Shown here: positions 1-64,000 of the stretch, one piece after another
Position numbering within the stretch: position 1 is the first letter of the stretch
Layout of the letters: every line of letters starts with the position of its first letter
Source: Macrostomum lignano
Lineage: Eukaryota
DNA length: 64,000 nucleotides
Assembly (NCBI GenBank): GCA_002269645.1
Contig: NIVC01001380.1
Span: 62,001-126,000, forward strand
Direction: 5' to 3'
Notes under the pieces: model-generated
Seen by the model: only the letters and a program-made list of their open reading frames with translations
Told to the model about the DNA's origin: nothing
The model's database searches: none
Program-made: the position numbers and the translations under genes

Positions 1-240
1 TACCCCTGTCCATCAGTGTGTTCTACCCCTGTCCATCAGTGTGTTCTACCTGTGTCCATCAGTGTGTTCTACCCCTGTCCATCAGTGTGTTCTACCCCTG
101 TCCATCAATGTGTTCTACCCCTGTCCATCAGTGTGTTCTACCCCTGTCCATCAGTGTGTTCTACCTGTGTCCATCAATGTGTTCTACCCCTGTCCATCAG
201 TGTGTTCTACCCCTGTCCATCAGTGTGTTCTACCCCTGTT
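1..240. repeat. 23-bp minisatellite TACCCCTGTCCATCAGTGTGTTC (~10 copies, truncated by the window edge)
   Basis: Direct periodicity of 23. Confidence 0.95.
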
Positions 241-706
241 TTCAAGAAGTTTTAGTTCGGTAGTTTTCCTAAACTTGAACCAAAACACGATTGAATTTTG
301 TTTTAAAGATTTGCGCATTATAACAATTTATTTTAATATTTTAATGCGCGCGAAATAAATATGTAATGTCTAGAGTTTTTAATGCGCAACATTTTAATAA
401 ATTTCCTTGTTTATTAAGTTTATGAATTTATGCATTACGTGAATTGACCCAGTTTTAAGACAACACTAAAAGCGCCCTATTATGTACCGAGGAAAGGAAT
501 TTGTTTTTGAAATTGCGCATTTCATTGTGATGCATGCCAACGTTGGAAGACTTTGAGATTCTGGTTATTGCTTTCCACCACAGGTTTGTGGGTTCTGTTT
601 ATATTTTGATAGACTGCTAAGTGCATATTAATCTACTTATAGTCAGTAGTGTAAATGTATTTTTTTGTTTAAATATTTCTCTGAATCCAAATCTTATCAG
701 TTTATA

Positions 707-1428
707 AACTCAACAATCTTATCAGTTAATAGCTGCTCTCTGAGCTCTAAACTCAACAATCTTATCAGTTAATAGCTGCTCTCTGAGCTCTAAACTCAAC
801 AATCTTATCAGTTAATAGCTGCTCTCTGAGCTCTAAACTTAACAATCTTATCAGTTAATAGCTGCTCTCTGAGCTCTAAACTCAACAATCTTATCAGTTA
901 ATAGCTGCTCTCTGAGCTCTAAACTTAACAATCTTATCAGTTAATAGCTGCTCTCTGAGCTCTAAACTCAACAATCTTATCAGTTAATAGCTGCTCTCTG
1001 AGCTCTAAACTTAACAATCTTATCAGTTAATAGCTGCTCTCTGAGCTCTAAACTCAACAATCTTATCAGTTAATAGCTGCTCTCTGAGCTCTAAACTCAA
1101 CAATCTTATCAGTTAATAGCTGCTCTCTGAGCTCTAAACTCAACAATCTTATCAGTTAATAGCTGCTCTCTGAGCTCTAAACTCAACAATCTTATCAGTT
1201 GATAGCTGCTCTCTGAGCTCTAAACTCAACAATCTTATTAGTTAATAGCTGCTCTCTGAGCTCTAAACTCAACAATCTTATCAGTTAATAGCTGCTCTCT
1301 GAGCTCTAAACTCAACAATCTTATTAGTTAATAGCTGCTCTCTGAGCTCTAAACTCAACAATCTTATCAGTTAATAGCTGCTCTCTGAGCTCTAAACTCA
1401 ACAATCTTATCAGTTAATAGCTGCTCTG
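707..1428. repeat. 43-bp minisatellite (~17 copies), furin intron
   Basis: Unit AAACTCAACAATCTTATCAGTTAATAGCTGCTCTCTGAGCTCT; period 43. Confidence 0.95.
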
Positions 1429-1585
1429 AACTTAAATAAGTGCCTGCTAATTTGCTACTGTTTTTTGTTTCCTGTTAATTTTTATACGAATGCGCTAGTT
1501 TAGCTACTGATTTTTATCCAAACAAGTAAAAATATACGCAAATTTTGTTTCCTACAGATAGAAAAAAATTTTCTTTTATTTGCAG

Positions 1586-4500
1586 GGCCGCAACGGTCTT
1601 GGAAATATTTTTGTCTGGGCATCCGGCAATGGCGGTCACAAATCCGACAGTTGCGCCTGCGACGGCTACACTAATAGCGTCTATACGCTTAGCGTTAGTA
1701 GTATAACGCAGCGCAATTCTAAGCCCTGGTATCTGGAGGAGTGCGCCAGCACCCTAGCCGCCACTTATAGTAGCGGTGGGCACAATGATAAACAGGTGAT
1801 TATTGTTGTCTTGGTGAATTTGCACTATCAGTTAATTGTTCCACCATTTAACCAGATTAGCAATTGATTCTACCCTTAATCTAACTGGCTATATTAGTTA
1901 ATACATTCTATTCTCAATGTAATTGACTAGATTAGAAATCCATTCTTTGTCTCACTATAATTGATTAGATTAGCAATCATTCTATTCACAATGTTATTGA
2001 CTAGATTAGCAATCAATTCTATGTATCAATCTAATTGACTAGATTAGCAATCCATTCTATTCACAATGTTATTGACTAGATTAGCAATCAATTCTATGTC
2101 TCAATCTAATTGACTAGATTAGAAATCCATTCTGTGTCTCACTATAATTGATTAGATTAGCAATCCATTCTATTCTGAATGTAATTGACTAGATTAGCAA
2201 TCGATTCTATTCGAATGTTATTGACTAGATTAGCAATCTATTCCATTCTCGATGTCATAGACTAGATTAGCAATCCATTCAATGTCTCAATCTAATTGAC
2301 TAGATTAGAAATCCATTCTGTGTCTCACTATAATTGATTAGATTAGCAATCCATTCTATTCACAATGTTATTGACTAGATTAGCAATCGATTCTATTCGA
2401 ATGTTATTGACTAGATTAGCAATCCATTCCATTCTCAATGTTATTGACTAGATTAGCTAGATGTTAGAATGCTAGATGCTAAATGCTAGATGCTAAATGC
2501 TAGAATCGATTCTATTCCGAATGTTATTGACTAGATTAGCAATCCATTATATTCTAAATGTTTTCTCCCTTCGCAACCTAATCAAGGTGGTAACCACAGA
2601 TCTCCGCGGTCAGTGCACGAGCACTCACACGGGCACATCTGCTTCGGCTCCCATAGCAGCAGCAATTGTAGCATTGGTACTGCAGGCTAACAGTAATTTA
2701 ACCTGGCGCGATGTACAACACATCACAGTGGTCGGAGCCAATTCTGGCGATTTTCTATTCGACGCGGAATGGTTGCGCAATCAAGCTGGATTGCGTCATT
2801 CTAGACGCTATGGATTCGGTTTGATGTCGGCTGCAAGAATGGTTGCATTGGCTAGGCTGTGGGCTAGACAGGTGCCTCAGATGCTGAGATGCCAATGCGA
2901 CCCAGTTGTGGCTAATCAACAGGTGCCCGTGCAAGGCGCCCTGTCCATCTCTGTTGTAGTCAGCAGTGGCGGCTGTAGCTGCAACGGTGGAAAGGGAAAG
3001 ACTGTCAGAGTTCTGGAATCGGTGCAGTTGCACTTGGATGCCAGCTATTCAAATAGAGGACAATTACAGGTTTGGAAATCTCATTGCTGTTTATGCTTTT
3101 TTTACCTTCAAAGCATAACTTCTTGGGCACTGATTGTCTGTAGTCAGCACAGATGCTAGAATAACTAGATCTGTCACTCGCAACAGATACGCATACTCCT
3201 ATTTTCAGTAGCAAAATTAGCTTTTTATCTTTATATTAGTAAAATTGAAAGTTTTTTGCACAACGATGCAACAATTGCATCTGGCTTTCTAACAAGCAGG
3301 CCCCATTTAACCAGCATCTTCATTTGGTTTTGAAGCTGCAACCAAATCTAGTGCGTGTGCATAGCGACTATGAGAGAGACAAGGGGTGGCGTGGCGTCCC
3401 ATACCCAGCCAGGCCGATAAACAGTTTGGCTCTCCTCTTGCCTGCTTGTGTCTGACTTTGACTTCTCTCCTTACTGCTCTCTCATTGGCTGAGCTAGATT
3501 GGGCCTGCCCCCCTAGGCTGATTTTCGTCCGTCTGATTTTAACCTCTCTCCTTACTGCCCGCTCATTGGCTGAGCTAGATTGGGCCTGCCCCCTAGGCTG
3601 ATTTTCGTCCGTCTGATTTTAACCTCTCTCCTTACTGCCCGCTCATTGGCTGAGCTAGATTGGGCCTGCCCCTAGGCTGATTTTCGTCCGTCTTTGACCT
3701 CTCTCCTTACTGCTCTCTCATTGGCTGAGCCAGATTAAGCGTGCCCCCCTAGACTGATTTCGTCCGTCTTGCGTTTAGTTGTGTTTATCGAGTTAGAGGC
3801 TTGTTGTTCATTCTAACCTCATATGCTCCTGAGGCCGCAAACCCTGAGGAAGGAAAGGAAATTTTAGCTGCCACAAGATTAAAATGACACTATGCAGAAG
3901 AACTACTGAAAATGATTAGACGCTCTACCTTTTTTCATAACTTTAATTGCGGGTGACATATCGAGTTATTCTCGTGTCTGTGCTAGTCAGTAACTTAAAA
4001 TTCAATGACTATAGCTTTTGCGCACAACGATTGGCCGGTAGGTTGTTGAAACAGAAAGTGACCGCTGTACACCCTGTGTGAGCGTGTTGGAGATCGGGTT
4101 TCGACGAAATGGCCATGATTGTTTGCCTCCTGGCTGGCTGCGCCTTGTTCTATGGCACCACCCAAAGGGTACCCCTACACAGTAGCTCATTAACTTCATT
4201 GAATGTGCACCTAAATTTGCAGGTGACCCTGATCTCACCGGGCGGTACAAAATCTATGCTGCTAACTCCTCGTCTGTACGACAACCACAATGGCGACTGC
4301 GGCTTTCAAGCCTGGCCTCTCATGTCCGTCCAGTTCTGGCGCGAGAGTCCGATTGGTAAATGGCAGATTTTAGTCGAGAATCGCGGCTCGCCTAGTAACC
4401 ATGGACGCGTTGCTACGGCTACGCTTGTACTCTATGGCACCGAGGCGGAGCCTATTCAATTAAGACGGCCGAACCCGCCTATGCCTGACTGGTTGCTGCC

Positions 4501-6734
4501 TTGGAGTAGCGTTATGCTGGTGAGCTTCCAAATAATAATTAGTGTGTATTTGCTATCTGGCTAGCAAAGCTGATAAATGGCATTGGTAATGTAGAAGTTT
4601 ATCATATTTAGTTAACCCCCCATCTTAATCCCAATACTGTACCTAGGTTTGTAGCTAGGTACAGTAAGAAAATGCTAGGTATAGTAGATAAAATCTGGCA
4701 GTTTTTGTCTACACAGTATTTTGAGGCGGTCACGCTTAACCTATGTAAGTACAAATATACTGGAGCAAGTGAAAACTACATCTACAACTGGTCTTCACTA
4801 CTCAACACCAGTCAAAATCGCCTTGTATCCCTTATCATGGCTTATCATTTACTAAAAAATTTCTGAAATATTGAAATTTCTTTCACACTCTTTTTGGTCC
4901 GAAAATTACCCAAATCGTCTCTAAGCCGTTTCTATTGCCATTTAGATTCTATACAACCTTCTCTCGTCCACCACAGTCGGAGCCGGGCGGTTCAATCGGT
5001 TGTCACCGACTGTGCGCCGACAACGATAACTGCACCGGTTCGGGGCCCGACCACTGTCATCAATGCCGACACTTCTATCGATCTTCGGGCGACGGCGTTG
5101 GAGGAGTTTGCGTCGAATCTTGCCGCACGGACGACGGCGAATATGCGGACACAGCGAATCGGATATGCCGACCCTGTCACTCTGCTTGTCGGGTCTGTCG
5201 CGGTCCCGGTAACACTGTTGGTAACAAGCGTGGCGGCGATTGTCTCGCTTGTCGATCTCACGCTGTATCGTTGCTAGGCAACTCTAGTAGCATAGAAACC
5301 GCAGCCGATTTAGTAGCGTGCATGCCTGCCGGATCAATCTGCCCGGCTAGGTACTATTCTGTAGCAACTACTGGCGTTGATAAGTTGTCTGCTGCGGCTT
5401 GCGCTCCGTGTCCCGTTGGTTGTGCGGCTTGCAGTGGCTTCAACGGTGCAAGCCGGACTGCCTCCAGGCTTCGAGCGAATTGCAGTTCATGCCAGCCTGG
5501 TTATCTATTGTTAGAGCCTAGCGGAGTCTGCTACGCGGGTAGAGACTGTCCTATGGGACATTGGCTAGCATCGAGTGGTGTCTGTTTAGCCTGCTCAGAC
5601 TCTGAATGCCGCCTGTGCTCAAGTATTTTCGACAAAAACAATGCCGAATGCTTGTCTTGTCGAGCTCCGTTAATGCTATCGCGATCAGATGGGAGATGCA
5701 TCGACCCAGTGGCTAACGCGGTATCGTGTCCGTCTGAATTCGACGGCTGCTCAATGTGCCTGCCAGACGTTGGTATTTGCGGCCTGTGCCAGCCAGACCG
5801 GTTTATGGACTTCTCCGACGGTCTCGACGGAGCTAACGGAGCCAACGGTCGGTGCTTGAAAGAGTGCCCAGCCGAGCGGCCGTACGCTTGTCAAGTTTCG
5901 TTCGGTAACTCAATGGTATCCGGGCAGTGCTTCGCGTTGCCTTGCAGCCGGGTCAGTTTGCCGGGACCTTGTCCTCTCGGACAGTTTGCTAGCGCCACGG
6001 CTGGTATGATTGAACAGCTTTCGAATAATAAAAACTACTCAACTTCTATTATGTGTCTACCGTGTCATAGCAGTTGTCGCACCTGTTCAGGTCCCGAAGC
6101 TAGTAATTGCACAAGTTGTCGTCAAGGTTACGCCTGTTTGAGCAAACACACCGGACATTGTTTAGTGTGTGGTTATTCCGCCGACTGTGATCCCGTATCT
6201 AACGATGGAATTTGTCTTACAGAGGAAGCGGATAAAAATAACTCTGCCAATTGGGACTTGCTAAAAACTACTGTGTCGCCGAAAAACAAACCTGATGATA
6301 CCGTAGTTACTCCCTTTCGACTGTCACCTGTACACGCTGTGTACGGATTCGCTGTCGGTATTGTCACTATAGTGATAATCTGTCTAGTTGGGTATTGCTA
6401 CTGCGCCGGTACAGATGGTGGAGTGCGTGGCAGCTATGGCGTCAGCGGTAGCGACGGTTCGAGAAATGGCGGCGGTAATGCCGTCAGCGGCACTGGGATC
6501 GGCTTAGGCAACAGTGGCGCCGGTGGTGGCGGAGTGAAGTGCAGCTACAGCCAGGTATCGCAGTCGTCACCGTCCAGTTCTCCGGAACGATCCGGCCTGT
6601 ATAAGCATCATCACCAGAAGCATCAGCGCGTTGTTGTGTGCGCTCAAGATTCTCAATCGTCGTCGCCGTCTATATCTCCGCCGCCCGATCCTCTGGCGTC
6701 TCCCGAGAAGTATCAGACCTCTCTGAGACTGTAG
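1586..6734 (+). CDS. Furin/PCSK5-like subtilisin-type proprotein convertase, 3' part. Exons 1586-1795, 2587-3069, 4223-4519, 4977-6734; 5' exons lie upstream of the window.
   Basis: Oxyanion motif VWASGNGG and DSCACDGY in the first exon; catalytic Ser motif HTGTSASAP (Ser codon 2638-2640); P-domain (RGQLQVTLISPGGTKS...WPLMSVQFWRESPIGKW). The last exon has furin-like Cys-rich repeats, a TM helix (AVYGFAVGIVTIVIICLVGYCYC) and a cytoplasmic tail. All junctions are GT-AG and phase 0. Confidence 0.93.
1850..2550. repeat. ~37-bp degenerate minisatellite, furin intron
   Basis: Unit ATTGACTAGATTAGCAATCCATTCTATTCACAATGTT. Confidence 0.9.
3460..3770. repeat. ~80-bp tandem repeat (4 copies), furin intron
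   Basis: TTACTG recurs at 3471, 3552, 3632 and 3707. Confidence 0.9.
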
Positions 6735-9700
6735 CTTCCTTTCAAAATACTTATATAAACTATTTTTCTGATGTCTAAAAGTCATTCTGTGCTGTGGTGA
6801 GTCCAGGAACGTCAGTGGAGTGTACGGCCGTTCCACCAGATTCTTGCCGCGGTGTACACTCGCCTCTGACTTTGGAGCTCTAAATTTGGACTTTTTTTTC
6901 TTGTGAGAAAACCCTTGCAGTAACGGAATTATAAATCAAGATCTTTGCAAAAGGTTTTAATACTGCCGGACAAACAACAAGTGCCGTACGTTTGTACGTT
7001 TTCCAAAACCAACACCACGCACTGGTCAAATCATACACACCCCCCACAATATCTAAGGGCAGTAAGCGCAATGCAGCTACTGACTTTTTTCGAAGCTATT
7101 TTTTGCAATCTTTTACAATACAATATTTCTGCTGGTGGCGCTTTTTTGTACATGTTGTTACTGCATGTAATCATTTTTTTCAATCTGCAACTTTACTTTG
7201 CGTGAGAATTGTACGTCTACACAGCAATTCCTATAGCAGGTAATGCATGTCTACATGCACGTATTGTACAAATGTATTGAAAATTAACCACGGAAACATC
7301 AGTGCTAAACAGTCAATAATTCACTATCAGGTCTCGATGCTATACTGACTTTTGGTCACTGAATACGAATCTTACTCCTATTAGAGCACTCCATATAATT
7401 TTGATTCCATTTTTATTTATTGTTCACATTTATTTTGGCGTCCACCGCTTGCATTCCTCTTTGCCCAATACGTTAGCTTAATGCATTGCCATATTTTGCT
7501 TAGATTTTACTTTTGCCGCTTACGAAAAATGTTTATTGCACTACTTGTATACAGTAGTAGCGATTCTCGCTAATTTCCAGCGCCTGTTTTGATAGTCTGT
7601 TTATTTTTATGGACACGTGCATTCAATTCCTATAATAGCAAAAGTCGATAGCCTGTTTTTATGTAATTCTTTCTGAAGTGAACTTCTTTAATTCTTTATC
7701 GATAAAATTATTCTAATTTCGAAAACCGTATCATATTTCGTAATTCCTAATTTTATTTTATTTAATTCTGTTTTGAACTCCAGTGCTCCTATATCTGTGC
7801 CCGTCATTCGTATCTATCACACGCTTTATTTAAATTATTTATCGTTTCAACTAGTCATGCTATATTTTTATGACATTAATGAGCAATAAAAACAGTATCA
7901 ATATAGATGTGTCTGAGTCTGACTAGCTATACTTTTATTCTTATTTTTTTGTCATTTGTTTTCTGTGACGGCTGTCTATTTATTTTCAGATCTAATTTCA
8001 CATCTTGCTTTGCTTTTGCAACACAATTTTAAATTTTCAGTACGCTTGTTAATGCAGCTTCCTCCGTCCAATGAAGATTCAAATAATTAGCGCATGTTTT
8101 CATTTTCATGTGTGTTAAATTTTCAATGTAATTTGCTATTCGCAAAGCTGCACGCTCATATTTTAATAAACTATGAGGACTTGTGTTGTTGGTGCACTTT
8201 CTTGTAACGATAAACAGGACGGGTGTGCTGTAATGGCAGATTTTTAGGATGTCGTGCGAGTATTGTGTGACAATGTACTCGTACAACAGCAATTATGGTC
8301 AAATCGACATTTGCCAGCGCCACCATACCGACTACCGAGAGAGGCGGATCTCTCGGTAGGGTGGCGGCTTAGAGTAAGTTAGACCGTTGATGGGTCTATT
8401 TTGTCTAACACAGATATTTCACACATATTCCACGCTAATGAAAAGATAAGGAGGGTGGATAGATAATTAATGTAGGAAAGCAGTCACGTGATTAAATTTG
8501 TACAGGGTAAATGTACATTGGGGAGCTACTGTGGAATAAGGCCATGAAAAGTAATTGCTATTGTGTTGGGTGTTTTTTACTGATCACTTAATTTTATACA
8601 CTGGGTGTGTCATCGATATTTCTGGTCGGGCCCATTCTTGCTAAAACGCTAAAGGCCAACTTTCATCCTTTATAGAAGCCTATGCGCAAGCGCAAATTGT
8701 TGGATTTGTTGTATCGATTTTTTCTGGCTTGCGCCGCAACCCCTTTTCACACAATAGCTAGTGGTTAATGGTTGGCTCTTTTATCGATTTTCTGGCTGGC
8801 CCTCTAGCCCCTCCTTGCCCCAGGCTAACCTCAGCAGCGGTCGGGTTTTTCTGTGCGTGTTTGTTGTGGTCTTATCAGTGTTCTCTCTCTCTCTATCCCA
8901 ACCGTTAGCTTGTATGTGTGCGAGCTGATTGGTTGGGAGCCTTTGGTGGGGTGGTTGTCCCCCAAATCGGTCCCTACTTGGAGGGGTATCTTGTTACTCC
9001 TAGAAAAGTATGTCCTTTTTATTTACTGACTGAGAATGACTTGCTGTTTATTTCTTTTAGCGAGTTCAGTTATCAGTTTTTTATTTTCAAATTATTTTTC
9101 TTCACAAGCACTTACTTTGCTTACAAAGGCTCTTAATGAGTCAACAAACGGGACAGCTTTTGGGATGTCAATAATTTTTTGTATGTGCGTGCAGTTTTAC
9201 GCAACAGTAGCACAGTACTTTTATTGGTTGTTAAATGTGATATCTATCAACTATTTAGTATTCACTGACAGTCGCTCATATATGGCATGTACTAAGCAGT
9301 GAAACCCGTTACAACATTACAATTTTTTATTTAACATCGTTTTTTGCATGATAATAATCAAAATTCTCTCCATAACAATAAATAATTGATATTATAACAT
9401 TAGTCTGGTTCAAACATTCTTTTTTAAATATCTTTTGCTTTCCGTATGCACACGAAAATATATTTGGCAATGCATGTACCACTCTATGTACACATTCTAA
9501 GTCATTGAAGCGCTCAGCAAAGCTTAATAAAATTGCGCATCTGCAGCAGAATAACATTATTTTTTGCATCGACTCAGATTCGCTTGCTTCTGTTCTCGAA
9601 TCTCTTACTACTATCCCGACACTTTTGTACTTTATATCTTTTTTGCTTGCTCCGCATGTGTTCTCTTTTTTGGTTTTCTTGTTTATCTTGCTTTAATGTT

Positions 9701-10250
9701 AGTGTACCTATATTTTTGTGCTGTGCCTATAATTTAGTGTACATATTAAATACACTTGCTTCAATTTTCATTATATCATTTTTTCTGCTACGTTTTGGGT
9801 GTTTCGATTAGCCTTATTTTTCTATAAAAAGGACCTTATAATTTAGTACCAAGGTATTGAGTCGAACATCGTCTCCTCCCCAGGCCTCGTAGTATGAGTT
9901 GATCTTTTCCAGGAGCCAGTACACAGGTCCCTGGGGGTGAATAGTTAGGCCCTTGAAGGCTGGTGTGGTGTGTTGGTGTAAAGACATTTACACCATGTCG
10001 TCACGTAGACCTACGAATGACCTAGGAACGACCGACTGTACATGTGACCTAGTTGATGTACGAACAGTCTGTTGTATTGCATAGTATTGTAGTGTAATGT
10101 GAAGATATCTATAAAATTTACTTAGTTTGACCATTGTCCCGCAACTCATCATTGGCAGCTATAAAATTGTTCTCAATAAACTTCGAACTGCATTCACTAA
10201 AAAAGAGTCTATTCACTTTTATTTACTGTAATTTCCAAAATTTGTTGCAG

Positions 10251-12164
10251 ATTCCCCAAACTGGCCGAGCCGACGTTAAGCCTCGCAGATTTTCCCCGAT
10301 CAGTCGGGGACACGACCGCTTTGCTTGTCTGGCTTCGCAATTTAAAGTCAACCCCAACTCGGCGACAAGGCGGTGAACAACTTTGTCAGCGTCGCTTGTT
10401 GAAAATTACCGCCCTACTGTGGCACTGCCGTATGGGCGACACTCAATCGTTCGCTGCCTGTTAAAAAACAGTCGCTATTGTCGACAGTATCTAGTGCTGA
10501 GCGATGTCAAGAGCCTGCCTTCTATAAAGTTGGCAGTCGGATCCGCCGAAGACGACTATCTGCGACAGTCGCCACCGTTGCATCTGGCGTTATTATCGGG
10601 TGAACAGGATCTATTAAGACTGCTGGTGATGTCTAAGTACCGCGGGGCTATTGAGGCTGTTGATCAGCCTCTGTGTAGAGCGCCTCTGCATTTAGCTGCT
10701 GGAATGGCCGATTCGAAGGCCTGCTCTACTCTAGTGAGTATAGTTTTACTGATGCGACTTCGAATTTATATGTCTGTTAACACGTTTTTTATGTTCCTGT
10801 ATTAAAGCCGGTTTGGCTATAGCGTATTTGGATTTAGTGTAGTTAGACTAGCACATTCAGCGCCCCCCTTGGGGGTGTGCTTGCCAATCCAAAACATTAA
10901 GTTAGTTTGCTTTGGTTTTCGACTATCGAAGACAGTGGGCATGTACACTTGTAGACAATAGCTTGGAATTAGAAAGCACGACGTGCATCTTAATGACGTA
11001 ACAATTTTATATTTTTATAAATCGGTTTCCTGTTTATAGATAAGCCTCGGCGCCAGTCCGTCAATCGTCGACGCCAATAATCGCACTCCGCTTCACATTT
11101 TGGCGCTTAGCTCCGCTGCTGTACCTAACAAACTTTCAACAACCGAAGTCTGCGCCACCGCTCGGGTTTTAATTACTGGCCAAACACCATCTGGAAGCAA
11201 TCAATCAATGAGCGCTAAACTTTTTGTGGATCTTCCAGATGAGTTTGGTTTAACTGCGCTTCATTTAGCAATAATTGGCAGCTTGTCAGATTTGGCCAAC
11301 TGTCTAATATCAGAGTTTGGCGCTTCAATCCTAACCCGAGATAAACGAGGTCAAACTCCGTTGCACTGGGCCGCTGTTGCTACGGACAGTAAAAACAAAT
11401 CAGTGGTTGAAAATCTGTTGGAAAATTTTCTTCCACCGTCGGACGATGTGAAATGCAATGATTTATTGACTGCACTCTCTGCTAAGGAGCACACCTGCGG
11501 CGCTACACCATTGCACCTAGCGGCCGGGGCTAATCAGGTCGCTGCGGTTCGCTGTCTTGTTGCTAGGGGAGCCAAAATTGACGCCGTTGATAATCGAGGC
11601 TTAACGCCGTTTCATTGGGCCGTTACTAGGCGCGCTAACGACGTAGTCAAAACTTGGCTGTTGGAAAATTCTTGGCCTGTACCGTTTGATGCAGTTTTAG
11701 CTGTAGCCGCTTGTAATAATATTCCAGCATTAGAACTCTTGATTAAAAATCTCCATGGTCTGCATGAAAGCGAGGCTACCAACTGTTCAACGTTGCTGCA
11801 GCCTTCGATGACGCCAGCTCACGTGGCCGCTGCAGCCGGTTCCGTCAATTCTCTCGCCTGGGCGTTGAGAGCCCGTCCGGATTGGCTGACTATGCCAGAC
11901 TCCGAACGTGGTTGGACGCCGCTGCACTGGGCAGCCGCATGCGGTCACGTGACATGTGCCAGTCTGCTTGTAGATCTTGGCGCTCCACACACCGTATTTA
12001 ACGCTGCTATGAAAGACGGCTGGACGCCGCTAGACTGCGCATTATTTGCCAAGCAGCAGCGGGCCGTCGATTGGCTGCGAGGTCGCGGGGCGGTCACCTT
12101 GGAGGAGCTCCGGCTTCGCGCTGCGAACCGAATTCAACGCTGGTGGAGACGGTTGCGGACTTAG
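10251..12164 (+). CDS. INVS: Inversin-like ankyrin-repeat protein with a C-terminal IQ motif. Exons ~10251-10733 and 11040-12164; start not located; frame disrupted near 10435.
   Basis: Many TPLH/TALH ankyrin repeats. The C-terminal DGWTPLDCALFAKQQRAVDWLRGRGAVTLEELRLRAANRIQRWWR matches my recollection of the inversin last-ankyrin/IQ segment. Donor GTGAGT at 10734 and acceptor TTTATAG ending at 11039 are in phase. The orthology assignment is from memory. Confidence 0.72.
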
Positions 12165-12166
12165 TA

Positions 12167-12918
12167 ATCATAGATACGAGAGTCGGGCTTGCGAGACTGA
12201 AAATTTTCTGTCTATGGTCGACACTCGTTGGCATGGCGGAGTTCAATTTAATCCTGGGGGCATCAATTTGATCATTCTAATCATATAACGTTAGATATCC
12301 AGTGCTATAACACAAGTCGTTTACTTATCATTGAGAAAATCTAAAACAGTACAGTACAATAAACAAATAAAAGCTTTAGCGTCGGATGTCATCAAGTCAG
12401 GCTGGAATAAACCTCAGCATCTGCCGGTATCAGCCTCGCATTTTGCAACTGACCATCAGGCGGAGTGTCCAGCTCTTCTTGCAGTTGTGGTTGAGCCAGC
12501 TGGCGTTTGATAGCTGCCTTCAGGCAGGCGTGCGCGTTTTCCACACGGTTGAGGAATTGCGAGTATGGAGGCAATGTCACCAGGCGCCAAGCGGGCTGAA
12601 ATTGATCTGGGATTGTCACTCCATGATGAAAACGGGCGTCATCCATGATCACACAGAGTCCTTGTCATCGGGTACATCACGACTCTTCACGCTTTGCACC
12701 AGATCATTGATTAACGTCAGGTACCTGACTGTCTCTCCGAAGATCATATGATGAAAAAACAAGTTAAAAACAGGTTTCGCTAACAGTAAAAATGTGCATT
12801 GAAAACATAGAAGAATCATATTGATGCTCTCAGGATTGGATTGAAATCCGCTATGCCAGCGAGTGTCGACCATCGACAGAGTTTTCAGTCTCGCAGGCCT
12901 GATTTCCGTATCTATGAT
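12167..12918 (-). mobile_element. Internally deleted IS630-Tc1-mariner DNA transposon
   Basis: Termini ATCATAGATACG...CGTATCTATGAT flanked by TA (12165-66 and 12919-20). Imperfect TIRs of ~110 bp (12167-12278 / 12811-12918). Internal minus-strand IMDDARFHH...LPPYSQFLNRVENA is the C-half of a DDE_3 transposase. Confidence 0.85.
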
Positions 12919-13747
12919 TAAATTGAAAGCTTGCAGTACCAACTAGGCCGCAAAAAGGAATAGTTGCTGACAAAGATATTCGCTTGGCTGTTATTCAACC
13001 ACTAATGACATTTCTTTGTCAGTGACATCGACTAAATTTAAACCTGTCAGTGACTTTTGTCTGTCTTTAAAATTCGGCTCTCAGTGACCTCAGAGGTATA
13101 AACATTAAATTACCGAGAGGTAAACATTATGAATGTACTTAAAAAGGCTCAGTCCAGATCGGTGTTACTTCGTATGTTGTCTACATATCTATAGCATTTA
13201 ACGGAAAGCTTGCTTATGTGTGCTAAAACAATTCTCTAACTTCCTAAACTTTTATGCTGCGTGTACACAATATCTAAAACATTGCTATAAATTTACATTT
13301 AGATAGCTTTATTTACGAGATCAACTGTTGTCAAAATATAAAAATTTGCCATTGATGTTGATTCACATTTTCATAGAGCTATATTTTCTATTAAGATTGT
13401 TATGATGTTTGTCCTTATTTTGTTCCACTATCCACTTAATTAGGTCCAGATTTGAAGTTAGTATATATAGGTAGATATTCCAAAACAGTGCATTGCTTAG
13501 TCTTTATCTCAAGTGTTCATTAAAGAAGGCACTGCACTGCCCATATACCAGAATCGCAACTGAACCGCTTTAGAAAATGTCACCTAAAGTACTTTGGGAA
13601 TGGCCTTTCAGGAACTTTGAGAAACTTAAGGCACTTAAGGCACCTGAGACTATTATCATAACGTGTATTTCTCTGTTTCATAAATATAATTACTATAATC
13701 ATTGCATTAATCATTTTAGATCAATCTCAAGTAACTAATTAAAGAAT

Positions 13748-16700
13748 ATGGTTCCGATTGAAAGGAGGTTTCTTCACGTTCTGCATATTTGGCTGGAAAA
13801 GCCTCACGTAGTTTGTCAGTCGATTTTTGGCGCAAAATATCTCGAGTTGCAATCGTCTCAGACTCAGGAGCCGTTGGTGTATCGCAGACAACTGCTGCAC
13901 AATTGTCTAGATGTTGAACCGTTGAATGAACGAATCTGCGTATCCTCAGGCGACCTCTGCGCTGAGTTTTTCAGCAGCGATTCGGAAGAGAGCAAAGAGT
14001 CACTTTATCGAATCCATGTGAATCAATTGCAATCGGGTTCTTCTGAGCTTCAATAGTAAGGATTTAATTCAGTTTTAAGAATCACCCCAGACAACACACT
14101 TCAAGAATCGCCCCGAAAATGTACTTTAGAATTGCCCAGAAAACATTATTTAATTAAGAATCTCCCCAGAAAATGCACTTTAGAAATCGCCCCAGAAAAC
14201 ACGCTTTAAGAATCGCCCCAGACAACACACTTTAAGAATCGCTCAAAACACGCTTTAAGAATCGCTCCAGAAAACGGACTTTAGGATTCGCCCCCAGAAA
14301 ATGCACTTTAGGAATCGCTTCAGACCACACGCTTTAAAAATCGCTCCAGACAACATGCTTTAAGGAACGCCCCAGAAAACACATTTTAAGAAACACGCAA
14401 ATCGCTCCTAAATCTCCTGTGGCTCAAATGTCTTCACAGACAATGCTACTGAGCTGTAGATTTTTATCCTCAAATGCGTTATTACCGTTATTAATTACGC
14501 TTTACTACTCACCAAAATCATTTTTAGTTGCATAACAGTATCGGTCACAAGGCAACCTACGACCCTTGAGCAGAGGTACTACAAACGGGATTGGCTGCAG
14601 AGCTGCCTTCAATCCAAGCTTAACCACTGGCTATCGCAGTGCCGCAATGAGCTAGATTTAGTCAAGACTCCGGCCTCTCTATCTTGCGTAGATTTGGCCG
14701 CCTACCAATCAATCTATTATCGAATGAAAGCTGTCTACGGGCCTAAACTAGTGGCTAACTGGTCGGAGAGGACTAACGCGGAAAAGTTTGTGTACGAAGA
14801 TATTGGCATCGCCGCTTATTTGATGGTGAGTCTATCGGGTTTGATTAGTCAGTGCAAAAATTTTCGTAGTCGCAGCCAGATTTTTCAGTAATTATTTTAG
14901 TACTTGCTAAACTGCGCTCAAAAAGCGCTGCTAACTTGTCCGCAACAATCGGCTTATTAATAGCAATCAGCAGTCTGATGGTAAGCGCTGCTTAACGCAG
15001 CGACACCCTAATTTAAGGCTGATCTTTCGCGAAAGAGTCTATGGTTGACCACAAACCTCACAAACCTTGACCACAAAGCTTCAACGTGTTTTTTCGAGAA
15101 ATTGTAGAAGTCGTTTTTTGCCCTTTGACTGAAATTCATTTGTTACAGTTCATTCCACAGAATATACACAGAATGGCGAATCGGCAGTTCTCTATGAAAG
15201 CGAAAATAAATGCGCTTGCACTACTAACGTTGTGTAGCTGATAAGTAGTTGCGTTTTTTGAACGCAAAGTTGAATGTAAAAGTTGAGCTCAAGACAGCCT
15301 TTGAAAGCCTTGAGTCGTCGTTTTGACGCTGCAGATGAATGCTGCATTATTCTTGTAATTAATTTGTTCATAACGGTGCGTGCGCAAAGTCATGAGCAGT
15401 ATTAACAACTGTTGTAACCTCATTGCCATGTACATGTAAGCTAAAAGACAAACATATAACAGCAGGTTAAGTTTTAGCGCTGCATGCAAGGCAGGAAATG
15501 CCAGACGCAACAGAAATAGCAAATCTCATGCAATCACACTCATCCTCTTGAACTTCCTCGATTGCTCATTGCAAAATGCTCGCCCGCGCTTTCTCTCCTG
15601 AGCCGCAATCCTGTGCCCATTGCACCAATGGTGCAAGCGCAGCTTCGAGAACAGCCTCGCAATGCCCATCACGCATCTCTCTGAGTGCTCAGCGCAATGA
15701 GTCGCAATAATTGGCCTGATGCAATCGGTCAATAATTTGCTGATTCTGTGTGACACACCAGCATGCATGAACTTTGGCACTTCCAGCAATTTTAATTGGC
15801 GTTCCATCTCAGTGACAGCTCTGATAACTGCTCTGCTTGGGGTGACTAAGCTGTGATCCCGCTTGCACTTCAGTCGCAGGAAGAGTGTCCGAATTGCTTT
15901 TCCTTCAGTTCCTGCTGGAACACCTTACACTTGCACTCGGTTTTAAAGAAGCGGAACAGCAACCAACCGCCGACATATGCGCACTTCTCGTGATCTAAGT
16001 CATCCGATGTAGCAAAGTGCTCATCACCTGCTTCCGTGAGATCTGAGTCACAAGTGTTGCCCTGCAGGTGGACTGGATCTCGAGCTTCTTGGCTCACTGC
16101 AACCTTGGATGCTCGCTGGCTGCTGGAAACCGGTGAAATCTAATGCCCGGCGGACACTTGCCGGCGTAGTTGGGGCATCCGTACGCAGCGCACTGAAGCC
16201 TTGAAGCAGACGCAGTCATGCAAAAACAGTATCACAATAAGCTGCGTATTCAAACTCTATGCCTTCGGTATTAGCACTTTTGAAGCCAGACCTAGCTTCA
16301 GGAGCACCAGCTTGGGCCATAGAGAATGCAACAATACAGCAAAGACAGGTTAGCGCGATCAATAATGCATTTGACCTGCATGCTTTCACGCCACGAGCTC
16401 GTGCTTGAACGCCCAAGGCATGCTGTCACTAACTTACATGTAGAGCGCAGAGGTAGCAGAAGGCAGGGCCAGCCTTAAGGTAGTTTCTAAAAATAGCACA
16501 GTTTAGAAGGGGGTGGGTTGGTTCATCAAGCCTTCCTATATTCTGTGGGACAAACCCGCAATAAATGGCAAAGAATAGGTAAAGTGCCATTCAGCCTACT
16601 TAGTTTCTCTTCACAACAAGAGTAGCCAGTATAGAATATCATTCTTGTGCAAGAAATTTTCTCAAAATGCGGGATTCGCCATTCTGTGTATATTCTGTGG

Positions 16701-19700
16701 TTCATTCCACTATGGATAATTAAAGAGAGCAGATGGTAGCAGAGCTCGATAACAACCTTCTCAATGAAGGCAGGATGTCTCCTTGCAATTGTTTATCGAA
16801 ACGGCGCTTCTCCTCTGGGGTTGAGTGAACACGGAAGTTGTACGCTTAGAAACTCTTTACAGTCTCCGGCATATCTTACCCAGCAACTACAGCTGGTTCG
16901 GGGCATCCAACTCACTGGATTCGTCCTCTGACATGAAGGCCTCTTTTTCATTGGACGTCATTATGTGAGAAATCGATAGACTGTTTCTTCAAGTAATGAT
17001 GCCATAGTTTTGACTAGTAGATAATTTAATAATGATTTAATTTAGTCGCATAAATCTATATATGTTAGTTTACGAACGCTTTTTCTTTGGCTATGCGTTT
17101 TTTGCTGACTGGAATAGTCATAGGCTGGGAAAGTCGTCCCTCTTACCATCCGGCCGGAACGGAGATGAACAAGGGTTCAGTTCGGAAGAGGCTTTAAACG
17201 AACTTCAGTGGCTGACTCGTATATTACTCGCACATCTTGTACGAGTAAATTAAATATAAAACTTTTCTTTCGGAATCGTATTTTAAAAACATAATTTCTA
17301 GTTAATGACGCCAACAGTTATTGGCACATAGCTACATATACAGCGAGTTATGCGCAAGTATGTGTATCTTAGACACATCGGACTTGACATATTTTTACAC
17401 AAAACTACATTTTACAGTTTACGGTATGGTTTCTCGATAGAAATTTTAGCTAAGTGAATAGAAAGTAAAAATTAGCTAAAATTCAATATGGCTACTGAGT
17501 GCAATCAGTAAATCAAATCGAATACCGTTCAAAAATACGTTCAATTCTCACAGCAAGTGAAAAAGGCGGGACTAGCACAGGCAATTACATAAAGCGGACA
17601 AAACTACATGGCAACAGGAACAAAACTGGAAGCAGCGACTACATTCGGTGGAAAAAATTACATGGCCATAAAAAATTAACTTTTTTTAATTCAGTCGAAG
17701 GATCTCAACAAACAAAAAATTTAAAAAAAAATTTTTAAATGGTTTAAAATTGAACTAATAAACTAACTTTTTATACAGTTATATACTTTTTAGAGCTGAC
17801 CTACTAGCTTTGTTAGTAGTAAAGAGGATGATAATCGGACAGAATTACCTTCAATTTGCTCCCAACCAGGCCAGAATTAACTTCAATTTGCTCCCAACTA
17901 GGACAGAATTACCTTCAATTTGCTCCCAACCAGGACAGAATTAACTTCAATTTGCTCCCAACTAGGACAGAATTACCTTCAATTTGCTCCCAACCAGGCC
18001 AGAATTAACTTCAATTTGCTCCCAACTAGGACAGAATTACCTTCAATTTGCTCCCAACCAGGACAGAATTACCTTCACTTTGCTCCCAACTGCAGATATA
18101 CGCCACAAAGAAGTAACGAGTAATAAAGTACATAAATGTTTAAAACTTTTTGAGGCAAAAGATTCACACTATTGTATTTAACTGTATTTGAAAAGAAATA
18201 GCAACTTAGCAAAGCAAAGAAAGTAAGCAAATAAGCAAAAAGTAATACAGTACATAAATGTTTAAAACTTTTTAAGGCAAAATATTTACATAATTTTACT
18301 TAACTGTACTTAAAAAGACATAGCTGCTTAGCAAAGCAAAGAAAGTAAGCAAATAAGCAAAGAAAATAGCAAAGAAATAGCAATAGAGAGCAACAATGAG
18401 CCACAGAAAGCCACAATAACGGCATAAAATCTTACTAATTCAAATAGTCTATTATTAAACAATTAAAAAATTTGTCTAGTCGGTCGGCTAGCGTCATGCC
18501 TTTCGCGGAAACGAGCTGCTCCCCCGAAAATCTGTAGTCAGCAGTGACCTTGAAGCTGTTTTCTTTCATTGTGGCTAGCAACGGCTCCGTTAATAAGCGG
18601 AACTTCTTAACCCATCCGCGACTAGCTGTTTTGCCGAAAAATTGAACGTGAAGCGAAGCTCCACGGCGGAAGGACTTTTCCTTTGGAGGAAGACATACCA
18701 TGGCGGGCCACCACGAAATAGCGCTATTGCCTTCAGGCCAGAAAGCAAATAATAGCGTACCCGCCATAGTATTCTTACTTGTACTGGAGGCTTCCGGGGC
18801 GCGCCGTTTTGCCGTCGAAACGGCAGCCGGGGTCTTTTTTGTGGTTACTCGCCCGCTCTCTTCTAAGGCTGCAGCTGCGGCCCACCGGATGTCTTCCGCA
18901 GCCTCTTCCGTCGTCCACTGTTTGTCCTCGCCTCTTAATCCCCATTGACGCGTCAATTCACTGGGCCTGGAACGTCCTCAGCCACTGTCTCGTCGCCAGC
19001 GACGGCCTCGTCGTCGGCAGAAGCAGCAGCAGCCTGCTTGTGCTTAGGCTTTTTTGAAGCCTAAAAATGAGAGTGCGATTACAATCTGTCATATTTGGAC
19101 GGATTTTGCATCCCGGCTTTGCATACACAATAATCACAATATACTAAACCTCTTCCAAGTGACTCTGTGTGACTACGTTAATTACCTATAATTTTCCGTT
19201 AGACAAAACTACCTTCGATTCGGTCCACACTAAAGATCGAGATATTACACTCTACAATATTACGAGTAGTAAAAGTGACTCATGTGACCTTTAACCTAAG
19301 CTTCATTTAACTACTTCAGCAGCGTCTAAGTCTAATCCCAGTGACCAGACTTACTTAAGTGACCAGACTTACTTAAGTGACCTGCCTTATTTAAGTGACC
19401 CGCCTTATATAAGTGACCCACCTTATTGAAGTGACCAGCCTTATTTAAGTGACCCGCCTTATCTAAGTGACCCGCCTTATCTAAGTGACCAGCCTTATTT
19501 AAGTGACCAGCCTTATTTAAGTGACCAGCCTTACTACAATGAGCAGCTTTATTTAGGTGACCCGCACAATTTGCAACGGAGAATTAATTTAACTCACCCG
19601 CTTGACCGCGCCTTGAACAATAGACCTCACGATTGCGGCGCTGAGTTGGTAGTGGGTCATAGCAACATCTACGCTATGGTAGGGCCGACGACCAAGGGCT

Positions 19701-22700
19701 TTAGCCGTGGCGCCTGACATCTCCTTTTTAATAAACTTTATATTCACGGCTATGGGCGGATTTGTAATGCCGCAACATATATGTATTCTTCTCAAAATGG
19801 ATTTATGAAAGCAGAACATAGGATCATAAGTTATACGAGTAATTTATATGAATGAATTCTAATTGGTCGATCTGAATTGCGTCATTGGCATACATGCAAT
19901 TGTATTCTAGCATCTCATACAACCTTGACTACATAGATATGATTCGATTTGGCGTAAGTTTTAAAGGGGTTTAAAGGGGTTTAAAGGTTTAAAGGGGTTT
20001 TAAAGGGGTAATAGAGTCAAGAAGCACGGAACCAACCATAATGACAAACAATGGATGAGTTGTCACTGAAAAAAGGTGAGCCATATTTTAATCATTACAT
20101 AGCGCCACGCGATCGATTGTTTCATAAAATACCACAGTATAAAATCATATCGTCAACTTGCGAAAAATTAGAAGTTCGCACATTCACGTTCAGTGCAGTG
20201 CGAAAGCTTGGCACGGCAGCCTCACTATAGGAGCCCTAAATCATAGCCGAGAATTTCGTCTCTAAACTGAAAATCTCACTATGTATCAATAAATAAAAGT
20301 TTTTCAAACAGCATAGCATCTACGCTCGTAGCTCCTTGCTAGAAAGTTTAGTCGGACAATGCGCTAATTATGAGCAATCATCAATCAACAGATTGCATCT
20401 ATAAAATTAGTGAAGGAGTAAAAAGTAAAAAGGAAACCGCCAGAATTGCAAGAATTCCATTCCCTCAAATTCATAGCTGAATCCCATGACCCGCGAATCA
20501 CATCTTCCGAATCCTCTACAAATATTTTAAATTTGAACTGATTTTCAAACAAAAGCTGGTCAATAGTTAGGATAGAAGAATTAGAAGAATAGAAGGATAG
20601 GATTAAAAAATTGTGGTCAATTCATCTAACTGATTCAGCCGCCTTGTTAATCTCGGCAGCTTAGACTCTCCTATACTTAGAACAGAGTCTGGCCTAAGCC
20701 TGCTTTTTCACTTAAACATACAGGGAAGGTATTGGGGCTGTTATAATTTGTTTTGATTGTCCGAAGCACCATTTTTACTGCTTTTAGAGTAAGGAAATCT
20801 TCGATATTACTTACTCTTGGTTCAACTAGTAGCCTGGAGAGATATTTCATTTGAAATCCTCGAAGCTGTTAGGAATCGGTTCGAGATTTTCGGTCCCTAA
20901 TATAGGTACGCTCGTAATTTTGTCCGCCAGGGCGACCAGTAATTTTGTCCGTGCCCAAGTAATTGCCTTCTCCTATCATCGGGTCGAGTCTCCCAAAGCA
21001 CCAAGACGACTCAAAACCAGCACTCCCCAGTGACCATGTGCCGTCCCCAATTAGTTTGCTGCCATGTCTGAGCCCTGGGACTCAGAGTCAGAGCCTCAGT
21101 TCTGCCGCGAACAATGGCAGCGGCCAGCTGCAGCAGCAGCGAGTGGCCTCAGACACAGCAACGGCCTTCGGAAATTTCCGTGGCTAGAGTCTGCAATATT
21201 TTTTGCATTCGCTATCTTATGCACCACCTGTGCATCTTTTCTTTCTTTTGTAAATTTATTGCCTTTCTCGTCTAAGAGGTTTCAAACAGCTTCGTTCTAA
21301 CAGTTGTGATACTGTTTGTTAAGCCTCTGAAAAACGATTCGTCTTCCACCTAGGCTCTCATAGTGGCCAATCCGCTCTTTGCTTCTGGGTCAGAAAGATC
21401 AGGTTTCTCCATTGAAAGGTCTTCGTCTCAGATTTCGTGCGTTGTTTGCGGTTTACGGTTATAAAATTTAAAGTTTACAATATCAAAAAGCAGAATTTTC
21501 CAAGTAGCAAATGTAGTTCAAGTAACTAATAGATCAATAATTAACTAGCTACCTGAATGAATCGGCACAAAACTTTGAAACTCAAGCATACGAGGGTTTT
21601 ACAAAAGGTTCTCTGTTGTATTACCTATTAACTTTAAAGCGATAAACAGCAAAAACACAAAACTTCATACTTTGGCATCTTTTTACTTAAAGTATGCATC
21701 CTCAGCCTCCACGCACTTCTGCCAACACCACACGATCCCCTCTATGACACCCCTCATGCCAATGGTTGTCACAACCGCGATTCCTGCCTTGTACGTCTCT
21801 ATTCACCTCCTCCTCCATACTGAAGTTCCGTCCTTGTATGGACTCCTTGATTCGGTGGAAGAGATGGAAGTCGCATGGGCTGAGGTCCGAGGAGTCTGAC
21901 GGATGTGAAAGACTTTCCCACCCACATGACTTGATGGATGTGCTTTGAAAAAATGCCCTGCGCAACGAAGTCAGCCATAAGTGTTGCAGGAAAGTATTCA
22001 CTACGCAGCAGAAAATGATTTTTTAGACGTAAAACTAAAGTTATGATGTAGTTTTTTGAAACTAGCTTTAAAACCAAGTTGGAGCCTAGTGATTAGAGCG
22101 TCAGACTCGCGACTTGAAGGTCTAGGGTTCGATTCCTGATCATAATGGAACAATGTGTCCTTGAGCAAGACACTTAACTATGCATTGATTCAGTCCACCC
22201 AGCTGTAAAATGGGTGCCAGTGTTGTAATCGTGGGCTGCGATCTCGTCTAGCCCGGTCGTTTTGTTTTCCCCGGGTAGCGGGTTCGGTGCGGGACTGCCC
22301 CGGGTGCGCGGCGGAGAGATAGACAGAGGGTGAATGACTGGCGCTCCTTGAGGCGGATGGCCACTCCGAGGGGAAGAGGGAGAAATGCGACTCGGGAGCG
22401 CACAGACACTCCTCGTTCACGGAAGACTCGGGGTACTGTCGCGGTCAGCGGAGCGGATAGCCACTCAGAGCCGGCCCGGGAGTCACCGAGGTGAATGAGA
22501 AAGCGAGGTGAATGTGAGGGATTGGTCGGGGCGTACAGACACTCCGGACCAATCAAGAGCGTAGGTGAGTAAGGAGGTGAGCAGGTGAAGCGAAGAGGCG
22601 GCGATGATGGGTAGGAGATTCGTGAAGAGGGTCCCAAAGAAACGCGAACGCAACCGGAACACACGCAAGTTTAGCTCACGGGGAGGGGTCGAATCGACTC

Positions 22701-25572
22701 ATATAGCGCAGTTTATTTAGTCTTGATAACTGGAGTGGCAGCTCGGAGACGGCGGGTGGCACGGATTAGCTTGTAATGCAGTGTTCGATGATTCACTGGG
22801 CTCGTGCAGTTTATTGTACTTTTACAGTAGTTTTACTACTCAGTAGCTGGTGTAGCCCAACACCAACAACACGAGGAGTGGCACCGGCCGGCTCCAAGCC
22901 GGTTAATAAATAGTATGCAGAAAAATGAGGGAGTGGGCCAAACCGGCCTGAGCGCAAATACGCACAAAACAGAACCCCGCGAGCACCCCACCCCACCCCA
23001 GCCCAGCCAATCAAAACACGCGCTGGGTAAGGCTCCACGAGGGGGGGGGGTAGAAAAGAGAGGGTCTGCCGGCACAGCTAGCCAATCCGCGCACACGCAG
23101 GCTGCAGACTGGGTGGCAGACTGAGCGGTTCGCGTGCACCAAAAAGGTGAGGAGGTCATTGCGGCGCAGGCCACAACACCAGCATTAACGGGGGGTAATT
23201 GAGGGTGTGTGTGGCGACTTCCCAGTCCTTGGACTGAACAGCCGAACGCAGCCTTCAGATGCACCGCGCAATAGCTGCGGCTGAGCTGTCTGTTGCACAT
23301 CTGCCCGTTAGGACAGGTGTAATCGATGATTATTTTAATACTACTTGAACAATAAACTCATATAGCAACAGGTTATCGCTAAAATGCTAACGCTGATAAG
23401 CACTAGCAAGATGAAACTCTGAACTGTCATCAAAAATCGCCCCTGAATCAACTTGGGGTAAATCGCTCCTAAAAACCAATTCAGAGCAAATACATCGTTT
23501 TATTAACCCATCTCATTTACAGTGCATTTGGCAAGGCCAAACTGGAGTAAGATTCGTGGACATTGGGTGCGGCAATGGACTTTTGGTGTACCTACTCAAC
23601 TCCGAAGGGGTAAGACTTTGTAGTGCTACGAGTTTTTTAAGCAAAATAACAAATCCATTAGTGCTTTATTTTTTATTCCAGCACAATGGAATCGGATACG
23701 ATATCAGGAAGCGCAAAATTTGGGAAACCTATCCTGATACTGTCAGGCGCGCTCTGATTGTAAGTTGCGATTCGAGCACAGCTTTTATCCACCTTGATAT
23801 CCGCTATCGAAGTCACCTCAAGAATCGCCCTCTCCAATCTACCTCAAGAATCGCTCTCTCCAACCCACCTCAACAATCGCCCTCTCCAACCCACCCCAAG
23901 AACCGCCCGCTCCAACCCACCTCAAGAATCGCCCTCTCCAATCCACCTCAAGAATCGCCCTCTCCAATCCACCTCAAGAATCGCCCTCCAACCCACCTCA
24001 AGAATCGCCCTCCAACCCACCTCAAGAATCGCCCTCCAACCCACCTCAACAATCGCCCTCTCCAACCCACCTCAAGAATCACCCTCTCCAACCCACCTCA
24101 AGAATCACCCTCTCCAACCCACCTCAAGAATCACCCTCTCCAACCCACCTCAAGAATCGCCCTCTCCAACCCACCTCAAGAATCACCCTCTCCAACCCAC
24201 CTCAAGAATCGCCCTCTCCAACCCACCTTAAGAATCGCCCTCTCCAACTCGTATTACTTTACTTCTAACCCCCGCAGGAGCAGACTATTATACCTACAGC
24301 TGAAGGTCTCGCTTTCCCCGAAGCAGACTGGTTGCTAGGCAACCATAGCGACGAGCTGACTCCGTGGCTACCCGTGCTGGGTAGTCGCAGTGGCTGCTGT
24401 GGCGTCTTCCTGCTACCTTGCTGTCCGTTTAACTTTGACGGCAGTCGATACGATCGTCGGGGAGGCGTCGCCGGTGGCGGGGGCAGCTGCAGTCGCTACC
24501 GAGACTACCTATCCTACATCGGCGACCTCTGCCATCGAGTTGGCTATAACTCGGTTAGTCGAGATTGTTTGAGAATACCATCAACTAAACGAGTTTGTTT
24601 TGTTGCTACACAGTTAGATGCTGAACGGTCTAAGCTGGTAATAAGCGAGTTAGCTCTGCCCGAGTCTACTAGTTCGTTTCGACCGCGTTCTGTTGACGCA
24701 GAGATTACGCCTAGAAATTGCGCACGAGTGCCCGTAGATACCAGGCAACGCGTGGAATTGGCTTTGTTTCGAGCTTTGTTGGAGGACGGTGATCTGGAAT
24801 TGATAGATTGCGCGAACAAAGACTGCAATCATGACGATTCTAGGGAGAGAGAAGACGCCAGAACTAACAGTATCACAAGCGACAAAGACTTCGATGCTGA
24901 TTGCCACCAAGGCGACAAAGACTTCGATGCTGATTGCCACCAAGGCGACAATGACTTCGATGCGGATTGTCACCAAGGCGACAAAGACTTCGATGCGGAT
25001 TGTCACCAAGGCGACAAAGACTTTAAAACGGAAGACATTCAAAGTGACAGTGACAACAAAGATCTCAAGGGTCACTTAAAAAGGACCAATACGCAACGAT
25101 ACCGCAATGGCCAAGATCGCCAAACTAAAAAGCCAGCAAATTATACAACTAGCCGAACAACAAAAGCAAAAACAAAGACCTGGAACACCGGTAGAAGCCT
25201 GCCGCTGTCTCAGCTAATTAGCCTACTATCTGAGTCGGATCGGGCTGCACTAAAAAACGAATGCGGCGGTCTGCAAACTTTGTTGCGCAATTGTCATCAA
25301 GCGTTTCGCGTTCAGTCTGGCGTGGTGTCCATTCGACGCCCAATTTCTATTAAGTCGGCTGAGGCGGCGGCGGCCGCTACCGAGAAGCAGCGACTGCGGC
25401 GCAAAACCAAACCGTGCTGGATGGACCAGCATCATCCGATGGTTGCTGTCTGCCAGCGGCTGACTGCGCGTTCAAGCACGCCTGCGAGACAACATCGACT
25501 GATGTTGACTCAGTGGAGATGGCTACTGTCCAGTCTAGCACTTCTTCATTGTTGACAGACATATCAGTGTAG
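13748..25572 (+). CDS. TRMT44: tRNA (uracil-44 2'-O)-methyltransferase. Exons 13748-14055, 14528-14825, 23523-23609, 23682-23759, 24278-25572, with a 1-nt frameshift near 25437.
   Basis: Motifs KFVYEDIGIAAYL, FVDIGCGNGLLVYLLNSEG, GYDIRKRKIW, DWLLGNHSDELTPW, CCGVFLLPCCPFNF, RIPSTKRVC, CGGLQTLLRN. The C3H zinc finger KTKPCWMDQHHP(D)GCCLPAADCAFKH is completed after the frameshift. All introns are GT-AG and phase-compatible. Confidence 0.93.
14070..14410. repeat. ~26-bp degenerate minisatellite, TRMT44 intron 1
   Basis: Unit ~TTAAGAATCGCCCCAGACAACACACT. Confidence 0.85.
15156..16699 (-). mobile_element. Non-autonomous P-superfamily DNA transposon (internal deletion derivative)
   Basis: Perfect 27-bp TIR CACAGAATATACACAGAATGGCGAATC; 8-bp TSD GTTCATTC (15148-15155, 16700-16707); CANRG terminus. 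THAP N-half MTASASRLQCAAYGCPNYAGKCPPGIRFHRFP (16219-16094) lies next to frameshifted transposase C-terminal remnants (CAYVGGWLL, LVTPSRAVI, KLRLHHWC). Confidence 0.9.
17837..18090. repeat. 32-bp minisatellite (~8 copies)
   Basis: Unit GGACAGAATTACCTTCAATTTGCTCCCAACCA. Confidence 0.93.
18121..18362. repeat. 122-bp tandem duplication
   Basis: AGTACATAAATGTTTAAAAC at 18127 and 18249. Confidence 0.8.
18435..19060 (-). pseudogene. Decayed PWWP-domain coding segment nested antisense in TRMT44 intron 2
   Basis: GTLLFAFWPEGNSAISWWPAMVC...LHVQFFGKTASRGWV is a PWWP signature. There is an acceptor-like TTTTTAG at 19061-62 (minus strand), but stops or frameshifts lie upstream of the domain. Confidence 0.6.
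19340..19565. repeat. 18-bp minisatellite
   Basis: Unit AAGTGACCCGCCTTATCT. Confidence 0.9.
21589..22001 (-). mobile_element. Mariner transposon 3' fragment
   Basis: GWESLSHPSDSSDLSPCDFHLF resembles WEVLPHPPYSPDLAPSDFHLF. A frameshifted WQKCVEAEDAYFK* C-terminus follows, and the end reads TA+CGAGGG like a mariner TIR (21589-21596). Confidence 0.82.
22081..23340 (+). mobile_element. tRNA-derived CORE-type SINE (family A), split by an insertion: head 22081-22220, tail 23183-~23340
   Basis: A/B boxes (AGCCTAGTG, GGTTCGATTCC) and CORE-like TGTGTCCTTGAGCAAGACACTTAAC...CTGTAAAATGGG. The tail matches the intact copies at 30.3, 37.8 and 43.5 kb. Confidence 0.82.
22221..23178. mobile_element. Probable solo LTR (958 bp)
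   Basis: Begins TGTTGT, ends ACAACA, and is flanked by a 4-bp direct repeat CCAG (22217-20, 23179-82). It interrupts an otherwise contiguous SINE and has no long coding content. Confidence 0.75.
23812..24248. repeat. 26-bp minisatellite, TRMT44 intron 4
   Basis: Unit CTCAAGAATCGCCCTCTCCAACCCAC. Confidence 0.93.
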
Positions 25573-26566
25573 CATTGATTTTGTCGAAGGTTTCATCGGT
25601 GCTTACAGAGAATAATAATAGTACAGGCGGACAGAAAGGCACCTTTGGGTTTGCTTTTGAGGTTGAGTTGTGACCATTGTTTGGATGCCCAGCCCAAGTG
25701 CGATAACGTGGTCGGCTTACTGCTATCGCTATGTAGTAAGTCGCGTAGGCATCACTCACAAAAAAAGTGGGCAGTGCGAGAAAAAGGGGCACAAGGCAAT
25801 AAATAGCAATCCCAGGCCTGGAGCGACGAAAACAGAAAACACGCACTGGCCAGCCAATCAAAACCCCGCCTGGCGGGAGGGTGCAGCACCCGCACCAAAG
25901 CCGGCCCGGCCGCAGCCAATCAACGCAGAGCACGGGGCAGGGCGCACAGTTGGGGAGTGGCACGCATAAAGCCCAGCGGCCAGCCAGACCTTGCCACACC
26001 CCAACCCCCCAGCCAGCCCCAAAGTACATCGTGCCCTGCCAAATAGACAAGGGCAGATGTACTACACAATTGTAAGAATCAAAAATGAAAGACAAAGTAA
26101 ACAAAGTATATTTTACATCAATGATCAAAAGGCATATTATTTATTAATCATCACCGATAGAATATCGATTAGAATAAAATGGACTCGATGGACAGAGGTT
26201 AAATCCGCAAGCAAGCACAACCCAACCTCACGCAAACCCTCGCATCATTCACAATACCAGGACTCCTAAGGCTCGTTCTCATCGCCAACAAATGCAGAAG
26301 CTATTTTTTACTTCTTTTCGTTGCTTTATATTCGTATCTAAATCTTGTAAAGCGTGAAAAGAAGACAAGCGGACACTTGAAAACCTGCATTTGTTAATTT
26401 ATTAAATATAGTGTAGTCTTATTAAGATAATGCTGATGGTGCTTGTGTTTCGGTGTATCTTCTGTGTTATATTCATTATGTTTGCTTCTTCTATAATCTG
26501 TGCATAGCTCGAGTTAATAGGATAGTTTTTGTTTTGCATACTACTAGTATAAATAGCGTAGTTAGA

Positions 26567-26881
26567 CTGTTTAAAGGCCAAGGGGACAGCGACATTGTCA
26601 CACAACCGGCGAGAGGCATTACTGCCCATTCCGCCGACTCGGCGGGGATACGTGACGCAGTCACAGGAGTGTACAGCGGCCCTAACTGTATAATTTATCG
26701 TTAGGCATGTACACTTAAGGGTGTTGGTCCTCAATGGCGTCAATTGTACAAGCAGAGCCAAGCCGAGATTTTCCAATTTGGTCCCAAATTTGTGTGACTG
26801 CACTTGGAATCGAGCCTGGGCCGCTGGCGCATCAGAGCGCCGCGCTTGACCACTAGGCTACGGCCCCATCTCCCCAGTAGT
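26567..26881 (-). mobile_element. tRNA-derived SINE (family B)
   Basis: Head GGGGCCGTAGCCTAGTGG...GGCTCGATTCC; body homologous to 55640-56022; possible TSD GTAGTTAGA (26558-66, 26882-90). Confidence 0.78.
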
Positions 26882-26964
26882 GTAGTTAGAATTCAATTAT
26901 GCTAGCTTGTATTTATAACCGAATTTCTGCTGGAACAACAACAAAAACAATAGCATTAGATCGA

Positions 26965-29900
26965 ATGGCTTCAACAACAGAAGCTGGGCCTGAGAATGAA
27001 GACAGCGACGATCAAGATCTTGTCGGTGACAGTTGCTGTTGCGCCTGCTGTCATACCTGCGCTCTGCTGTTTCCAATGCTACTAGTAGCAGCCTTCATAT
27101 CTGGCTTATCGCTGGGCGCTCCCGGCCCAACTCTGCTGGCTATTGAGCACGCCACCCGATCCCGAGAGGACCAGGCTGTATTATTATTCTCTGGTCGAGC
27201 TGTCGGCGCGTTCTGCGGCGCGTTGCTAGGCAGATTCTTAGCCGATTTTGTGTCGCCTCGAACTCTGATTGGCTGCGGCTTGGCCACCGCTGCGGCGGGC
27301 AATGCCATGGTGCCTGCCTGCGTGCACATCTGGTCCTTGATGCCGGTATTCGCTGTACAGGGCTTCGGAGTCTATCTGTGTCTGAGTGCAGTGTGGGCCG
27401 CTGTGAGGCATCGGTGCTGGAAGCAGCAGAGTAGCAGCGGCTATTTGAGCAGGCGAGCTCTGTTGGCCTGTCTGGCCGCTGGCATGCTGCTGGCTCCGCT
27501 GGTGGCGGCCCCGTTTGCTCAGCCGGGGCCTGGCGGTTTGGTGCCCGGTCAGAGTCAACTCACCGTTTTTGCTCTGTATAAGGGTTCTTTCGATACATAT
27601 CGGCTCTTTTTTTAATTTTTCGCTTTACCAAGCTACAAGGCGTGATTTTCAGCAGTGACTGACTGACTGACTGACTGACTGACTGACTGACTGACTGACT
27701 GACTGACTGACTGACTGACTGACTGACTGACTGACTGACTGACTGACTGACAAACTGACAAACTGACAAACTGACAAACTGACAAACTGACAAACTGACA
27801 AACTGACAAACTGACAAACTGACAAACTGACAAACTGACAAACTGACTGACTCACTGACTCACTGACGATTAAAGATTCTACTCAAAGTAATATTTTTTT
27901 CGATACATATCGTCAAACCGATTTTTCACCCGCTCGCTCCTTGCAGGCAATGCAACTGTACTTGACGAGCACCGGCCAATACATTTGATGGGCGTTCGAG
28001 TTCGAAGGGCAATAAATTCAAGCATAAATGCTACTACCACAGTGGTTGAATCTAACGTTACCATGACAACAATAGCTGAGGAGCAAAGTTCTAGTTTATT
28101 AAATGCTACAGTTTCGCCATTATTGTCGCTGACAACTCAAATTCCAAAGCCGCCCGTGCAGCGGCAGCAGAAATTACAGCCGCCATTATCAAAGAAACCT
28201 GGACTGGCTGATGGCAAGCATTTGGATCAGTCTTCTTCTGTAGCGGATGGCAGCAGGCATGGACGGGTGTTGAAGCTTCACAAAGAGCAACAAAGACTAG
28301 GCAGTATTAATCGGGTGTCGGCTGTTTCGCAGAAATCAATTATTAATAATCAAATAAAGAATAATACGCCCATGGTAACGGCAGCCTTGCCAACCGTATC
28401 GAATAACAACTCTAATAATAATGAGTCAGTAGCAACTAACGACACCTTAGTTATTAATGATCACTATAAAAGTAATAGTTCCAATAATACGATTAACAAG
28501 TTGTCCATAGCAGCCGTTGCCATGACTACACCAGCGGCAACTACTGCGTCCGAGTCAGACAATAAAGAATCAACAATCGGTAGTAGAACGACTTTTGAAT
28601 CAAGACTATCGGTAACTACAAAGACTAGTACAGCTCGTAAAGAGATTGCATCTACAATGGCAACTATTACAGATAATAAATCAATAAATAGCAGTTTAAA
28701 CATGAATGCAACCAGTGAGTCTACTACAAATACTGCTAAATTGATCACGGCGCTATCCGCTCTGTTCACTCGATGGCGCCGGTTGGCGCCAATCTACGGC
28801 ATCTACGGCGCATTGGCGTTCGTGTCTTTCATCGGCGCCGCACTGGCGGGCGTCTGCGCTCTGGTCTGCTGGCGCAGACCCTACGATCTGTTTCCTAGCG
28901 ATCAGAATTCTTGGTCGGGCGAATTCGAATCTGTAGAGGTGGAAGGCGGTTATTCAACGGAAATGCAACTTGATGGCTTAAGCGACGAATTCGATGAGTC
29001 GCTGGTGTCAGCGTTGCCTGAGCAGGCGGCGCTGCGACTCTGCCTGTTCATAGCGGCGTTCTGCCTGCACAGCTTAGAGGTGACCCTCGGCTGCTATCTG
29101 TTCAGCTATTCGATTAGATATTTGCACCTTACTGTGCTGTCGGGCCTCACGCTTGTCTGCCTGTTGTACGGCGGGATGCTGGCAGCGAGTCTAGTCGCCT
29201 TCGGCGCCGGCGTTTGTCTGCGCTGGTCCAGGTCCTACCGGCTGCAGCTGGGCGCTGGGGCTGCCCTGCTCTGCTGCGGAGTGGCCTGTCTGTGGCCTTG
29301 GGGCTCTCGGTGAGCGTTCTGGCTGGCTGGCTGTCTGTCTATCTTAGTGTCTGTCTGTCTATCTGTCTGTCTGCCTGTAGGACTCTGTAGTATGTAAACT
29401 TGTCTTTCCTTCCGAGACTTTCTATCCGATTGTCTGGTGCTCTGAATTCTATCTATCTATCTTATTGACTGTTTATAGCTGCTTGTCTCTGCTAAGTGTC
29501 TGCATTTTTCCCTTGTCATCGTGTTCCTCACTCCTGCATCTCAATTTTAGCTGGCTGTGTCTGGCAGCCCTACTGACCGGTTCTGGACTGGCCCTGCTGT
29601 TGCCAGCTCTGGAGGACGCCTGCGACATTTGGCTTCTCGTATCAGCTGAACTGGTCGCACCTGATGCCAGTGCTGCTGCTGCTCCGCCTGGGTCTCTGTC
29701 GGCATCTCCTCCTGAGGAAACTGAAGCTCCTGGGACAGCGGCTGAGACAGCTGTAGTGTCTGCAGATGCAGCATCTGCAGCGCCAGCCAACTCTGCCAAT
29801 GACCCGTCAGATCACAACAACAATGCCGACAATAAACCGGTCGAAGCTGGCGTCGCCTTGCTTTCGCTTTTGCAGCAGCGACGGCAGGGAATTGAAGCCA

Positions 29901-30160
29901 GGCGTTGCGCCGCCAGCTTCTTGGCCTGCGGTCAGCTGACTGGCGAGATGCTCGTGCCAGCGTTCACCGCCTACTTGCACCGGGTGACCTCCAGTCCGCT
30001 CGTGTTGGTCCACGTGTCCATCTTGTTGGCCTGTCTGTCTCTGCTGTCTGTTGGCGCCACCTGCTACATTGGCTGGTTCCACCTGGTCGGCAGTCAGGCA
30101 GAGGAGGAGCAGCAACCGGGATACAGGAGTCTGGCACAGGATGACACTAATGAGGACTGA
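26965..30160 (+). CDS. MFSD4A/B (NaGLT1)-like major facilitator transporter. Exons 26965(or 26899)-27547, 27947-29309, 29551-30160.
   Basis: About 12 hydrophobic helices. SLGAPGPTL, FSGRAVGAFCGALLG and GMLLAPL resemble MFSD4. The phase-1 and phase-2 junctions are compatible. Confidence 0.82.
27656..27865. repeat. Compound microsatellite (GACT)n-(GACAAACT)n, MFS intron 1
   Basis: Seen directly. Confidence 0.97.
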
Positions 30161-30246
30161 TTGAGGACTGTTTCCTTTGCTCATTGATTGCTCTTGATTC
30201 TGTTTATCATCACAAAGCCTAAATGTCTAGCATCCAAATTTACAAA

Positions 30247-30570
30247 TCTAATAATAATAATTATTATTATTAGATGGGCAAGTGTGCAACCGACAGCTCA
30301 GCCGCAGCTATTGTGCGTCGCATCTGAAGGCTGCGTACGGCTGTTCAGTCCAAGGACTGGGGGGTGGGGGGTGGGGGGTCACCACACATACCGTCAATTA
30401 CCCCAGCTAATGCTTGGCACCCATTTTACAGCTGAGTTAACTGAAGCAACGCAGATTTTTGCAATGCAGAGTCTTGCTCAACAAGGACACAAGTTTTTCC
30501 GATTGGGTCGAGAATCGAACCCCCGACCTTCTTGTAAAATCGTAGCTTCACCCTTGCGAGCGTAGGCTTA
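30247..30570 (-). mobile_element. SINE family A copy
   Basis: Shares CGAACCCCCGACC, AAGGACACA, CACCCATTTTAC and GGCTGTTCAGTCCAAGGACTGG with the other copies; (AAT)n tail. Confidence 0.75.
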
Positions 30571-31809
30571 AAAACGTCATTCTATTAGTACAATCTATAT
30601 AATAATACGCTTATGAAAGTCTGCTTGAGTATACTTTTACACCTTATATACAGTTTGTTTTTGAAGTCACTTTCGGTTGGAGTCAAATTTTTTCCTTGCA
30701 TAAGCGCCTCGTGTGATCCCATGACTTCATGCCTTAATTATAGCCGTTATGTATAACTCTATAAATGGCGTTAAGCCGGGTGAATCACAGGCTAAAAATA
30801 GCATAGGAGTGCATGACGTCATAGTTTGTACTCGTAGATTATCGCCGAACAAGTAACGTACTTTGCCATTGTCCCTATAGTACTTAAAATTGAGCCTGAT
30901 TTTAAATTTCTTAGCGACGTTAATAACATCTTAAACAGATCAGAAGTTGAGACCGTCTGCGTTATTTGAGAGTCCCAGTATGAGTCAAAACTTTATTCTA
31001 TAAGCCTTGCCGTATTTTCTGCTCCTGATAGAACTTCCATTATTGTGCATTCATTTTCATGGAAAAATTTTTTTTGCTTCTTTCAAAAATAGGATTTTAC
31101 AGAATTATATGCTTTTGATGCCCGTATATTTTCCTATTTTGGTATTTTGGCTTACTTTCACTTTTTATTGCTTTTACACAGCCAGTTTATTTTATGAATC
31201 ATAGTTGATATTTTTGTGCTGATATGTTTTACTCAATGGTGGTGCCAATCTCTTATTGCTTCGTTTCCTAGCCTACAAAGTCTCTTATTTTGATCTTATT
31301 ACTTTGTGTTTTACAATTAACTTAAGAAAATCTTCCTAGTAATTACACTAAATAGTGCGCGAAGTGCACAATGCAATTTGGCAGTTTTGCTTCTTCTGTT
31401 ACTGCCTGGCAATTTGTTTCACTTGCTTGAGATGAATTATACATTAGCAGCTAGCTTGGTTTTTTGCTTTTTGTCAATTTTATCTCCAGTCACAAGTCTG
31501 GCTCGCTCGGCTCGCACCGGGTGCTCTGGCCATAGACTATAAATTAAAAGCGCATCACCGAGCCGCTCTCGCCAGCCCAGCCACCCCAGTGCGTGTGGCT
31601 TCGTACAGTCAGGCTATGCTGGGGTGAAGCCGGCTTTAGTGGACTAACAAGACAATTTATATTAGAGATCCTGAGAGAGAAAGAGAGCGAAATACGTTAA
31701 GATCGAGACGAGTAGAATCTGGAGGACGGCAGGAGTAGCGACTGCTACGAGTAAACAAGATAATTTTTGAATCGGCCATATTGACAGGGACCTATAATAA
31801 ATCAGCAGC

Positions 31810-34113
31810 ATGTCTGGCAAAGACTCCATCCAGCTAGGCAAGATGAAGGTGAACGCCAATCAGAGCGGCTGCTGCGGCGGTAAGGCCAACGAGAACAGCG
31901 CCGAAGTGCCCGAGATCACGCCGCCGCACATGGTCAAACCGAAAAGCGGCGATAGCGGCATCGACGAGCGGACGAAGGTGCGCAAGGAGAACGAAGACAA
32001 GGAGGCCAGGAAGGCCCGGCTTGCCGGCGGCGCCCTGGCCAAATCGCTGCTCGATGACTCCAAGGCGGAGCCGCTGCCGCCTAGGATTCGACGACCGGGT
32101 GAGACCATCCATCCAACTTGGAAGCCGGCGCCGCCGCCACCAAAGATGGCGCCATTGCCACCGCGCGGCGCCAAGTACAACGAAGCACTGGAGCATCATC
32201 TTAACCATCTGCCCTTCTACAACCACAAGCGATACGACCGCGTCGGCATCTTAAAGCGCATCAAGCGAATCAAGCCGCTTCGTGGACTGCTGCAGAACGG
32301 TCGTTATTTCATCGACAAAGATCGTCGGGCAGAATACGACCCTCGCATGGACCCGCAAGCGTTAGAAAAATACCTCAAGCAGCAAGAGAAAATGGGCCGT
32401 CGCTATCGCGCTGAAGGTCGCGTCAATCGCATCGTGGAGCTCTTTATGGACAAGGTGATGGGCTGGGGCACCTCCCGGGACCTGCTGCCGCCGAAGTCAA
32501 TCGTCCGTGGCAGTCCCTACTGCTTTATGTGGCTGGGGCCGCACTTGGCCAGGAAGATGCTGCACCAGCTGTGCGCCCCTCGCGATCCGACTTTGCTGTT
32601 CGAGACGATCACCAAAGAGCCGGAGGACAAAGAGTTTTATATTATCAATCGACTGCCGGTTGACTCGTTTTTCAAGGACAAGGAGAACTTCTACGGAATG
32701 CTCTCGCAGTACGTTCTCAGCCCGAATTTGGTGTGTAAGGCCCGCTCAGTTGATGAGTGCCTCTACCTAGCCAGCTTAAAAGAAGACTGTCAAGACCTGG
32801 AGTCGAAGGGGCTTGTCACGCGCCGTACCTGCGTTCACCAGAATCTGTCGCTCTCGCTGAAGCCGTGCCTCGTGTCCAACTGTCCCAACTATGAGAAGCA
32901 AGTCTGCTCGCATCTGTACGCCTTCATACCGGAGACCATCACATTGAATTCGTACACATCGATGTTACATTTCTCCGAACGCTTCCAACGCGTCGAAGAT
33001 TTAAAGGGCACCATCTTTATCACGAAGCCCGCCTACCTATGCAACGGTCGCGGTATCAAGTTCATCGTTGAGCTGGATCAATTTGAACACTTTTTTCACA
33101 TGCTCGACGGCAAGTCGACCACTCGTCACGGCGTCGTACTCCAGCGCTACATTGAATGCCCGCGCCTGTTCGACCGTCAGAAGTTCACAATTCGGTTCTT
33201 TCTGCTGATCATCGTGCTGGAGAAGCGCCGAGTTCTTGGCTTCATCCACTACGGCATCGCCATTTTCGCCCGGCTGCCCTACGAGACTGTGGAGCGCGAG
33301 GACTTCCTACCCGAAGAGGAAGCCAAAGAGGGCAAAAAGCCGAACTTGGACATCCCCATCACCAAGCGCTCGATCGGTCGGGTTACTACGGATAAGTTTC
33401 CTAGCGAGTCGCACCTGACCAACTATATGAGCCCGGCTCGCAAGGCCCGCATTAGGCAGGACATTTTCACGGGCCGAGCAAAGATGATGCAGGCCGACAG
33501 GGACAATGCATTCTATCTGGAGGAAATCCTGCCAAACAAATGCAACAACACCGCGTCAATCTACATCCAGATGCTGTTTGTGGGCCAGTGCATTTTAGAC
33601 TACATGCAGCCTATTGTGCAAGACTTTGCCGGCACCTTCCAGACTATCTCCATTGATTCACTGGTCGATGCGCGCAACAAACTTTGGGTACTGGAGGCTG
33701 GCACTAACATCTTCTCGGGACTGCTGACAATCGCGCCCAGGCAGCGCCAGATGATGTCCGCCATCATCCAGGAGTCAGTTGGCATCACCCTGGAGTGCGT
33801 GTACAAAACTCGCAACAATCTGCCTCTGTACTGGGACTACATGAACGACCGGGAGGACTACGACGCCATCTATTTCTCGCAGGACTTCAACTTATTCTAC
33901 GAGACCGAATGGTCCAGACAGTCTGGCGCGATCTTCGAGCGCCGGCCGCCACCCAAGCACCTGCTGCTGGAGGAGCGCTACGAACAGGTTGACAATCAAC
34001 GAGCCGCCGCGGCGGACAGGCGCGTGTTCAACTTTGAAAAGAAGAAGTCAATCGTTAGGAAGCGCGAGGAGTACATCGCCATGGTCAAAGCCAAGCACGA
34101 GGAAGAGTCTTGA
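31810..34113 (+). CDS. Intronless tubulin-tyrosine-ligase-like (TTLL, ATP-grasp) protein, 767 aa, divergent
   Basis: Uninterrupted ORF with FITKP, NGRGI, VLQRYI, KFTIR, HLTNY and IDSLVDARNKLWVLE, in the order expected for the TTL domain. Confidence 0.85.
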   Translation: MSGKDSIQLGKMKVNANQSGCCGGKANENSAEVPEITPPHMVKPKSGDSGIDERTKVRKENEDKEARKARLAGGALAKSLLDDSKAEPLPPRIRRPGETIHPTWKPAPPPPKMAPLPPRGAKYNEALEHHLNHLPFYNHKRYDRVGILKRIKRIKPLRGLLQNGRYFIDKDRRAEYDPRMDPQALEKYLKQQEKMGRRYRAEGRVNRIVELFMDKVMGWGTSRDLLPPKSIVRGSPYCFMWLGPHLARKMLHQLCAPRDPTLLFETITKEPEDKEFYIINRLPVDSFFKDKENFYGMLSQYVLSPNLVCKARSVDECLYLASLKEDCQDLESKGLVTRRTCVHQNLSLSLKPCLVSNCPNYEKQVCSHLYAFIPETITLNSYTSMLHFSERFQRVEDLKGTIFITKPAYLCNGRGIKFIVELDQFEHFFHMLDGKSTTRHGVVLQRYIECPRLFDRQKFTIRFFLLIIVLEKRRVLGFIHYGIAIFARLPYETVEREDFLPEEEAKEGKKPNLDIPITKRSIGRVTTDKFPSESHLTNYMSPARKARIRQDIFTGRAKMMQADRDNAFYLEEILPNKCNNTASIYIQMLFVGQCILDYMQPIVQDFAGTFQTISIDSLVDARNKLWVLEAGTNIFSGLLTIAPRQRQMMSAIIQESVGITLECVYKTRNNLPLYWDYMNDREDYDAIYFSQDFNLFYETEWSRQSGAIFERRPPPKHLLLEERYEQVDNQRAAAADRRVFNFEKKKSIVRKREEYIAMVKAKHEEES

Positions 34114-35145
34114 AAGTATGCTTCTCTGTAATCAAACCAATCTGCGTCTTTTGCGTCTCTGACTCTCATCAGTTTTTGTTACGCCTCTCTTGTGTTGAAT
34201 CGGAGCGCAAAAAACTTTCAACTCTCGCCCACGCATTGACTGACGAGCAATTTCCTTTGAGCTTTTCTATTTTCACTGATATTATTATTCGCAGTCAAAA
34301 ACGGCTTGGAGCAATGACGGAACGTTTTCCAAGAATAGTCTGCTGGGCTGGTAAAAACGGCCGAGAGCCGGAAAAAATAAACGTGGCGAGAGGCGCGCAG
34401 AAGGGAAATATTTTTCATCAACTCCTTATTTCTTGACAAATTTTGTTTACGTTCATTCATTGTGTCTTCTCTGCTTTTTTAAAGTTTAATGGAGTAAGTT
34501 TTATGGAGAACAGCCAACAAATCATGCATAAAACTCGTGTCAATTTCGTCGATCGTACCGTATTTAAAGTTGATTCCTTGTATATTTAGACTTAACGTGA
34601 CTCAATAATCCTAGTGTAGCAAATTAAGGCCACTGGTACATTTATCAAGAGGAGAACAAAGACAACATGCATGATGCACCGCAGTGTCACCATTGGGCGG
34701 GCGCCTCTGTGCCCGCCATCCTCAGCCAGCAGGCTTTCGACTGAGGGTGCCTGCATTGCCTGATTGGCACGTAGCTATTGAGCTCTTCAAGTCTTCTTGA
34801 TCAAAAAAGTCCGACGCACTTCTCAACGGCAACTAGGCAAATCCACTGCTAGTTTGGTTTCGCTTGGGCGCAACACTTGTGATGGGCTTTAGACAGGAAT
34901 ATTATGGTAATTAATCTTAAGACCTCATTCCACTTTAAAAGCTTCTGAAATGTCTGTCTAAAATAAGATATTCCAACCCGCAAGGCCAGCTGAGGACAGC
35001 AGGGCGAGTTCGTCGGCTTAGTCAAGCACGCTGAGCGACTTCTCTGGTTTTCGTCGACCCATGCATCGCCGCAGCAGAATAGAATCCTGGAGTCGTCCTG
35101 CCTGTCGTCCTACCGGGGTCGGCTGTCCACGCTCGGCTGTTCGCA

Positions 35146-38100
35146 TCAGCGGGACTGCCTGTTCCGCGGCGGCGCGAACTGCTGTACATGTCGGCGCCCT
35201 TTGAGCGCGCGGTAGTAGCGCCGCGTTGGCCGCTTCAGCAGCTGACGGTGGATACGCGTTCTAAGATATATTTTTACTGTCAGTGAGCGATTTTTTGCGC
35301 AACACGTTGAAGAAATTCGGTTAAAATTCTTTTCTTGCTACTCATTAGTAAGCGATCTCTTATGTTTTTCAAAGCACATTAGAATCATTGAGACTGTTGT
35401 AAGTTCAAGACTTGTTGAAGTCTTTTAACTAAATTTACTAATATGGTCTTACATGTAGGTCAACGCACTTTAACGGTTCAGCATTAAATAATAACTTATT
35501 TGAACGTTATATCGCCTCATGATAACTTGGACTCCTATTTAGTTAAGTAAACCATTTTCTCTGAGACAATAATCAAACACTTATTAGAAACGAAAATCCA
35601 TGAAACAAGCTGTCACAACAGACAGTAGCAAACAAAAGCCATTCTATTTTTTTCGAAAGTATGAAAATAAAGTAAACAGAAAATCTCGGGAAATGTTAAA
35701 AGTTCAGTTCCAAATTTTAGCGCCAATAATGATTCACTTTTCTGTCTGAGCTAAAATTTTGACACTGTGCAGTTGCATTAGCAAATCCAGGTAGACAGCG
35801 GAATCGATCCCGGGACCTAGTCGGTCGGTCAGCACGCTGATGCCGCACTGACGCAGCAGTTCGATGAGTTGAGACGAGTAACTGGCCTGCCGTTCGCTGG
35901 TTTCCAAATCCGACACCTTGCTGAAGAACTCTCTATTAAACGTTCGATTTTGCATCTTTTTGGCGGCCAAATTTGAGTTGGTAATTCTCGAACCGGCTGG
36001 CACAGCGCTGGCATTCTTCAGCTTGGCACCCTTCGACTTTGAGGCCGATTTGCTTTTAGCTGGCGATGCTTTAGCGGCGTCTTCGGCCTCTTCTTCCCCA
36101 ATGGTCTCGCCGTTTTCAGCTGCGGCTTTGGCTCCTTTTGCTCCTTTTGCACCTTTGGCTCCTTTGGCTGCTTTTGCACCTTTCGCACCTTTGGCACTTT
36201 TTGCTGGCGCAGCTTCTGACGCCTCTTCGTCCTCAGCATCTGTCTCCGCATCTGCCACGGCTTTCGCTCCTTTTGCACCTTTCGCACCTTTGGCTCCTTT
36301 CGCGCCTTTTGCACCTTTTGCACCTTTGGCACCTTTTGCTGGTGCAGCTTCTGGTGTCTCCTCTTCCTCACCATCTGTCTCTGCATCTTCCGCAGCTTTC
36401 GCTCCTTTTGCTCCTTTTGCTCCTTTTGCACCTTTTGCACCCTTCGCACCTTTCACACCTTTGGCTCCTTTTGCACCTTTGGCTGGCGCAGCTTCTGGTG
36501 CCTCCTCGTCTTCGACATCTGTCTCTGCATCTTCCGCAGCTTTCGCTCCTTTTGCTCCTTTTGCTCCTTTTGCACCTTTTGCACCCTTCGCACCTTTCAC
36601 ACCTTTGGCTCCTTTTGCACCTTTGGCTGGCGCAGCTTCTGGTGCCTCCTCGTCTTCGACATCTGTCTCCGCATCTTCCGCGGCTTTCGCTCCTTTTGCT
36701 CCTTTCGCTCCTTTTGCACCTTTGACACCTTTTGCGGCTTTCATTCCTTTGGCGCCTTTTGCTGGTGACTTCACTGCTGCAGCTTCTTCGTCCTCCAATT
36801 CGGCCTCTGCATCTTCTGCTTCCGGCGCCGCGCCTTTGGCACCCTTGGCGCTCTTGGCGCCTTTTGCACCTTTCCCGCCTTTAGCACCTTTCGCACCCTT
36901 TGCACCTTTGGCGCCTTTAACTGGCGAAGACACTTCCGCTTCAGCATCCGATTCGAGACCTTCATCTCCGCTCAAATCATCTGCACCGACAGTCTTAGCC
37001 GCTTTCATTCCTTTGGCACCTTTGGCACCTTTTGCACCTTTGGCACCTTTTGAACCCTTTGCACCCTTGGCGCCTTTACCTAGCGAAGGGACTTCCGCTT
37101 CAGCATCCGACTCGAGTCCTTCATCTTCAACCACACCGTCTGCAGTTACGGTTTTAGCCGCTTTCATTCCTTTGCCGCCCTTAGCACCTTTGATACCTTT
37201 AGCACCTTTGGCACCTTTTGTTGTTGACATCTTTTCCGTCAGGTCTTCGTCTGCTGCGGCCGCCATCGCCTCCTCCAATACCTTTCCATCTTTGACACCC
37301 TTGGCTCCTTTTTCTCCTTTAGCAGCTTTGCCAGCCTTTGCACCTTTGGCACTTTTCGCCGATTTACCTGTGTCCGCTTCCTCGACTTCCTCAGCCGGCT
37401 CTTCTACCCCCTCTGAAGCTTTAGCACCTTTTGCACCTTTGGCATCTTTGACTGCAGCTTTGGCCAGCTTCTTGCCCGCAACCGCTGATGAGTTGAACAG
37501 TGGCGCAGCGGCTGTCGAGCTAGTCTGTACCATCGGCGCCGGAATCGCGGCGCGCTTGGAAAGACCGGTTGACCCTAATTTGGCGGTGGTGGAGGCTGCG
37601 CCAAGACCGAACGAGGTTGATGTGGTCAGGCGACCTGACGCGACCAGGATTCGCTTGCTCAGATAGCCCAGAACGCTTGTGGTCCTCAGCGCCGGGTCCT
37701 GCCAGGTGAGGGGTTTTTAACAATGCTTTTTATTGATGGCAATAAATAGTTGATTACACCTGCCACAATGAGCAGATTTGCAACCGACAAACAGCGCATT
37801 TGAAGGCTGTGCAAAGGCTGTTCAGTCCCATGGACAGCTAATGCTGGCACCCATTTTACGGCTTGGGTGAACTGAAGCAATGCAGAGTTAAGTGTCTTGC
37901 TCAAGGACACAAATTGTTCCGAGTGGGATCGGGGATCGAACCCCCGACTTTCAAGTTGAGTCTGACGCTCTAACCATTAGGCTATCATCCCACTACAATG
38001 CTTTTTAGTTTAACTTAAAACATACGAGCGTAATGCGTACATGTTTTACAAAAATTAAAACTGAGAAACACTCGTTCTTAACCCTAGACTGCGTCTTTAC

Positions 38101-39737
38101 ACGATTCGTGTGACTTCATGGCTTATCAATTGACGGCAGTGCAAACGAGCTTTGAGGGTAACTGTCAGTCATGAGTCATCTTTGTATTTGTCTTTTACAA
38201 ATTATAATTTAAATGCGGTGGAAAATGAAAGTCAAATAAAAAGCTCACTCACATCGATTCCAGTTAACTGCAAGCCGGTCCCATCTGAGCCGGCAGTCAG
38301 CAGCTGCTCATTTGCCCAGCCAATCACGGTAGCGGCTGCCTCGTCCAGCTCGCCGCAGTTCCCTGCCACGCGTCGGTACTGCCTCAGCGAGTGCAGCCGC
38401 ATCATGCTAATCAGCAGGTGCAGAATAGCTCGCAAGCCTCCAGCGGCCAGTTGCTCAGCAATGGCCAAGTCCAGCGGTAAGCCGTGCTGCTTGGCGCACT
38501 CCACCACAAGCACGCAGTTGGCCAGATGTTGCTCATCGCTACTGTTTAGTTCTCCTTCATCTGTTCCGGGCGAAGCTGTTGCTGTCACGGCAACACTGGC
38601 CCAGTTGACACTGCCCGGGGAGAGAGCTTCCCAAGCCTAAGCAGAATGAAAGATCTGATTGGTGAAATCAAACTATGCAACCAAGGTAGAACAATATTAG
38701 GATAAAAAAGTCACCTGTAGCAGTGCGAGGCCATCGCGTAGGTCGTCTGCTAGACGCGACACGGGCGGCTCTACGCCTAACGAATTGATCCAGATTTTGA
38801 TAGCGGCTGCTTCGTCAGTTTCCGGGTTGGCCTTGTCCAAGTTTTGTGTCAACTCAGTACCCGTAGGACTCTTAATGCTATTCTCATCTTCAGCAACTGA
38901 CTTGCGCCACAAGCATACCAGGTAGAAACTGCGCAACAGTCGAGCCCGATGATCCCTAGCAGCTTCCTCGTTCTCTACGTTGTCGCAGTCGTAATTATCT
39001 TTTCCATCGAGATGCTCTGAACTCAACAGACCGTTCAAATCAAGCGACTTCATGATGTCTTCAGTGTCGGCCTCGGGATTCTCTGTAGCGCTGAGAGCAG
39101 TGAGACGATGACAGGCTGACGGCTCGTTGCCTACGTAGCTGTTGCCAAGGTGACCGCGAATCCAGCTGCGAAATTCCATTGCCGATCTCTTATCTGGCAG
39201 GTAGCAACGATGCAGCGCCTGCAACAGGATGGCAATGTAGACGCCACAGTCGGCCCGGTCCAGACATTCAACCGTTAGGCCGCCAACGCTGACGCCGACG
39301 GATTCCAACGAGCCGATTGCTAAGTTCAGATTTTTGCGCCGCTTCCGAGCTGACAGCTTCGCTTCCGAATAGCTGGCTACCAAGCTCTCGTCCAGAGTCC
39401 CAGGCTTGATGACGTTAGCCAGAGCGCACAGAACCGCCCCGTCTTGTAGTCGGTCGAATAAATTCTTCTCGGACAGCGGCAGATAGTTGACGCCTAGCTT
39501 ACTACTCTTGGATAGTAGTCGGTTGAGGTGAGCGCAGATGCAGGCAACGTCGGAGCCAAAACGGTTGCGTACCGACTCCGCGGTGTAGCTTTTCTGTGAA
39601 GCTTTCAGCTCCTGCTGGTAGACTGGGTCCGAAAGCAGATGCTGCAATGTTAGCGATGATTTGAGAAACGGTCAAGACTTCTTCACAGGTTTATTTGAGT
39701 GTTTAGTTTCCCTCGTGATCCAATCGGTGTTGGCTAG
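35146..39737 (-). CDS. Plastin/fimbrin-like CH-domain protein with a long (GAK)n/acidic C-terminal tail. Minus-strand exons: [39737-39687], 39641-38715, 38636-38253, 37698-35738, 35260-35146; 5' end uncertain.
   Basis: LFDRLQDGAVLCALANVIKPGTLDE and NLNLAIGSLESVG (plastin CH1); AIKIWINSLGVEPPVSRLADDLRDGLALLQ (CH3); VIGWANEQL..LQLTGID|DPALRTTSVLGYL (start of CH4, spanning a phase-0 junction). GT-AG junctions at 38714/38637, 38252/37699 and 35737/35261 are all in phase. A 45-nt intron at 39686-39642 and an exon at 40954-40865 are tentative. Confidence 0.78.
37733..37994 (-). mobile_element. SINE family A copy in an intron of the plastin-like gene
   Basis: tRNA head plus CORE-like segment; 13-bp TSD ACAATGCTTTTTA (37720-32, 37995-38007). 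Confidence 0.85.
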
Positions 39738-39774
39738 CTGACGGAAAACAAAGACAGGCAGTTCTAGCTGACAG

Positions 39775-40000
39775 GGGGTCGTAGCCTATAGCGGTCAGGC
39801 TCAATTCCAAATGCAGTCACATTGGAATCTCAACTATTAACGCCCTTGAAGGTCAAACCCCAAAAGCACAGGGAAGTGTACATGCCTAACGAGTGTGTGC
39901 CTGTGTGCGTATGACTGTGTACGTATCTGCTTGTGTGCCCGCTCAGGGGAGTCGGCGGAATGGGCAGTATAAAGCCTCTCGTCTTAGAGGTCACTTGAAG
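39775..40000 (+). mobile_element. Degenerate SINE family B copy
   Basis: GGGGGTCGTAGCC head; AGTGTACATGCCTAACG and GGCGGAATGGGCAGT blocks are shared with 55640-56022. Confidence 0.65.
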
Positions 40001-41169
40001 TTTTGCATACAAAGTACCAGCTGCACTGGACACCAACATGCACATCCCTGACAAAAATTCTTGAGCTTATATGCATGATTTTTACTCTGTTTTCTATCTG
40101 TACTGTGCGGTAAAACTCATACTAAAGAGGCATTGTAATACAGTACAATCGACGAGAATCATTGATTAAAGAATCTGTTGCAACCCGTTATTTCGTAGTC
40201 CTCAGTGCTGGCCTCTAAGCTACATGAGAACGCGCTCCAAACTCCATTTTTGTGCAACAGAAGTATGGGACTTCTTGAACAAATTTAGCTTATACCAAAA
40301 GCTTTTGTGGGTTTCAAATTGGCTTATCTGAAACCCACACTTCAAGCGTCATTTTTATGGGCAAGAATTTTTCTACCTAATCTAAAATGGGTCTTGATGC
40401 CTCTATTGAAATTTAGGTAACACGAGTATGTAAAACCAATCCCCTTGACGAATCTCCCCACCAAAAACCCCCCATTCCGCATGCCCCAATGGTTGGCTTT
40501 AACTTTAAAAGCTATTCATAAGGTGGATTAAAGCTGCATAAAAAATGAAGCTTAAATTTAAGAACCGCACCACAAAGAACCTCTATGGTGACAAAATTAT
40601 TTTCTAAAAAACAAAAAACAAAACTGCAACTAATTGACGTTACCTAACTAAAGTTCAAGAAGTCCGAAGTATTAATTGGAACTATTTTCCCAACGGTTGC
40701 CCCGGACATCTGATCGGTTGAAATCCGTACCTACCAACTCCTACTAATTCCGAGACATTTTGTACTACCATTACCAACCACACCAGCTTCACTACTCTTA
40801 GTCTTTCAAATTCTTAATCTTATACAACCCACAATCGCAATCCAGAAGACCATGCAGCGCTCACCCAAGCTCCTTGTCGAAAAGCTCCGTGTTCAGACAT
40901 CAGTCGGCAGCCATTGTGCAGCTCATTGGGGAAGTTTGGTCGCCTTGCTTCCATGTTTGTTTGGTCAACCGCCAGGCTTCCAACAAACTGAGGGAGCTCT
41001 GCAGATTATTTGCTATGCTTCTTGGTTGTGAATTTCAAAGCCTACTAGCCCACTTCAGGGCCCACTTTCTGTGCCTTTGATTTGACTTAATCGCCATAGA
41101 CAACAGTGGGGTTACTGATTTTGAGTTTTCAAATTTTGTTATTGAGATTTCAATTCCTATAGGCCAGTT

Positions 41170-41480
41170 GCCGACATGCCAAGGCTCATGGGGATTGTTG
41201 AGATGCCAAGGCTCATGGGGGGGGAGTTGCTGAGATGCCAAGGCTCATGGGGGGAGTCTGCTGAGATGCCATGGCTCATGGGGGGGAGTTGCTGAGATGC
41301 CAAGGCTCATGGGGGTTACTGAGATGCCAAGGCTTACGGGGGAGTTTCTGGGTTCATGGGGGGTTACTGAGATGCCAAGGCTTACGGGGGAGTTTCTGGG
41401 TTCATGGGGGGTTACTGAGATACCAAGGCTTACGGGGGAGTTTCTGGGTTCATGGGGGGTTACTGAGATGCCAAGGCTTA
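41170..41480. repeat. G-rich ~30/48-bp tandem repeat with TGAGATGCCAAGGCT core
   Basis: Seen directly; 48-bp period in the distal part. Confidence 0.88.
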
Positions 41481-42196
41481 AACCTAAGGGTTTAAATAGT
41501 TTCTGATCGTCTAATTGTCACTTTTGACTCCCGGTTGTCTTGCAGAGGCATTTTTGGCTAGCCTTTTCCCCCTGTTCTGTATGATTTATGACCGCATCCG
41601 TCAAATTTCCATGGGTCTGGGAGGTCACCCTGTGGAGAGGGCTTTGAGGTTCTAAAGCTCAGCCAATCAGAGTCGAGCTAGTCATCTCAGGCTCGTCCAA
41701 TTAGGAAATTCGACTCTTGGTAAAACAATTGGGCAGCTGAAAGATTATGAGTATTATTGCGCACTGGACTGCCGGCTCGCTTGTCATCGAGTTATTGACT
41801 AAGAGCTAAGACTCTTCGGAAATAAGAGCGGCAGAAGCACCCCTTTTCTGGTTGTTTCGGTCCCTGTAACCTCCAGTTGGTCACCGTCAGTCTCCGCTCA
41901 ATCACACTTTTGAAGGCTGAACCCAATTACATTGTTGGCAAGAGTCCTCAGATCAGACAGAAACTTACTGGCGGTCCAAAAAGAGAAGGATAAACATATA
42001 TAGGCATCCGTAAGGCAATATTTAGGTATCTATGCTTTTTCGCCACTTCTACCTTAATCTGCAAGACGCAAATTTAGCTGATAAAAAATTACGGCCATGG
42101 CCTGAAATATCTTTAGATAACATCCTCGAGGCAATGCTTACTATTTAATGGTTAACGTTTTTCAGTTTGTTCATTCAGTTTGTTTACATCACCACT

Positions 42197-45100
42197 ATGT
42201 TTTCCAGGAAAGTTCGTTGTGAATTTCTCTTCCCCTGCTTCTGGCTGCTCCTGACTGCGGCTGCAGTTGCTCAAGCGAACTCGTGTGGAAAATTGGCCTC
42301 GGGTCAGGTGGATCCTGTTACAGTCCCCAAGGTGCACAGCTCGACAACTTCAAGTATAATAGTTGCTTGGCTGGCGCCAGACAGCGGCATCAAAGGGTAC
42401 CACTACATTGTAACCTGCCCCAGGTGCCCCTCTCCGAAAGTTAACACTACAGATGAGACATATACATTTCGGGGTCTCAGAGCGGCTACTGAGTACAGCT
42501 TCTCCATTCAGGCTGGACTTCCAAACTGTAGGCTGAGTTCTGCAATCAATCGTTCTGGAAGGACACGTGAGAAAGAGACTCGTTTTGCTTTGATATTGAA
42601 TTTTACGTCTGTAGCTCGAAGTTTATATTCATTCAAATTCTAGGGGATGCCGTGACTAAATATATATATTGATTACTAATTTACTACTTAATTTCCTATA
42701 GGTTTCGTGGTTTACTGTGTAGCATAAAGTATTGCTGAAGTTTTTAGTTGTAGCACAATATTTCAAAACCATCTTGCATAAAAACTACCAGCTGTCACAT
42801 ATCTCAGCTGTCATTTTTTGGGGACACTTTTAGCAAGTTTCGAAAATCGCACTTCAGAAGAATTGTCCATTCGTCGAAGATGAATTGAAGATTACGCTTG
42901 TCAATGGACACTGTCGACATTGTTAATGTTACATTACTTTGTGGGCTCTTCTTAACCTATATGAGCCTTGATTTCCGTGCCAATCTCTATTTTTTGTTTA
43001 AATGCATTCTTTAAGATATCCGTATGTCTAACCGGGTATTAGGGCATAAATTGCAGGGCTCTCTGGCATTGACGCCAGCTCAGCTCAGTACAGCTCCAAT
43101 GAGACCGCCATCTCTGTGACTTGGCAGCCATCCAGCACTTCTGGCGTCTCGTACCAGCTCACCTGCAAGCGAGTCGGCTCAGGTGAAGTCTCGACTGTGT
43201 CTTCACCCACTCCGAATGCCACCTGCGGCTCCCTGCAGTCTGGACAGGCCTATGAGCTGCGGGTGGCTGTGCAGAAGGCGGGATTTAATGACGTCATCAC
43301 GCGTCTGTCCAACCAGCTGACCAGTGAGTTCTCAATTGCTGCTGGCCGTAGATCTGCCTCCTACCGGCATGTAGTTTTTTTTAATAATAACAATTGATTA
43401 CACCTGCACCAATCGGCCAGATGTGCAACCGACAGCTCAGCCGCAGCTATTGTGCGGCGCATCTGAAGGTTGCGTACGGCTGTTCAGTCCAAGGACTGGG
43501 GGGTCGCCACACACATCCTCAATTACCCCAGCTAATGCTGGCACCCATTTTACGGCTTGGGTGAACTGAAGCAATGCAGAGTTGTGTCTTGCTCAAGGAC
43601 ACAAATTGTTCCAGTGGGATCGGGAATCGAACCCCCGACCTTTCAGTCGTGAGTCCGTCAATCTAACCACCACTAGGCTAGAGTTTTTAGAAAATATAAG
43701 AAACTTGCATGTCACTTTTAGAATATAAAAATCTGAAATGGACACGAGTCATCCATATTCATTTTCAACTTGAATTATTTTTCGAAGACAATTTGACCGC
43801 TACTTGAAGTACTATATTATAAAGATGTCGCTTACTCAAAAGTAGCAAGAAATGGGTTTGAAGTTAATTCCTCACAATGCGTACAAACGTTTGCAATCTG
43901 ATATTGCGTCCTCAGGTGAGGTTATAACTCAGCAGTGTGAAGACCCGTTGACAAAAATTAAGAGCTCAAAAAAACAATTTTGACCTTTCGTAAATTCAGT
44001 TTTAATTTTAGGCCCACCAAAGAGCTTACAGATGTGGTATAAAGTTCTCTGTTGAAACGAACAAGAAACGATTAAAGAATTTGTTCGAATTTGCTTGTCG
44101 GTGTAAAGTAATTACTCAACAAAGATGACTGGTTTTATAATCAGGAAATTTCATCTCATTGGCTGAATCAGCTGCCTACCCACTTCGCAACCGCAGCGCT
44201 CTTCCCGATTGACGCCAGCTCAGTGAGTTTCACCATCACAGAGACTTCCATCGCCCTGACTTGGGCGGCGTCCATCACTGAAGGAGTTCTGTACCGGGTG
44301 ACCTGCAGGCGAGTCGGCACAGGGAATTCAACATCTCTGCCTCCATCAAAGTATCTGAGTGCCAGCATCAGCAGTCTGCAGTCAGGAGAGGCCTATAACC
44401 TGTGTGTGGCTGTGACTAAGCAGGGCGGCTTCGATGAAGTTGTCACCTGGCTGCCAATCCAGCTGACCAGTGAGTTGGAGCTCAGCAAATGATGGCAGCT
44501 GCTCTCATGAGGCTCAGCTCGCTTCTATTGGGTCCGTTTCATTGCAGAGCTGTTCGGCATTGACGCCAGCTCAGCTCAGTACAGCTCCAATGAGACCGCC
44601 ATCTCTGTGACTTGGCAGCCATCCAGCACTTCTGGCGTCTCGTACCAGCTCACCTGCAAGCGAGTCGGCTCAGGTGAAGTCTCGACTGCGTCTTCATCCA
44701 CTCCGTATGCCACCTGCGGCTCCCTGCAGTCTGGACAGGAATATGAGCTGCGGGTGGCTGTGCAGAAGGCGGGCGGCTTTGATGACGTCATCACGGCTCT
44801 CTCCAACCAGCTGACCAGTGAGTCCTGCTTTTGTGCTGCTTTTGTCACGGCTTGTTCTCAAATCAGTCCTGAAGGTGTTCGCATTTTATAAGACATATTT
44901 TATGCAAGTATTAGCCCAAAAACCGATCTGTCTTTGTCATATTTATCCACCCGGATCTCATGTATCTTCTATTGTCTACATTATCTGTTTAATTTTCAAC
45001 TGTAACTTGATGATGCTGTATTTTTACTAATTGACCTTGATTGATTGATATAAGAGTAGATCCCTTACATCCCTCTGACAAGGACCACTTGAAGTTGTCA

Positions 45101-48094
45101 TTGTACTGGAACTTAACGTAAATTTTTTATCTTAAGATTGTGGTAACACCCAATTTTCACTGAATGATTTCTGCGAGATTCCTGATACGCAACGCCAACT
45201 TCTAGTGGTCCTTGGCTCTAAGTATGAGAAAGTCAGGGCCCCTGTGCATCCTGTGTCCCTCCCTCGCACCCGCCAACCGCCGCAGAGCTGTACTCAGTGA
45301 ACCCCAGCTCGGTCAGTTACTCATCCAATGAGTCAGCCATCAGCGTGACCTGGACCGCCTCAGCCACCGGTGCTGGAGTTCACCACCAGCTGCGCTGCCT
45401 AAGCGGCTCAGACGGCTCAGTCGTGATCAGAAATGTCACCTCGCCTGAGCAGCGGCTCAGCGCCACCTGCGACTCCCTGCAGTCGGGCTGGGAGTTCAGC
45501 CTGCAGATTGTCGTGCTGAAGGTGGGCGGCTTCGAGCCCGCATTGGCGGAGGTGGGACAGCTGCTCACCTGTGAGTCTCGGGCGCCAATCGTTCCTTTAG
45601 TTTATCAATTGTTCTTGGTGGAAGCCTAATGTCGTTTTAAAGTGCATCGGTGGGATCGTACTTTTTTAGATTTTCGGCACAAAAATTTAGTGTATGTTGA
45701 CTAGTACTGCCGGCCCCCTCTGGGGTAAGAGGCTTAATTAAGTAACAGTTCTTCCTAAGGCATCTCAGCATCTGTCCATTGAGTCTCTGGCATCTCAGCA
45801 TCTGTCCGTTGAGTCTCTGGCATCTCAGCATCTGTCCATTGAGTCTCTGGCATCTCAGCATCTGTCCGTTGAGTCTCTGGCATCTCAGCATCTGTCCGTT
45901 GAGTCTGTGGCATCTCAGCATCTGTCCGTTGAGTCTGTGGCATCTCCACATGTGTCCATTGAGTCTCTGGCATCTCAGCATCTGTCCGTTGAGTCTGTGG
46001 CATCTCAGCATGTGTCCATTGAGTCTCTGGCATCTCAGCATCTGTCCGTTGAGTCTCTGGCATGTGTCCATTGAGTCTCTGGCATCTCAGCATCTGTCCG
46101 TTGAGTCTGTGGCATCTCAGCATCTGTCCGTTGAGTCTGTGGCATCTCAGCATGTGTCCATTGAGTCTCTGGCATCTCAGCATCTGTCCGTTGAGTCTCT
46201 GGCATCTCAGCATCTGTCCGTTGAGTCTGTGGCATCTCCACATGTGTCCATTGAGTCTCTGGCATCTCAGCATGTGTCCGTTGAGTCTCTGGCATCTCAG
46301 CATCTGTCCGTTGAGTCTGTGGCATCTCAGCATGTGTCCGTTGAGTCTCTGGCATCTCAGCATCTGTCCGTTGAGTCTCTGGCATCTCAGCATGTGTCCA
46401 TTGAGTCTCTGGCATCTCAGCATCTGTCCATTGAGTCTCTGGCATCTCAGCATGTGTCCATTGAGTCTCTGGCATCTCAGCATCTGTCCGTTGAGTCTCT
46501 GGCATCTCAGCATGTGTCCATTGAGTCTGTGGCATCTCAGCATCTGTCCGTTGAGTCTCTGGCATCTCAGCATGTGTCCATTGAGTCTGTGGCATCTCAG
46601 CATCTGTCCGTTGAGTCTCTGGCATCTCAGCATGTGTCCGTTGAGTCTCTGGCATCTCAGCATCTGTCCATTGAGTCTGTGGCATCTCAGCATCTGTCCG
46701 TTGAGTCTCTGGCATCTCAGCATGTGTCCGTTGAGTCTCTGGCATCTCAGCATGTGTCCATTGAGTCTGTGGCATCTCAGCATGTGTCCGTTGAGTCTCT
46801 GGCATCTCAGCATGTGTCCATTGAGTCTGTGGCATCTCAGCATGTGTCCGTTGAGTCTCTGGCATCTCAGCATCTGTCCATTGAGTCTGTGGCATCTCAG
46901 CATGTGGCCGTTGAGTCTCTGGCATCTCAGCATTCTATTTTTTTTAAAAGTTGTGAAAAAGCAATTATTAGCGCAAAAGAGAAACGTCTCTGTCTTGCTA
47001 ATGTATTTTGAAACAAAAAAGGTTTTTGAAAAACGAATTTTGTACCGATGGTATCATTGTAAGTTTTGTATTTTTATTTAATGATTTAAATAAATACAAA
47101 AAAGTGTTGCATATTGCTGTGACTGATGGGGCACATAATTGCGGAGCGTTTTTAAATAATCTGATGTAACCGCCCTTTATGACCGTCTGCTCAGCGGAGA
47201 GGAGAGCAAATGACCATAGGGGGCAATGACCGTAGGCTTCCGATGACCTGGCAATGGCCTGACGGACCTCCAGCACCAGACTGTCCCGCCCATATGATTG
47301 ATAGCTTTGGTAGCGCTTTCGTGACCAGAGAGCCAAGGACCCACATGGACTCCGCCTGTAGCCAAGGTGCGTAAATTTGTCACTCTGCCATGGTATGACC
47401 GAGTGGCTGCCACCACTCTATATGACCTGGCGCACCTGGATCTTGATCAGACCTTTCGAGGCTAGAGCCCCGCCTGGATTGGTTACCAGGGGATTTAGGC
47501 TAACAGGGGAGACACATGCAGCCGAGTACAGGGAATCTGCTTTGGGTTCAATCAGGAACTCTCTGGGATCACTCTGGAGGATTTCTCAGCAGGGGGTCCT
47601 TTGTGGCTGTGATTGAGGCGGACTTGCGGCTACGATTACTAAGAGTAGTGTGAGTTGAACATGTGCTAGCTATAGTTTAGATTGCTTAGGGCGAAGGGAC
47701 GCGTCAGCATGGGGTTGCAACCTTCCTGTTGCCATTCTGTGCCAAGACTCGCTAATTCCCTCTACTGCACGCACACACAGGCGGGGCTTTGCACGGGGAG
47801 AGGCCATTAGCTTACCCAAACTTCCCTATACTTTGCCACCCAAGGAGTAAGGCCTAGCAAGCCATGAATGAAATGATGATGAAGGTGTGAAAAATGATGA
47901 GTTTAGTAATGGTTAATAATTAGACCCTCAGGCGAAATACACAGGCAATTAGGCGGCTTCACTATTGAATAAATACAGCAAAAATATGGTTATACAATTG
48001 GCTCAGCTCTCTGATCAAGCAATGGCAAAAAGGCAAACCCCGGATAAGCAAAGGCAATTAGAGCCCACATTAGTACAGGAACTTACCGGCGGCT

Positions 48095-48153
<59 letters not shown>

Positions 48154-51100
48154 TGGAGTGACCGAGGGCGGCTGTAGACTGCGGACAGGCAGGTAGCGAA
48201 GCGGCGATGCGCTGAAGTGACGAGGCGCTGATGTAGCTCAGGCGGTGCTGAGGATGCTGGGCGGTGTCAGACCGCGGGTCGGCAGATGAACTCGCTGGTG
48301 AGGGTCAGATCAATGTCTGACAGCAAGTCCACAGAAGGACCACTTCGGAGACGAGACACAAGAATAACTTCTGAGGGTTCTCACGCCGAAAATCGCTTCC
48401 TTAAATAGACCTCACGGTCGCCGCTCCAAGGTCGTTTCCATGACTCCCTCTCTCTGATTGGCTGCCGGAGAAATGACGTCAGAATGAGTCATGATGAGAA
48501 GCATGAGAACGGCATAGCAACATAAAAAATGGGAAAATCGCGCAATCCGGAGGAGGGGTGGGGGATAATGAGCACAGCGGGGGGTCGAGAAAGTGTTGCG
48601 CAAGCAAACACTGAGAACAATGGGACTCAGGCCGAGGAACAAAGGAAATGGAAATTGGGAATATTTGGGAGAACCGAGAACAATATAAAAGTAAACATTA
48701 GAGAAAAGGTGCTAATTGGGTGCGAAAAGGGGAACAATAGAACGAGAAAATCTGGGAAAATAGGATAATTAGGTGCGAAAACGAGAACAATAGAAGCGGA
48801 GGTGGGGTGGGTGTCACATGAGAAATCTTGAGAAGAGAACAATAGCATGGGAAAAAGTTGCGCAAGAGGAGGGTGATGAGTCATCGGGGGGGGGGGGGGG
48901 AGGAAGGGTCAAAAGCCTTGCGTCACCGTTTAGGAATCTAACAGAAGATGGGGTAACGGTGAGCCCAATCAATACTGTAAGTAGACGCAGGGTGAGGAGG
49001 GGACAGCGCAAGAAAAAAATGCTAAAACAGGAGGAGAAAAGGTGAGAAAAACATGAGAAGTACATGAGAAAAGGGGAGGGGCGCATGAGAAGTGGGGAGG
49101 CGGGCGAGGGGCACGTAGGGCTCCGGAAAGGCAAGTGTGGCTGACCCGGCCCAGTCTCGACAGCTCTGCCCAGTAGGTGCACAGGATGCTTCAAAACAGT
49201 TCCCTCACGATCCCGCGACCAGGGCGTGGCTACATCAAATCAATGTGCTCATGTACGAGTATGTATACTGGCCTGCACAATCTTGATCAGCTGGAATACT
49301 CCAGCTTTATAGATTTGTTTTATAATTCTTTCCTGTGTAATAACCAAAACAATTTGGTAGCATAAGAAGCAAAATGAAAGTTTGATAGTTGACAGTGTCA
49401 CTCAGCTCACAGTGTCACTCAGCTCACAGCGTCACTCAGCTCACAGCGTCACTCAGCTCACAGTGTCACTCAGCTCAGCTCACAGTGTCACTCAGCTCAC
49501 AGTGTCACTCAGCTCACAGTGTCACTCAGCTCACAGTGTCACTCAGCTCACAGTGTCACTCAGCTCACAGTGTCACTCAGCTCACAGTGTCACTCAGCTC
49601 ACAGTGTCACTCAGCTCACAGTGTCACTCAGCTCACAGTGTCACTCAGCTCACAGTGTCACTCAGCTCACAGTGTCACTCAGCTCACAGTGTCACTCAGC
49701 TCACAGTGTCACTCAGCTCACAGTGTCACTCAGCTCACAGTGTCACTCAGCTCACAGTGTCACTCAGCTCAGCTCACAGTGTCACTCAACTCACAGTGTC
49801 ACTCAGCTCACAGTGTCACTCAACTCACAGTGTCACTCAGCTCAGCTCACAGTGTCACTCAACTCACAGTGTCACTCAGCTCACAGTGTCACTCAGCTCA
49901 CAGTGTCACTCAGCTCAGCTCACAGTGTCACTCAGCTCACAGTGTCACTCAGCTCACAGTGTCACTCAGCTCACAGTGTCACTCAGCTCACAGTGTCACT
50001 CAGCTCACAGTGTCACTCAGCTCACAGTGTCACTCAGCTCACAGTGTCACTCAGCTCACAGTGTCACTCAGCTCACAGTGTCACTCAGCTCACAGTGTCA
50101 CTCAGCTTACAGTGTCACTCAGCTCAGTGTCACTCAGCTCAATCTCAATCCCTATCTCCCCGCCCTCCCCAGGGCCGCAGCTCAGCGCCGACCCCGCCAG
50201 CCGACCCTCAGCCGCGGCCGCGGTGTCGCAGCCGAGCGAGTCGCAGCCTGCCGAGGCGGTGCTGCTGCTCAACTGGACTTCCAGCGCTGCCGCAGGCGCC
50301 GACCTGCTGCAGTTCCGCGTGAGCAGCGCCTCGAAGCCCTACTTGCTGAGGGAGGCTGCGTTCAACTCGATGAGGCTGTTGCTGAGCCTTGCGGAGGCGG
50401 AGCTGCTCTCGCTGAAGCTGACGGTGGCGGTGGCTGCCGTGGCGAACAAATCCGGGCTGAGGCAGGAGGGCTCGGAGATCGTCATTGCTGAGCAGCTGCA
50501 GATGCGTGAGTTCAGCTCAGAGTCTTTGTTGTGAGTGAGTGTTGGTTCTGAGTGAGTGTTGGTTCTGAGTGAATGTTGGTTCTGAGTGAGTCTTGGTTCT
50601 GAGTGAGTCTTGGTTCTGAGTGAGTCTTGGTTCTGAGTGAGTCTTGGTTCTGAATGAGTCTTGGTTCTGAGTGAGTGTTGGTTCTGAGTGAGTGTTGGTT
50701 CTGAGTGAGTCTTGGTTCTGAGTGAGTCTTGGTTCTGAGTGAGTCTTGGTTCTGAGTGAGTCTTGGTTCTGAGTGAGTCTTGGTTCTGAGTGAGTCTTGG
50801 TTCTGAGTGAGTCTTGGTTCTGAGTGAGTCTTGGTTCTGAGTGAGTCTTGGTTCTGAGCCCGGTTTCCCCGCCGCCGTCCCGCAGCGCCCGGCCGCCCTT
50901 CGGTGTCGCTGCTGCCGGACAGGCGCGCCGTCGTGGTGTCGCTGACTGCCAGCCCCGGCTCCGAGCTGTTGACGGCGGCCGCCCACGCAGACAGCGGGAG
51001 CTTCGCTGCTGCTACCAACAGCTGCCGCCCGGACTCCGGCAGGTGCACCGTGGCTCTGCAGCCGCTGAGGCCGTTCACCAACTACTTGGTGGAGGCGGTC

Positions 51101-53600
51101 GCCGAGCTGTCGGGGCTGGCCTCGCTGCCCCAGAGGTCGGAGGTTCGAACGCTGGAGGACGCGCCGTCGCAGCCGCAGTCGGTGAGGCTGGACGATGCGT
51201 CATCGCAGTTGCTATGCGACTGGCGGGCTCCCAGCGAGCCGAACGGCGTCATCCGCAACTACTCGGTGGCCTGGGGCTCGCTGAGCTTCCCGGACGGCGC
51301 TGAGATTCGCGTCGAAGCCAAGGAGGCGGCGGCCGACACGACCCGCCTGCCGCTCGAGCCGCCGCCGCTGCCGGGACACGTCGCCTTCTGCCGCGTCGGC
51401 GCCTGTACGGGCGGTGGCTGCAGCCGCGGCAGCGACAGGGCGGAGCGGCGGCTGCCCGACGGCGAGGCACCCGCGGTGTCCGGCGGCCTGCAGCCACTGG
51501 CGGTCCCTGGCGGTCCCGTCCGCCTCAGCTGGAAGCCGCTCAGCCCCGAGCTCGGCCGGGGCGTCGTGTTCGAGTTCAAGCTGCGACTGGACGGTCCGAG
51601 CGGCTGCGCGGCGGCCCGGCGGCTGAACTGCTCCGACTGCGGCCGCCACCGCCTCCAGCTGCAGTCGGAGGAGGCCCGCCAGCGGCTCGAGGCCCTGACG
51701 GCCGACTGCTCAGCGCCGGTGTTCGTGCGAGCCTTCAAGTTCGGCGACGCCTTGCTGTCCGCGGAGGTCGCCGTCAGCTCTGAGGGCGCCTCGCCTCGCT
51801 CGCTGCTGCCCTGGACCGAGTACAGCGCCTCGCTGTGGCCGGTGAACCTCGCGGGGCCCGGCGCCGCCGCCTCCGCCTCCTTCCGCAGCCCGGAGACTCG
51901 CAGCGGCGCCGTCGCCAGCCTGCGGGCGACGCCCTCGGAGGCGGAGGCGCTGGTGGATTTCGAGGAGCCGCGGCTGCCAAACGGCCTGCTGCAGGCCTTT
52001 GCTGTGCAGGTGACAGTCTTCTACCTGAGCTTTTGTCATCCTGAAGAAAAATTCTTCAGAAAACTCTCGCACCAGCCTCTACCTTTGGTTCGATTCCATT
52101 CTTTTGGGTCTTGAGGACGAAAATTGGCTTGCGATTTACACCCATGATGGCCAAAAGCCAAGGCAAGGGCCGCTGTGCACACTGTGTGTGCCTGTGGGTA
52201 TGACTGCGTACGTATCCGCGCCCTTGTGTGCCTGCTCAGTGGATGGAAACGGTGGATTGGGCAGTAATGCCTCTCGCCGGTTGTGTGACAATGCCACTTA
52301 AAGTGCGGCAGTTGCACAGAGCCCTTTAAAAAAATAATAAATAACAAACCAGAGCAGTTTTAGATTGTGCGGAAGTGCATTTTTGTGTACACATGCACTT
52401 ATGTCTATTTACTGTCATGCCTGCAACTAGCTAACGCATTCCGCGCTATACCGCAGGTGTTCAGGATGTCTTCCGATGCCTGCTCTCAGCTTCTGGTTCT
52501 GAACTCCACAACTGCCGGCTGTCAGCTGCCTCTGTGCTCCACCTCCGGTCTTCTGTTTGGACTTTCGCAGGGTTGCGCCAGCACCCAGTACGTCAGCAAC
52601 ATTGCAGGAAACGGTTCGGCTAACAAGTACGCCGTCAGAGTGTGGCGGCTGCAGCCGGGCACCGAGTACTCGGTGAAGGTAACGCCAATCAGTCAGACTT
52701 TGGCCGGAGCTGCAGCTCAGCTCAAATTCGTCACTGCCGGCGGTGGTAACCTAGCGACCATCGTGGTAGCGTCCGTGGTCACGACCTTAGCCGTTTTGAT
52801 CATCGCGGCTATCGTTGCGCTCGTAGTTTTCAGACATAAAAAACGGACTGACAGGTGAGGCGTAGTGAGTAGTTGATTGTTTTGTTTTCTGCTTAACAAT
52901 CACTATTGACAGAATAATTTGATCCTATGAAGATACGATCGAGCTAAATCATACTGGAAGGGCCAACTGCACTTCATGGGATCACTTCTTGTTCTAGGCT
53001 TTTCACTTGAACTTCTGTCTTCATTAATTCGATTGCCTGCCCTCTCTTTATTTTCTATCCTTATCTCGCTTTTGATAGGCTCTTAGAGTTCTTATCACTG
53101 TCGCAGTCGCGCTCACTCTGTCTCTCTTGCCCCCTGTACATTCGTTTTATTTTACCCAACCCTGAAGTGTACAGTAAAATTAATTCAGACTGCTTTCTAA
53201 GAATGGCAAAAAAGAACTCCTGGCCACTTTGTCCAATCACGCACACGTCACGCACACGTCTACAAAAAATCCCTATTTCATCTCATTATTCCTCTGATTA
53301 TAACATTTAATTTAGTTGCTTTATATTGTGCAGTACGTTTAATTTAGGCCGCACACTGTGACACTACTATAAACACTTGTGTGCAAACGCCATAACTTTG
53401 CCTATAGCAACGAGACTTCTGAGCCAACAATATCATCTAACAGCGCCTCAGTAAGCAACCGAAGCAGCGTCAATGACTACGCCACTGTGTCAGAAACTGC
53501 ATGCGCTATGACGACGGCTCAAGCCTCTGACGACTACGTGCAGATCGGTGCTTCAGGTGGTCTGAGGATGCAGTTCAGCAATCAGGGCTACTTGCTATAA
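42197..53600 (+). CDS. Type I membrane protein: signal peptide, ~10 fibronectin type III domains, TM helix and short Tyr-motif tail (~1170 aa). Exons 42197-42566, 43057-43323, 44197-44469, 44548-44817, 45286-45570, 50173-50505, 50886-52009, 52457-52854, 53408-53600.
   Basis: Signal peptide MFSRKVRCEFLFPCFWLLLTAAAVAQA; FN3 signatures (IIVAW..GLRAATEYSF, LRPFTNYLV, WRAPSEPNGVIRNYSV, LLPWTEYS, LQPGTEYSVKV); TM LATIVVASVVTTLAVLIIAAIVALVVF followed by RHKKR. Exon lengths sum to 3513 nt (1171 codons) with compatible phases. Confidence 0.85.
43385..43680 (-). mobile_element. SINE family A copy
   Basis: Near-complete tRNA head, CORE-like segment and 3' tail homologous to the other family A copies. 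Confidence 0.82.
45756..46932. repeat. 30-bp minisatellite (~39 copies), FN3-gene intron 5
   Basis: Unit GGCATCTCAGCATCTGTCCGTTGAGTCTCT. Confidence 0.97.
48099..48150. repeat. (AG)26 microsatellite
   Basis: Seen directly. Confidence 0.97.
49393..50140. repeat. 17-bp minisatellite CAGTGTCACTCAGCTCA (~43 copies)
   Basis: Seen directly, ending just upstream of FN3 exon 6. Confidence 0.97.
50530..50858. repeat. 17-bp minisatellite GAGTGAGTCTTGGTTCT (~19 copies)
   Basis: Seen directly; fills FN3 intron 6. Confidence 0.97.
52165..52345 (+). mobile_element. 5'-truncated SINE family B copy
   Basis: AGGGCCGCTGT...GGGCAGTAATGCCTCTCGCCGGTTGTGTG and an A-rich tail. Confidence 0.72.
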
Positions 53601-55639
53601 CGCATATATAATTGATTTTCATAACTAGTTTTCAAAACTGACTCTGATCGTATTATTAACTTATTCCAGAAAGTCGATGAACACTGAAGCCTATATTTAC
53701 ATGTACTTTAAAAAATGTGTGGGCTGTTGTATGATTCACACGCCTGAGGACTAGCCTCAAAGGCACAGAAAGTGTACATGTCTATAACGATTAGAAAGTA
53801 TGGACTGCTATACACTGTATGAGCGTGTTGAAAGGGCATTTTGTCCGTGTCTGCAACTCTCCCAGCGAATAATATGACTATATTTATCAGACTTTAAAAC
53901 TATGACTTTGATCATGCAAACTTGTACTCATGACTGGATGATGCGAGTCAGTAAGTTAATGTACATGTATTAACTCTCGTACTTATATTGCATAAGGAAA
54001 TAAATATGCTACAATAATATTATGCAATAACAAAAATTACCCGATTTCTTACAAAAGGCGAGCGTACTTTACTATAATTAACGACATGTAGCTTATGTAG
54101 TACGTACGTACCTGCAACATTAATTTAAACCATCCTTTTGGCGCGCCGCAATCACAAAACTAGTGAAGAAGAAATGGTACTTTAAAGTAGAGCGATAAAA
54201 AGCCCTATAGCATGCGTCTCATAACAATAAGTACTAACAAATGGGTAAAAGTCTACATGTCTGCATCAAGTCTGCATAAATTTAAAGTTACTTGAGTTGT
54301 TCTTGGTCTGCATTAAAAATACCCCGGGTTTTAACTACATGTAGAAGGTGTAAAACAAAAGAAAAAACTTCGTTTAGAAAACTGCTTTTAAGAAAAATTT
54401 GCCTTGAAAATGCAGTTGAAAAAAGCAGTTTATGTCATCTTTACGTTTTTATTCTGATATACATGGGGTTCGAAAATGGTACCACAACAATTTTTGGTAT
54501 AGTAAAATTATTGGAAATTGCAAATACTCGAGTTCATCATCTTTGATAAGCTGATAAGCGGCGTAAGTGAGCCTAGAAAAACATAGGTGATTGTAGCTGT
54601 AAGAAAAAATTTATAATGTAATAATAATTTCTATTTAAATTACGTTACTTTACAGTATTAGTTTCTTGGTTTAACTAATAGTAAAATGAGGCTTTGTTTA
54701 TACTTTTATACTTTTAACATGTAACTGATGTACAGATACTCTACACACTAACAGTAACACAGTAATTGTACTGTTAATTAATTGTTGTTTTTTTATTTTC
54801 CAGTTAGAATTCTTTCAAACTGCAGATTTTTTTGATATAGTATATTTTTGCCTATTTTATGAAAGCTTCAGCAATAAAAGTTTTTTCTCATTGTAATAAT
54901 ATTAATTAGGTCATCGTTTTATTAGCTGGTATTCATTGTAATTATTTGTTAATTCATTTTTAAGTTTAAAATTATATTGCTGCAGCTGATTGGCATTATT
55001 CCATTAATATTTATTAATTGGCTAACTCATTTCTTGAATTAAATATTGAAAATATCAATATTATAGTAATATATAGATTATATTGTAAATGTTAGAAAAG
55101 TAAGCCCTGAATCTTTCATTAAATTATAGGCCTATAGCAACATTTACATATCTTTCAGTTTGCTTAAAAGTATAAATATAATGTAATAATAAAATCTAAA
55201 TTATACTTTTAATCTACCAAGAAAAATCTATCTATCTAGAGTTTCATAAAAAGAAAATTATGATAGATAAAGCCTACTAAGTTAGGCCTAGTTTGATATA
55301 ATTTTCATATTGATATAATCATTAACCTTATTAAAACAAGTTTCCAAAACATATTGATAGGGCCTATATAGCTATATACCATTTGTATAGAAAAATTGTT
55401 CTAAAACTATAAGGATATTGGCCTAGCCAGAGTTAAATGTATAATTTATAAATTATAAATACTACTAGACCTAGTAATTTGCTCAAATTCAAAAGGTATC
55501 ACTATGCACTATTTATGAAATTGTTAGAATATAGACTTTAATTTAAAGAAGACCATTTTACTTTAAATTCAAAATTATATGTTGAAAATACTGGCTATAT
55601 TTTAGAAGGCCTAATATACAATCAGTATTTAGCCTATTC

Positions 55640-56022
55640 GGGGGGCTGTAGCCCAGCGGTAGCGCAGCTGCTCTGGTGTGCCAGCAACCCAGGCTTGATT
55701 CCAAGTGCAGTCACATTAATTTGGGGCTGAATTGGAATCTTGGCTTGGCTCTGCTCGTGCAATTAATGGCCTTGAGAGCCAACCCCCAAGGCGCAGTGAA
55801 GTGTATATGCCTAACGATAAAATAAAGTTAGGGCCGCTGTACACTCCTGTGTGAGTGTGTGCCTGTGCGTATGACTGCGTACGTATCCGCGCACTTGTAT
55901 GCCTGCTCAGGGGAGTTGGCGGAATGGGCAGTAATGCCTCTCGCCGGTTGTGTGCCTATGTCGCTTAAAGTGCACCAGGGTGCACACAACCCCCCTGCCT
56001 CTAATAAAAAAAAATAAAATAA
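55640..56022 (+). mobile_element. Full-length SINE family B (383 bp)
   Basis: tRNA-like head, A-rich tail and a perfect 13-bp TSD ATTTAGCCTATTC (55627-39, 56023-35). Confidence 0.9.
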
Positions 56023-56424
56023 ATTTAGCCTATTCTTTTTGACAAATTTCAGTGGTTAGTTGGTAAGAATTAAAATTGTAAGGTCTAACTTTTAGTCAAC
56101 AAGAGTATTGATGAAGTCCTATAAAGTTTGGCTTTTATAACTAGAGATTATCATTTTTATTATATTGGATTTAGTTCATTAAAATGTTTTGTTGGTTGTG
56201 TAAATATATTTTAGAGTTATTATCAATATTATTACTCGAACATTGCAGATTCAGTCCAATCTGAACAGAACTATTTCGTTGTGAAATCAGTGCATGCTTT
56301 TGTGTCATGTTGCCAATCTAAGCAGGCAAGGAGCAAGCATCTGAAGCACAAACTTTCACCAACGTATTGACTACTAATAGTAGTTTTTTTTCGATTTTTC
56401 AAATTCAAATATCTAACAATTTCG

Positions 56425-59400
56425 ATGGAAAAAGAGTTGACAGGCGAGTCGGAGTTTGAGTCGCAACAGAGCCATGGCGAGTCGAGCTTGGCTCAACCGT
56501 CTATTGAGGATCCTGCTGACAATGGCAAAGTTGGTGCCGCTGACAATGGCGACGATGACATCTGTGACGATGCAATTGCAGTTGCTGCTGCCGCGGCCTC
56601 TTCAGCTGATGGTGTTGGATCCCAGGAGTTGGGCAACTATTTGCAGAGCTACATGGGCCGGCGGGCAGCTGCGGCTGAGGCTACCGAGCCAGGTGGGTTT
56701 TTGCCCTCTCGTTACTCTCATCTATGACCTCATTGTGTAGCTCATCTATGACATTTTGTAGCTCATCTATGACCGCATTATCTAGATCATCTATGAACGC
56801 ATTATCTAGACTAACTATGATCTCATTTTATAGCTCATCTATGACCGCATTATCTAGATCAAACTATGACATCATTTTGTAGCTCATCTATGACCTTATT
56901 GTGTAGCTCATCTATGACCGCATTATCTAGATCAACTATGACCGCATTATCTAGATCATCTATGACCGCATTATCTAGACTAACTATGACCTCATTTTAT
57001 AGCTCATCTATCACCGCATGATCTAGATCAAACTATGACATCATTTTGTTGCTCATCCATGACCTCATTTTTTAGCTCATCTATGACATAATTATCTAGC
57101 TCAATTGTGACTTCACTTTGTATCTCATCTATGAAGACATTTTGTAGCTCAACTATGACCTCACTTTGTAGCTCATCTTTGACCTCATTATGTATTTCAT
57201 CTTTGACCTCATTGTGTAATTCATCTTTGAGCTCATTGTATACCTCATCTATGAATTCCCTGTGTAGCTTATATAACTCACTTTTTAGTTCATATATAAC
57301 CTCGTTATGTATCTCATTGATGACCTCATTTCAGGCAGCCTCAACGTCTACGAAGAGCTGCGCCAGAAAGAGCAGGATCTGCTTCTAGCAGCAGAGCTTG
57401 GCCGGGCGCTTCTATGCAGCAACGCCCAGCTCAAAGAGGAGGCCGAGCTGCTGCGAGCCGAGTTCGAAGCTCGCCTGGCCGCTTCGGAAAGGGAGAAGGC
57501 CGACCTGCGAGGCAAGATGGACGCCGCTGAGCAGGACTGGGACGCTCAGCTAAGGGACTTGCAAGTGAGTTGTTTGAGTAGGTGTACCAGCTACTCCACT
57601 GTAGCTATTAAAATCCCACTATAAAGATCTGTGCTTTGTGTGAAGCTTTCCCCTTATTGGGTGTGTCCATGGCATGTGTGAGATTCTCAATAGCATGTGT
57701 GAGATTCTCAATGAGACCTGTAAAACCCTCAATGAGATATGTGAGATTCTCAATGAGATATGTGAGATTCTCAATGAGATATGTGAGATTCTCAATGAGA
57801 TATGTGAAAGTCTCAATGAGATGTGTGAGATTCTCAATAGCATGTCTGAGATTCTCAATGAGATCTGTGAAATCCTCAATGAGATATATGAGATTCTCAG
57901 TAAGATTTGTGAGATTCTCAATAGGATCTGTTAGATTTTGGTTGAGCTCTGTGAGATTCTCAATGAGATCTGTGAGATTATCAGTGAGATTTGTGAGATT
58001 CTCAATGGGATTTGTGACATTCTTGATGCGATTTGTGAGATTGTCAATGATATTTGTGAGATTCTCAAAAAGATATGTGAGATTCTCAATGAGATCTGTG
58101 AGATTCTCAAAGAGATATGTCAGATTCTCAATGAGACCTGTGAGATTCTCAATTAAATCTGTTGAAAATATAACGGCCTATTTATTCTTCCATTCTTTAC
58201 AAAATATCCCCACCAAAAATGCCCGATCCCAATTTTTTTCTCCGTCTTTCTCAGGCTGAAACTCGCGCCCTACGCGAGGAGCTGCGCCGGCAGCAGGTGG
58301 CCAGATCCGAGCTGCTGGCCGCCAACGAGCGACTTCTTGAAGACTGCCGTCAGAGCGCCGCTCGGGTTGAGAGCCTTCAGGTAGGAATATTTGCTAATCC
58401 ATCTTTTATCCGATATTATTAACCACTCTTAATAGCGTTTTTCTCTAAATAGAATCGGCTTATATAAGTTTGGCCAGTTCGACATCCTTAATCTGCTGTG
58501 TATCCACTATCCAGTCTATTTAACCTTGAGGTGGTCTCTCATTACCATCCGTACAGCACCCTTATCTACTCTTTATGATTCGTTCCATAATCAGCGCCCC
58601 TGTTCCACCCTCTAATCCACCCTCTAATCCGCCCCTGATCTGCCCTCTAATCCGCCCCTGATCTGCCCTCTAATCCGCCCCTGATCTGCCCTCTAATCCG
58701 CCCCTGATCTGCCCTCTAATCCGCCCCTGATCTTCCCTCTAATCTGCCCTCTAATCCGCCCTCTAATTCGCCCCTGATCTGCCCTCTAATCCGCCCTCTA
58801 ATCCGCCCCTAATCTGCCCTCTAATCTGCCCTCTAATCTGCCCTCTAATCCGCCCCTAATCCACCCTCTAATCCGCCCCTAATCTGCCCTCTAATCCGCC
58901 CTCTAATCCGCCTCTGATCTGCCCTCTAATCCGCCCCTGATCTGCCCTCTAATCCGCCCCTAATCTGCTCTCTAATCCGCCCCTGATCTGCCCTCTAATC
59001 CGCCCCTGATCTGCCCTCTAATCTGCCCTCTAATCCACCTCTGATCTGCCCTCTAATCCGCCCTCTAATCCGCCCCTAATCTGCCCTCTAATCCGCCCCT
59101 GATCTGCCCTCTAATCCGCCCCTGATCTGCCCTCTAATCTGCCCTCTAATCCACCTCTGATCTGCCCTCTAATCCGCCATCTAATCCGCCCTCTAATCCG
59201 CCCCTAATCTGCCCTCTAATCCGCCCCTGATCTGCCCTCTAATCCGCCCCTGATCTGCCCTCTAATCCGCCCCTGATCTGCCCTCTAATCTGCCCTCTAA
59301 TCCACCTCTGATCTGCCCTCTAATCCGCCCTCTAATCCGCCCCTAATCTGCCCTCTAATCCGCCCCTGATCTGCCCTCTAATCCGCCCCTGATCTGCCCT

Positions 59401-62400
59401 CTAATCTGCCCTCTAATCCACCTCTGATCTGCCCTCTAATCCGCCCTCTAATCCGCCCTCTAATCCGCCCCTAATCTACCCTCTAATCCGCCCCTGATCT
59501 GCCCTCTAATCCGCCCCTGATCTGCCCTCTAATTCGCCCCTAATCTGCCCTCTAATCTGCACTCTAATCTGCCCTCTAATCCGCCCATAATCTGCCCTCT
59601 AATCCGCCCTCTAATCCGCCCCTGATCTGCCCTCTAATCTGCCCTCTAATCCGCCCTCTAATCCGCCCCTAATCTGCCCTCTAATCCGCCCCTGATCTGC
59701 CCTCTAATCCGCCCTCTAATCCGCCCCTAATCTGCCCTCTAATCCGCCCTCTAATCCGCCCTCTAATCCGCCCCTAATCTGCCCTCTAATCCGCCCTCTA
59801 ATCCGCCTCTGATCTGCCCTCTAATCCGCCCCTGATCTGCCCTCTAATCCGCCCCTGATCTGCTCTCTAATTCGCCCCTAATCTGCCCTCTAATCCGCCT
59901 CTGATCTGCCCTCTAATCCGCCCCTGATCTGTCCTCTAATCTGCCCTCTAATCTGCCCTCTAATTCGTTCCTGATCTGCCCTCTAATTCGTTCCTGATCT
60001 GCCCTCTAATTCGTTCCTGATCTGCCCTCTAATTCGCCCCTGATCTGCCCTCTTATCCGCCCTCTAATCCGCCCCTAATCTGCCCTCTAATCCGCCCCTA
60101 ATCCGCCCTCTAATCCGCCCCTAATCTGCCCTCTAATCCGCCCTCTAATCCGCCCCTGATCTGCCCTCTAATCCGCCCCTGATCTGCCCTCTAATTCGCC
60201 CCTAATCTGCCCTCTAATCCGCCTCTGATCTGCCCTCTAATCCGCCCCTGATCTGCCCTCTAATCTGCCCTCTAATCTGCCCTCTAATTCGTTCCTGATC
60301 TGCCCTCTAATTCGTTCCTGATCTGCCCTCTAATTCGCCCCTGATCTGCCCTCTAATTCGCCCCTAATCTGCCCTCTAACTCGTTCCTGATCTGCCCTCT
60401 AATTCGCCCCTGATCTGCCCTCTAATCCGCCCTCTAATCCGCCCCTAATCTGCCCTCTAATCCGCCTCTGATCTGCTCTCTAATCCGCCCCTGATCTGCC
60501 CTCTAATCCGCCCCTAATCTGCTCTCTAATCCGCCCCTGATCTGCCCTCTAATCCGCCCCTGATCTGCCCTCTAATCTGCCCTCTAATCCACCTCTGATC
60601 TGCCCTCTAATCCGCCCCTGATCTGCCCTCTAATCCGCCCCTGATCTGCCCTCTAATCCGCCCCTGATCTGCCCTCTAATCTGCCCTCTAATCCACCTCT
60701 GATCTGCCCTCTAATCCGCCCTCTAATCCGCCCCTAATCTGCCCTCTAATCCGCCCCTGATCTGCCCTCTAATCCGCCCCTGATCTGCCCTCTAATCTGC
60801 CCTCTAATCCACCTCTGATCTGCCCTCTAATCCGCCCTCTAATCCGCCCCTAATCTACCCTCTAATCCGCCCCTGATCTGCCCTCTAATCCGCCCCTGAT
60901 CTGCCCTCTAATTCGCCCCTAATCTGCCCTCTAATCTGCACTCTAATCTGCCCTCTAATCCGCCCATAATCTGCCCTCTAATCCGCCCTCTAATCCGCCC
61001 CTGATCTGCCCTCTAATCTGCCCTCTAATCCACCCTCTAATCGGCCCCTAATCTGCCCTCTAATCCGCCCTCTAATCCGCCCTCTAATCCGCCCCTAATC
61101 TGCCCTCTAATCCGCCCTCTAATCCGCCTCTGATCTGCCCTCTAATCTGCCCTCTAATCTGCCCTCTAATTCGTTCCTGATCTGCCCTCTAATCCGCCCC
61201 TGATCTGCCCTCTAATCCGCCCTCTAATCCGCCCCTAATCTGCCCTCTAATCTGCCCTCTAATCCGCCCTCTAATCCGCCCTCTAATCCGCCCCTAATCT
61301 GCCCTCTAATCCGCCCTCTAATCCGCCCCTGATCTGCCCTCTAATCTGCCCTCTAATCTGCCCTCTAATTCGTTCCTGATCTGCCCTCTAATCCGCCCCT
61401 GATCTGCCCTCTAATCCGCCCTCTAATCCGCCCCTAATCTGCCCTCTAATCTGCCCTCTAATCCGCCCTCTAATCCGCCCTCTAATCCGCCCCTAATCTG
61501 CCCTCTAATCCGCCCTCTAATCCGCCTCTGATCTGCCCTCTAATCCGCCCCTGATCTGCCCTCTAATCCGCCCCTGATCTGCTCTCTAATTCGCCCCTAA
61601 TCTGCCCTCTAATCCGCCTCTGATCTGCCCTCTAATCTGCCCTCTAATTCGTTCCTGATCTGCCCTCTAATTCGTTCCTGATCTGCCCTCTAATTCGTTC
61701 CTGATCTGCCCTCTAATTCGCCTCTGATCTGCCCTCTAATTCGCCCCTAATCTGCCCTCTAACTCGTTCCTGATCTGCCCTCTAATTCGCCCCTGATCTG
61801 CCCTCTAATCCGCCCTTTAATCCGCCCCTAATCTGCCCTCTAATCCGCCCCTAATCTGCCCTCTAATCCGCCTCTGATCTGCCCTCTAATCCGCCCCTAA
61901 TCTGCCCTCTAATCCGCCTCTGATCTGCTCTCTAATCCGCCCCTGATTTGCCCTTTAAGCCGCCCTCTAGTCCGCCCATGTTCCACCCTATATTCCTTCC
62001 CTGTTCCGCTCTTATATTCTGCCTGATATGTCCTCTAATCCGCCCCCAATCCGCCCTATATTCCGCCCAACCCGCCACCGAATCCGCCCCTCTTCAGACC
62101 TGTTTCTCACCCAACCGCTCCCAAATCCGCCCCTCTACAAACCTGTCTCTCACCCAACCGCTCCCAAATCCGCCCCTCTACAAACCTGTCTCTCACCCAA
62201 CCGCTCCCAAATCCGCCCCTCTACAAACCTGTCTCTCACCCAACCGCTCCCAAATCCGCCCCTCTACAAACCTGTCTCTCACCCAACCGCTCCCAAATCC
62301 GCCCCTCTACAAACCTGTCTCTCACCCAACCGCTCCCAAATCCGCCCCGCCCCGTGTCGGCCAATCCCGCAGTCCGAGTTGCGCGCCAGACGCGCCGAAG

Positions 62401-63935
62401 CGCAGGACCGCCTGGCCGCCGTCAGCGCCGAGGTTGACGAGCTCCGCGCCGAGCGCGCCGACATGGAGCGGCGCCTCGGCCGAGCCGGGGCCGAGTTGGA
62501 CGCCCTGGCCGCCGTGGGCGAAGAGCAGCGGGCGCGGCTGGAGGCCCGGCTGGCCGAGCTCACCGACACGGCGGCCGACTTGCGCGAGCGCCTCGCCGCC
62601 AGCCTGGCCAGCCAGCGGCGACAGCAGATGGAGCTGGTGAGGGAGTTGATGCTCGGGTGTTTGGATAATTTTAATCTTTAATTCCTCTGTGGTACTTGGC
62701 TTCACTGATTCCACATCCTGATCCCAGATTCTGAATTCCCACATCCTCAGTTGCTTGGGTCATTATCCTCAAATCCCAGATCCCACATCCTCAAATCCTA
62801 GATCCCACATTCTCAAATCCCAGATCCCATATCCTCAAATCCTAGATCCCACATCCTCAAATCCCAGATCCCATATCCTCAAATCCTAGATCCCACATCC
62901 TCAAATGCCAGATCCCATATCCTCAAATCCCAGATCCCATATCCTCAAATCCCAGATCCCACATCCTCAAATCCCAGATCCCACATCCTCAAATTCCAGA
63001 TCCCGCATCCGCAAATCCTAGATCCCACATCCTCAAATTCCAGATCCCGCATCCGCAAATCCTAGATCCCACATCCTCAAATTCCAGATCCCACATCCTC
63101 AAATCCCAGATCCCACATCCTCAAATGCCAGATCCCACAACCTCAAATTCCAGATCCCATATCCTCAAATCCTAGATCCCACATCCTCAAATCCCAGATC
63201 CCACATCCTCAAATCCCAGATCCCACATCCTCAAATTCCAGATCCCGCATCCGCAAATCCTAGATCCCACATCCTCAAATTCCAGATCCCACATCCTCAA
63301 ATCCCAGATCCCACATCCTCAAATCCCAGATCCCATATCCTCAAATACCAGATCCCACTTCCTCAAATCCCAGATCCCACATCCTCAAATCCCAGATCCC
63401 ACATCCTCAAATCCCAGATCCCATATCCTCAAATACCAGATCCCACTTTCTCAAATACCAGATCCCACTTCCTCAAATCCCAGATCCCACATCCTCAAAT
63501 CCCAGATCCCACATCCTCAAATTCCAGATCCCACATCCTCAAATGCCAGATCCCACTTCCTCAAATACCAGATCCCACTTCCTCAAATCCCAGATCCCAC
63601 ATCCTCAAATTCCAGATCCCACATCCTCAAATGCCAGATCCCATATCCTCAAATCCCAGATCCCACATCCTCAAATGCCAGATCCCGCATCCGCAAATCC
63701 TAGATTTCACATCCTCAAATCCCAATTTTCATATCCTCAAATCCCAGATCCCACATCCTCAAATGCCAGATCCCATATCCGCAAAACCCAAATCTTCAAA
63801 TCCCAAATACTCAAATCCCAGGTCCCACATCCTTAAATCCCAAATCCCAAGTCCTCAAAACCCAAATCTTTAAATCCCAGATCCCATATCCTCAAATGCC
63901 AGATCTCACATTCTCATAGGCCGAGGAGCAGCTGT

Positions 63936-63966
<31 letters not shown>

Positions 63967-64000
63967 AAGCATGATAACTTCGCCATCGACTCCCTCATCT
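56425..64000 (+). CDS. BICDL1: BICD-family-like (BICDL1/BICDR) coiled-coil dynein cargo adaptor, 5' part. Exons 56425-56692, 57335-57564, 58255-58380, 62373-62636, 63920 to the window end.
   Basis: LRQKEQDLLLAAELGRALL contains the CC1-box AAxxG. It is followed by EREKADLR..EQDWDAQLRDLQ and heptad coiled coil, with in-phase GT-AG junctions. Confidence 0.8.
56720..57330. repeat. ~24-bp degenerate minisatellite, BICDL1 intron 1
   Basis: Unit ~GCTCATCTATGACCTCATTTTGTA. Confidence 0.88.
57650..58165. repeat. 21-bp minisatellite, BICDL1 intron 2
   Basis: Unit TGTGAGATTCTCAATGAGATA. Confidence 0.92.
58605..61975. repeat. 3.4-kb satellite of 11/12-bp subunits (23-bp dimer CTAATCCGCCCCTGATCTGCCCT), BICDL1 intron 3
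   Basis: Seen directly. Confidence 0.97.
62095..62348. repeat. 43-bp minisatellite (~6 copies) abutting the BICDL1 exon 4 acceptor
   Basis: Unit CTGTCTCTCACCCAACCGCTCCCAAATCCGCCCCTCTACAAAC. Confidence 0.93.
62760..63905. repeat. 22-bp minisatellite (~50 copies), BICDL1 intron 4
   Basis: Unit ATCCTCAAATCCCAGATCCCAC. Confidence 0.95.

What the first reader, a model, noticed from the sequence alone, without database searches (positions are those of the whole stretch)
35146..39737. Plastin/fimbrin-like actin bundler fused by splicing to a ~600-aa (Gly-Ala-Lys)n / acidic polyampholyte tail
Seen: the ORF track lists the CH-domain ORFs (38697-39647, 38232-38588) and the AKG-repeat ORF (35734-37533) separately, but canonical junctions join them. 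Donor GTGAGT at 38252 splices in phase 0 to CTGGCAG at 37699, and the junction peptide LQLTGID|DPALRTTSVLGYL continues the plastin CH4 consensus (IxxFKDxxLSTS). The frame then runs without a stop into the repeats. A final phase-2 junction (35737/35261) gives a basic end (KTRIHRQLLKRPTRRYYRALK..). Established: plastins end shortly after CH4. Inference: this is an undescribed architecture in which an actin-binding head carries a long flexible tail of Gly-X-Y-like basic triplets alternating with Glu/Asp blocks. It could cross-link actin to acidic polymers (tubulin tails, nucleic acid, membranes) or self-assemble by charge complementarity in a specialised structure such as sperm, adhesive-organ microvilli or ciliary rootlets.
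Basis: partly seen in the sequence, partly recalled or inferred. Interest (0 to 1): 0.8.

Follow-up and report, generated by a model that had tools for sequence, protein, structure and literature searches.

The report
Fimbrin-like gene with split CH4
This flatworm (Macrostomum lignano) gene encodes a divergent fimbrin/plastin-type actin-binding protein in which a 566-residue disordered stretch of alternating basic (Gly-Ala-Lys)n and acidic blocks is inserted inside the last calponin-homology domain; it is not a tail, and it enlarges a charged loop that related genes already carry.

Summary
The core observation holds. The CH-domain ORFs and the GAK-repeat ORF are exons of one minus-strand gene. 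My model has four coding exons (40954-40865, 39641-38715, 38636-38253, 37698-35734) and gives 1121 aa.

The window is Macrostomum lignano. A ~97%-identical GenBank contig carries a transcript-derived gene with the same ATG and the same stop codon (1073 aa). A paralogue has introns at the same two positions.

The interpretation needs correcting in three ways:
- **Not a tail.** The 64 residues after the repeats are the C-terminal half of CH4. They are conserved in the two closest relatives and collinear with canonical CH4 (hhalign 97%). AlphaFold models them confidently within a fimbrin-like CH3-CH4 pair. The repeat array is therefore a 566-aa insertion in a CH4 loop, and the protein ends soon after CH4, as plastins do.
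- **No extra basic exon.** The proposed junction 35737/35261 is unsupported.
- **Not a one-off.** Relatives carry roughly 50-100-aa charged inserts at the same site, so this is a tandem expansion of an existing loop.

The protein lacks EF-hands, and its CH2 is degenerate. Function is inferred only: an actin-binding protein whose block-polyampholyte loop adds electrostatic, multivalent cross-linking. It is a new variant of a known kind, of moderate interest.

The parts
40865..40954 (-). Coding exon 0 (first coding exon; ATG at 40954-40952). Encodes MEARRPNFPNELHNGCRLMSEHGAFRQGAW, followed by donor GTGAGC in phase 0.
   Evidence: The GenBank gene on the allelic contig L001 starts at exactly this ATG. 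The motif NFPxELxNG matches P0002 residues 13-21 (weak tblastn).
38715..39641 (-). Coding exon 1 (309 codons): the pre-CH1 segment, CH1, degenerate CH2 and the start of CH3. Acceptor TTGCAG|, donor CAG|GTGACT.
   Evidence: The intron position LLQ|AWEAL equals LLE|VWDAM in the paralogue.
39204..39554 (-). CH1 (residues ~60-176 of the 1121-aa protein).
   Evidence: Pfam CH match. Aligned to CH1 of 1pxy, 1rt8, 7r94 and 1aoa.
38901..39176 (-). Degenerate, shortened CH2 (residues ~186-277). It keeps W-x3-H-L of helix A, lacks about 40 residues relative to relatives, and is not recognised by Pfam.
   Evidence: Alignment. Pfam finds 2 CH stretches here against 3 in P0002 and P0003.
38391..38810 (-). 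CH3 (residues ~308-421), interrupted by intron 1 (38637-38714).
   Evidence: The best Pfam CH match appears once exons 1 and 2 are joined (279-391 of the 480-aa construct, E 3.9e-22). pLDDT is above 90 in the AlphaFold model.
38253..38636 (-). Coding exon 2 (128 codons): the rest of CH3 and helix A of CH4. Acceptor CTTAG|, donor GAT|GTGAGT.
37699..38252 (-). Intron 2. It contains a tRNA-derived SINE copy (about 37745-37990).
   Evidence: Canonical GT..AG. The SINE aligns with a second copy at 43400-43690.
35734..37698 (-). Coding exon 3 (654 codons plus TGA): the rest of the CH4 N-half, the 566-aa insert and the CH4 C-half.
   Evidence: The allelic copy shows 0 indels over 1965 nt. The paralogue's last exon has the same content.
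37627..37698 (-). End of the CH4 N-terminal half: DPALRTTSVLGYLSKRILVASGRL.
   Evidence: Aligned to fimbrin CH4 in PDB chains and to P0002 and P0003.
35929..37626 (-). The 566-aa insert in the CH4 loop (residues 492-1057): a Ser/Thr/Ala-rich lead-in (37626-37465), the polyampholyte array (37464-36019) and a basic/Asn-rich exit (36018-35929).
   Evidence: Of 140 fimbrin representatives, 133 have 19 residues or fewer at this site.
36019..37464 (-). Block-polyampholyte array, 482 aa: 11 basic (X-Lys-Gly)n blocks (about +9 each) alternating with 10 Glu/Asp blocks (about -9 each). DNA periods are 9, 144 and 159 bp.
   Evidence: TRF. Charge map. FCR 0.38, NCPR +0.03, kappa 0.41 against 0.175 +/- 0.02 when shuffled; 56 GAK tripeptides are written with 15 different 9-mers.
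35737..35928 (-). CH4 C-terminal half (FFSKVSDLE...RQCGISVLTDRLGPGIDSAVYLDLLMQLHSVKILAQTEK), followed by the stop codon at 35736-35734.
   Evidence: tblastn of the P0002 C-terminus, E 1.75e-6. MAFFT register with canonical helices E-G. hhalign. AlphaFold pLDDT ~90.
35146..35261 (-). Not part of the gene as far as the evidence goes.
   Evidence: The GenBank CDS stops at the upstream TGA and relatives end there. The stretch is only a short GC-rich island.

Best explanation
**Architecture (shown, about 0.9).** One Macrostomum lignano gene on the minus strand, with four coding exons and a 1121-aa product, encodes a long-branch member of the fimbrin/plastin lineage.
- It has no EF-hand headpiece.
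- CH1 and CH3 are recognisable, and CH2 is degenerate and shortened.
- CH4 is split. Its N-terminal helices are followed by a 566-aa low-complexity, presumably disordered insert, then by its C-terminal helices and the stop codon.
- The insert is a tandem expansion of a charged loop that the two closest relatives carry in short form. P0003 has one basic K/P/A block followed by one acidic block, roughly 100 aa. P0002 has roughly 50 aa.
- The expansion used units of 144-159 bp built from 9-bp Gly-Ala-Lys codon triplets plus an acidic block.

**Mechanism (inferred, about 0.35).** The CH3-CH4 pair docks on F-actin as fimbrin ABD2 does. The polyampholyte loop projects from CH4 as a long flexible element carrying about 11 polycationic and 10 polyanionic patches. 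The cationic (GAK)n patches would bind the acidic actin surface, or the acidic patches of neighbouring molecules. That would supply multivalent, salt-sensitive cross-links or condensate-like self-association, compensating for a weakened ABD1 (degenerate CH2).
For: **One gene**
- The exons join in frame with canonical GT..AG sites and a single terminal stop.
- The GenBank contig NIVC01001679.1 (~97% identical) has an annotated gene with the same ATG and stop and a 1073-aa product.
- That annotation is RNA-seq/transcript-derived (PMC5730564).
- Both internal introns are at the same positions in the paralogue Mlig006537.
- P0002 comes from an intron-less RNA-type contig in which the equivalent junction is contiguous.

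**Fimbrin lineage**
- The best solved-structure matches are fimbrins and plastins (1pxy E 6.5e-22).
- In the search of 1.84 billion representative proteins, all hits below the two close relatives are fimbrins.

**Split CH4**
- The C-terminus is conserved in P0002 and P0003 (15 invariant columns; tblastn E 1.75e-6).
- The insert-deleted CH4 aligns collinearly with a 109-sequence canonical CH4 profile across the deletion point (hhalign Prob 97%, E 1.1e-10).
- The C-terminal piece alone scores 19.9 against 10.8 +/- 2.4 for 100 column shuffles.
- The AlphaFold model of CH3+CH4 with the insert trimmed has pLDDT 86 and pTM 0.80, with post-insert helices at ~90.
- Foldseek's top hits are fimbrin/plastin ABD2 over about 280 columns.

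**The insert is coding and constrained**
- There are 0 indels in 1965 nt between the two copies, against 8 in the 1230-nt intron 0.
- dN/dS is about 0.32.
- The GAK repeats are written with 15 synonymous 9-mer variants.

**Charge blockiness:** kappa is 0.41 against 0.175 when shuffled.
Against: - No expression, localisation or binding data were available here. Actin binding by these divergent CH domains is assumed, not shown.
- The GenBank product is 48 aa (one 144-bp unit) shorter than my model. I could not recover its sequence: 9 candidate products were not found by exact look-up. The exact repeat count in the mRNA is therefore unsettled.
- The AlphaFold model depended on an alignment that already placed the C-terminus under canonical CH4, so it is not fully independent.
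- A small canonical half-domain HMM barely detects the subfamily's CH4 halves.
- The dN/dS estimate rests on about 50 differing codons, and repeats may undergo gene conversion.
- Exon 0 to exon 1 linkage rests on the GenBank range and phase compatibility. Further small exons in intron 0 cannot be excluded.
Confidence: 0.7

Rival explanations
1. One reading: a complete plastin head whose CH4 is followed by a ~600-aa free C-terminal polyampholyte tail, ending in an extra basic exon spliced at 35737/35261.
For: - The frame does run from CH4 helix A into the repeats.
- GTGAAT at 35737 and a ...TCTTAG acceptor at 35261 exist and would keep an open frame for 36 more codons.
Against: - The 64 residues after the repeats are conserved in relatives and align with CH4 helices E-G.
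- AlphaFold and Foldseek place them in a fimbrin-like CH3-CH4 pair.
- The GenBank CDS on the allelic contig ends at the TGA at 35734.
- P0002 and P0003 terminate 5-13 residues after the same helix.
Confidence: 0.04
2. The CH exons and the GAK exon belong to separate transcripts or genes, and the in-frame junction is coincidental.
For: - ORF listing shows them as separate ORFs.
- No protein with the window's exact sequence could be retrieved from the protein collection.
Against: - A transcript-derived GenBank gene model spans both parts. A 1073-aa product is only attainable by using both the CH exons and most of exon 3.
- The intron position is identical in the paralogue.
- CH4 would be left incomplete on both sides of the split.
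Confidence: 0.03
3. The protein is a cytoskeletal cross-linker to microtubules rather than, or as well as, actin. The Lys-rich/acidic repeats would act like the KKEE-type repeats of MAP1B, binding acidic tubulin tails, or the divergent CH domains would bind microtubules as EB1, SPEF1 or CAMSAP CH domains do.
For: - Sub-threshold Pfam CAMSAP_CH and CH_2 (sperm CH-like) matches occur on CH3 in this protein and its relatives.
- Foldseek also lists EB1 and SPEF1 CH domains, much lower down.
- The repeat has a polycationic character.
- MAP1B's KKEE repeats are a microtubule-binding region (my own knowledge, not checked here).
Against: - The overall best matches, in sequence and fold, are tandem-CH actin-binding domains of fimbrins.
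- The CAMSAP_CH scores are below Pfam's cut-off (24.8 against 27 bits).
- The neighbouring TTLL gene is only positional coincidence.
Confidence: 0.12
4. The expansion is functionally neutral: a tolerant surface loop that accumulated tandem low-complexity repeats, as happens widely in this repeat-rich genome. The protein would then work like its short-insert paralogues.
For: - The window is full of tandem arrays.
- The array has no homologues elsewhere, only compositional collagen-like hits.
- Insert length varies greatly among relatives, from roughly 50 to roughly 100 to 566 aa.
Against: - The length and frame are identical in two ~2.5%-diverged copies, with 0 indels.
- dN/dS is about 0.32.
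- Synonymous diversity within the repeats, and the regular +9/-9 charge alternation, argue for selection on the peptide.
- A charged insert at this site is conserved across the subfamily.
Confidence: 0.15
5. The (Gly-Ala-Lys)n runs form collagen-like triple helices that trimerise the protein.
For: Pfam Collagen (PF01391) matches exon 3 with E 8.8e-18. Perfect Gly-X-Y register holds in runs of up to 9 triplets.
Against: - Runs are 9 triplets or fewer and are interrupted by non-Gly-X-Y acidic blocks.
- Proline makes up 2.7% of the array and, read from the sequence, lies in and beside the acidic blocks rather than in the (X-Lys-Gly)n runs.
- No signal peptide or trimerisation domain is visible in the sequence.
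- The only database 'relatives' are compositional hits to phage-tail-type collagen repeats.
- Short imino-acid-free triplet runs are not expected to be stable (my own knowledge).
Confidence: 0.03

Closest known systems
Fimbrin/plastin family (PLS1-3, yeast Sac6/Fim1, Arabidopsis FIM1; structures 1pxy, 1rt8, 7r94, 6vec)
   Same: - The domain order CH1-CH2-CH3-CH4 sits in one chain.
- The best sequence and fold matches are fimbrins.
- The protein ends a few residues after CH4.
- The CH3-CH4 model superposes on fimbrin ABD2.
   Different: - There is no EF-hand headpiece.
- CH2 is degenerate and about 40 residues shorter.
- CH4 is interrupted by a 566-aa insert, where 133 of 140 fimbrin representatives have 19 residues or fewer.
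- Identity to canonical fimbrins is only about 20-30%.
Macrostomum lignano Mlig006537 proteins (PAA62695.1/PAA72374.1, 'CH domain-containing protein', 693 aa; P0003) and the unnamed 672-aa transcript product P0002 (SRR30276804)
   Same: - Closest relatives, at 33-35% identity (E 1e-35 to 7e-39).
- They share the EF-hand-less architecture.
- P0003 has the same intron positions; P0002 comes from an intron-less transcript contig, so this cannot be judged for it.
- They share the split CH4 with a charged insert and the conserved C-terminal motif G-x-S/I-V-x-(T/A)-S/D-(R/K)-LGP-x-x-D-x-AVY.
   Different: - Their inserts are single short charged segments (roughly 50 and roughly 100 aa), not a ten-fold tandem array.
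- They have no (Gly-Ala-Lys)n.
- Their CH2 is still recognised by Pfam.
Charge-block (polyampholyte) disordered regions, e.g. MAP1B KKEE repeats and high-kappa polyampholytes in the Das-Pappu sense (my own knowledge, not checked in papers here)
   Same: A high fraction of charged residues (0.38), near-neutral net charge and strongly segregated charge blocks (kappa 0.41). Such sequences are known to bind polyanionic filaments or to self-associate electrostatically.
   Different: - There is no sequence homology.
- The region is embedded inside a folded CH domain instead of being a free region.
- The basic blocks have a strict X-Lys-Gly triplet periodicity.
Collagen-like Gly-X-Y repeats (Pfam PF01391)
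   Same: Gly sits at every third position within the basic blocks, and there is a Pfam match.
   Different: - The runs are short and interrupted.
- The runs contain no proline.
- The context looks cytoplasmic.
- The match is compositional only.

Membership tests
Fimbrin/plastin | Four CH domains arranged as two tandem actin-binding domains in one polypeptide (definition as in the abstract of PMC10533516, listed) | tested here: inconclusive
   - CH1 and CH3 pass Pfam.
- CH4 is recovered only once the insert is removed (hhalign 97%; AlphaFold/Foldseek).
- CH2 is present only as a shortened, degenerate segment that Pfam does not recognise.
Fimbrin/plastin | N-terminal headpiece with two EF-hand motifs | tested here: not met
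   No EF-hand family appears in the Pfam scan of the N-terminal 547 aa at E up to 1. Only about 59 residues precede CH1. The same holds for P0002 and P0003.
Fimbrin/plastin | Closest sequence and fold relatives are fimbrins, not other tandem-CH proteins (alpha-actinin, filamin, spectrin) | tested here: met
   - PDB phmmer: only fimbrin/plastin chains match.
- HMMER against 1.84 billion representatives: named hits are fimbrins.
- Foldseek: fimbrin ABD2 at E ~1e-6, against filamin at about 1e-3.
Fimbrin/plastin | Polypeptide ends shortly after CH4 | tested here: met
   The stop lies 12 codons after the MQLH of the last-helix motif LLMQLH. The GenBank model and the relatives end at the same place.
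Fimbrin/plastin | Binds and bundles F-actin | not testable with these tools
   Needs co-sedimentation or bundling assays, or localisation.
Split-CH4 fimbrin-like subfamily (this gene, Mlig006537/P0003, P0002) | A charged insert between CH4 helix C and helix E, plus the conserved C-terminal LGPxxDxAVY motif; for the two genomic members (this gene and P0003), also the shared intron positions | tested here: met
   P0002 comes from an intron-less transcript contig, so its introns could not be compared.
Collagen triple-helix repeat proteins | Long uninterrupted Gly-X-Y with a high imino-acid content, in a secreted or trimerising context | tested here: not met
   - The longest run is 9 triplets.
- Proline is 2.7% of the array; read from the sequence, it lies in and beside the acidic blocks rather than in the Gly-X-Y runs.
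- The N-terminus has no hydrophobic signal-like stretch (by eye).
- Database hits are compositional only.

The most novel reading that the evidence does not exclude
This would be a fimbrin that has changed its cross-linking principle. With ABD1 decaying (degenerate CH2), a giant block-polyampholyte loop grown inside CH4 would supply the second valence. One folded actin-binding domain plus an electrostatic, multivalent, possibly phase-separating element would then build a specialised actin structure in the flatworm. That would be an example of a folded CH domain hosting a functional 566-aa disordered insert.
Probability: 0.2. Interest if true: 0.65.

Novelty: new variant of a known kind. Interest (0 to 1): 0.4.

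Why it matters
If the architecture is expressed as modelled, a CH domain tolerates a 566-residue disordered insert in a surface loop, and it does so within a small subfamily of fimbrin-like proteins. That subfamily was seen here only in Macrostomum and in one transcript of unknown organism. It would offer a natural system for asking how charge-patterned disordered regions modulate an actin cross-linker (spacing, valence, salt sensitivity, condensation).

For annotation it carries a practical lesson. Domain scanners miss CH4 here because it is split, and the public gene model is probably one repeat unit short. The finding is lineage-specific and has no functional data, so its wider importance is uncertain.

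Tried and rejected
- **Single-sequence AlphaFold** of the insert-deleted CH4 gave pLDDT 37 and was uninformative.
- **Word-indexed protein searches.** The CH part returned only a plant fimbrin. Exon 3 returned only compositional collagen-like hits. Neither returned the window's own protein nor the GenBank allele.
- **Recovering the 1073-aa GenBank product.** I deleted each possible 144-nt GT..AG segment from the allelic CDS (13 candidates). The 9 best were not found by exact look-up.
- **Other look-ups.** The 599-aa ORF product is not on record.
- **RNA gene scans.** ARAGORN and Rfam found no tRNA or RNA gene in the window, even though a tRNA-like SINE head is visible.
- **Literature.** The locus tags Mlig027040 and Mlig006537 returned no papers. 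A search for Macrostomum together with fimbrin or plastin gave nothing relevant.
- **Small canonical CH4 half-domain HMMs** (5 sequences) hardly detect the subfamily. The first small hhalign run was weak (P = 0.04). A 109-sequence profile was needed.
- **Upstream exons.** ORF listing between 39.6 and 42.2 kb was not decisive on its own. The first exon was fixed only through the allelic GenBank model.
- **'The insert evolves faster than the CH exons'** was considered and dropped. dN/dS is about 0.3 everywhere, and the difference lies in dS (0.003 against 0.05). That points to mosaic divergence or gene conversion between the two copies.
- A 97-sequence alignment call failed internally and was repeated with 42 sequences.

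Full report
**1. What is in the sequence**

On the minus strand the region contains three long open stretches. ORFs 38697-39647 and 38232-38588 have Pfam CH-domain matches. ORF 35734-37533 encodes the Gly-Ala-Lys/acidic repeats and gets only a compositional Collagen match.

Tandem Repeats Finder reports periods of 9, 144 and 159 bp between 36126 and 37220.

- exon 1: TTGCAG|CAT...CAG|GTGACT
- exon 2: CTTAG|GCT...GAT|GTGAGT
- exon 3: TGGCAG|GAC...

All three exon lengths are multiples of three. Joined, they give one frame with a single stop at the very end.

**2. Organism and independent gene model**

The neighbouring single-exon tubulin-tyrosine-ligase-like gene (31810-34113, +) is 100% identical to Macrostomum lignano BOX15_Mlig027040g2. 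Its GenBank contig, NIVC01001679.1 (L001), is about 97% identical to the window, with many indels. It is therefore another allele or duplicated copy, not the same sequence.

On that contig GenBank annotates a minus-strand gene with a 1073-residue product. Its first bases are ATGGAAGCAAGG..., which is the ATG at window 40954. Its last bases are the TGA corresponding to window 35736-35734.

The GenBank annotation of this assembly was built from RNA-seq and de novo transcripts (StringTie/TACO/TBONE, ORFs by TransDecoder; PMC5730564).

Using my splice sites, both copies give 1121 aa. The difference from 1073 is exactly 48 aa, one 144-bp repeat unit. I take this as a collapsed repeat in the transcript-based model, but I could not prove it, because 9 candidate sequences were not found by exact look-up.

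Either way, a 1073-aa product between that ATG and that stop must contain both the CH exons and nearly all of the repeat exon.

**3. Relatives**

A full HMMER scan of 1.84 billion representative proteins used the repeat-deleted protein as query. It found only two close relatives:
- P0002: 672 aa, from an intron-less Logan contig of run SRR30276804, organism unknown.
- P0003: 693 aa, M. lignano PAA62695.1.

P0004 is a partial M. lignano paralogue. Everything else is canonical fimbrin from scattered eukaryotes, including Thecamoeba, Gordionus, Mesocestoides 'Fimbrin', Closterium and Populus 'fimbrin-1-like'. Against solved structures only fimbrin/plastin chains match, with 1pxy at E 6.5e-22.

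In the P0003 locus (L003) the two internal introns lie at exactly the same codon boundaries as here: LLE|VWDAM matches LLQ|AWEAL, and KSVD|DPNLK matches TGID|DPALR. The last exon likewise runs from DP.L.. to the stop.

**4. The repeats are an insert in CH4, not a tail**

Both relatives continue after '..DDPxLKxTxA(L/V)xY/F(L/F)xER(I/L)L(V/I)E' with a variable charged stretch:
- P0002 has roughly 50 aa.
- P0003 has roughly 100 aa: a K/P/A-rich basic block, then a D/E-rich block.

Both then carry a conserved C-terminus, '...G(I/M/V)(S/I)V(L/F/Y)(T/A)(D/S)(R/K)LGPxxDxAVYxxLLxQL...', followed by the stop. The window protein has the same C-terminus after its repeats. tblastn of the P0002 C-terminus hits 35943-35770 with E 1.75e-6.

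In a joint alignment this segment falls under helices E-G of canonical CH4 ('NAKYAISVARKLGasiFlLPEDIvEV..KMlLT'), with the Gly of RKLG invariant.

Profile tests:
- The subfamily CH4 with the insert removed aligns collinearly, across the deletion point, with a 109-sequence canonical CH4 profile (hhalign probability 97%, E 1.1e-10).
- The C-terminal piece alone aligns in the expected register with score 19.9. One hundred column-shuffled controls gave 10.8 +/- 2.4, and none reached 19.9.

With a 42-sequence alignment, AlphaFold2 models CH3+CH4 (insert trimmed to about 30 residues) at mean pLDDT 86 and pTM 0.80. The post-insert helices are at about 90, and only the trimmed linker is low. Foldseek's best PDB matches are fimbrin/plastin ABD2 over about 280 columns. 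One caveat applies: the input alignment already placed the C-terminus under CH4.

Among 140 fimbrin representatives, 133 have 19 residues or fewer between the two CH4 halves. Here there are 566.

Consequently the protein does end shortly after CH4.

**5. Other features of the protein**

- No EF-hand is detectable, and only about 59 residues precede CH1.
- CH2 is shortened by about 40 residues and Pfam does not recognise it, whereas P0002 and P0003 keep a recognisable CH2.

The insert has three parts:
- a Ser/Thr/Ala-rich lead-in (37626-37465)
- a 482-aa array (37464-36019)
- a short basic/Asn-rich exit (36018-35929)

The array has 11 basic (X-Lys-Gly)n blocks, most of +7 to +10 net charge. They alternate with 10 acidic blocks, most of -8 to -9. 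Composition is Ala 28%, Lys 20%, Gly 17%, Glu+Asp 17%, Pro 2.7% and large hydrophobic residues 7%. The fraction of charged residues is 0.38 and the net charge per residue is +0.03. The charge-segregation parameter kappa is 0.41, against 0.175 +/- 0.02 for shuffles.

The 56 Gly-Ala-Lys tripeptides are written with 15 different 9-mers, so the repeat is maintained at the peptide level and is not a pure microsatellite.

Between the two genomic copies, exon 3 has 49 substitutions and no indel in 1965 nt. Intron 0 has 8 indels in 1230 nt.

dN/dS is about 0.3 in the insert, as in the rest of the gene. dS is 0.05 in exon 3 but 0.003 in the CH exons, which indicates mosaic divergence between the copies, probably from conversion or recombination.

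**6. How it probably works (inference)**

By homology, the CH3-CH4 pair should bind F-actin as fimbrin ABD2 does. The insert emerges from the loop between the helix C region and helix E of CH4. It should be a long, flexible, strongly charge-segregated polyampholyte.

The explanation I favour, at about 0.35, is as follows. The polycationic (GAK)n patches contact the acidic actin surface or the acidic patches of neighbouring molecules. This gives multivalent, salt-sensitive cross-linking or self-association and compensates for a decayed ABD1.

Alternatives:
- microtubule or tubulin-tail binding
- a neutral repeat expansion in a tolerant loop
- an entropic spacer
- a collagen-like triple helix, which is unlikely given runs of 9 triplets or fewer with no proline in them

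None of these could be tested with sequence tools.

**7. Comparison and novelty**

The gene belongs to the fimbrin/plastin lineage by descent. It fails one defining feature (the EF-hand headpiece) and is inconclusive on another (four intact CH domains). I therefore call it fimbrin-like and not a plastin.

With P0002 and P0003 it forms a small 'split-CH4' subfamily. Within it, this gene is the extreme case, produced by tandem amplification of a basic+acidic module.

The locus is already in GenBank as an uncharacterised hypothetical protein. No paper mentions it. I rate it a new variant of a known kind, with interest about 0.4.

Noticed in passing
window 37745-37990 (intron 2, minus strand) and 43400-43690 (minus strand); also in introns of L003: Copies of a tRNA-derived SINE: a tRNA-like head (...GGTTCGATCCCCGATCCCACT) followed by the conserved core GTGTCCTTGAGCAAGACAC..TGCATTGCTTCAGTTCACCCAAGCCGTAAAATGGGTGCCAGC. 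The two window copies align at about 80% identity. ARAGORN and Rfam do not call them.
   Followed up: partly
window 35734-40954 compared with L001 13925-19087: Divergence between the window and the GenBank copy is mosaic. It is about 0.2% across exon 1 to intron 2, but 2.5% in exon 3 and 4.8% (with 8 indels) in intron 0. dS is 0.003 against 0.05. This suggests gene conversion or recombination between duplicated copies of this partly duplicated genome.
   Followed up: partly
L001 13925-19087 (GenBank NIVC01001679.1): The annotated product (1073 aa) is exactly 48 aa, one 144-bp repeat unit, shorter than the 1121 aa the genomic sequence encodes with the same splice sites. This is probably a collapsed repeat in the transcript-derived model, or a real in-frame 'exitron'.
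   Followed up: partly
window 31810-34113 (+): A single-exon 767-aa tubulin-tyrosine-ligase-like gene (Pfam TTL), 100% identical to BOX15_Mlig027040g2. It is convergent with the fimbrin-like gene, and their stop codons are about 1.6 kb apart.
   Followed up: partly
window 42167-45600 (+) and 50903-52114 (+): A signal-peptide-like start followed by a fibronectin type III domain (42167-42643, fn3 E 1e-8). Downstream, to about 45.6 kb, lie near-identical repeated segments that look coding on the + strand. Another fn3-bearing ORF lies in a 66% GC stretch at 50.9-52.1 kb.
   Followed up: partly
window 58604-61977 and 62765-63916: Very large C-rich satellite arrays: a 23/35/58-bp unit CCCTCTAATC(C/T)G in about 145 copies, and a 22-bp unit in about 52 copies. 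GC skew is -0.5 to -0.6. Many further minisatellites occur, for example 705-1427, 45759-46933 (30 bp x 39, inside an ORF) and 49392-50141.
   Followed up: no
L003 1-1227 (GenBank NIVC01001909.1): Immediately upstream of the paralogue Mlig006537 lies another annotated CH-domain gene (640-aa product). The fimbrin-like subfamily may therefore be tandemly duplicated in M. lignano.
   Followed up: no
L003 about 5500-5950 (intron between KSVD and DPNLK of the paralogue): The homologous intron of the paralogue is filled with a tandem repeat. It reads as an open frame (HIPHMSHSSHVTFLTC...) but is not part of the annotated protein.
   Followed up: no
window 2497-3159, 4935-6734, 11100-12164 (+): Other coding pieces in the window: a subtilase C-terminal fragment, a growth-factor-receptor domain IV-like Cys-rich ORF, and an ankyrin-repeat ORF (Pfam).
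   Followed up: no
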